A DNA stretch of 47,495 nt, taken from positions 152,041 to 199,535 of the forward strand of contig NW_025765324.1 in the NCBI RefSeq assembly GCF_003918875.1. The letters run 5' to 3'. Shown here one piece after another: positions 1-47,495 of the stretch (the first letter of the stretch is position 1; every line of letters begins with the position of its first letter). The DNA is from Haliotis rubra (taxonomy: Eukaryota). The notes under the pieces were generated by a model that saw only the letters and a program-made list of their open reading frames with translations, was not told the DNA's origin and did no database searches. The translations under genes were made by a program, and so were the position numbers.

Positions 1-1519
1 CTGACCTGGATCTCATATTTGGTGGTCATCTGGGAATCAAACCTGGGCCTTAGCCATAACAGAACAACATTGCAAGTAACAGACTACATAGCCTCTGAAT
101 ATTGAAGAACTCATAAAATGTTCACTATTTATTGTGAACCTTTGGTGACTATTTACTCAAGTGTTGAACATCTTTTGCTATTTTGTAATTTGTTTGTGTG
201 TTCAAGGATCCATGTCAGATATGTTCTGCCCCACACTGAAGCATGTGTAACTGAAGCATGTGAGTTGCCCTACCTGCACATTTATTTGAATGTTGTCCAG
301 TTTTTGTCTCGGTAACATAAGATCTCTAACTTAAGAATATGCTTCTGTGACTTTTGTGTTTCACAATACTATTAGTTCACAGGATCTGGGACATGTGCAC
401 TGTGCAAGCACTGCATGTCACAAGTAATTGAAGCGATTCCATCTATTCTTATTTGTCTTGACAAAGTTCTTAACCCATATCGCTTGCAGATTTACACAAA
501 TGCTAAATGACCATGAATTATTATTCTCTAAAGCTGTTGATTACCAATTTCTGCCCTGTGGAAGTTCTGTTTGATAATGTGGTCATACATATCACTGAGC
601 GTGATTTTGCCAGCTACAAAACTACATTTGCACAATTTGGTGCACACTCACTTCAACAACGGTTGGGTTATCAAGGCAATTTACATTTAACAACATTCTG
701 CTGTTCTGATTAAACAGTGTGCGTAAATTATCATGCATAACATGATGGAGTGTTAACAAATTATTTGGCCCCGATATATTTTTAGCCTGAGGTTCCTTGG
801 GCCTGCCAGCCAAAAGTATGTATAATAATAGTATCCTGGACAACCAAGTTATGAGTACCCAACAGTGAGTATTTCCAAAGGCCTCACGATACGCCGTGGC
901 TTTCTTTACTATCAGATTTGCAAGCTCTGATGCATAAGTTCCAGGTATATATTTTGGATGCAGGCAACACATTTTACATAGAAGCACTCGATTGTACTTT
1001 TAGAACTAGCAATTTCAAGATATAGACATTCTTTATCTCATGCTTCTACGTTTGGTTTGCTTAATCAAGATGTTTGTCAGTGTGAGGAGTCTGTTAAATG
1101 CATGCCACTGTGTTTGTCATCAAAAAGTTCCAGCTGTGCCACTTAAAGGGGATCTATATACATTTTGCAGAACTTGGCTATATGCCCTCTGCCAGTTTCC
1201 TAAATCATGGAACGCTAGTTCTCCACAAGTACACTCGCTTAACCTTGATTCGTGGAGATAAGGAAAGTGCGGCGATATTCATATTTTAAAAATGCATGAT
1301 TTCATTTTGTATACGCACTGATTATTTTATTCATTGATTCAGCAAATTTAAAATGCCTAATATTCCACTCGTGAATGAAATGTTTGTTTACGGAAGCCAT
1401 TTGCAATCATCAACCATTCGTGTGCCCACAAAATGTGACGTCACCTTGTTTCGTGGATTACGTAGTCGGTTACTTTATACCAATATGTACCACATAACAC
1501 TGCAGTAAGACACCAAGGA

Positions 1520-1685
1520 CTGACTGACTGAGTTTGGTTTTACACCGCTTTTAGCAATATTCCAGCAACATCACGGCAGGGGACACCAGAAATGGGCTTT
1601 ACCCACTGTGCCTATGTGGGGATTTGAACCCGGGGTCTTCGGCGTGACGAGCCAACGCTTTAACCATTAGGCTACCCCACCACCC
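1520..1685 (-). mobile_element. tRNA-derived SINE copy (family 1), full length, flanked by a 12-bp TSD AGACACCAAGGA (1508-1519 / 1686-1697)
   Basis: Reverse complement reads a tRNA-like head (A-box TAGCCTAATGGTTAA, B-box GGGTTCAAATCCCC), then the conserved body ...GTGATGTTGCTGGAATATTGCTAAAAGCGGTGTAAAACCAAACTCAGTCAGTCAGTC with an (AGTC)n tail. The same about 165-bp unit recurs at 26492, 44309, 3541, 21235 and 8338. A direct repeat of flanking sequence lies on both sides. Confidence 0.8.
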
Positions 1686-2904
1686 AGACACCAAGGAAAG
1701 CAGACAACGAGAAGTGCGAAGGTTGGAGCTATCGGTATCTTGTTTACCTGACATTTTGTAAAAATAAAATTTGGTAATGGTGGCTTTAGTGATCTGGGGC
1801 TATTTATCTCAATGCTGGACAATTATAATGCCGTCTGGTCATTCCGTGCACCTAAGCACATCGATCGCAACACGACAACTAACGTCTCTATTTTTTGTGG
1901 TTTACGTGACTAAACATGCTGGTATGCATCATATTTACCTAGAAATATAAGTTTTATTGACGACTATAAGATTCTAACGTTGCATTATGCCATATGGTTG
2001 ACCTAACCGGCATTCTGACGACATCGCTTGCTGTCCGGTAAATCGGCACAGCAACTGCTGCGCATAACATCCGGCCGGAGATCCGAAGTATTGAAGCGTA
2101 TTAGTGTTTCATATTAAATCCAATTATGAATAATGAAGAAAAACGTTTAACAGTCTGAAGAAAACGAATTTTCATAAAACTGTCAATTTATCTGTCAGTT
2201 ACTGTTATTTACTTACCTTTAGTGATTAAAAGCCACTATTTCAAGCATATATGTGGTACCAGATGTTTACCTCGATACGGAAGTGGGCTATTGCAGCAGC
2301 GCAGATTTACCGGACGCGCGGAATTACTGGACTTGCTTGTATATTCAGTGTACTCGCATGTAATGCAGAGATTCGGAACTTTTTTGTCAACGAGGCATGG
2401 CATTGTATGTACATCAAAAGTACAACTTTGTGACGTCAGTCGAGACTTAATTTACGAGCTAGCATGATAATTTCCGCGATCCACGAATCAAGGTTATCCA
2501 CGAATTTAGGTTATGGTTCTGTAATGTTATCAAGTAAACATACCAAAGGCTGGTCAAAGCTGTGTGCAGGAAATAATCTGGTGTAGAAACATTTGCAGAT
2601 GATCGAGATGACCAAGGAGAAGATACTTTTACTTTTAAGAATATTGAAATTGCATGGCATGATACTTATATTGGAAATGATACATGTCTATATGTATCTG
2701 GATAGTTTCCAAGATGACCAACGCTGTACAAGCAGCACAGATGCTATATAATATTGTTTGTGTACACAAAGAGGTGTCATCTAAAGTAAGATGACAGGTG
2801 AAAATACTTAAGCCAGCGTTGCAGCTCAATAACAAGGGGCAAGTTTGTAACAAACATCATATTTTAGATTTTCAGCACTGAGACTGAAGCGATTTCTGTT
2901 TCAC

Positions 2905-3061
2905 CTTTCTTTGCCGTCTTGTACAAACGCTTCGTCAGTTTTCGTGAAGCCAGAGGAGCCGCTATCGGACATAGGAAGCGGATCTTTTCATCCCAGGAAT
3001 CTTCCCTCTCTTCTTCTTCGCCCCCCTCCGACTTACGCTTTTCTTTCTTCTCCTTGCCCAT
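2905..3061 (-). CDS. NHP2: First coding exon of an NHP2-like H/ACA snoRNP protein (L7Ae family). The rest of the gene lies downstream on the minus strand and was not resolved.
   Basis: The ORF 2864..3061 reads MGKEKKEKRKSEGGEEEEREDSWDEKIRFLCPIAAPLASRKLTKRLYKTAKKG. The segment PIAAPLASRKLTKRLYKTAKK matches the conserved NHP2 N-terminus (human NPIAQPLASRRLTRKLYKCIKKA). The reading frame then runs into AAAG|GTGAAA, a plausible splice donor. Confidence 0.5.
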
Positions 3062-3135
3062 GTTATGTTATCTGGTAAGACGCCAAAGAGTGTTTGTTTT
3101 CGAACCACGTGTTTTCAACCGGAAGTAGACCTGCA
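3062..3135 (-). promoter_or_regulatory. Putative housekeeping-type promoter or 5'UTR of the NHP2-like gene, with an E-box CACGTG and an ETS/GABP-like CCGGAAGT
   Basis: It lies immediately upstream of the ATG at 3061 on the minus strand. The motifs cacgtg (about 3097) and ccggaagt (about 3116) are read directly. No TATA box is evident. Confidence 0.25.
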
Positions 3136-3540
3136 TACAAAGCAGTAAATACAAGCCTCGCAGAAATAATATACAACAAATTCAAAATTGTCTTCTTTTA
3201 CCAATGTATGTCTTCGTATAAATAACATGCCATTTGTAGCATAACTGCAGGACATTAAAATAACATATTAAACTATTCTAACATGGCGTTTCACTCGCCC
3301 AAACTCACCACTGGGGTTCACTAAAACAAGAATCTATCTCGACGAATTCGGATTCTAACTAGATTTTGTTTATTTCGTAATTTTTTAATGTTAATTTGTT
3401 AAAAAAAACACAAAACAAATAAATACCAGATATAATACAACAAACTGAAAAACATAATTTTAATGTTTTATCTTTAAAACTCAAATTGTCTATGGCTCAG
3501 CGCTGGTCTAAGCAAACACGGAGGTGAAGCGCCACAAAGA

Positions 3541-3662
3541 AGTGAGTGAGTATGGTTTTACGCCGCTTTCAGCAACATCATCTAGCAATATCACGGCGGG
3601 GGACACCAGAAATGGGCTTCACACATTGTACCCATGTGGGCAATCGAACACCGGAAAGGAGC
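3541..3662 (-). mobile_element. 5'-truncated copy of the family-1 SINE
   Basis: The stretch AGTGAGTGAGT...GGTTTTACGCCGCTTTCAGCAACATCATCTAGCAATATCACGGCGGGGGACACCAGAAATGGGCTTCACACATTGTACCCATGTGGGCAATCGAACACCGG aligns to the body and B-box of the SINE consensus in minus orientation. Confidence 0.7.
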
Positions 3663-3885
3663 CCCAGTGAGTTGGAATATATGGAACCAGAACCTGAGAG
3701 AGGAGAGGGGTTTAATAAGTTGAAAGAACTTGTCCCCGATCCTTTCCACATTGTGTATAAAATATGTTTAAACTAAACCAGAACCTAAGGAAATCTATAC
3801 TTGATTCATTAAGGGCTTTACCATTGCAGAAAGGGCTAGGCAGCAGGGAAATACTGCGGTTCAATGATTGTGAGACAGACTAGTG

Positions 3886-5340
3886 GTGGTCCGATTAATT
3901 GAAATAATCGAAGATTGGTCGCAGTGACTAAACGACCAAGCAATCGAACATGTTTTCTCATAATCGAACACGACCAATCTTTGAACACTTGTTTGCATTA
4001 ACAATATTTTTCACAAGGCTGGTTTTGTCTGTGTCATTAAATTTACAGTTCATAAGCACTACATGTACAAGCTCGTTCCAAGTCATGATTGAATTTATCT
4101 TAAAGAATCCAGGAAATATGTGTTCCTAACCTACTAATCATCATTTAAATATGCAAAATTTGCAAATGGACTTTATGCAATTTGAAAAAACAAACAAATT
4201 ACTACATGTTTTTTTCTTTATTTTTGTGTGTATTAACACAAATAACAGGAACATTTGATAACTGACGCTAACCAATTATTTTCGATGATTGATCGGTTGT
4301 AATGGATCAATCATCAATTATTAGATTTTAACCAATTCCCAACACTAAGACAGACTACCCACCGTTATTAAAATATATCGTATATGATCTGGGTGACCAC
4401 ACGCTATATCGCGGTGGGCTTTATCAGCCAGTAGAATGCATCAGTTATGGGTTAACGCACCGGGGTAATCCACATGTGGGTGAATCTGTCAGTGGGTGAT
4501 CACAACAGGCTAATCGGCTAATAGGTGATCACAACAAGCTACCTCACTAAATGGGTGATCACAGCATGCCACATTACCTAGTGGGTGATCACAACAAGCT
4601 ACCTCACTCGGTGGGTGATCACAACGTGACATATCACCTAATGGGTGATCACAACATTCTACATCACCCAGTGGGTGATCACAACATTCTACATCACCTA
4701 GTGGGTGATCACAACATTCTACATCACCCAGTGGGTGATCACAACATTCTACATCACCCAGTGGGTGATCACAACATTCTACATCACCCAGTGGGTGATC
4801 ACAACATTCTACATCACCCAGTGGGTGATCACAACATTCTACATCACCCAGTGGGTGATCACAACATTCTACATCACCCAGTGGGTGATCACATCATTCT
4901 ACATCACCCAGTGGGTGATCACAACATTCTACATCACCCAGTGGGTGATCACATCATGCCAATCAGCTAATAGGTGGTAGTGGTGATCCGATTAATTGAA
5001 ATACTAGTAATCGAAGATTGGTCACAACGACTAGACGGCCAAGCAATCCATCACATTTTCTCATAATCGAACACAAATGATTTTGAAACTACTGTTTTAG
5101 TGTTTGAAACACTTGACAATGGAACATATCTTAGATGTTGTCAGGGCTAGAAAACGTGTTCAATTCTTAGAAAACTCACATCACTTACTGAAAAGTCATG
5201 ACTGAATATTTCTTGAGGACTCTGGGAACAGAAAAATCTGAAAAATGACGCTAACCAATTCTTTTCGATGATTGCTCGTTGGTAAAGGACCAATCATCAA
5301 TTGTGAGATTTCAACAAATTCCTAACACAGCAATATTATA
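3886..5340. repeat. Higher-order tandem duplication. Block A (3886-4000) recurs at 4978-5095 and block B (4262-4350) recurs at 5247-5335. They flank an internal minisatellite.
   Basis: GGTGGTCCGATTAATTGAAATAATCGAAGATTGGTCGCAGTGACTAAACGACCAAGCAATCGAACATGTTTTCTCATAATCGAACAC recurs at 4978 with about 85% identity. TGACGCTAACCAATT(a/c)TTTTCGATGATTG(a/c)TCG...CAATCATCAATT... recurs at 5247. Confidence 0.8.
4481..4975. repeat. Minisatellite of about 16.5 copies of a 30-bp unit, GTGGGTGATCACAACATTCTACATCACCCA
   Basis: A near-perfect tandem array is visible directly. The unit contains the perfect palindrome GTGATCAC and the inverted pair CACCCA/TGGGTG. Terminal units are degenerate (GTGGGTGATCACAACAAGCTACCTCACT...). 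The ORF-track proteins 4551..4970 and 4705..4980 are translation artefacts of this repeat. Confidence 0.95.
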
Positions 5341-5451
5341 GGTGGTCACAGCATTCTACTCACTACACTTTCTTCTTACCGAGTCACTTTCTCAGTTCGA
5401 TACTTAAAAGCAACGTCATTATTTAGCATTGTCAGAATGTCTGTGATATAG

Positions 5452-5700
5452 ATGTGCCTCTGTCACAGACAAAACTCCATGTCTGTTTTATTGACACCTA
5501 TGTGTCTGCCTGCCTGTCTGCTAATGACAATATGCAATACACAACTTCGATCACTGACCACATGCAATTTGAACTTAACACCTATCAGGCTATACACCAT
5601 AAACAAAACGCATTGATTTATGGCTCGTGCACCCGAGTTCCGTCTCTGTCACATTATGTAATTACACAGACAGGCAGGTGTGATTCTTGTACACATGACA
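5452..5700. repeat. Inverted-repeat structure resembling a miniature inverted-repeat element (MITE). CTCTGTCACAGACA...TGTCTGCCTGCCTGTCTG on the left pairs with CGTCTCTGTCACA...CACAGACAGGCAGGTG on the right.
   Basis: The reverse-complementary arms are read directly, for example TGTCTGCCTGCCTGTCTG (5499-5516) against CAGACAGGCAGGTG (5670-5683). The region has no coding potential. Confidence 0.4.
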
Positions 5701-6559
5701 TGTTATGATGTCTGTTGATTGCAAAATATTATACACAAAACATGAGCATGTATATACAAAACCCAATATCTCTATAAACACAGAAAGAGCCCTGAGTGTA
5801 TCGGCAAAGGAACCAGCCAATAAAAGCCTTCGTCTGGGTTCGGTATCCCGGGTGCTTCGTTTCGAGGGAAGTAAACCCAAGTACAAAATATTGCACTTTT
5901 GATTTGCGATTTTACGCTTATAATTTTGTTTATTTGATTTTTCATTATCAGCAATGTATATTATATGTCATGAATAAGTGATAATTGTGTTTAAATTATG
6001 TGGTTTTTTTTTGGTTGCACATGACCTTTAACACGACCTTGAACACCTGATTTTCCAGCTGGCCCCTCAACATTGTCAGACAAAGTAGCAGGGTTTTAAA
6101 AAGTGGGGCTTCCATTTGTTTCATTTATAACGCGTCGAGGTGGGTAAGGGGGTGTGGGGGGAGGTTCAGTGTAGACCACTCAAAGGTTTATCCCACAAGA
6201 TTCACAAACACGATATGTAAATCATCAATAGCCCGGGTAAACACTGTCACGACCAGTTATTATACAAGTTTACGCATTGGTCGGAATATTACATCTTGCG
6301 TATCATATTCCCAACGAACTTATTTTGAGTAATTCAATAACTGAAAAGGAATTTACACACAATTCCTTATACTTTCCACTTATAGACTAACTGTGAGCCT
6401 TACTTACAAATTGACGTCTGTGGTGGGCGAGCGAAACTGTTGAATTCCAACGAATCGTCAAGGTCAACCACCATTTCACTTTGAATTTTTGTTATAATAT
6501 GTTTTCATTTTCAAAACTGATGATTACGTTTCCATGTCATAAATTCCATACGTTTACAT

Positions 6560-6688
6560 TGCAATATATACTGAAATTGTTATGATCACATATTTCCGGT
6601 GCGTCTGCGACGTAAAAGTGAATCTGATTTCACTTCACAGTTCGTTCTTTGCACTAACCCATGCGCGCAGATGATCGATCAAGGCAGG
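6560..6688 (+). promoter_or_regulatory. Putative CpG-island promoter and 5'UTR of PUF60
   Basis: A local CpG cluster (ccggtgcgtctgcgacgtaaaag...gcgcgcagatgatcgatc) lies in an otherwise CpG-poor region, directly upstream of the first coding exon. Confidence 0.3.
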
Positions 6689-6754
6689 ATGGCCGTTCCT
6701 GCTCCAGGAGTTGATATGTTGGCGGAGCCAGTTAATGGCGACGTTGCCGATAAG
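6689..6754 (+). CDS. PUF60: PUF60 exon 1, coding part (MAVPAPGVDMLAEPVNGDVADK). The donor is AAG|GTATTG.
   Basis: The ATG at 6689 has a strong Kozak context (A at -3, G at +4). The encoded peptide carries the VNG motif found in the human PUF60 N-terminus (MATATIALQVNGQQ). The frame is phase 0 into exon 2. The exon sits in the window's main CpG-rich patch (6560-6760). An in-frame ATG also exists at 6671. Confidence 0.55.
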
Positions 6755-7387
6755 GTATTGTAACATTGATATTAAGATGTTCAAGGATCAAAATATTCTA
6801 ATATCAAGTGCTTTAATCGAATGTTTTTTCTTAAATGGTATCATTTTGCCGGCGTGGTTTTTCAAAATTCACGGCAGCCATTTTGGTTTGTCTGCGCACA
6901 TGCTTCGCTCATTGTACGTCGCGTCCACTCGGAGGGCACTGTTGGGCGTATTTTTAAACATTGTCAGAAAACCTTGAATAAAACCTGTCGCCAGTTCTCT
7001 GTTGCGGTTGTACGTTATTTGAGCACGTATTGCCGCTGCAATTATCGCATCACGTTTCAGTCAATACAAAACTCATAAGTAGGTCTATATTGCAAGTTTG
7101 AACATGCGCAGTTTCGACTACATCAATGTTTTTGCTTCTGGTCTCCCACGAGTACAAGTTTCTCTTCCCAGCAACCTGGTTTAACGTGGTTTACAACTTT
7201 CCTTTTGTGTCCAACCTTTTTAGGCGCTTTTGACATTGTAAAAGTGGACAAGAAAATACTGTCAGGTTATTTGTGGAAGATGCCCAAATCACCCTATTTA
7301 TTCCCAATAACGTCGTCACTTAATCGGTGAAATACAAGCCGCCTTCACGAAGCTATCACTTCAGTTTAAACTACACATATAGGTTAA

Positions 7388-7677
7388 TATGAAAGGGCTA
7401 GAACCAGTGTAGGAAAGATAGCCCGTCCCAACGTCCGAGACGGGTGAATTTTGTGGAGGATGGGTTAAAAAAAATATCTAGTCCGTCCTCATGTCGGGTC
7501 AATTTTAGCAAACCAATGACATATATATAATGATTATAACCTTTTTGAATATTTACTGCCGAAGGTGTTTATATTTGGAGGACAGGCTAGATTTTGGCAG
7601 GACTGGTAAAAAAATTGACCTGCCAGTCCTGTGGACAGGCTAGATTTTCTACATCTTTCCTACACTGCTAGAACGCA
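7388..7677. mobile_element. MITE-like element with about 25-bp terminal inverted repeats (CTAGAACCAGTGTAGGAAAGATAG ... CTACATCTTTCCTACACTGCTAGAAC) and internal sub-repeats
   Basis: The reverse complement of the left terminus matches the right terminus. Internally, the motifs GTCC...GGACAGGCTAGATTTT and TGGTAAAAAAATTGACC recur. Confidence 0.5.
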
Positions 7678-7702
7678 CTTTACCGGGCGCAGCCCTCGCT
7701 GC

Positions 7703-7805
7703 TCCCTTTATGATCTTTAGGGTTAGGGTATGCCACCCTTTACGATCCTTAGGTTTAGGGTTAGGCACCCTTTACGATCCTTAGGGTTAGGTTTAGGGAA
7801 CCCCA
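7703..7805. repeat. About three copies of a roughly 36-bp tandem unit (CCCTTTACGATCCTTAGGGTTAGGGTTAGG) containing telomere-like TTAGGG dimers. This is an interstitial telomeric sequence.
   Basis: Read directly: ...tctttagggttagggtatgccaccctttacgatccttaggtttagggttaggcaccctttacgatccttagggttaggtttaggg. A further TTAGGGTTAGGGTTA occurs at 8566-8580. Confidence 0.8.
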
Positions 7806-8337
7806 GCAGCACTAATTAATCTGAAAAAGTGCGCCCGGTAAAGTGCAGTACTCCCTATGAAAGAGTTTTTAGCTTTATTTGCAACATGCAATTCGAAACT
7901 TGGGGTCAAATGTTGACATCTGAGCAATTTCAAATAGATTCACTCCACTAAAAGGCTTCAAACTCAATCCCAACACTTGCATGCAGTGATATGCTTTCTC
8001 AAGTTGAACTTGAGAATATAATTGTGAACATATTATTTAAGGGTACTGAACGTATCCTGATTGATAACACACTACAGATGAACATATTTTGTCTATTGAT
8101 ATTTGTGTCTTAGACAAATTGATAGTAAGAAACAAGGTAAGGGCCAAATATTGGGGTTTTATTCTTGACACTCAAGCAAATGTGCATCACCTGAGTGGCA
8201 TTCAGCTAAGTGTTAATTAGGCCCAAGTTGCTGAAGTGACTGTTGTTTGATGTAGCAGTTAGTCAGTGGCTTTTATTTAGAGATAGATCACCATTTTGTT
8301 GCTACCACATATACCATCCTAGTCACTTGGGAAATGG

Positions 8338-8432
8338 GGCAGTAGGGTAACCTAGTTAAGCATCCGCTTGTCACAATGAAGATTTGATTCCCTACATGGG
8401 TACAATGTTTGAAGCCCACTCCTGGTGTCTTT
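8338..8432 (+). mobile_element. Divergent partial copy of the family-1 SINE, covering the head and body start
   Basis: GGTAACCTAGTTAAGCATCCGCTTGTCACAATGAAGATTTGATTCCCTACATGGGTACAATGTTTGAAGCCCACTCCTGGTGTC aligns to GGTAGCCTAATGGTTAAAGCGTTGGCTCGTCACGCCGAAGACCCCGGGTTCAAATCCCCACATAGGCACAGTGGGTAAAGCCCATTTCTGGTGTC. Confidence 0.5.
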
Positions 8433-9039
8433 CTTTCCTCCTCCTTCCCCCCGTTCCCCCATCCCAAGTAATATTTATAAATATACTAAAATTATTAACA
8501 AACTCAACAATTAACACAACAATTATTAGAGAACTCACAAAATGACTAAAAGTCCAAAATTTAAGTTAGGGTTAGGGTTATTTTAGAGTTAGCAGAGCTC
8601 CAGATAAGATTTAGCGCATGTGGGTACTGTACCCACTATATTCTTTTGGAGTGGGTATTTCTTTTTCTGTTGCCCACTGCTTTCAAATATGTGCGTATTA
8701 GTCATTTTACTCACCTAAGTATATGCCATTGAGTAAGTTTACTAAGCAGGTATGTTCTGCCTTATGTCATACCTACGTATATTACCGTCTTTAAGCCGAA
8801 TTTTGAGGACCAAAAAAGCAGTCTGTAGAAGGGGGTCGTCTTATCCATGGGTTACGTTTTTGTCAAACTTTTTTCCAGGGGTAAGAAAACAACATCGTAT
8901 CACTTCACATGAATAAACAACAGAATACGACTTTGTCAGGAGAGACGTCAAATTTGCAATTAAACATCACTAGACAAGATTATTTACCTTTTAAGTTCTA
9001 AGTTGTTTTTGCTGGGCATTGTATTATTTGCAGGGATTT

Positions 9040-9420
9040 ACCGTGTGTATCTGATCCGGAAATAGCAATCAGCTGTGCACGTTTCCCGGCGATCAAGTTC
9101 AAACATGTACAATAATATAACGGGACGAATTCTGACACAGTTGTCAGTAAAATATAATACAGAGTACTATTATTTAACCCAAAGAAATATAGCCTAGCAT
9201 TGTGTAATTTTAATTACAGTTTTTGCTCTATAAATTAATTAAGATTAAGATTACCATGTGTATTTGAGCCGGTAATAGCAATCAGCAGCGAACAAGTTCA
9301 AGCATGCACAATAATATAACGGGACGAATTCTGACAGTCGTCAGTAAAATATAATACAGAGTACTATTATTTAACCCAAAGAAATATAGCCTAGCATTGT
9401 GTAATTTTAATTACAATTTT
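9040..9420. repeat. Two tandem copies of a roughly 200-bp unit (9040-9220 and 9254-9416)
   Basis: TACC(g/a)TGTGTAT(c/t)TGA(t/g)CCGG(a/t)AATAGCAATCAGC...CAATAATATAACGGGACGAATTCTGACA...GTCAGTAAAATATAATACAGAGTACTATTATTTAACCCAAAGAAATATAGCCTAGCATTGTGTAATTTTAATTACA is repeated almost exactly. Confidence 0.85.
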
Positions 9421-10130
9421 TATGTAAAATATATATAATCAACACTAAGGTTATACGGACCCTCATGAACGTGGTAAGCAGAAGTTGTACGCACATGGAA
9501 TGGGGTAAAATACGGAAGCCATTTATATTCACACATTTTTACCGATGTTACTGTAAACGAGCAGTCAATGGAAAACGAGGCGGTAATCAAAACCAACTTA
9601 AATATAATGGAAATGATTTCATAAAAAATCAGTCATCCTATACTGACAGTACAACACTTTTCCTATACTGACAGTACAACTTGATAGCAATGGATGTCTT
9701 TTTCATTACGCAAGCGATTTTTATGAATATGTTCCGTACGCATTTGTTTTAAACTTTCTGCGTATCTAACATTTTAAATGCGTAATTGGTACGCAACAAT
9801 TATTTTTCAATGCGTAATTCTATGCGTATTTTACCCGGATACGCAGCTTATCTGGGCCTCTGGAGTTAGGGTTTGGGGGAACGGAAGGAACTCTTTCCGA
9901 ATTGCAAATGATACCATAACCCTGCTGGTAGCAGACTGTTTAATAACTTTGTGTTAGTTGATTGGACTTTTTTTGCGTCCCTGTGGATGCACTAATAAAT
10001 TTTGTTGCGTCCTTTGTCAATTTTTATGCGTATAGGACACTGGAATTCGAGTCCTGTAAATCCCTGCCCATGACTTTTGCATCTTTTAAAGGTTAAAAAA
10101 TACCTGACCAACTTATTGACTTTTTTGCAG

Positions 10131-10197
10131 GCTCCCATATCGGCAATGGGAGGTTCAGACGATGAACCAGCTTTGAAGAAGATGAAGGTTGAAAGAG
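10131..10197 (+). CDS. PUF60: PUF60 exon 2 (APISAMGGSDDEPALKKMKVER, ending in phase 1)
   Basis: The acceptor is TTTTTTGCAG|GCT and the donor is AGAG|GTATAC. The frame is continuous with exons 1 and 3. Confidence 0.6.
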
Positions 10198-13100
10198 GTA
10201 TACATTGTATTTTTTTCTGTAGCCTGCTTTGGTTAGATGGAGCTACAGTTGGAATACTATGGGAAATTCACAATGTCATCCTGTCTGCACTGTAGCAAAG
10301 TTTATCCAAGAGCTGCAACTTTATTTTGTCAATTATTGATATGTATGTTGCATGATATGTCCTTGAAAAATATTTCAACAAGAAGAGAAACATCTGCTTT
10401 GTAAACACACTTGTTTGCAAAAAAAATCTAAAATATTATGTAATGTATAGCAGTTGAGAAAGACATTTTGAAATCACGCATCATTACTCATGGATCAAAA
10501 GTGTGGTATAGGTTGATGAACCTATGCTTTTGTCTGTACTTTATCTTCTATATTTTCAGTTAACCCGATTCCAAGATTGTCACAAGTTTCCCAGGTGTAG
10601 CTTGTAGGATGTCTTAGTACACTTAAAAAGAATACTGCAAAAGTAGTTGTTACTGAAAGTGCTTGCATGAGTTTGTACCAATAAGGAAATATTGAAACAT
10701 CTGAACTTCACCTGTTAAAAATATTAATTGTTGGCATGACCAATTCGGAATAAGTGTTTCATTCACATGCGGCAATACCGTTGTTCATTCTGTTTTTGGT
10801 AACTAAGAGACTACTTGGTATTGGTTTGTTTTCTGATAACGAAAGAAATTGAATCATGAACTGTAACTGTTATGTTACATTTCATACCATCACAAATTTG
10901 CTTGCATGACAAATACCTTTCAGAGCTGAAAAATGCGTAATGTTCAGTAATGGTATTTTAGAATGTAGTTTATTTTGTGTGGTGTGCAGTTTTCATGAGA
11001 GACAACAGCTAAACTCCATGCTCTTCCTGTGTTTTATATGATCCTCAGGATGCCAAGAAGTACTCAAAGGGAGACTACTCTGCCTGCGTCCAGGATAACT
11101 TGCAATAGACAGAGAAGCATTACTGATCATGCTGTGTATCGGTTTTCACATGTTAAGAATATCAACGGTGTATTGACGTTTCTAGGAATTCTGTGCATAT
11201 ATATATTTCCAGAAACCCAAAGGTGCTTTTCAGACTTAATAAATATACTTTGTGTGTATTTAAAATAACCAAAAAATGCTGGGCACATTTTCACATATTG
11301 AAATGTGTCAAAGACTGCTTTCTTCTCTGTCAACTGAATACTATGAATTGTTGTCCCCGTGACATATGCCTCTTTCTCTCCATGTATTTTCAGCGTCAGA
11401 AATATTGATGTAAGAAAATGGGGGACCTGAGAATTCCATCCACATGATAACTGCTGACTCATACTGAGTAGCGACTACATGCCGGAATCTACTGTCGATG
11501 GCCATCAGCATCATTTTCACTAAACATACAGCTTCTTTATGTTATCTAGTCACCAAACCTACAAAATTTCTGCACTAATTTGTCAAAAGTTTTTAAAAAC
11601 TAAACATGCATAATTAACATCACCTGATGCGTTATTAACAAATAAGTTGTTTTTGTGTTCCAAAAATGTTTGAAATCTTGAATATGATGAGAAATGAATG
11701 ATCAGTAGACATATATTATTAGGCAGCCCGAAATTGCGAAGTAGGCAGTGATCTAATGCTGTCCCTTTCTCTGTCTCTGTGTTTTCAACAGGAACGTGTG
11801 GACATTATACAGAGGCTGTCTCCGCGTGAAACATGTCTGATGAGCTGCAAGGCCATCCGATTGGCTATGAAACGGTTACATCAAGTACAATAACAAGTTG
11901 TCATTGTTAGGTTCTCAATTGGAAACCCTCATGGTTTACTGTGTATACTTGATGTTGAAAAATGGGGTACAAGTATTACTGCGAACAAAGTTTGTTGATA
12001 TGGTTGCTTGAACTAGTAAAATGTTTTGCAAGCACATTATCTTCAGGTTTCCTTAGTCTTAAATATATTGAATAAATAATACTGTAATTGAGGACATTTT
12101 AAGAAAGTTCTCACAATTTGTATTCAGTAATATTAAGTCGTGTGAAAATCCTTTAGCTTGTCTGTCACACACTTAAAATGTTCTCAGTTTCAGATACTAT
12201 TCATTGAGAGTTGACTACACGACTTCATCCTATGTGCAATCAACTAGATATTTTGTATTTGTAGAAGCGATTATTATTTTATTTTACAGATAAAAGATGA
12301 GTTTCTCAACTACCAACTGTGTTCTCATCCTTGCCCAAGCGTTTTTAAATGGGTGTTATGCAATGAGGCCACCTAACATATACCTTGCTACCTTAAGTAA
12401 CTTGTTGAGAATATTTTCTTTGTTTCTTAGTGCTCTGTGAGTGTACCTATGTTAGTTTACTGCTGGCATGTTGACTGTTGTGTGTATACACATGGACGGA
12501 AAGGCATGACATTTTGTATTATCTTGAAGTGATAATGGTTTTTGTGGCATAAGACATTTCAATTCAGTAGGAGGTTTTTCCAATCTTACTATCTGCAAGA
12601 TCAAGGTCTCTATTGATTCTATAGGAGTTAGGTAACTAGGCTTGCTGTTGTTTCTTTAGGGGTTATTCTGGAGAAATTTATTGTGGAACTTTTGGTCTGA
12701 GGATTTTGTGGTATTCACTTGTCACAAGTAGTATTTCAGATCAGTCTGGTCCATTTTTTATTTCAGTTGCATTTATTCTTGAAGTGTATGCTCATTAAGT
12801 ATGTAAAACCTTGTGATCCATGTTTCTAGTACATGGTGCGGTCACCCTGCAAAATGCAAATGTTCAGGCTAATGATAGTGAGTGCTGTGTAATGAGAAAG
12901 GGAATTCAAAGTTGGTGGTAGTTGTGGCATTAGTGGTGCAGCTACACAATGTTTCAAGTCAGGACCCAGGTAGCATTTGTGACAATATTGGCAGATTGAA
13001 TTTTGTCACTGATTTGTATCAAAGTTAGGTTAGTGGCAGAGTTTTTACTCTGTGTGTTGAGAATCTGTAGGTGTTACACGAGTTGTGCTGGTTCCTTTGG

Positions 13101-13717
13101 GGCTGTAGGCCCTTGAATGCCAAACTCTTGTTTTCTGTTCCAGGCGAGACGTTCAGTTCCAGATGATGTGCAATGCAGCTGGAAGACTCCTATTTGCCAA
13201 TTACTAATGATTTCTTTCTCTTCTGTTTCTATGTTTTTCATACTGGTTTAGAAGCACTAAGTGTCGTCACCTATGAGCCAGGTTAATGACAGCTTCTGTC
13301 CCTGAGCAGGTCCCTCAGCCCACTAGTAGGGCAAAAACAGAGGCCTAACATACACAACGTTAACTGCGGTAAACATGTTTATGTGAAGTACAGCCTTTTC
13401 ATCAAATTGTCACTTGTTTCTGGGTTTTAACCTTGTCTACCTCTTATTCCTTGGTTGTGTCAGGAAGCCATCTTGTCTGTCTTTACACATAGCATTCAAC
13501 TTTGCTGCTCATGGGCTTTCAAATTGTGAAACGGGACTTGATTTGAGAATTTGGGTGTAGCGGATCGGGTGAGATTTGGTTTTAGTATGAAGATATTATT
13601 AGTCGTGATGAGTTTCAAATTTCTGCTGGAATATATGAAGCCAGGTTTGTTGGTAAGACAGACAAAGATAGGCTTTAAGTTGTTGACCTTGACTTATTAG
13701 TATACTTATTGCCACAG

Positions 13718-13920
13718 ATGATGATGAGCTGTTTGCTCCTCAAGCAGACCAGACAGGTACTGTTCTGGAGGGTCCGGGTGCGAAGAGGGAGATGAAACCA
13801 TTCACCCTGCCAAAATTAGGATCCACACAACAAGATTCCATAGCAAGAGCCAAGAAGTATGCAATGGAGCAAAGCATTAAGAGTGTTCTTGTCAAACAGA
13901 CAATAGCTCATCAACAACAG
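13718..13920 (+). CDS. PUF60: PUF60 exon 3 ([68 protein letters not shown])
   Basis: [23 protein letters not shown] is essentially identical to the human PUF60 N-terminal region. The acceptor is CCACAG|AT and the donor is CAG|GTAAGA. Confidence 0.85.
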
Positions 13921-14194
13921 GTAAGAAGCTGCTTCCTTTAGCTCTTGTTTTGAGTTCAGGAATAAAGCTAACAAGTTGTATCTCATACATCAGAAGGATG
14001 TCAGGGAAGAATAAGTCCCCAGTTACCTCATAAGAAGCGACTGACAGGATGTTTGTGCAGGTTGGCTGACTTGGATTAATCGATGCAATATTTTCACATT
14101 TGCATGGATGGTTGCTCATCGATGTCCAGACGATACATACAAAGGCAGTATTCCTGAATTTTGCAGTGTTAATTAACAGCATTGTTATCCCCTG

Positions 14195-14930
14195 CCACAC
14201 GTTTAGCGCGAAGGGGGGGATATAGTATTAGGCTCCGTCCGTCCGTATGTACGTACAAATTGGAATATCTTAAGAACCGTTGACTGGATTCTTTTCATAT
14301 TTGGTACCTAGGTTCATCACAGTAAAAGAAAGGCCCAAGTCAGGTTTGGTGACCTTGACTTTCATTTCAAGGTCACAAGGGGACTTTAACGTTTTAGCTT
14401 TGTCAGCGAGATATCTCAAGAACTGTTCACTGGATTTTCTTCATATTTAACACCGAGCTTTTTCTAAGGAAGGCGCAGGGCCCAGTCGATTTTGGTTACC
14501 TTCACCTAATTTTCAAGGTCATGGCGAAACTTTGAAGATTTCAACATGTTAACCTGCATGTTAAGCTTGTCAGCGAGATAGCCAAGAACCGTTCACTGGA
14601 TTTTCTTCATATTTGACATCAAGCTTCATCGAGTGAAGGTGCAGGGCCCAGTCGATTTTAGTGACCTTCACATAATTTTCAAGGTCACGGCAACACTTTG
14701 AAGATTTCAGCATGTTAAGATTGTCAGCGAGATATCTCAAGAACCATTCACTGGACTTTCTTCATATTTGACACCAAGCTTCATCTGGGGAAGGTGCAAG
14801 GCCCAGTCAACTTTGGTGACCTTCACATAATTTTCAAGGTCACGGCAACACTTTGAAGATTTCTGCATGTTTAATTGTCAGCGAAATATCTCAAGAACAG
14901 TTCACTGGATTTCTTCATAGACTTTCAAGA
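14195..14930. repeat. Hairpin-headed non-autonomous element carrying about 4.5 tandem copies of a roughly 150-155-bp satellite unit (array from about 14262). It lies in PUF60 intron 3.
   Basis: The head is CCCCTGCCACACGTTTAGCGCGAAGGGGGGGATATAGTATTAGGCTCCGTCCGTCCGT. It is followed by repeated units of the form ...GTCAGCGAGATATCTCAAGAACCGTTCACTGGATTTTCTTCATATTTGACACCAAGCTTCATC...GAAGGTGCAGGGCCCAGTCGATTTTGGTGACCTTCACATAATTTTCAAGGTCACGGCAACACTTTGAAGATTTCAGCATGTTAAGATT. Confidence 0.85.
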
Positions 14931-15416
14931 CTTCCCTTGAATGTTTTTCAATAAGCAATTTCTTTATTACTATACTATTTTTTTTTTCATATTTCGTACA
15001 CTAAGACATTCATGTCAAGGTCAAAGTGAGTCTTGAAAATATTTGTGCATTTGAACAACTACAGAGCAAGATATCAAGAGAGGTTGACTGGTCATGTTTT
15101 TGTTGACATTTAACTTCATCTTAAATTACGACCTTCACTTTCGTTACTTATTAAGTTTGATTTGATATGTTTGAGGGATTATGTCACCTTAGTGACAATG
15201 GTTGTTTATCATAACAATCGAAGTCGTGACATGTGGAATGAATGATTTTGTTCGATCATGCTTTTGGCTGCTCTGACACAATAGTTATCATTTCCAGGGA
15301 ATGTTGCTTTGAAACATGAAGAGTAATAGCAAGCTGCTGTATGTCATTTTAATATAGTTCAATATTAATGACCTTTCAATGTTCAATTTTTTTACTGTGT
15401 TCAATTTTGTTTTCAG

Positions 15417-15475
15417 CAAATGCAGAATTTCCAGAACACTGTTCAAAGACAACAAGCTTTAGCACTTATGTGCAG
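15417..15475 (+). CDS. PUF60: PUF60 exon 4 (QMQNFQNTVQRQQALALMC, ending in phase 2)
   Basis: QRQQALALMCR matches human QRQQALAIMCR. The acceptor is TTTCAG and the donor is CAG|GTATGA. Confidence 0.8.
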
Positions 15476-15764
15476 GTATGACTTTTCTCCACTACAGTAC
15501 AAAGTTTGCTACAGTACAAAAAGTCATTTACTCTGAAGTGAGGATGTGTTAATTTTGTCTTTCAGGATTCATATTCATATTTGTAGGTAATATTCTAGCC
15601 AGTTCTTGAAGTTGCACCTTCATCGGAAGTCCAAACTTTGAATCCATACACTTTTTTCGCTTTGTTTGATAAAAAGATTTAAGGCCACAACCAAGGATAG
15701 GGGATTTATTTGTGTCATGCATGTAAAACTGGAACAAGCCTTAACATATATCATCTTTTTGCAG

Positions 15765-15978
15765 GATTTACGTTGGCAGCATTAACTTCGAGATAAAAGA
15801 AGACACCATCAAGCAAGCTTTTCTTCCATTCGGCCCCATCAAAAGCGTCAATCTGTCATGGGACCCTATCACAAACAAACACAAGGGATTCGCATTTATC
15901 GAATACGACGTTCCAGAAGCGGCCCAACTAGCCTTAGAGCAGATGAATGGCGTTATGATTGGAGGCCGCAACATCAAG
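15765..15978 (+). CDS. PUF60: PUF60 exon 5, encoding RRM1 ([72 protein letters not shown])
   Basis: The RNP2 motif (IYVGSI) and RNP1 motif (KGFAFIEY) are visible, and the peptide is collinear with human PUF60 RRM1. The acceptor is TTTTTGCAG|G and the donor is AAG|GTGGCT. Confidence 0.85.
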
Positions 15979-17388
15979 GTGGCTTGATATTTGACCGTGA
16001 TACTTTATATTCTCTTAGAAGGACATACCCTATGGTTTAGTTTGGCACTTTGATGAAATCATTTCATGCGTTTGCACATCAGATCTGGACTAAGTGAAGT
16101 CAAATGTAGACCAGTGTAATTTTTAACCTCTTGTGATTGTTATCTTGAGGCTCAGTTATCTTTTGGAGAAATGATTTGCAAACACATGATGTAGTCACAC
16201 AAAGAAGCAGATTTCTAAATTCATTGACATGTAGTTTTGTTGCTTTTTGAATTTATGAGGCGCTTATGAGTTTACAAATATAAAGCTTGGTTTTGTGAAG
16301 AATGGAAATCGAGTAAGTATATTGATACATATGTAAACATCCTGCATTCCCACAGACATTATTTATAAAGGTTTGTCATTATTTTTAGAATAGTTTGATT
16401 AATCTGCATCTTTGTACCTGCTTTCAAGACCATCAAAATGATGAAATATTTACAAAGAACTTGACAAATGATCACTGTTTCTTATACACATCTTTTGTAT
16501 GTTCTTTCAATTTTGATAAGAGAAAAAACGTGTCTTGAAGGCCACCTTTCTGGGTATGTCCTCTTAAGGTGAATAATTCAACCAAACAATTATGATTATT
16601 TTGTTATATCACTATCCAGCTGATTCTTCACTAGACTGTTCTTTTGTGTTTTCTTACCCATAGTTCTGACAAGTAAAATGATAGAAAAATGAAATATTTT
16701 GAAGGACTATTTTTGGTTCTATAATCACAATGTATGCTAATCTACCATAAACCATGCTCTCGAATTTATTATCTTTACATGCGATAATATTAGACCTGAA
16801 GCTGTCCAAAGACCGAAGAGCGCCAAGAGATTTGGCTGAAGGGAGGTAACTCTATGTATTAGCCAGCTGACACTTGTGGGTGGAATGCCCTGGGTGTAGT
16901 GTTTCAGACAAAAAACATTTGTACATACAGGTTTTCTATTATAAAACAAAAAAAGACAACTTAAAACAAGAATTAGTTCATTGTAGAGCTTGTTTTTACT
17001 AATTACTTGTGTTGATATAGCCTCCCGAAAAATATTATTTATCTTCAGGGTTTTCTAAGTGATACCCTGGTACATGTTTCAGTTTAGTAATGCAAGTATA
17101 TTAAACAATTAATTTTTGCAGTATCAGATGTTAAGACAGAAATACCATGTTTTCATTCATTCAGTCACTCATCATGAACATAAATGTTTTCTCTACAACA
17201 GAGTTGGTATTGCAGTAGGATGCTCTCCTAGCCTTTGTCCATTTGATGTTTGCACACCGTCATGATGCATAACCATTTTAAATGCTTAACTAATAAGTTG
17301 TTTATTACACTGTTTTGTTGTTGGAAGGTGTGTACCTTCAGTTAAGGATGCTTTGATGCTAATAGTTATTTTGTGTACATTGTTTCAG

Positions 17389-17516
17389 GTGGGACGCCCC
17401 AGCAATATGCCACAAGCTCAACCAATCATTGAACAGTTAGCAGCAGAAGCCAAGAATTATAATAGGATATATGTAGCATCAATACACAGTGATTTATCCG
17501 AATCTGACATCCAAAG
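17389..17516 (+). CDS. PUF60: PUF60 exon 6 ([42 protein letters not shown], ending in phase 2)
   Basis: This matches human [42 protein letters not shown]. The acceptor is TTTCAG and the donor is AAAG|GTAGGT. Confidence 0.85.
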
Positions 17517-18073
17517 GTAGGTTGTTTGCAGAACACTGATGATATTGCAGGTTTGATAAATTTCTCCTATATTGCTGCATGGTGATAGGTTTTACTTTCA
17601 ACTTTTATGTATGATGCAGTTATGAAATCTTATGGTTCAGAACTGGAGTTTGCTGTATGGGTTGTAGATTTTAGACGTTGAATCAAGGATATTCATTGTT
17701 ATGGCTGCTGTGTAATACTTTGTGTGTAATAACGTACATGATAACTTAGTGTGAGAAACTATATAAAAGCAATGTCCATCAACTTTTATTGAAGTAGGTC
17801 CCACCCACTATTCAATGGCATGATGCTTTTCTCCATGTCAGAAAAAATTACCAATTTTTTACATCAGACTGAAGTATTTTAACTAATTTGTTTCACTGAA
17901 TTGTCCTGCCAAATTTTTTTCCGCATATGTTTTTTTTGTGTTTTTTTTTAAAAGTGACACTTGTCTAGATGGTCTGTTTTTGATCTGTGAGAAAATTGAC
18001 GGAATCTTGCAACATTGCTGATGAGAGATGAGATGAGAGAATGTTAAGATTTAATTGCCTGTTTGTGTTCCAG

Positions 18074-18145
18074 TGTATTTGAAGCTTTTGGTCGTATTCA
18101 ATCATGTAAACTAGCCCTAGATGGATCCAAACCAGGAAAACACAA
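18074..18145 (+). CDS. PUF60: PUF60 exon 7 (SVFEAFGRIQSCKLALDGSKPGKHK)
   Basis: This matches human [24 protein letters not shown]. The acceptor is GTTCCAG and the donor is CAA|GTGAGT. Confidence 0.85.
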
Positions 18146-18393
18146 GTGAGTATCAAATTTTTATTCTGGGAGGCGAAATATTTTGTTGCGAGGAGAACAT
18201 ATACACACTTTTTATGACACTACTCTAATAGTTTTGTTTTTTGGAAGGCAGCATTTCTTGGTATGCAGAAATGGTTTGTTAAAGTATTGAAACAGTCAAA
18301 AAAAATTAGATCACATGGAAATCTTGAATGATATGCTTGCATACTGCACTATTTTCACAGAAACCTGTATTTATTCAATTCTGTCTTTGTCAG

Positions 18394-18496
18394 AGGTTAC
18401 GGCTTCATCGAGTATGACACCCCCCAAGCAGCTCAAGATGCAGTTTCCTCCATGAATTTATTTGATCTTGGTGGCCAGTTTCTCCGAGTTGGCAGG
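18394..18496 (+). CDS. PUF60: PUF60 exon 8, RNP1 of RRM2 ([34 protein letters not shown])
   Basis: This matches human [34 protein letters not shown]. The acceptor is TTTGTCAG and the donor is CAGG|GTAAGA. Confidence 0.85.
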
Positions 18497-18661
18497 GTAA
18501 GACATGTAATTTTAAGTCTTGTTAAATGTTTCTAAAAGAAACAGTTGATGGTGTTGTGATATTTTTATTAAGTGATGAGTCTTTGGTTTTGAAAGATGAG
18601 TCAAATTTTAAAGAAGTGTTATGTTTGGTTCAGGCCATCACTCCCCCCAGATGCACTACAG

Positions 18662-18766
18662 GCACCGTCAGGCCCAGGAAGCATGCCCACTGCTGCTGCT
18701 GTTGCAGCTGCAGCTGTCACAGCGAAGATCACAGCATTAGATGCACAGCAGGCTGCTGTTAACCTG
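18662..18766 (+). CDS. PUF60: PUF60 exon 9 (APSGPGSMPTAAAVAAAAVTAKITALDAQQAAVNL). The acceptor may instead be at 18626 if a homopolymer error is assumed (see findings).
   Basis: The in-phase acceptor is CTACAG|GCA and the donor is CCTG|GTAAGT. AAAVAAAAVTAKITA matches human AAAVAAAAATAKITA. Confidence 0.7.
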
Positions 18767-18879
18767 GTAAGTTGTCTTTGTCTAGTCTTTGAAGCCAGCT
18801 TTCCTGGGAACTTTGCTCTTTACAGGTTTTGGTATAATGGTTGAGCTTTAAATAGTTATTTCAAGGAACGTATTGGCAT

Positions 18880-19600
18880 TTTTATCCCCCGCAAAGCGTT
18901 TTGCGGGGGGTATTAAAATGGACTCCGTCCGTGCACATTTGTCTTTTCCGGAGCATAACTCTAGAACCGTTCAATGTTTCTTCACCAAACTTGGCACATA
19001 GATAGATCTGGTGGTGAACTGGTGCCTTTTGGTAGTTTTGGAATTCTGAATAAAATATTTTTGGCGTTTCCATGGCAACAAGTTTGACTTAGCCTGAAAT
19101 TGGTGGTAGGACTCTTTTCCGGAGCAGTACTCTGAAACCGTTAAATGTTTCTTCACCAAACTTGGCACAAAGATAGATCTGGTGGTGAACTGGTGCCTTT
19201 TGGTAGTTTTGAAATTCTGAATAAAATATTTTTGGCGTTTCCATGGCAACAAGTTTGACTTAGACTGAAATTGGTGGTTGTGCTCTTTTCCGCAGCAGAA
19301 CTCTAAAACTGCTCACCATTTCTTCACCAAACTTGGCACATAGATAGATCTGGTGGTGTATTTGTGCCTTTTGGTAGTTTTGGAATTCTGAATAAAATAT
19401 TTTTGCCATTTCCATTGCAACAAGTTTGACTTAGCCTGAAATTGGTGATAGTGCTGCTTTCTGGAGCAGAACTTTAGAAACCTTTCAATACTCTCCTTCC
19501 ACCTTTCTATATACACACCTAAATATTTGACATAATCATAACTCGTAGACATAATCATGAAGCGTATTTTGCCATTGCGGGGGATATTGATGACTTTGTC
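18880..19600. mobile_element. Non-autonomous element with a perfect GC-rich hairpin head (TCCCCCCGCAAAGCGTTTTGCGGGGGGTA), three tandem 178-bp units (18935-19470) and a head-like tail (GCGTATTTTGCCATTGCGGGGGATATTGA). It lies in PUF60 intron 9.
   Basis: The palindrome and the repeats are read directly. The unit is ...TTTTCCGGAGCA(t/g)AACTCTAGAACCGTTCAATGTTTCTTCACCAAACTTGGCACATAGATAGATCTGGTGGTGAACTGGTGCCTTTTGGTAGTTTTGGAATTCTGAATAAAATATTTTTGGCGTTTCCATGGCAACAAGTTTGACTTAGCCTGAAATTGGTGGT.... A related 1.3-unit copy lies at 23440-23630. Confidence 0.8.
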
Positions 19601-19699
19601 TTCTTGTTAATGATATATTGTAGCATCATTATGAAACAGGATCACTGCTTGTCAAGGTAGTACTAAGCTGTTTTAATTTTTCTTTCTCATGTCTTCCAG

Positions 19700-19925
19700 G
19701 CTCCACCAGGTCTAGCCATGCCCACAACACTAGGTAATGGAGTGGGGTCACCTGATGTGAATAGAAGTGGTGTGATACCCCCAGCTGGACTGGCCATGCC
19801 AACTGTTTTGGGACAGGCTCCAGTTTTGTCTGCTCCCTCACAAATTGCTGCACCCAATGTTATCAGTATGCCCTCCGTTGCTAGTATTCCTGCTCCACCA
19901 CCACCAGCACCAAGTAATCCTCATG
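19700..19925 (+). CDS. PUF60: PUF60 exon 10 (proline/alanine-rich linker APPGLAMPTTLGNGVGSPDVNRSGVIPPAGLAMPTVLGQAPVLSAPSQIAAPNVISMPSVASIPAPPPPAPSNPH)
   Basis: This is a low-complexity linker in the same position as in the human protein. The acceptor is TCTTCCAG and the donor is CATG|GTAAGT. The phase is consistent with the neighbouring exons. Confidence 0.75.
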
Positions 19926-20051
19926 GTAAGTTGTTGACAACTGGAGTGTTTGTTAGCTCGATTACTCACTGGCCACCGTCATAAAACTGTAAAATTGCTA
20001 AGTGGCATTATACAACAAACAGGCCTTGTACAATATTGCCCAACTATGAAA

Positions 20052-20403
20052 CGGTTTTGGTGTAGTGGTTAGAGCGTCCGCCCGGAGAGCGGAAGGTTGC
20101 GGGTTTGATCCCCGGCCGCTTCATACGAAAGGCATTAAAATATGGTACTTGTTGGTCCCTCCCTGGCGCTCGGCATTAATGGGTACATAAAGGACTGGTC
20201 GGCTCGGGAGTCAGTATAATGTGTTTGAGTGGGGTATTCATGCTTCACTGCGACATGGTATCTCAGTGGGCTAGCACTATAAAACCAGCTTCAGTCTGGG
20301 CTAGTACAAGCAGCCGCACATACACATACACACGCATGCACGTCGTCATATGAGCGCAATATTCTCAAGCACGACGTTAAACCCAATTTCACCTCACCTC
20401 ACA
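20052..20403 (+). mobile_element. Second tRNA-derived SINE family, about 352 bp, flanked by an 11-bp TSD CAACTATGAAA (20041-20051 / 20404-20414). It lies in PUF60 intron 10.
   Basis: It has a tRNA-like head GGTGTAGTGGTTAGAGCGTCCGCC...GCGGGTTTGATCCCCGGCCG with A- and B-boxes. The body contains a CA/ACAT microsatellite-like segment and a 3' CACCTCACCTCACA. Direct repeats of flanking sequence are present. Confidence 0.75.
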
Positions 20404-20857
20404 CAACTATGAAAATTAATGGATTGGTTATAAATGTAATAACTGATTGGTTGTCGTACCTTGATCACACTATGGGCCAGTCTTGCATACCTACATAGCA
20501 TGGAATTTGTTGAAATTGTGGGGACTTTCAGAGAAAAGTGTTTCGTCTCATTCTAGTCACTGAAAAACTTATAAAAATGCAGGTTAGAATTAGTCCTGAG
20601 CAACCCATTTGACACAAAGAGTCAACTAATTATGTTTTCCAATTGCGTATATGGATCATTTGATTGTCTGGTCAAGCATTTATTATACAACAAGAATATT
20701 GCTGAGTGTGGCATTAAACAACAAAGGTTATCATAAAGTTGGGGAGAGTAGGTTGTTGATGGTCTCTGCCTCGGATGCATTCCTTGTGCAGCAAACACCT
20801 GCTCTTGGTTTCATTTGGGAGAAGTGTGTATGATTGGTATCTTCCTTTGTTTTCCAG

Positions 20858-21054
20858 CTACAGCAGCATCTGTTGCGTCAGCATTGTCAGCAATGGCACC
20901 GGATGGGAAGGATACAAAGAATGGGAAGAAGGATGGAAAGCAGAATAAGTTGGATGATGAATCGAGTCAGAGTCTTGCTCAGCAAGAGAACATGAAGATC
21001 AGTGGCAGTAACGCCAGGCATATGGTCATGCAAAAACTGATGAGGGCACCTCAG
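20858..21054 (+). CDS. PUF60: PUF60 exon 11 (ATAASVASALSAMAPDGKDTKNGKKDGKQNKLDDESSQSLAQQENMKISGSNARHMVMQKLMRAPQ)
   Basis: MKISGSNARHMVMQKLMR matches human MSISGSSARHMVMQKLLR. The acceptor is TTTTCCAG and the donor is TCAG|GTACGC. Confidence 0.85.
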
Positions 21055-21234
21055 GTACGCCTACATGTCATCCTGGCTGTAGTTAAAATAACTTTGTATC
21101 TTCTCTCAAGCAAATTGAAACGAACACAATGAGCGTTCTTTAGTTGTTTTGAAGAACAGGTAAAGAATCTTTGCTCAGAATACCTTCTTGTTTTGTAAGC
21201 TAAAGTGAAAGATTATAAGGGGTTTATCTTTGAC

Positions 21235-21292
21235 CGCCGTGATGTTGCTGGAATATTGCTAAAAGCAGCGTAAAACCAAACCCAGTCAGTCA
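21235..21292 (+). mobile_element. 3' fragment of the family-1 SINE, flanked by a 14-bp direct repeat GTTTATCTTTGACC (21221-21234 / 21293-21306). It lies in PUF60 intron 11.
   Basis: CGCCGTGATGTTGCTGGAATATTGCTAAAAGCAGCGTAAAACCAAACCCAGTCAGTCAG is the SINE 3' body and tail. The flanking duplication is identical on both sides. Confidence 0.7.
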
Positions 21293-21414
21293 GTTTATCT
21301 TTGACCCATGGAGTTAGCAGTATTTTGTACTGTTGCATTAATAAAAGGTTCAAGGCTTATGTTGAACGAGTACAAGTTGTACTGATGGTGTTACTAATAA
21401 TTATGTATTTGCAG

Positions 21415-21604
21415 GCACGTGTGATGGTGCTTAGGAACATGGTTGGCCCTGAAGACCTTGATGACGAGCTGGAGACTGAAGTGACGGAGGAGTGTGGCAA
21501 GTTTGGGGTTGTTAACCGAGTTATCATCTATCAGGAGAAACAGAGTGAAGAGGAGGATGCTGAGATTGTTGTCAAGATATTTGTGGAATTCACTGCTCAG
21601 GATG
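21415..21604 (+). CDS. PUF60: PUF60 exon 12, UHM domain part 1 ([64 protein letters not shown])
   Basis: This is nearly identical to human [59 protein letters not shown]. The acceptor is TTTGCAG and the donor is GATG|GTAAGA. Confidence 0.9.
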
Positions 21605-22112
21605 GTAAGATTTTCAATGAAGTGTAAAAAGAATTCAGATTATTTGGAATGTCATAAAACAGAAACATTGAAAAAGAAAAATAGACACTTTTTTTAAATG
21701 AAATAACTGCTGGCCCCTTAAGGATCTATCGATTTTTCCATCCAGTGCGGTTACATGCACTACAGATTTCATTTACGCTGTTGGAACCCCATGGAGTAAA
21801 TGTAGTAGACTATTGAGGGTCAACCCTCCACTTCTGTGAGAAATTTTTATGAATTAGGGTTTTAATGAAATAAATCTGATTCATTGTAAAACATTTGTAA
21901 CTGAACTGAATTGTCACAGACAAATGTTGCCAAATTTGAAATGCATAAATTTCCTATACATTTATCTGTAAACCCATGTGCACCAACTTTTTACAGAACT
22001 ATTACCAATGGAATTTAGAAAAATGGTAGCTATGCAAATTATGGAAAGTCACCAGTACATGTATTTATGAGCCTTAGATGATAATCAGCCACTGAAATAT
22101 TGTTTGTTTCAG

Positions 22113-22222
22113 GTCTAGAACGGGCCATTCAGTCCCTAAATGGACGATTCTTTGGCGGGAGAATTGTGAGAGCCGAGAAGTATGATCCTGACATGTTTGA
22201 AGCACAAGATCTGTCTGGTTGA
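22113..22222 (+). CDS. PUF60: PUF60 terminal coding exon, UHM domain part 2 (LERAIQSLNGRFFGGRIVRAEKYDPDMFEAQDLSG, then stop)
   Basis: This matches human [34 protein letters not shown]. The acceptor is TTTCAG|GT and the stop codon TGA is at 22220-22222. Confidence 0.85.
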
Positions 22223-23222
22223 AAACCTAAGTCAAGGATTAAAATAATCCAGATAAAAAACACTGAAGTGCTGACATGATGGACTGTATCAATGCTTAAG
22301 TCAGTAAACCAAGGTATTCCCATGTGCTGGTGGGATGGTGTCCGTATGCACTGTCAGGTGGATATCACAGAGCGAGCTGTTCCAGAAATAATACAAGAAA
22401 GTGTCTCGCTTCTGAGTGTGTTTCCTGACCAATGTGATCATTCAAACTGATGGGAAGTCTGTAATTTGAATGTGGAAATAGCTGACATTGTCCATGTTCT
22501 TTTGATGCCACCACAAAACTAGAACTAATTCTAGAAGAAGGTGCTTCATTTTCAGAACCTAAAGATTTGACCTAAAGCAACAAGTCACTTACGATAAGGA
22601 GATGCACGAATGCCGACAGCCTTGTTCTAAAAACTTGTGATCCAGTGAATATTTGTTTCATGGTGGCTTTATTCATTGTGTGATTTGCCATTTCGAGTGA
22701 AAGATGTGTATAAATGTGGTATAGCTGAGTTGAATGTTGCCTGATATGGAACTGACATAAGAATATGTACTAAGTGTAAATTATGTAAATGAAAAGAAAT
22801 ATTAAGATTGCGTTTGAGGTTTCACTTAGTTTAAACTTGTCAAAATCTTACGAGTGAAATTGTTTTCAAAAGATGTTTATGGTTATGTTCAACTGCTTGA
22901 GAATAGAATTCAGACCTAGTCATTTCATCAATCTTGAGGAATCATGTAGATATTTTAAAGGTACATCGGATTCTTAACATGATGGGCCATCTACCTCAAA
23001 ACATCTACATGTTAAATGCTATGGCTCACAATTGGTTGTTACGTTTTGTAATGTCAAAGCATTGTTTTGTTTTGTCACATCAAGGAATTGTATTTTTTAT
23101 CTCAAGAGTACATCAATTCAGTCAGTGTGAAAGATTCATTTTCAGCCTTAGGTTGACATGTGTAAGTACATATTTTAAAAAATGTCCAAAGTTGTATGAT
23201 ATGTTGATATTGAAATTTTGTA

Positions 23223-23228
23223 AATAAA
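23223..23228 (+). terminator. Candidate polyadenylation signal AATAAA, about 1 kb downstream of the PUF60 stop codon
   Basis: This is the only canonical AATAAA seen in the AT-rich region after the stop codon. No transcript data are available. Confidence 0.25.
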
Positions 23229-23833
23229 CAATGATGCAAACTATATTTGACTTTCTTATGAATTTGAATGAAGCTGTCCATCTGTTGTAACACATGAGTG
23301 GTTAAGAAACCTTATTGCCCTCATCTTTTGGGAAAGTGTATAGTAAACCTTGATTAAGCATATGCTGGGTATCTTTTATTTTCTCACTCTCTACTTAGTC
23401 AACGCCTTGTCCATCTGTCTGTAATCATTTTGTTTCGGGAGCATAACTCAAAAAACGTTAATTATGTTTCAACAAAAATTGGTAGATATATCAATCAGAC
23501 CCTAAAGTGGTGCCTTTTGCTGTTTATAGAGTTTTGTCATTTTTTATTTTTCTTGATTTCCCTGGAAACGTGTTTGACTTAGACTAGGAGGGTGGGCTTT
23601 GTTTCCGGAGCACAAAGGAAACCTTTCCAGTAATAGAAATACTTTTTTCACCAAGTGTGCCTTCGGGCACCAGACAAACATTTTAGGTGTGCCTTTCAGT
23701 AATCAAGTGTGCCCACATATTTTTGGAATGAAAGACTAACAATGGTGATGATCTTTTAAAATCTAATGTTAGTTAACAACAAATCTAATTTTTTCTGTCA
23801 TCACCGATGTGTCTTCTGCTTAAGAAGGCTTTC

Positions 23834-24540
23834 TTAAGCGTCATCTGTTCTTGAACCATAAGATGGGGTCCATCGTCTGCCACATTTGCTGGCTCTCATC
23901 CATCTACCTATGGCCCCTCCAGGCTTATAGTCAGCAAGCTTTGTTTTGCACTGAGCAACTGTCATGAGAGTGGAGAGTGTTCTTGGCTGCAGCCTAGATC
24001 TCCAGTCCGTTTTGACTCTCCCCATCATTGAAAACCATCTCTCACATTCTGCAGATGACACTGCCATCACAAGAGATATTTGAACCAAGGCAAGTATGTT
24101 TTGGTACCTCTTGTAAACTATGTCTTGTTTCATCATCCTTGACCATAGGTCAATGTAAGTCAGATTCTGATTTCTCTTCTGGGTGCCGTTCCACTAACCG
24201 ATCTTACCTAAGATCAATCTTAGCAAGTTACGCCAATTTTACAATAGTCTTAGCTAAAAGTTACACCCTTTCCACTACCCGATCTTAGGCCGATCTTACG
24301 ATCCGATCCAAGCTTAGCTCGAGACTCTTTCGTATGCGAGAGATAGAGGAATGCGAGGCACGAGTCATCTCCCTTTGCATAGTCTAGCAAATGATCAATC
24401 GTAACTACTGGGGTCATTCCGGCAAGCCGGATGGCGTCTCGTACCCCTCTCCACTCTCCTACCCAGAGTTCCATGCGGCAAGCCAGCATAGTACCTCTGC
24501 CACAGGCCACAAAAATGTGACGATTCGTCACATCTTGCAA
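23834..24540 (-). pseudogene. hAT-superfamily transposase remnant, including the C-terminal dimerisation domain
   Basis: ORF 23834..24136 contains ...AVSSAECERWFSMMGRVKTDWRSRLQPRTLSTLMTV, the hallmark hAT C-terminal motif (S-A-x-CER-x-FS ... R-x-RL ... L-x-x-LM). Only fragmentary ORFs lie upstream (24250..24540), and no intact N-terminus was found. Confidence 0.55.
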
Positions 24541-25214
24541 TGTCCATTCAATATAATGTACAGATTTCTTTTACTCTTTTATTTTTGACAAGTCTACACA
24601 TCTAACTAAATATCTTTAATAGAATGGTTTAGTTTCACTGAGAAAATATGTAACACTATTTCGATTTGCGTAGCGATCCTTGGTTTACATAGGTTGTACG
24701 GCTCCACGTGCTGTCATCGAAGCTGATGGAGAGCAAACGATGCAGCCGGTTTGATACCTAAATATGTACTGTCATAGACCTTACTGTCGCAGTTGTGGAA
24801 GACTATATATGTAACAATGTAAAAGCATTATGAAGAGAGCGCCGAAAAGCTTTCGTGAGTCCAGTCTCTTCTTATTATGAATATGTGCGTTTGATTACAA
24901 ACAAGAGAAAAGTCCGGGTCACGTGATATGCAAATTAGCCTGTGGCAGTGATGTTATGTTAAGTCATCGCTGTGCCTGAGTGTGACCCCTCTCGTGGCCA
25001 TGTTTACGACTGGGCCTTGTCTAAGCGCAAACGGGCACGGAGATGAAACTAGTCTAGATTCACGGACTATTTCCAAGGAAAGATAACTCTAAATTTCCAA
25101 GCATGGCTACTCCAAGAAAACAAGATCATTTGTTTAACCTGCAGGAAGAAGACCGAAAGATTACTCAGTTTAAAAGGAAAGAAATTAACACAGGATCTAG
25201 CATTTAGGGACAGG

Positions 25215-25835
25215 TTGAGGCAGTTCATACGGATAGAAATCAATGACACGGACATTCAATTACTTTACATTTGCCGTTCGTGCCACAATAAGGTCGAAAG
25301 CTTTGCTGTCTTCCAAGCGACTGCAATAAGCAATGCCAAATCGGGACTAGAGCAACTACAACGGCCCAAAAGACTAATTGGAACACCGAAGGTAAGCACA
25401 CCTAAAAGGTTAAGCGTTGCGAGTCAACTGATTTCTTCTGTAGAGAAACTAAGAATTAGTGATGAGTCCACATCCCTGTCAGACAAATCAGACCAAAAGG
25501 AATCCAGAAGAACATTGTTTTCGGAGGATACAACATCTTCTGCTGACAAGAGAAATGATTCGTCACAGAGTGTTGACATATCTAAGCACGATCATCTCTA
25601 CGCAGCAACAACACAGCCACAACATGACCCTATGAAATTTGAACATGTGTATGCAAAGTGTACTGTCCAATCTGCTTCAGAACAAACTGACAGACAAAAC
25701 AAGTTGTCTGCAGAAAGACTTATTGAGACCAAACCAGATACAGGTGGATGGGCCTCACACATTGAACATATGTGTCAAGCACTGACTCAGATGTGTGCAC
25801 CAGGAAAGAGCGTTCTCTATTCAAAGTCCCCTTAG
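25215..25835 (+). CDS. Uncharacterised 206-aa ORF with an N-terminal Cys/His cluster (LYICRSCHNKVESF) and a serine-rich low-complexity body. It may be related to a transposon or to a ZAD/THAP-like finger.
   Basis: This is the longest plus-strand ORF in the area. No domain could be confidently recognised by eye. Confidence 0.2.
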   Translation: MRQFIRIEINDTDIQLLYICRSCHNKVESFAVFQATAISNAKSGLEQLQRPKRLIGTPKVSTPKRLSVASQLISSVEKLRISDESTSLSDKSDQKESRRTLFSEDTTSSADKRNDSSQSVDISKHDHLYAATTQPQHDPMKFEHVYAKCTVQSASEQTDRQNKLSAERLIETKPDTGGWASHIEHMCQALTQMCAPGKSVLYSKSP

Positions 25836-26491
25836 TATTTGTCTACCTGTGATGTATTTTCGGGAGGCAGTGTGTGAACTGCAGAGGGTGTCCCCTTTTC
25901 TCTTTTCCATTCTGCATTCTGCACTAGGTGACAAGATAACTATGTCCTCTAAGATTTCTACCATTGCTACCATCTATGGTATGATACTCCACTCAAACAA
26001 CAATAGAGTGTCAGCTGTTCAGAGACTATTTACGACCACAGCCATCAGATATCATGCAGATAACATGGTACCTTTATTTAAATAACGTTTTGAGTTTTGT
26101 TTTATTTACAAGCTCTTTTGAAGCATGTTAAAGGAGCTTCTTTTCTTTATCTTTTGAAACAAAAAACTTGAAATTGATGTTAGTATGTTGTTATTTTAAA
26201 AATATATATATATATTTAAAATCCTAACGTATTACTATTAATCTTTAGCATTCATTCAACTTAAATTTGTTTTAATTTCTTGAAATTTATATGATGTTTC
26301 CCACTGATTTAACTTCCTAATCTATGTACAATAAACACCTTTAAGTTTGAACATTAAAGAATATTATGAAATGGTAATATGACATTGATAATAATACCAT
26401 GGAATATATGAACCATCAACATATAGATTTAAATAATGGTTTTGTTCCACTTTCATTTGAATGCTGTTCCAAGTTCCATGGGGGGGGGGCG

Positions 26492-26659
26492 GTGGGGTAG
26501 CCTAGTGGTTCAAGCGTTGGCTCGTCACGCCGAAGACCCGGGTTCGATTCCCCACATGGGCACAATGTGTTAAGCCCATTTCCGGTGTCCCCCGCCGTGA
26601 TATTGCTGGAATATTGCTAAAAGCGGCGTAAAACTAAACTCAGTCAGTCAGTCAGTCCA
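26492..26659 (+). mobile_element. Full-length family-1 SINE, with a 12-bp TSD CCAAGTTCCATG (26468-26479 / 26657-26668) and preceded by a poly-G tract
   Basis: TGGGGTAGCCTAGTGGTTCAAGCGTTGGCTCGTCACGCCGAAGACCCGGGTTCGATTCCCCACATGGGCACAATGTGTTAAGCCCATTTCCGGTGTCCCCCGCCGTGATATTGCTGGAATATTGCTAAAAGCGGCGTAAAACTAAACTCAGTCAGTCAGTCAGTCC. The flanks are identical on both sides. Confidence 0.85.
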
Positions 26660-26833
26660 AGTTCCATGCATGCATGCCTGCATGCTGTTCATTGTTATTT
26701 ATGGTGGGGTTGTTTTTCATGAAAACAAAACAATGATTTCCTTCACTTTGGAAATCTCTGCTGACAAAACATCTTTGGTATGGACTTGCATGATGTACTG
26801 AATAAATTTACCACATAAGCTAGATATACTTTC

Positions 26834-27033
26834 AGTAGTATATACAATGGGGCTTCTGGATCACTTTCAACCAAAGCCTCTGCAAAGCCTTATTTCACAA
26901 GTAAGGCTTTGGTCGGACCCTTAGCTCTTGCTACCATTACCCCTACTATGAAAAAGTTTGGGACGATAGCGGGATGCGAACGCACCTCCTAGCCGCACCG
27001 GGGACATGGCTGGAGTGTGTTGGTATCCTGGGG
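26834..27033. repeat. Left TIR of the Polinton/Maverick element
   Basis: It is reverse-complementary to 41306-41510. The first roughly 95 bp are nearly identical. One internal patch has diverged (GCGAACGCACCTCCTAGCCGCAC against its counterpart). Confidence 0.9.
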
Positions 27034-27038
27034 CACCG

Positions 27039-28060
27039 CTATGCCGTGTTGACTGGAGGTAACACGGTGCCGTACAGTACGATCAATAATTCCGCTCTTA
27101 CAAACCCCCTACCTGGCCCATCCCTCAAGTAGTACAAGTTAGGCTCGTCTGCTTTGATGTCCACTTTATCTATGTTGTAAGTTTTGACTGACCATATAGG
27201 ATCGGTGGCTCGCTTACGGCTATCACCCTCGTGTTCCCCCGGCTGGTATAGATACCTCACTAGGGCCCTATCTGGTATCTGTTTCTCTTTTCCACGCAAT
27301 GGAGCAGCCGACTCTGCAACTATTGATTTTAGTTTGATAGCGTCTGCCGGTTTCTTATCAGTGAGCCGGGTGGTTTTATGGTTGATTGCCGACACCACCT
27401 TAGGGAGCCGTGAAACCCATTCAGTCGATCGTTTTCCCGGGGTTGCCATCTCCCTCGCATACTGATGGCCGAATAAGCGCTCAGCCAAAGTCCTATTAAA
27501 TCTCTCAACTATGGCTTGGCTGCGATGGGCTCCAGCCGTTACGCTAACGCCTGACCTTTGTATCGTGTTTGGCTAGCAGTTGTGACACGCCACCCATGAA
27601 CTCCGCCGGGGTCAACTTGCAGCTCTGTTGGCCATGTCAGCGGACTGCGTTTGTATATGCGTTCGAATCCTCTGGCTACCTGGGCAGAATCTTTCGCGGT
27701 CAAGGGTTCGGCTTCCTTGTAGCGACTGGCCACGTCCACTACGGTTAAGGCATACTTGTACCTCTTGTCGTGGGGTAGGAACAGTAGGTCTGCCTGGTGA
27801 ACGCTATTGGGCATGTTAATACCGAACCTCCTCCTAGGCACGTAGCGTGGTGCGGGTAAATAGATCTGCCGCAGGGCTTGTTTTTCAAGCCACGCTTTGG
27901 CCTCCTCCGGGGGTACTCGCGCCATTTTAGCCAGCTTATCTACAGCGCTAGCTCCTTTCCAGTACCCATGCGGGCTGTAGTAAATAGCCTCAAACTTTTT
28001 CTGGTTCCGTTCTTGGTTCAATTTTTTCATGCCCGTACGCGTACGTGTTGATCCCATCAA
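27039..28060 (-). pseudogene. Retroviral-type (rve) DDE integrase of the Polinton, split by a frameshift between two ORFs (28060..27539 and 27488..27039)
   Basis: ORF 1 reads ...HQADLLFLPHDKRYKYALTVVDVASRYKEAEPL...ELQVDPGGVHGW, giving the D, D(PG) core. ORF 2 begins AERLFGHQYAREMATPGKRSTEWVSRLPKVVSAIN, the E region in the form xERxnxtL. The two ORFs are in different frames, 50 nt apart. Confidence 0.8.
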
Positions 28061-28446
28061 TAGCTATCCAACGTTTAGTGTCCATAGGCTTACAGGGACG
28101 TCTTGTTTATTGTCAGTCCGTATATCCTATGGCCATCACTTCTAAGTGTGTTCATTTTATGCCTAAATGTATCGGTCTTGAACAGGGCTTCCTTTGAATC
28201 TGGCGTGTTTGATGTGTTGTTTAACCACGCACTTCTTAACACCCTTAACTTTCCGGATCTCACCATTGTCGGCCTTCAGTATGGAATACATCTTAGGCCT
28301 CAAACCTATGTACTTGCCACGGGCGCAAGCCAGCACACTCGTCCTTCATCTTACCCAGGACCTTTTATTTACCGTACTGTGTATGGCATGGGCCTTGGGG
28401 TAGTCGCTAGTGTCATACAAATCGAGGTGTTTTTCATGTCCTCGCA

Positions 28447-31228
28447 TTAACGCCCCTCGGTTCGAATCTCCATCAGCAGGGAATCCGTGTCAGTGTACAG
28501 CACTTCACACCTGTCATTGTACTGTTTCTTAAGCTCGTTGTAGTAAAAGTCGTACATCAGGTGTTTGGATAAATCGAGGATGCTCATCCCACGTAAACAG
28601 GCGGTTGAATTTTATGTGGCTTTTCTTCATGTGTAGGGCAACTAGGTCATCGGTGAATATCTTGCTACGGTTGAATGCCGGACTGGCTATCAGTCTCCTG
28701 AGCTTGTCTTCCTCATTCGACCGAACCAGCTTCACGGTCACACATTTCCTAAGGTTCTCCATAGTCTTACCAAACACCGAGTTGTTCATGAGCTTGTAGA
28801 GGTTTTTCTCAAAGTCACTGGTGGCAAGCTTTCGGAGGTCTGTGTTCATTCAGATGTAGGGCTCCATCCAGGGGCTCTGGTTGAACACGAGCACCCTATG
28901 TATTTTGGTCAGCCTCATACCCAACGACAGGTACAGCTGTAGGTTGCGATAGTGAACGATGTACTTGGTCTTATTCATTAAGTTGGGCACGAGTTTTTCA
29001 ACTTCTGCCACCCGCCCACCTAATAAGTTATGTTGGTACTCAGACATCCAGTCTGGGTTAACCCTCATACGTTCGGGGGCCAGGGGGTAGCTGTTGTGTG
29101 ATGTGTGTAATGCCTTGGGGTATTCCAAGTCAACTTCGAGGATATAACCTTTATTCGAATCTGGTGCGATGCTCATAACATCGACCTCCTGTGGCACCCA
29201 TTCGAATCCCCCTGTGGGTAGATACTGGCTCATAGCCCAGCCGTTACAGGTTGTTGGCGTCGAGGTAGAGAATGTGATTGGTTGGCTTGCTAGGGTCGTG
29301 AACCCTTCCGTGTATTGATTATTTGCTTTCGCGTATCGCTTGGTTGCCATGGAGATCCCTACCGCAAGCCTTTTCTCAATGAATAGGTGCATGTCATAAT
29401 CTGTAAGCAATTCCAACTTAACTCCAGTCTTTTTCAACAAGGCATCCCACGACAGACCTGGGCTGGTGTAATACCATCGCGGGTCGAAGTTTATACTGCT
29501 TGAAACATGTCCGCCTAAACGTCTCAAACACGCCGGCTAACAGCAGTACATCTGTCCTCAAGTACAGGTCGTGATAGTCACCCAGATTCTCACAACCCAG
29601 TTTATTCCATCGTGCTAATCGTCGCAGTAATCGCCTTGGGATATTGCCGAAGTCAGTCAGATTGCTGTAAAAATTCTCTGATGGGGTAGTCTGGTCTCGG
29701 CGAACTTGGCCCAACTATCCATGTACTCATAAGGGTACACACCCTTCCTCATAAGCAGGGGTCTAGTCTCGCATCTGTGTATCGATCGGTAATAGGGAAG
29801 GTATCATTGGCCTTGACCAGACTGTCGAAAGTGACGACAATAAAAATTGTACTGAATCTATGAACCTAAGGCCGTTTAAGCTGAAGGAGATGTATCTCTC
29901 CATGTTGTTGGGGATGCGTTATATTACCATCGATTTTCGCGATGGCCTGCATGATCAAATGAGAGTCGTACCCTCTCAAGTTGTGAAAGACAACGGAATG
30001 TTTATTGTCTTAGGGTTGATTCTAAGCTTAAGGTTACACATAGGCTGTGAGCTGCGCCTCTATACTTACGGGTTACGTGACAGTGATCTCTCACGAATCA
30101 CCGTTCAGTGGTGAGTCACACACGTGACAGTTAGTGCTACAGGCGTGAGCTAGCCTGTCGGCTCGGGTCATCACGCATGGGGAGACTCTTATACAGTGCA
30201 TTCCTAATAATTTTTCTTCCTCCTGCAAACACTTTAGAAACCTTTCAGGGCTATACACTGAGCTTTCAGGCATCAGGCATTTGGCATATAAGGCACAGGC
30301 ATTTGGTTCTTGTGGTTAGGCCTCAAAGGTTTTTTAGGATATTGTCACCTTCTTTTAGGCATGTCACCTTCGACTGTGATAGCCGTCTGCCCCACACCTT
30401 GGCAATCCTCCCGTGGGATTCTAATAAATCAGCTCGTGTGAAGCCATGTAGGCACCGCTCACAGAAGTGGGTCTTTTCTCTGTGTGCCCGATTGGTCATA
30501 CAACAGCCTGCTAAAGTGTTTTATCCATGTGTAGTGGTACTTGTCACCTCGCTGGATCATGAATATATTGATAATCGAAGGGGGTTCCCTCCCCAACACT
30601 GAGCTTACTCTGTGCACTATTGTTGTGTTACCTTCGTGCCCAAAGACATTTATAGCTAGATTATTCTGTTTTTCTATTTTAGTTATCTGGGATATGGGGG
30701 TTGGTTCATCTATACCATCCCAGTTGAGCCCATCGCCTTGGGGATAACTAGAAGGCCTGTTCGAATTAGTGTCAGCTGGAAACAAGGCTGACCTGATAGC
30801 TAACCTCAAGCAATCGTCTCCTCTATTCCTGACGTTGACCATGGCATGTTTTTTCCTATAGTAGGGGGGCAAGTCTAGGTATGACCCGCCTCTGAACGGC
30901 AATAGTTAGCTATGTCTAGATAGACATTATCGATTTTATCTACAGTCCACCCAGACCCCAAGTGTGTGTAGCGTTCTAGGTATTCTCGTATCTGCTGAAA
31001 ACTGGTATCGATTGATGCGTCAATGGTCTCTATATGGGTCACGACTTCTTGTTTACCTCTGAAGTAAGGCTGAACGTACTCAGTGACCCCATTCCCTGCC
31101 TGCTTATCGAGCGACATTTTCACTGTGATTTGAAATTTGATACTTCCTAGACTGTTTAGTTCCTGGTTTATTTTATCAACTATCAGAGGCTTCATATCTA
31201 TAATATCTATGTTCCTATCAACATGCAT
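28447..31228 (-). pseudogene. Protein-primed family-B DNA polymerase (pPolB) with an N-terminal OTU-like cysteine protease domain. It is disrupted by at least three frameshifts and an in-frame TGA.
   Basis: The OTU Cys box NRGDDCLRLAIRSAL and His box DKYHYTWIKHF lie in ORF 30459..30902. The Exo III motif YLRTDVLLLAGVFETF lies in 29418..29714. A motif A-like LEVDLEYP...HNSYPLAPE lies in 28850..29527. An in-frame TGA at 28850-28852 is followed by motif B KLMNNSVFGKTMEN in 28529..28849. Motif C is found only in the +1 frame after that ORF's stop (…SKHLMYDFYYNELKKQYNDRCEVLYTDTDSLLMEIRTEGR*, ending 28447). Confidence 0.85.
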
Positions 31229-31261
31229 GCGCCAGCCTCTTAAATAATTACCTACAGCAGC

Positions 31262-31600
31262 TCAGTGCGCATCTAACTGTAGGTCAATAGCTCTATTCTG
31301 CCGTAATAGTTCTACAAGCTGTGGTTTCCTCATACGGGAATATCCCCCTAACCCCAAATCACGTGCCTGAACTTTCAGTTGTTTTACAGTGGGAGGTTTT
31401 GCTACGGGGGCATGTGATAACAATGCGATTAACCCGCTCTCCCCAGGTTTGAATAACCCGTGAATCCAAGCTGTTTTGCTTGAGCTTTTAATTGTTTTAC
31501 CGTGAGGAGGGCTTCTAAACCTAGTAATTTCAACAATGCTGGTTTGGGCATTCGAGAATACCCAATTACACCCTCTGCCTGGCGACCCGCTTAAGTTCAC
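31262..31600 (-). CDS. ORF with two tandem Rho_N/SAP-like helix-extended-helix motifs (KTIKSSSKTAWIHGLFKPGESGLIALL and TVKQLKVQARDLGLGGYSRMRKPQLVELL). It is in frame with the pPolB N-terminal region and separated from it only by a TGA at 31262-31264.
   Basis: The motif pattern LK.LA..LG..G.S.MRK.ELIE.L is characteristic of the Rho N-terminal/SAP DNA-binding fold. The frame relationship to ORF 30875..31228 was computed from the coordinates (372 nt apart). Confidence 0.45.
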   Translation of the reverse strand: MNLSGSPGRGCNWVFSNAQTSIVEITRFRSPPHGKTIKSSSKTAWIHGLFKPGESGLIALLSHAPVAKPPTVKQLKVQARDLGLGGYSRMRKPQLVELLRQNRAIDLQLDAH

Positions 31601-32141
31601 TAACAGTAGTCATAGTTGCGCATTACACACCTATGAAGATCAATGTCTAATTGGGCGCCGTAAAGGTAAAAATCTAGATACACCTTATCGATTATTCCCT
31701 CGCCCACCCCGAACATGCGCAGTATAGTAGGGTGTTTTGTATTACTTGCAACGAGTCAGTCAACAAGTATATCTATATCCCCATGCACATCTACTGCGCC
31801 CCCATCAAAGTAATTCCAAGTGTGCCCAGCCCATGGCACATCAAACCCTACTTTTACCATGATTGTAAACGAGAGCACCCCTTATATAGTTCACTAACAA
31901 TCATGGGTTTGAGGACACTGATATCTATACTTTTCCCCACATCCATCTGCCAGCATCTCAGGCAACCTTCCCTGGGCTCAATTTTCATCAAACATAGCTA
32001 TATCGTAGGTGTGTATAATCTCTAACTGGGCCACTGTCAAAGGGAGGTAACTCCTCCAGCCTTACACTGCTATCTTGAGAAGTCGCCACGCTCATTTATG
32101 TAGGCCTTTTATTCTCGTAGATGAGGTGATGTCTGACTACG

Positions 32142-32435
32142 TTAAGCCCCGTGAGCTTTACATAGACAGTAGTGCCCTTTAACCCCTATACCACACACAG
32201 AACACGCCGTAGTTAGGGCTTCCCATGTGGAACCAACAGTACCCCTAGTCCTGCATTTCCTACCACAGGCTTCTTTCTTCCCCATAAGTATGTATTCGCA
32301 TCGGTATGGAGCAGGTCTCATGTTTAGCATACTTATATGAGTACTTAGTCTAATTGTTTCGCTAACCAACGCAGTCGCTGCTATACCCAGCGCTATGAAT
32401 ACCAGTTCACGGTCCATTTGCCCCTTGGATGGCAT
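32142..32435 (-). CDS. Polinton-internal small ORF of 97 aa, with a hydrophobic N-terminal segment and a Cys-rich C-terminus (CGRKCRTRG...CSVCGIGVKGHYCLCKAHG)
   Basis: ORF track only. The Cys-rich tail is a zinc-ribbon-like spacing. No homolog was recognised. Confidence 0.3.
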   Translation of the reverse strand: MPSKGQMDRELVFIALGIAATALVSETIRLSTHISMLNMRPAPYRCEYILMGKKEACGRKCRTRGTVGSTWEALTTACSVCGIGVKGHYCLCKAHGA

Positions 32436-33036
32436 GGTAGTACTGAGCGAGTGTGGGTTTATTGAGCGGTTGCAGCCTTTTACCTGTTAATAAGAAGTAT
32501 TCTCTCGCTGCCTGCGCCGACATGCGTGGAATGTTTGAACGGCATGGTTTTCACGCCTGAGTTGTTCGTTAATGTAATCGATCCTCTGGAGGCGTTTTTA
32601 GCGATACTTTCGGATTGTGCGGCCTGTAATTTCTCAATAGCGAGATTATGCGCTTTCTTTCTTCCTGTATTTCAGCCGCGTGTGACTCTCGTAGTTTCGG
32701 GAGAAGAGGAAATTACTCCGGAAAATGCTAGGGCATTTACTAACGCCCCACCAACCATCATGGCAATCGTAGCCATCCTATATTTACTTCATAATATTTT
32801 CAGGTAGTATCCCTTGTTTTACTAGGATGTCTTTTGTAGCCATCGCCATACCAAGGTTCATTATAAGCATACCCATATCCTGCAGGTTGAAATCTAGCTT
32901 GATAGTTGGTTGTTTAAGCACCATTTTGGTCAACCGAGCGTATCCTACAGCTAGACTGGCGACCACTGTGGCGTGGTATGCGTCGTTGACGAACGTTTTC
33001 CCCTCAGACATTATGTATATGATATAAAATATTAAA

Positions 33037-33886
33037 TTATAACATGATATGTGGGTTGACCTCTAATTGTGGGGGCTCCCCGGAATCCCTGTGAGGGGTT
33101 CCCTCCCCGGAATCCTTGGGATTCCTGTGTCGTGTATATAACCACGAGATAACCACGGCAGCAGTTACGCCTACAGCCAACAAGAGTCGGGTCGGGTGAG
33201 TCACCCTGATAATTTTATGTTGGTTACACCACCGTTTTTTACCGGCAGCTACTCTCTTAGGATTCTTCTGCCTGGTTACTGTAGGGGTCACCTCGGGAGG
33301 GGTCACCTCCAGTTGGGGTTCCCCCAACTTTGGGGTCTCCCCCAGTTGTGGGATCCCCTCTGAAGGGGTCTGGGGTGGGGTCTCCTCCTTGGGGGTTTCC
33401 CCCATCTCCTCCTGTGCAGCATCCATCTATACTATTATTATTATTTTTCCTCTCAAATTGACAATGCTTTGCCGTGATAATCGCCGCCATCACCGGGGCT
33501 AACAACATACCATATTTGTGGTACAGCTCGCAGCTAATAGAGCTCAAGGCGTGTTCGATAAAAGGGTCTTTCTCGAGGTCTTCCCACAGGTAAAGCCGGC
33601 GTTCCTGGGGGATGGGAAGGAAGTATGACGCAATACCAGTGTATATCTGGGTCATAGCCGATCCTATTGTCTTTGTCATCTCTGCTCTGAGCCGGGACTC
33701 GTATCTAGCGTATAGCTTATCAATTTCTTCGGCTGACATTTTGTGAATTTTATCTGGAGTGTACTCCCCAAAGTAATGTTTGGCTTTGCCGCCAACAGCC
33801 AACGCCACCAGTTTCTCTCGCTTATCATCGTCCACCTGTGGTGATTGGGGTACCAACAATTGTTCGAGCAGTTCATCACACTCCAT
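33037..33886 (-). CDS. Polinton-internal gene of unknown function. An N-terminal part starting MECDELLEQLLVPQ... (from 33886) overlaps, in a different frame, a C-terminal part with Pro/Thr/Glu-rich repeats and a transmembrane (TM) helix (LLLAVGVTAAVVISWLY, 33037..33426). This is probably one gene with a frameshift inside an internal repeat.
   Basis: ORFs 33257..33994 and 33037..33426 overlap across a repetitive GGGGTCACCTC / GGGGTCTCC region at 33260-33420. The ATG at 33886 follows a leader that is probably spurious. Confidence 0.35.
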
Positions 33887-34182
33887 CTTATAATGTAACA
33901 AGTAAGATTTAGTTTTAACTATATAATATACGATATAGGCGAAACACAGAGAAATGAAGGTTAAGTTGCACACGACAAACACTTCAAATACCATAGCTAT
34001 AACTAAATGCTAAGTATTTATACTAAGCATTGCTAAGCATTGCTTAGCATTTGCTAAGCATTTGCTAAGCATTTACTAAGCTTTGCTAAGCATTTGGTAA
34101 GCTTTGCTAAGCATTGCTAAGCTAAAACACCCTATAGGCTACTGGTTGGTCGGTCTTGAGCACGAGCTTAGCGTGTTTAGTT

Positions 34183-34737
34183 TCAGCGAGCTGTTTCTTC
34201 ACCCGTTTCCCGTTCTAATTTGCTCATCACATCGTTCTCTCTCAAACACTCTTCGAACGAATCCCTGTCCTTGCAGTGAAATAAGGCCACCCATCGCGTC
34301 TGCTCCCTGAGGTCTTTCAACACCGAGTTGAACTTCTGCGTTAGCACCCAGACGCTGTGATTTGCATGCCGGCCGGAGAAGGCCAGGTACGATAGCATGT
34401 CTCTTTTTGTTATCTCACGCATTAGCTGCAGTCATCCAGTATGAACAACGCCGACTCCTTTAAATTTCATATGGTAAGCTTTCAACCAGTCCTGCAGACG
34501 TGGTCCCGGTCGACTCTGTGTACGTCCGGTCCGGCATCACCCAAGGTCTTTCCGTAATGCTTTATTCATGCTCAGAGTAGGGCACATGATAACGATGTGG
34601 TCGAACACATCCCTGTAGTACCCTCCAACATATCCAACACGAAAACGGTCTTCCCACAGCCAGTCTGCCCACACACTATGGCGCAGTGTGGGTCGCTGGA
34701 GTAAATCAGTAGATGGCTTTGCACGTAATCTCCCATT
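34183..34737 (-). pseudogene. A32/FtsK-HerA-like DNA-packaging ATPase of the Polinton, frameshifted after the Walker A motif
   Basis: The reverse complement of 34737..34624 translates to MGDYVQSHLLIYSSDPHCAIVCGQTGCGKTVFVLDMLEG, containing Walker A. The frame then shifts to YYRDVFDHIVIMCPTLSMNKALRKDLG*. The C-terminal ORF 34183..34422 (...RHANHSVWVLTQKFNSVLKDLREQTRWVALFHCKDR...) is typical of the family. Confidence 0.75.
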
Positions 34738-37700
34738 GTCTATATTAAGTTGCGTCCATAATAACGCATAGATATAATTTCAACTTGCCAGCGGGTTGAG
34801 CCTTCTTGGTAATCTGATGGTTATCCCTCGCTGCCGTTATCTGGCGCGGGCGACCGCTACCATGCAGTTTATCGTCATCCGTGGATCGCATGTCCAACCA
34901 TAGGGCCGCAATTTGGTGGTCAGGTATTCACCGATCTTCACGGAGGATAGGTCCAGGTCTTGGTTATGTGGTGTTGTTTGGCTGGTAGCTTATTTATCTC
35001 ATCCCACTGCTGGTATGCCCTCATACCATGACTGAACAGCTGGTTGGGCACGCTCTATGGTCACTTCCACCTTTTCAATCGGGTTGAAAAACTTCGCTGT
35101 CCCTCCGAACGGCTCGTAATCCTCCACTGGGCATCTACCAGGATGCCTTTCATCGATCGGCTTGGCACGCTCAGGTTGATATTCCACACAGTGTCGCTTT
35201 ATCTCGCATCGACTGATCTATGCCTCAGTATGCGATCGTACAGGATGGCCATCTTCCCAGAGTACTGGCTTCAACCTGCCTGGCCAGCTCCGGCTAGTGA
35301 CCATGTCAAACTCCAGAGAGATGTTATCTATGGCGTAACTGGCCTCATCGCCGCTTGGCGACGCACTACTTTGCTGTAGTCGTTAAACGTTAGTCAGATT
35401 CAAGCTTCTATCACCCAGCTGCCTGGTAAACGGCGCTGCGTCTCGCGGAGCAACTCAAGTCGAGCGGCACGCAGAACCGTTCCCTATACGCTTTGGGCGA
35501 TGGCCTTTTCACCGCTTCCATAGCTTGTCTAGCTGGTCTTGGCGCCGGTTATACCCAATGCTAAACCGGTCGATTTGTTGATACCCTGGTACACGCCATT
35601 GACACGTTCTCCTCGCTTCCAGAGATCCCCGTAGCAGTGAAAACACGCCGCTGTCGCCGATGCTCAGCACCTCGCTACCGCTGATCTTGATGGTGGTTTT
35701 TTGATGATGGCTCGACTCTACGCTCCGCACTAGCTTCACGCTTGTCGCTGGTGGAGGCCAACGCGAGGTTGAACGCCAGTCTAACCGCGGCCTGGTACAA
35801 TGAGGTCATTCTCGCCAAGTTTGGAAATCTAACCAGCAGCGCTTTGGTTCTGGTCTATCTTGCTGGGATTGTTGGTAATGGTCACCGACTGGCGATCGCT
35901 CTGACGCCTAGAGGCTCTCTCGACCTTCTGAAAGGATCTAGTTTTCTACCGCATATTGTTATATAAATGAAATATATAAGTTTTAATACTAAATAATGGC
36001 AGAGTACATACCTATGGATGATATGTGGGATGATAGTGCCCAGGCATTCGAGGATGACACCACATTCACTACCCCCTTAAGTACTGAACTTGTACAGCCT
36101 GCTGTCAACGCATTAATACAACGAAAGTTGAAAATAGAGACTACATCAAGCCGCTGGGGAGGGACTATGCCAAGTTTACCGCCGATAAGAAGGGCACGCT
36201 AGCGATTGAAGGCTCACCCAGGGGTCGATATCATAAAAAAAGATGGGAAGCCATATGCTTTGTCAACACTTACCAGTCGCCCTGGTGGGGGTCAGCTGAT
36301 CCGCGGATGAACTAGGCTTCATAGATTACGGGCGCGACGGTCAAAGCTTCCCCGAAGGTCGCCCAAGATCTGCAAGCAGCCAGACCCAAAGGCGATGAAG
36401 GTGATATACCCCAACGCAAGCAAAGAAACGCCGGACAGTATCGAGAAAATATTGACCACGCGTATCATGACAAACCCTTGCCGGTCTCAAATTTCCAGGC
36501 CTAGACGAAGCCTTTGAAACATGTACGCCGGAGAACTCGTGGAACAACATGGGGAAACTTAATGAAATCGATGAGCACATCGCTTCATGGTGAAAATAAA
36601 ACTCACCGGGCGATGGTGATATGAAACGTCGTGATCGAGGAGAGAATAAAAACTTGAAGACGAGAGACGGACTCGGGTTGGAATCCGCTTCCTCTAACCG
36701 ATCACAGCCCGATCACAGATCAGTAGAGTACCGGAAACCATCGATCGAGTCCTAAATGAAGACACCACGCTTAGCTGACAGGATTCGATCCTGTTCCGAG
36801 CAAGGCATCACCATCGCCAGCATTCTGACTGCATTGGGCTTCATCATATCAACCCTGGTGGTGTCATTGACAGGGGTAGCCCCACTTCGCACTCAACACC
36901 AACACCCACAGGTGGGGTCAAAGAGTGGGATAAAACACCTGAAATCCCTAGGGGAAGCCCTGGCTAAACTGGCTGGTAAGGCTGTCAAGCCCTACCCGGC
37001 ATCCTGGGTAGCATCGTCTCGCGGCTGCTGGGCGCTCTGGCTAAAACTGCCCGCCTGGCTAAAACCTGCCAGCCATTGTCGGCTCAGTCAAAACTGGTGT
37101 AATGGGCTAAGAAATAAGTCCCAAAGCTACCCCACCAACCACCAGGGCTGTTTTACGGTCGATGTGCTGCTGATTGACGCTGCAGGCTGGGGCTGTGGGT
37201 GTGTTGGTTGCACCCTAGGCTCCAGGGTGGCGCCACTATACCCGCTACACGGGTCGCGGGTGGTGGTGGGACGGGGACGCTGACATCGAGGTTGACGCCC
37301 AACTTTTGGTCCGCTGTGGCTACAACTATTTCGTTGTTGTAGCCCACCACTTTTTACTCTCAATTGCATATCACTCGGAGCCATGTACAACCCCACGCCA
37401 ACACGAAGTCTAACTTTCGACCTGGCATATTCCAACACGCCTTGGTAACGCTTTGATGGCACTCGGGAGATCAACTGGAGCATTGATAGCATCCCCTCTA
37501 CGCTGATAACTAACTGTTTCTGAGCCGCCGTAGCAGTCCCCTTTACCGATAATACTGGAACGCTGCTTATGCCTGGGCGCGCACCCAACAGCCTTCACAC
37601 GCACGCTCGAATCGAAGTCGCTCAACCTGATTACACCGCACGAAAGTAAACCCTTTTCGACGTGTCCAGCATGAACTTTTCCAGTCATCCGCTGCCCCTG

Positions 37701-40700
37701 CTCGAACCTCCAGACTCGTAATCCTTACTGTTGTCGAAAAGCCATGTAACGGTCATCCCACTCGCTCGTTGTGAGGTGATGATATCGATTTGTATCCCCA
37801 TTCTTCAACTTTCGCTGGCATCCACGAGGTGCATGTTGTGAACGATGGGGATACCCAACCCGCGGTTCGGTCCCCGCAAACGCCAATCCGCTCTCGCGGT
37901 TTAGTTCGAATTCGCTGTAAATACGTCGTAGGGCCCGCTTATCGTGACTTGTTGTTTACTGCGCTCCATGCGCTGTCCTGTGGGACCGGAGCTGATTTCT
38001 TTAAGGATACGCCTGACCTGGTAGTACACGTGGAACAGGAACACAGACTGACTCAGCGTCCACGAAAGTGTCGGTTAATGTCACACCACACCCCGCTGTA
38101 GCGCACTACACGGGCGAAGTTGAGTTGATTCTGCCAGAACTGCATCGGGTTGTTGAACCAAGCATGAACTACCTTAGCGCTAGTCACCGAAAAATTTATA
38201 CAAGCTGAACACATCTAAAAGCTGGGCGCTGAAATACATCCCATCAGCTCGCACCACGATCTTCATGTGGGGAAATCTATATCCAGTTTAGGGTAAAACA
38301 CTCCAGGGGAGTACATTTTAAAACTATTATATAATGAGCATATATACTCTAACATGTACATAACACTTCCAGGAATAACGAGCGGCGAGGCCGCTCAGCT
38401 GACGACGCGATCGATAATACGCCGGGTCAACTCGAAGTCGCGACTCTGGGCGATATCACCTACCTACCGCGAATGGACTAACATCAACGCCAGCAACAAT
38501 AAGCTGTTCGTCAGTGGAGCTCGCAGCCAGATAACTGACGGCTACTACAGCGCAGCTCGCGTTTTATGGACGCAGGTCTTCAAACCCCTGGGAGCCTAAC
38601 TCAAGATGAACGACTCTAAACGGCACAGTGGTGTTAATCAACAACGGAAGAAACTCCTTGAGGCTCGGCCGCCATTGGCTTTAGGACACTCGGTATGTCA
38701 CCTGACGAGATAAAACCAACAACAACCGCCACAGGCACGGTTACCCGACCTAGTACTGCATCGGAGAGCTGTACATTCATCTCAGCCAAGTGAGCACAAC
38801 GCATAACATTCAAGGGGTCACCCTTCCACTATACTGAGAGCCGCACCGTGAAAACAGAGAAATACAACGACGGTAGAACTGAGTCGCTTTCACCGCTGCA
38901 GTATAAGAGGTTGACTCAGGGCAACATACCTGAGCTGATAATATCGGTGTTAGATATAAATCATAATCCCGGCCAATATAGGATACCTCAGCTTAACGCT
39001 TCACATAAAATGACCAGCGCATAAGGGCCCGGGTGAAAAATGCGCCAATGTGGGGATCTCCGACCTCGGGACACACGCGGATTCGACGCCCCGAGTAGAT
39101 GGTAAATTGTACGCCTTTACAACTGAAAAACAACATTTACAAACGCTGTTGAAGTCCCCTCCGTGGAGCCCTAGGTGATATAGTAGATACCACAAGAGCC
39201 GTAGTCAACACTAAGTACACCCTAGTCACCACCGGGATGATAAATGGATAATATACCCATCGCTCGGGTGGCAAACTGTTCGACTTAGACGATGTTGAGA
39301 GCACTACCGTCGCCCCAAACAAGCCATATACTGCCTTCTTCACCGAAGATGACAAGTGGGTGTTGTTACCAGATAAAGACGACTGGTTTCTCAATATTAG
39401 GCTCGCTCCCCTACGTGTTCACGGATAACAAAGACAACCACCTAAACAAAGTCGCTAACAACGGAACCCTGCTCGCGGGCTTTACGCCCCGACTCAGAGA
39501 CGAAGCGAGCCATCAGCCCAGTCGCCAGTATGGCAGCCCACATGCTATCGAAAGTAAACCGGAATACAAAACGCGACATTGCAGTTGGTGTCTGAATTTG
39601 AAGGCGTGGTCAGGATACTGGAGAGTCTACCGCTTAACTCAACACTGATCATCAAAGTCTACCTAGGGGAACCATCGGGAATGATGTCGAGATCGTGAAG
39701 GGGGTCAAACTCGGGTGGGTGAAACGACACCAGTATCACGCTTGCACAGTTTACGCATGGATGGGTGTCGGCTCCAACACCAGTCTGCAGGGTGTCACCG
39801 TGGATCGTGGAAAACACGATATCACTAACCAAGATCTTCCTACCTGACAACATACACTTCATGGGGTGAAGTTCACCCCTGAACTATTATCAGAAAACCA
39901 GTTGAAACTATATCGTAGTAGTATTATAGCAATGACCAGTCATCGCCCAACACTACGCTTTAATGACCTAGGGGACACGGAGGATTCGATCAGCCTGGTG
40001 AGGAAGACACCTTATACATCCTGCACTTGAAAGACAACGGTATATAGCGGGTGTCGTTATCAGATTTTAAAGAGCCTGAATGGTTAATCAACATGACCCT
40101 CACCACACCTTATATCTCCTTTAAAGGAAATGATATCAAGATCTCCCAGATTAAGAACAACGCATAATTATAGGATCGCTCATTCCGAATCTAGTGTAGA
40201 TATCAACTTAATATCAGTTGACCACACAGGTAACATGTTAACTTCCAGGGGAAGGTGAAGATAGAGATCAAATTACACGATTTACCAAGAGCATCTTCTA
40301 CCTCTCGTCGGGAGACTACACATTCATCATAGACGCCTATCTCGAGATAACCCGTCAGCCTGGGGCGTATATTTACATTATGGACGATATGATCATAAAT
40401 TGGGAAGCCAGGTGTAATAACAAACGCTGTCAGTATTACTAAGGTATCGGAAACAGACCTTTAGCAAGCCCTGATGGGGTTCGCCTCCTTAATGGAAGTA
40501 GAGCTAAGACCCCGCTTTTACGCGGCACGCTTAATCTAAGTATTATCAGCTTTAAGTACATTAACGAAGGTTAAATGAAACCCAATTAAAATATCTTTGT
40601 AATATATATTATAGGATGGGCCTGTACCCAGTCGTAGAGGAAGTAGCGAAAACCCTGGAAACCGTAGATCGGTTCCGCTTTGAGACAGTTATGTGATGTA

Positions 40701-41305
40701 AAAGTCCAACTAGAGCAAGACCGGCTGACACGCCGAAGCACTATGTAAAGTACCATAGAGCTTTCAATATCGTGGATGGGGCTGATACTGCCCTTATGGC
40801 AACCAGCATGGGGCTGGGAGCAGCAGGTGTTGGGTTGTTAGCTACCATCGTGGCTACCCCTCAGAGTGCTAGGCATTGAAATAACAGCTGGGGTGGCAGG
40901 GTGTTAGGGTTGGCGATAAGTTTGCATCACGCAGACTTCATCGTAAGGCATTGAAACCACGATGAGATCAGGGTTCTGGGCAAGCTAAAGCTGAACACAG
41001 TAAGTGAGCGATTTCCACTGCACTCACTGACAGTAAGATCTCAGAGGAGGAATTTCGCTCAATTCTATCTGAACTCACAAAAATATAACAAAATGAAACA
41101 AGAGATTCGCTCAAAGTCTCGTAAGTCTACTATCAGCCAGGACGAGAAAAAAGTACATAGAACAAGGGTGAAAAAAGCCCGGCAAGCCTTTATTACAAAC
41201 ACCAAAGAGATCATAGGCGCATTCACATTAAACTGTTTCATCGAGGTAAACATGGCATAGTGTCATAGCGACACGCTAGACGCAGCCCAGTATTGATGAT
41301 GCAAT

Positions 41306-41510
41306 CCCAGGATACCAACACACTCCAGCCATGTCCCCGGGTAAAGGCTAGGGAGGTGCTGCTAAGATCCCGCTATCGCCCCAAACTTTTTCATAGTAGG
41401 GGTAATGGTAGCAAGAGCTATAGGTCCCACCAAAGCCTTACTTGTGAAATAAGGCTTTTTGCAGAGGCTTTGGTTGAAAGTGATCCAGAACCCCCATTGT
41501 ATATACTACT
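41306..41510. repeat. Right TIR of the Polinton/Maverick element
   Basis: Its reverse complement aligns with 26834-27033. The CTTTC flank lies at 41511-41515. Confidence 0.9.
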
Positions 41511-42453
41511 CTTTCAGACTTTATATAACCTTGATGAAGTTTATTTGATATAAAGTCATCAGGGTTGTTTCTTATGTTTGGTTACACAGTTTACACCACC
41601 ATAGATTTGATATGTTTATAGTATTTGTTACCGCTCATTTGTTTCCTGTTCTTCGCTTAAATTCAAGCATGGCTGACCACTAAACTGAAGATGGTATCCT
41701 GATATATCAAGTAAGGATCTTTTTAAAATGTATCTGACATGTATTGGTAAATAAATTCATAATTATTAAAGCATATTTGTGTACATACATAACTTTATTT
41801 TTCATAATGTAAAAATTGTTTAACCAATATATTTATGTGTTATTTAATAATGTTTCCTTCATCTCTTTGGAAAATGTGTTGTTCAAAACCAAGTTTAGTA
41901 TTAAGCTAAATCTTATGATAAATATTTCAGCTTCTCTCAGTTCTGAACAAGATCCATGTGACATTATCGACAAGACCAAGGACCAGCTGCTGGACAGTTA
42001 TGCAGGCCACTGTGAAGATAACATCATACAGGCAGTTTCTTCAGGTTATCTTGATACTGACAATTAATTTCAGTGTAGGTACTTGTAGAATCAAGCAGTA
42101 AGCCAGTAAATCCTTCCCAAAGGTCTAGATGCCATGGCATAAAGATTTTGTGAAACACATGTTCATGTTCAAATAATCTGTGTAATACAATATGTACATT
42201 GTGAATGTATAAATTTAAGGTGACCAGTTGTGCAACAACCGTTATAAATATCTGTACTGTCATGCTATAGCATATAATAATAATCAGGGATTTGCTTCAA
42301 GAAAAAATTGTGTGTTTAAACTGATCTGTAATTTACTTTGTACAGGTTTGATGGGAAGCTTAAATGGTGACAATCTAGATCTGAGAGTGACAAATCTAAC
42401 GATGTTCTAATGACAAACAACAGTAAAGACTATCATTTCTTTGCTTCCTAATT

Positions 42454-42885
42454 TTGTTGCGGACAGGATTGATACTTCACACGGTGTCAAACAAAGCTCC
42501 TCAGAAAGAAATGGAATCAGTGGGTGCAGATGATTTCCTGCCAACTTGTGAAGAAATTAGAAACTATAAAGAAAATTTAAAGATCTTGCTGGCAAGGAAA
42601 TTGGTAGAGCATGTCAGTTCATTCAGCTGGATGAAAAGCCTCATTCCAACACATGTACCACATGATAGACAAGTCGAGATGTCAAAGGCTTCATCAATTT
42701 TCTTGTTGCCAATTATTTTGAAAAATGAGGCATCATACTCGGACTGTATCGACATAATGGATGCCTTCACGCCAAGCACGCACATCAACCAGTGGTATGC
42801 CAAAGCAGGCAGAGGTAAATGTTTCACGTTTCTTAAAGATTTGGTTAATCATTGCATCTATGCATATATATATATAGAACAATAA
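42454..42885 (+). CDS. Uncharacterised 143-aa ORF (…FLPTCEEIRNYKENLKILLARKLVEHVSSFSWMKSLIPTHVPHDRQVEMSKASSIFLLPIILKNEASYSDCIDIMDAF…)
   Basis: ORF track only. It reads as protein-like, but no domain was recognised and it lies in AT-rich DNA. Confidence 0.2.
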   Translation: MLRTGLILHTVSNKAPQKEMESVGADDFLPTCEEIRNYKENLKILLARKLVEHVSSFSWMKSLIPTHVPHDRQVEMSKASSIFLLPIILKNEASYSDCIDIMDAFTPSTHINQWYAKAGRGKCFTFLKDLVNHCIYAYIYIEQ

Positions 42886-43520
42886 CATTTGTGGGATTAT
42901 GTAAATCATTGTCAATATAGCTATGAAATATTACCTAATGTTTGTATTCATTATCATAAGCTTACATATAAGAGTTTGTTGTTGTTGCATGATTTTCCTT
43001 TGATATGTATCTAAACATTAATAATTCATTTTAGGCTCAGAGCTTGAAACACTTCGAGTTCGGGTTGGTGGCAAACAACTGACCAGAGTAAGACTCCAAT
43101 GAGCAAAGCCTTGAGGGAAGGGACACATACTGTGCAGTCAAGATTTGATCAGCTGGAGCCAGTCATTGTGGAAATGTTCCACACCCTTCAAGATTTCATT
43201 GACGTGATGGATAATATTGTCACAAGTATGTAGCCCTTATTCTTAAGTAGCCAAAAGTTATGGGGGTTAGTGGGAATCAAATGCAAAAAAAAACATCCAA
43301 ATACTTGTGAATTGAGCCTAGAGGGTTCTTGAATGTGCTTAAATTCCTAAAGTAACCTTCGAACAATGTCGACTATGCCAAATGAGTGTAAGTGCCTTAT
43401 ATGTATAGATGCAACATTTCGATGACTTATGAATACACATTTACAAAGTGATTAAATGTATCATATATTTGGGATTGAATTGCCTTCGTAAAGTACAGAT
43501 TCTGGTGCTTTTGTTGGCTG

Positions 43521-43600
43521 ACTTTGTGTGCTGGCGATTAGGTGCCTTACTCTGAGGGTCTGGGTTCGAACCCCGGATGGCACTCAGCCAAACATTAGTA
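43521..43600 (+). other. tRNA-like fragment (T-arm GGGTCTGGGTTCGAACCCCGGATGGCAC), probably a SINE or tRNA-derived remnant rather than a gene
   Basis: A B-box-like GGTTCGAACCCC is present, but no complete cloverleaf can be drawn. Confidence 0.25.
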
Positions 43601-44308
43601 CTACAATCTGTACTTTATTACACAAAGTGTAATAGCAGATATAACATATGTTACAATGACTTTCATGAAAGTTTCTTTGGAAATATTTGCAGAAATTATG
43701 CAAGAAGTTTCCTCAAGCTTGACAAAGGAATGGACAAGGCTGGACGCTTTGACATTTGAAATTAGTCATTCAACCATCAAATGTTAATGGGAAAGTCAAA
43801 GTGCGGTTTAAGGTATTTCTATTTGATTACTTACATAGAATTTAGCATTGTAGCAAAAGAATGACCATAGTTACAAAAGAGCAATATAGAAGACAAAAAC
43901 TATTATTGATAATACAATATGATGGTTATCAATTTGCTGAATTTTCAGTACATATTAGCAATATGGTATAGTCAACATCATTTTCAAATCCTTCCAAAAC
44001 TCTGTATACCGGGTATTTCCTAGTTCTCATTTTCCATATTTATCACAGTCATGGGTGCAAGTTAGTGTATTCACGGGTTGAACAACATAGGTACAAAACA
44101 GCTGGCAACAAGTCCTGTCCTCAAAGAAAATTGAGTCACCGAAGCCCCACAAGTTGGCTGGCCACACTCAATGAACTGACCAAAGCTGAATTCATCAAAC
44201 TCCAAGCTGTACCTCTTAGTAGTTACATAACCCCACCCCACCCAAGCTAAATCTAATTACTCCCAGTATACTCATCACTATCTAAAACTGTACATTATAT
44301 TTATATGT

Positions 44309-44479
44309 TTCCATCGGGCAGGGTAGCCTAATGGTTAAAGTTGACTCGCCGTCAATGAGGACCCGGTTTGAATCCCCACATGGGCACAATGTGTGAAGCC
44401 CATTTTCTGGTGTCCCCCGCTGCGGATGTTGCTGGAATATTGCTAAAAGCGTATGTGAAACCAAACTCACTCAGTCAGT
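44309..44479 (+). mobile_element. Full-length family-1 SINE with a TSD of about 10 bp, TATATGTTTC (44291-44300 / 44473-44482)
   Basis: GGGTAGCCTAATGGTTAAAGTTGACTCGCCGTCAATGAGGACCCGGTTTGAATCCCCACATGGGCACAATGTGTGAAGCCCATTTTCTGGTGTCCCCCGCTGCGGATGTTGCTGGAATATTGCTAAAAGCGTATGTGAAACCAAACTCACTCAGTCAGTCAG. Confidence 0.85.
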
Positions 44480-45556
44480 CAGTATATGTTTCATCACCTA
44501 TAACAGTAGACATGAACCTGAACACTAAAATGTATGTTTTTTCCAGGCACATGAACAGTTTGTAGATGTCGCCGGCACGCCATACTTTCTTCAACTGACC
44601 AAGCACATGTTTGACTCAAGGAGTTGAGCTGATGAATTGAAACACCCAGATATCCCACCAAAGGTGAATTTGTGGCACAACAAGAAGAAGGAGGAAGTGT
44701 TCCACAGAATCATGGACCAACTTTGGATACCATGTTCATTCCACCATTGACAAGAAAAGGTTTGTGTTTTTCTTTCATTATGTGCAAGCCTTACAATTCA
44801 TAATTTCAGTTAATGAAATGGAGTGCTGTTATGATTTTCATTTAGAACATAAATACAGTATTTCAATGAAACAATATGCTGGAAGGATTTCAAAGGTTTT
44901 GCTAATAACAGTTATGGTAACATTAAGTTTCAATATGTTTCAATTGTAGGCTCTTTTTCTGTTTTTCTCAACAATAAAAGGTAAAAAGGTTCTGTAATGT
45001 TGTTTGAAATTGTACTGTTTATTCATGTTTATATGATAATATCATATTTCAAACCGGTGTTGTTTATACCCCTAGAAATCTCTGAAGCAGGAACGCGGCA
45101 ACTTGACAGTCACAGGGCAGACTAACACAAAGTTGACTGTTCCGTGGTTAACAACCAAATACAAGTCCGAAGTTGGTGTCTGGGAATCTTTTGTGCTTAC
45201 TGCGACTCCGGCTAACAAGTTGAGCATGGGGTATTTGTGCTCCCTCCCAGGTTAACAACCCCAGTTCTTATCAACAAAGATGTGTTAATGGAAGATGATC
45301 TCCACAACTATGTGGTTAACTTCATGAACTGGTAATTTTGTCATCCCTTGTTCTTCAAGATGCTATCTCAGAAGGCAACATGTACTTGAACAACATCACT
45401 CTGAAGTTCATGATACCATATTTCTACTCACACTCAGCTCTGTCAAAATACATGTCGGAGTGTATTGACTATATTCTGAAAACTGAGATCATGCTGTCCT
45501 CCCAGCGATGGCTATGAGAGTACGTGCTGCATCATTTGTGAATCCCACTGGCAGAC

Positions 45557-45973
45557 ATGGCCACAACAAAGCAGCTGGATATGCAAAAGGAAAATCAGGT
45601 CCTGGTGTTAAAAGGTCTGATAAAAGGTCTTGGAGCCAACAAGACAGAGAGGTCAATTGTTAAGATATCCAAAGTTGCTCCAGTTGTTGAAAGCATCAAT
45701 GATAACGTTGTCTCAATGACAAAATCTGCTGACTATCACACAAGTCACAGACAGAGATCATCTTCGGATGACATCAAGGAGATACTGTCTGTCCTGCAGG
45801 CCAGTAACCCATGGAAAGTTACTCCTGGTAGGCAACTGAAAGGTTTCAAGGAATTAGTCAGTCCCCATTTTCCTTCAACGCAACAGATGAGAAACAGCAT
45901 CCAGACTAATGTGGACCGCCTGAAAAGGGAGTTGTCTTTTCTGCCTGATGATGATGAAGTGGAGGAAAACTGA
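45557..45973 (+). CDS. Uncharacterised 138-aa ORF (…DDIKEILSVLQASNPWKVTPGRQLKGFKELVSPHFPSTQQMRNSIQTNVDRLKRELSFLPDDDEVEEN*). It may be a C-terminal exon of a host gene or a repeat-derived ORF.
   Basis: ORF track only. Adjacent protein-like fragments lie at 45061-45240 (KSLKQERGNLTVTGQTNTKLTVPWLTTKYKSEVGVWESFVLTATPANKLSMGYLCSLPG*). Confidence 0.15.
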   Translation: MATTKQLDMQKENQVLVLKGLIKGLGANKTERSIVKISKVAPVVESINDNVVSMTKSADYHTSHRQRSSSDDIKEILSVLQASNPWKVTPGRQLKGFKELVSPHFPSTQQMRNSIQTNVDRLKRELSFLPDDDEVEEN

Positions 45974-47495
45974 CTGTAAAATAAGGGAATGAAACTTATA
46001 CACTATCCACAGTTCCCACAATATTTTTAGATTCCCTGTGAACAGGTTCACTCAAACTTGTAGTTTGTGAAAGTAAAGCCACTTAATGATTCATGTTGTT
46101 CAAGGACTGTGCCAGTGAAATCAAGCTTTACTTTATCTGTGTAACATTAGAACCTTAAATATTCTTTTGTGCATGCAGTTTTGGTGATATACAGGGCAAG
46201 GACTGTAATTGTGTTATCACATTGGTCAGGATTAAAGGACAGGTGACAATATTTGTATGATTAACGTTTTCAATGTTGTTATTTCAATGTAAATAGTTAT
46301 GATAAATGATAACACAAAAGGCCAATTAACCATAATAGGTAAAAAAATTAATTCTGGACTTTGAGACAATCTCCATCATTCATTATGATCATGTGACATA
46401 TGTGTTGCACCAGAACTGGGATAACGCACCAGAACTGTGGATAACTAATATGGAGAATTATACGCCTTACTGTCAACTATGCATTTAATCGACAAACAAT
46501 TATTAAGATCAAAATCAGCTGCACAACTCGCGTCCTTTATTTTTAACTACTGATCGCAGTAAAAATGCCAATGGCAGCCCATAGTCGATGTCCGCCATAA
46601 TAGCTAAACATAGCAGCTGCAGAAAATGTAGGAAACTGAAACTGAAACCAAATAGAATTCATTTTCATACACTTTACTGTAATTACTCTACTAGCTTAAA
46701 ATGCAAGTAGAGCCACCAATTCCAATGTTCCTGGTTGTGGATGCTGAATTTAGGTGTCAGGTGTTTTTCATTCATTTTTATTCATGATGATTCATTCATT
46801 CCCAGAAATGGTTACTGCCTCAACTTGAAAATATGACTTTCTTGGGCAATATCCATGTTGATATTCTAAAATATAGCCAATTATTCCATTTTTAACAATA
46901 TATGTGTATGCCCACAAATAGAACCAGAAAATATAGCGATGTGAATGGTATTGATTTGATTTATAGTTGAATAATTATGCTAATATGTGTAAAAAATATA
47001 GTAAGTTGTATCTAAACATCGGTAAAGCCTGGCCATTTTTGCAGTGTTTTATGTAATAATACGCAGTAAATAGTTTTTAAAAAGAACGGGAATAAAAGAA
47101 AATTAAATTATGTCATAATTATTTTTTAATGATGTTACATCCATTCTTGATGGGTATGTATGTATAACAATTCAAGCTTGTTTTGGGATTGGGCTATTTG
47201 TGTTATGCCATTTGTGAGAGAGTATATAAGAGATTGGTATGTTGCTTGGTCTATACTTTTCAGAGAATATTTCTTATGAAATACTTCAAAAAATATACAG
47301 GTTCATGTACACATATCATGACACTGCAAAAGAGTGGTGATCTATTATTTATAATGGTAGGGTGTATTCAGTAACACGCCATCACACATAATACTCATGC
47401 TGCTGATAATGCTGAGTGAAAGGTTCAGTTAAAGTTCTCATCCCCAAACAAGCTTACTATGGGCCCCTAAGCAGTTAGTGGCCCCTATTTTGCAA

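Follow-up and report, generated by a model that had tools for sequence, protein, structure and literature searches.

Probable complete Polinton/Maverick copy, mutationally decayed and flanked by a 5-bp duplication, downstream of PUF60 in Haliotis rubra

Results

Boundaries and composition of the element

The window analyzed here, a stretch of 47,495 bp from Haliotis rubra contig NW_025765324.1, contains a GC-rich block of 14,677 bp (26834-41510) whose features are collected in Table 1. The block starts with AGTAGTATATAC... and finishes with ...GTATATACTACT, that is, with AGTAGT at the left and ACTACT at the right. These ends belong to terminal inverted repeats (TIRs), the arms of which were recovered as three collinear pieces. 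When the element was searched against the window by blastn, the arms were 91.2% identical over 205 columns (E 2.5e-75); aligned globally, they match at 183/199 positions with 3 indel events, for a K2P distance of 0.085. The similarity ends precisely at the outermost AG and CT, and the outer flanks beyond the TIRs do not align to each other. The limits drawn in the first-pass annotation hold to the base, and its TIRs of about 200 bp were recovered on re-alignment.

At the junctions, GATATACTTTC abuts AGTAGT on the left and ACTACT is followed by CTTTCAGACT on the right. The pentamer CTTTC is an exact direct repeat at both ends (chance ~0.0013) and no 6-bp register matches at the two junctions, in agreement with the earlier reading of a 5-bp flanking repeat rather than a clean 6-bp one. 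The terminal consensus AGTAGTATA-N-GGGGnTTCTGG is common to the elements in the related loci L001-L004, L007 and L009.

In composition, the element is foreign to its surroundings, both in GC content (0.44-0.54 inside, ~0.37 outside) and in CpG observed/expected ratio (0.8-1.0 inside, 0.3-0.6 outside). PUF60 lies upstream: its last coding exon, 50% identical to the human counterpart, reaches to 22219, some 4.6 kb before the element. The insertion had been described as separating PUF60 from an AT-rich downstream region; the upstream position of PUF60 stands, whereas the AT-rich region is plain host background composition.

Table 1. Features of the element and its junctions (positions in the window)
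Feature	Coordinates	Strand	Remarks
Left copy of target-site duplication, CTTTC	26829..26833	.	read directly; identical to right copy
Left TIR, 199 bp	26834..27032	+	starts with AGTAGTATATACAATGGGGCTTCTGG
rve (DDE) integrase pseudogene	27054..28063	-	2 frameshifts; 66% identity to intact L005 integrase
Protein-primed DNA polymerase B (pPolB) pseudogene with N-terminal OTU-fold domain	28008..31609	-	homologues with PF03175
OTU-fold cysteine-protease domain of PolB	30462..30905	-	148 codons uninterrupted; conserved Cys32 and His124 kept
N-terminal region of PolB ORF	31265..31609	-	helix-extension-helix (Rho_N/SAP-like) DNA-binding motif
Small Cys-rich ORF upstream of PolB	32142..32435	-	from ORF list
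Pseudogene of conserved 128-aa protein	32364..32740	-	tblastn E 2e-16 to L005 10888-11274; 6 frameshifts, 1 stop
Conserved small (~75-79 aa) hydrophobic protein gene, ORF intact	32784..33011	-	tblastn E 1.7e-23 to L003 12718-12990
245-aa ORF, homologue of conserved 238-aa protein adjoining ATPase	33257..33994	-	tblastn E 1.3e-44 to L005 9465-10181
Short tandem repeat, 10-21 bp unit	34023..34122	.	between ATPase gene and 245-aa gene
A32/FtsK-HerA-type packaging ATPase pseudogene	34134..34710	-	Walker A GQTGCGKT kept; 7 frameshifts
Double jelly-roll major capsid protein (MCP) pseudogene	34709..35950	-	57-63% identity to intact family members
C-terminal half of homologue of 458-aa coiled-coil and transmembrane protein (virion module)	36474..37061	+	tblastn E 2e-16 to L005 6098-7474; 6 frameshifts
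Pseudogene of conserved 424-525-aa protein	37160..38187	-	tblastn E 5e-16 to L005 4835-6109, E 2.7e-19 to L009
Pseudogene of conserved 211-aa protein, putative minor capsid (penton)	38354..39010	+	tblastn E 2e-9 and 2e-8 to L005 4181-4816
Probable remnant of conserved 254-aa gene, in related elements placed next after penton-like gene	39250..39940	+	translation resembles by eye; no significant tblastn match
Pseudogene of conserved 196-aa transmembrane protein, last gene before right TIR	40604..41206	+	7 frameshifts
Right TIR, 205 bp	41306..41510	-	ends with ...GTATATACTACT
Right copy of target-site duplication, CTTTC	41511..41515	.	read directly

Replication, integration and packaging genes

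The integrase, pPolB and A32-like ATPase genes recognized by the first-pass annotation are all present, though as pseudogenes. Direct Pfam matches on their fragments in the window remain under the gathering scores (rve, E 1.9e-6; Pox_A32, E 6.7e-4; PolB, E 0.003, weak because the gene is fragmented), so that the assignments rest on homologues. In this regard, the integrase matches that of L005 with a tblastn E-value of 1.9e-98 over 27054-27985(-), a frameshift-aware alignment was made, and the L005 protein itself passes Pfam rve (E 1.1e-10). A Chromo domain gave no Pfam match at E<=1 in either the L005 integrase or the C-terminal integrase fragment of the window; a divergent chromo-like fold may still be present. 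Similarly, the ATPase is 68% identical to that of L005 (tblastn E 1.9e-43), which passes the Pox_A32 gathering score (E 1.5e-11).

PolB was mapped using the full-length pPolBs P0310 and P0388; the latter passes PF03175 and its alignment spans 28459-30899 of the window. Matches over 28008-31294(-) reach E-values down to 1e-126 against homologues carrying PF03175; many of the 7,898 homologues retrieved with the 228-aa fragment carry this family. Relative to a full-length reference, the gene has at least 21 frameshifts and 3 stops. The polymerase motif YTDTDS is read from the translation at 28480-28497, and the N-terminal part has an OTU fold, as tested on the window's own sequence. The N-terminal region of the ORF matches Pfam Rho_N above the gathering score (E 4.8e-6, 26.9 bits) and, judging from its position, would be the terminal-protein part of PolB.

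Virion-module and other genes

The MCP pseudogene, whose named relatives come from molluscs, carries 18-31 frameshifts and 0-2 stops, and 56-59 of its 70 invariant residues are kept after frame correction. The 245-aa ORF, without a Pfam match, is the only longer gene still open, its aligned part being free of frameshifts. The 424-525-aa protein has no Pfam or PDB sequence match. The 211-aa protein is a putative penton from its size and position, and a profile search of the PDB with it found nothing. The terminal 196-aa protein gene matches L005 2754-3343 (tblastn E 1.8e-21) and L006 (E 6.7e-21), and the small Cys-rich ORF matches weakly (tblastn E 1e-4) an ORF upstream of the L006 replicase.

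An adenain/Ulp1-type maturation protease is counted among the typical Polinton core genes, and none was matched by Pfam at E<=0.1 in the stitched translations of the window or in the annotated proteins of L005 and L009, both intact elements. Since the conserved 424-, 254- and 238-aa proteins have no assignment, one of them may be a divergent protease. The lack of a detectable protease of this type, the capsid and other virion-module genes and the disruption of the genes had all escaped the first-pass annotation.

Decay of the copy

Frameshift-aware alignment of nine genes (8,987 aligned nt) revealed about 87 frameshifts and 9 in-frame stops. With the exception of one small ORF, all core genes are frameshifted, some also with stops; the copy, as assembled, is therefore mutationally dead, a genomic fossil. 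The two TIRs are about 8% diverged, substitutions included.

Discussion

Identity of the element and its relatives

Polintons/Mavericks, reportedly established as self-synthesising transposons by Kapitonov & Jurka in 2006 and Pritham et al. in 2007, are recognized by elements of 13-25 kb, TIRs of ~100-1,500 bp, AG...CT ends and target-site duplications (TSDs) that are typically of 6 bp. The ends, the hallmark genes and the capsid gene agree with the class reading made in the first-pass annotation, and we consider it highly probable (about 0.9) that 26834-41510 is one complete integrated Polinton/Maverick copy, adintovirus-like in terms of virus taxonomy and placed in Polintoviricetes. Among the virus-like giant transposons of this class, which is well known, it is an ordinary representative. 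The TIRs and the OTU-PolB had been put forward as worth classifying; however, the OTU-PolB already defines adintoviruses (PMC8502044; 10.1101/2024.03.25.586562), its structural analysis has been published (PMC11071308), and the AGT/ACT ends and the 5-bp TSD are also within published descriptions (PMC8097293; 10.1101/2023.08.22.554363).

Compared with the vertebrate Mavericks surveyed by Barreat & Katzourakis (PMC8097293), the element falls within the reported ranges of length (14.7 kb against 12.7-24.6 kb) and TIR size (~200 bp against 46-1,447 bp), and its ends are identical to their commonest end motif, (AGT)2//(ACT)2. Both have genes for pPolB, rve integrase, packaging ATPase and double jelly-roll capsid protein. 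Mutational degradation, seen in this copy, affects most genomic copies. It differs in its invertebrate host, in having no recognisable protease, in a TSD of 5 bp where vertebrate Mavericks with these ends regularly have 6 bp, and in its gene arrangement. Vertebrate Mavericks divide these genes between two modules, PolB with the ATPase and the integrase with the capsid genes; here, a single strand carries the capsid gene, the ATPase, three small genes, PolB and, adjoining the TIR, the integrase.

The likeness to adintoviruses (Starrett et al., 2021; PMC8502044), the Adintoviridae renamed Eupolintoviridae by the ICTV in 2025 (PMC12451622), extends to the association with animals, the OTU-PolB, the rve integrase and the FtsK/HerA-type ATPase, as well as to the degraded endogenous copies widespread across animal germlines. 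Adintoviruses, however, were collected by Adenain searches and no Adenain is detectable in this element; likewise, their C-terminal integrase chromodomain was not detected here by Pfam.

Synteny with six related elements covers nearly the entire length of the element. L005 and L006, of the "HelPol" type of midsize linear DNA viruses (10.1101/2024.03.25.586562), share a homologous, syntenic backbone that comprises the capsid protein, ATPase, three small genes and integrase together with the penton-like, 424/458-aa and terminal membrane proteins, but at the place of PolB they encode a 1,053-1,238-aa SF1-helicase protein, whereas the element studied here has a genuine pPolB. The complete relative L004 (13,021 bp, ~420-bp TIRs, AGTAGT...ACTACT ends) is flanked by an exact 5-bp duplication, CGAGG, with sixth bases that do not match. 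Since it shares both the termini and the length of the duplication, the 5-bp duplication is probably a lineage trait.

Alternative explanations

A different length of the duplication would follow if the true TSD were the canonical 6 bp (CTTTCA or ACTTTC) and one junction base had later been lost. Six base pairs are usual in vertebrate Mavericks with matching ends (PMC8097293), indels of 1-2 nt are abundant in the element, and with CTTTCA at the right flank and CTTTC followed by AGTAGT at the left, an AA run need only have lost a single A. Nevertheless, L004, the only other complete relative recovered, also has exactly 5 bp, the rate of about 1% indels per site leaves a few-percent chance at the relevant junction bases, and the published TSD range of Polintons is 5-8 bp (10.1101/2023.08.22.554363), all of which makes the 6-bp alternative unlikely. 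It is very improbable, in turn, that the block belongs to another class with similar genes, namely the endogenous virophages, the polinton-like viruses of protists or adenovirus-like endogenous elements whose ends are not integrase-mediated. The missing adenain-type protease would fit such an origin, as would the replicase of relatives that share the capsid and integrase genes, which is a helicase and not PolB. The criteria for virophages and protist polinton-like viruses are replication that depends on a giant virus, or a protist host, and usually the lack of a pPolB and rve pair (mavirus excepted). Against such an origin, protist polinton-like viruses, to our knowledge, generally lack the pair of PolB and rve integrase, no relatives were found among IMG/VR viral contigs, and an rve integrase, a PF03175-type OTU-pPolB, AGT/ACT TIRs and a short TSD in an animal genome correspond to the definition of a Polinton/Maverick (adintovirus) (PMC8097293; PMC8502044).

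The decay of this Polinton copy might itself be questioned, as most of the ~87 frameshifts could be consensus errors of the assembly in a CpG-rich, probably methylated, possibly multicopy repeat, the copy being intact or nearly so in the animal and possibly active. The predominance of small indels over stops is in line with this idea, given that the MCP pseudogenes of L003 and L004 are damaged in the opposite manner, with 1 frameshift and 1-4 stops. So are the 46 of 87 frameshift sites lying within 2 nt of a CpG (29% background, p 3e-6), the absence of CpG depletion in the element while the host flanks are depleted, the uneven frameshift density (2.1 per kb in the integrase, 12-16 per kb in the capsid module) and the invariant MCP residues retained. 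On the other hand, the eight aligned exon segments of PUF60 in the window (1,077 nt, 27 CpG) have no frameshift, where 10.4 would be expected by length (P = 3e-5) or 5.0 by CpG count (P = 0.007), and two host tandem repeat arrays show 0% indels between copies. Furthermore, the divergence of the TIRs is far over any consensus error rate, and some in-frame stops persist after frame correction. Taking both sides into account, an intact copy hidden by assembly errors seems distinctly improbable, and the element is regarded as a true fossil.

Proposed history and significance

By analogy with its class, the element would have been a linear double-stranded DNA genome with TIRs that its own DDE integrase, of retrovirus type, placed in intergenic DNA rich in transposons downstream of PUF60. 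Staggered cleavage and repair would have duplicated 5 bp of the target (CTTTC), and the empty site is expected to read ...GATATACTTTCAGACTTT..., with the flanks joined and the element and one CTTTC removed. The active form may have replicated by means of its protein-primed family-B polymerase with the TIRs as origins and with the N-terminal part of PolB as its terminal protein, for whose release the OTU-fold protease has been proposed; the A32-type ATPase would have packaged the DNA into an icosahedral capsid of double jelly-roll MCP.

Tentatively, the element may represent an uncatalogued marine-invertebrate, probably molluscan-type, Polinton lineage, although we regard this possibility as doubtful. 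Such a lineage would be distinguished by an integrase-made 5-bp TSD, by having no protease of the adenain type, by a 430-aa capsid protein that is highly conserved and whose fold is nearer to the capsid proteins of giant viruses than to hexon, and by a morphogenesis and integrase module with replicase exchange (pPolB versus the SF1-helicase "HelPol"). A further feature would be the tandem order of PolB and then integrase in this copy, unseen in six relatives.

Outside genome annotation, the importance of the locus is slight. As a cleanly delimited endogenous Polinton, it allows base-exact masking and annotation and a rough dating from TIR divergence; since the element is dead, it adds nothing new on activity or virion formation. 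Together with L004, it combines a 5-bp TSD with classic AGT/ACT Maverick ends, a small data point on the integrase stagger. In the related loci, the capsid and integrase backbone is conserved while replicases are exchanged as modules, a pattern on record for adintovirus-like and "HelPol" viruses. As a separate observation, the damage in this copy, dominated by small indels and associated with CpG, is an oddity that departs from the expectation of simple neutral decay.

Boundaries and composition of the insertion

The 14,677-bp block at 26834-41510, whose ends are reverse-complementary to each other, is a real and precisely delimited Polinton/Maverick insertion, as the first-pass annotation had correctly interpreted it; the copy is dead. 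A repeat finder recovered three collinear pieces of the left arm (26834-26886, 26884-26975 and 26998-27032) against 41306-41510, and in pairwise alignment the similarity starts exactly at the outermost AG/CT, with none in the outer flanks. The arms of the terminal inverted repeat (TIR) share 91.2% identity over 205 columns (blastn, E 2.5e-75), and in a global alignment 183/199 positions are identical, with three indel events and a K2P distance of 0.085. The left junction reads GATATACTTTC / AGTAGTATATAC and the right junction GTATATACTACT / CTTTCAGACTTT; CTTTC is an exact 5-bp direct repeat at both (chance of about 0.0013 at fixed positions), and no register yields a 6-bp direct repeat at the element junctions. 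Repeat finder, alignments and junction reads thus bear out, to the base, the coordinates and description proposed from the first reading, including TIRs of about 200 bp and a flanking CTTTC in place of a 6-bp target site duplication. From these boundaries and the 5-bp duplication, the empty site is expected to read ...AGATATACTTTCAGACTTTATATAACC...

The block is compositionally foreign. Its GC content is 0.44-0.54 versus approximately 0.35-0.42 outside, and its CpG observed/expected ratio is 0.8-1.0 versus 0.3-0.6 in the host flanks, the element not being CpG-depleted. Scans of the window for Rfam families and tRNAs, and a metagenome scan with the TIR tip, returned no matches.

Gene content and decay of the copy

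The ORFs within the block are short and broken, only the 245-aa and ~75-aa ORFs being open. Since Pfam gave only sub-threshold scores for rve, DNA_pol_B_2 and Pox_A32, whether run on individual ORF fragments or on stitched translations, gene assignments were made through homologues: full-length pPolBs for the polymerase, and the intact proteins of L005, a relative with a helicase-type replicase, mapped onto the window. The three hallmark genes named at first reading, rve integrase, protein-primed family-B polymerase (pPolB) and A32-like ATPase, were located in this manner, all of them frameshifted. A + strand location for the capsid genes, at 38-41 kb, was rejected, as the 802-aa stitched translation had no matches in a protein search and the capsid gene actually lies on the - strand at 34.7-36.0 kb.

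Features of the element and of the host locus (window positions), with damage counted for nine genes
Feature	Position	Strand	Frameshifts	In-frame stops	Identity	Basis or remark
Left TIR arm	26834-27032
Integrase	27054-28063	-	2	0	66%
PolB	28008-31609	-	21	3
Small Cys-rich ORF	32142-32435	-
128-aa-type gene	32364-32740	-	6	1
~75-aa ORF	32784-33011	-				intact
245-aa ORF	33257-33994	-				intact; L005 protein mapping
A32-like ATPase	34134-34710	-	7	0	68%	L005 protein mapping
Major capsid protein (MCP)	34709-35950	-	18-31	0-2	57-63%	L005 protein mapping
Coiled-coil and transmembrane protein (458-aa-type)	36474-37061	+	6	0
424-aa-type protein	37160-38187	-	12	2
Penton-like 211-aa-type gene	38354-39010	+	8	1
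Probable remnant of 254-aa-type gene	~39250-39940	+				weak, by-eye resemblance only
196-aa membrane protein	40604-41206	+	7	0
Right TIR arm	41306-41510
PUF60 exon	13807-13920	+
PUF60 exon	15757-15981	+
PUF60 exon	17386-17514	+
PUF60 exon	18072-18146	+
PUF60 exon	18392-18496	+
PUF60 exon	20926-21045	+
PUF60 exon	21412-21594	+
PUF60 exon	22094-22219	+
hAT-family transposase C-terminal dimerisation domain remnant	23834-24136	-				Pfam E 1.3e-7, above cutoff
Zinc-finger-like ORF, 206-260 aa	25215-26085	+				upstream of insertion
DUF6589 N-terminal fragment	42454-42885	+				downstream of insertion; E 4.5e-6

Damage was counted in frameshift-aware alignments, made by dynamic programming, of the DNA with intact reference proteins. 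Over the 8,987 aligned nt of the nine genes there are 87 frameshifts and 9 stops in all which, together with TIR arms that have diverged by ~8%, identifies the copy as a fossil.

We assign a probability of about 0.9 to real decay as the source of the frameshifts, while flagging that the indel and CpG pattern lacks an explanation. Small indels dominate the damage, the opposite of the pattern in the MCP pseudogenes of the related loci L003 and L004 (1 frameshift and 1-4 stops). In addition, 46 of the 87 frameshift sites (53%) have a CpG no more than 2 nt away, where the background is 29% (p 3e-6), and the frameshifts are unevenly spread: the integrase has 2.1 per kb, PolB 6.4 and the stretch 32.3-41.2 kb 12-16. 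These three features are what consensus errors in a methylated repeat would account for, an explanation that we nevertheless regard as improbable. The eight aligned PUF60 exon segments (1,077 nt, 27 CpGs) contain 0 frameshifts, where 10.4 would be expected from their length and 5.0 from their CpG count, a result on which assembly-wide noise was also rejected; copies of the host tandem arrays differ by 0% indels, and the TIR divergence includes many substitutions. Real decay is therefore kept as the main reading.

The 254-aa-type remnant is separated from the last gene by ~660 bp of lower-GC sequence (39940-40604), an interval of only 30-42 bp in L003 and L005; TIRs, a duplication and a protein homologue were looked for there and none was found. 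Likewise, no TIRs or duplications of a nested insertion were detected in 39.7-40.8 kb and 31.5-32.5 kb.

Polymerase and capsid proteins

Full-length pPolBs align to the window from 31294 down to 28008. The 228-aa PolB fragment 28853-29536 (-) has 7,898 homologues, many with PF03175 and the best 61-65% identical, and no matches in IMG/VR. In the full-length reference P0388, which passes PF03175, the N-terminal (OTU) domain occupies residues 268-414. The OTU domain was modelled from the window's own segment 30462-30905 (-), a run of 148 uninterrupted codons with 2,982 representative-cluster relatives at E<=1e-3. This segment retains the nearly invariant Cys32 and His124 and its structure model reaches a pLDDT of 88, so that the label OTU-PolB in the first-pass annotation is correct. 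The structure of the OTU domain in pPolBs has been examined before, and its proposed role is to free the terminal protein (PMC11071308).

In the related locus L009, the N-terminal half of PolB (7882-9825, +) holds an Endonuclease_7 domain of HNH type (Pfam E 8.8e-6, above cutoff); the corresponding region of the window PolB (30094-30520, -) contains a Cys-rich stretch and the C2H2-like motif HFCERCLHGF. In other groups, Polinton PolBs with nuclease insertions have been reported.

The stitched capsid-like gene of L003 retrieved 1,282 proteins, many of them intact, ~430 aa long and 70-88% identical to the query. One of the retrieved proteins, from Elysia marginata, has the UniRef name 'Major capsid protein'. 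The MCP fold test gave 20.7 for faustovirus MCP, 19.6 for both PBCV-1 MCP and ASFV p72, 14.3 for Sputnik MCP, 13.5 for mavirus MCP, 11.1 for PRD1 P3 and 9.2 for adenovirus hexon; the MCP alignment had no matches in IMG/VR. Several capsid relatives (P0133, P0135 and P0221 among them, as well as L005) are on contigs binned as 'Candidatus Thiodiazotropha', symbionts of lucinid clams, and these Polinton-capsid contigs in Thiodiazotropha MAGs are almost certainly mis-binned host-derived or viral DNA. Searches of the PDB were empty for the putative penton profile (211-aa type) and for the 424-aa protein sequence, and Pfam matched no adenain or Ulp1-type protease among the proteins of the window, L003, L005 and L009.

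Related elements and standing of the lineage

Six elements on contigs encoding PolB homologues (L001-L004, L007 and L009) share synteny with the window element along nearly all of its length. The window element differs from its own PolB-bearing lineage in having PolB and then integrase in a codirectional tandem with the integrase adjoining the TIR, whereas in 6/6 PolB-bearing relatives (L001-L004, L008, L009) PolB adjoins the TIR and is convergent with the integrase; the two orders are not interconvertible by a single inversion.

L005 (17,223 bp), whose contig is among the capsid-gene matches, is a relative that has stayed intact, its ORFs being clean. In this element (12625-16341, -) and in L006 (10644-13805, -), an SF1-helicase protein of 1,053-1,238 aa (AAA_30/AAA_19) stands in place of pPolB, and the capsid, ATPase and integrase genes of the window lineage are kept. 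In its first ~90 residues the L005 helicase protein is similar to the N-terminal part of the L003 PolB ORF, a resemblance which suggests that the catalytic part was replaced in place behind a shared N-terminal domain. HelPol chimeras, already reported, match this helicase in place of PolB on the same capsid and integrase backbone.

L004 (gene positions from a separate ORF call, its gene table being offset) is a complete element of 13,021 bp with ~420-bp TIRs and the same termini as the window element, AGTAGTATA...TATACTACT. Its flanks, CCGAGG/AGTAGT...ACTACT/CGAGGT, form an exact 5-bp duplication and differ at the sixth bases. The duplication is therefore 5 bp in 2/2 complete elements, which makes a property of the lineage more likely than the loss of one base from a 6-bp duplication. 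L001, L002, L003, L007 and L009, each recovered with one end and so outside this tally, have in common the left terminal consensus AGTAGTATA-N-GGGGnTTCTGG; the L008 inverted repeat is without family termini and yields no duplication data.

Vertebrate Mavericks range from 12.7 to 24.6 kb and their TIRs from 46 to 1,447 bp; they have 6-bp duplications and 5'-(AGT)2//(ACT)2-3' as the commonest end motif, most copies being degraded (PMC8097293). The window element differs from them in its 5-bp duplication and in its gene order, and from known Polintons in that Pfam found no recognisable protease. For Polintons in general, the quoted ranges are 13-25 kb for length, 100-1,500 bp for the TIRs and 5-8 bp for the duplication (10.1101/2023.08.22.554363). 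Adintoviruses are defined by OTU-PolB, hexon and rve integrase, the PF03175-type OTU-PolB marking the 'Alpha' class (PMC8502044; 10.1101/2024.03.25.586562); Adintoviridae became Eupolintoviridae (ICTV 2025; PMC12451622). Size, ends, duplication range and OTU-PolB are thus all published, and the features that had been singled out as worth classifying are real but not new. It is possible, though rather doubtful, that the element belongs to a Polinton lineage of marine invertebrates that has yet to be catalogued, marked by 5-bp duplications, the lack of adenain and an exchange of replicases on a conserved module of capsid and integrase genes.

Host locus

PUF60 is encoded on the + strand, and its coding exons span 13807-22219. 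In comparison with human PUF60 (a query that the alignments themselves validate), the UHM exon is 80-82% identical and the last exon ~50%, values that indicate a non-vertebrate animal as host. The element lies ~4.6 kb past the PUF60 stop codon, in a region that also holds the hAT remnant and the zinc-finger and DUF6589 ORFs, and its insertion point is non-coding, outside any ORF. The zinc-finger-like and DUF6589 ORFs resemble what is left of a different mobile element or gene, and may be a single unit split by the Polinton insertion.

A 30-bp minisatellite at 4490-4957 (15.6 copies) gives rise to an artificial HHPVGDHNIL-repeat ORF, and the PUF60 introns contain tandem arrays at 14400-14919 (155 bp) and 18942-19489 (171 bp), of ~3 copies each.
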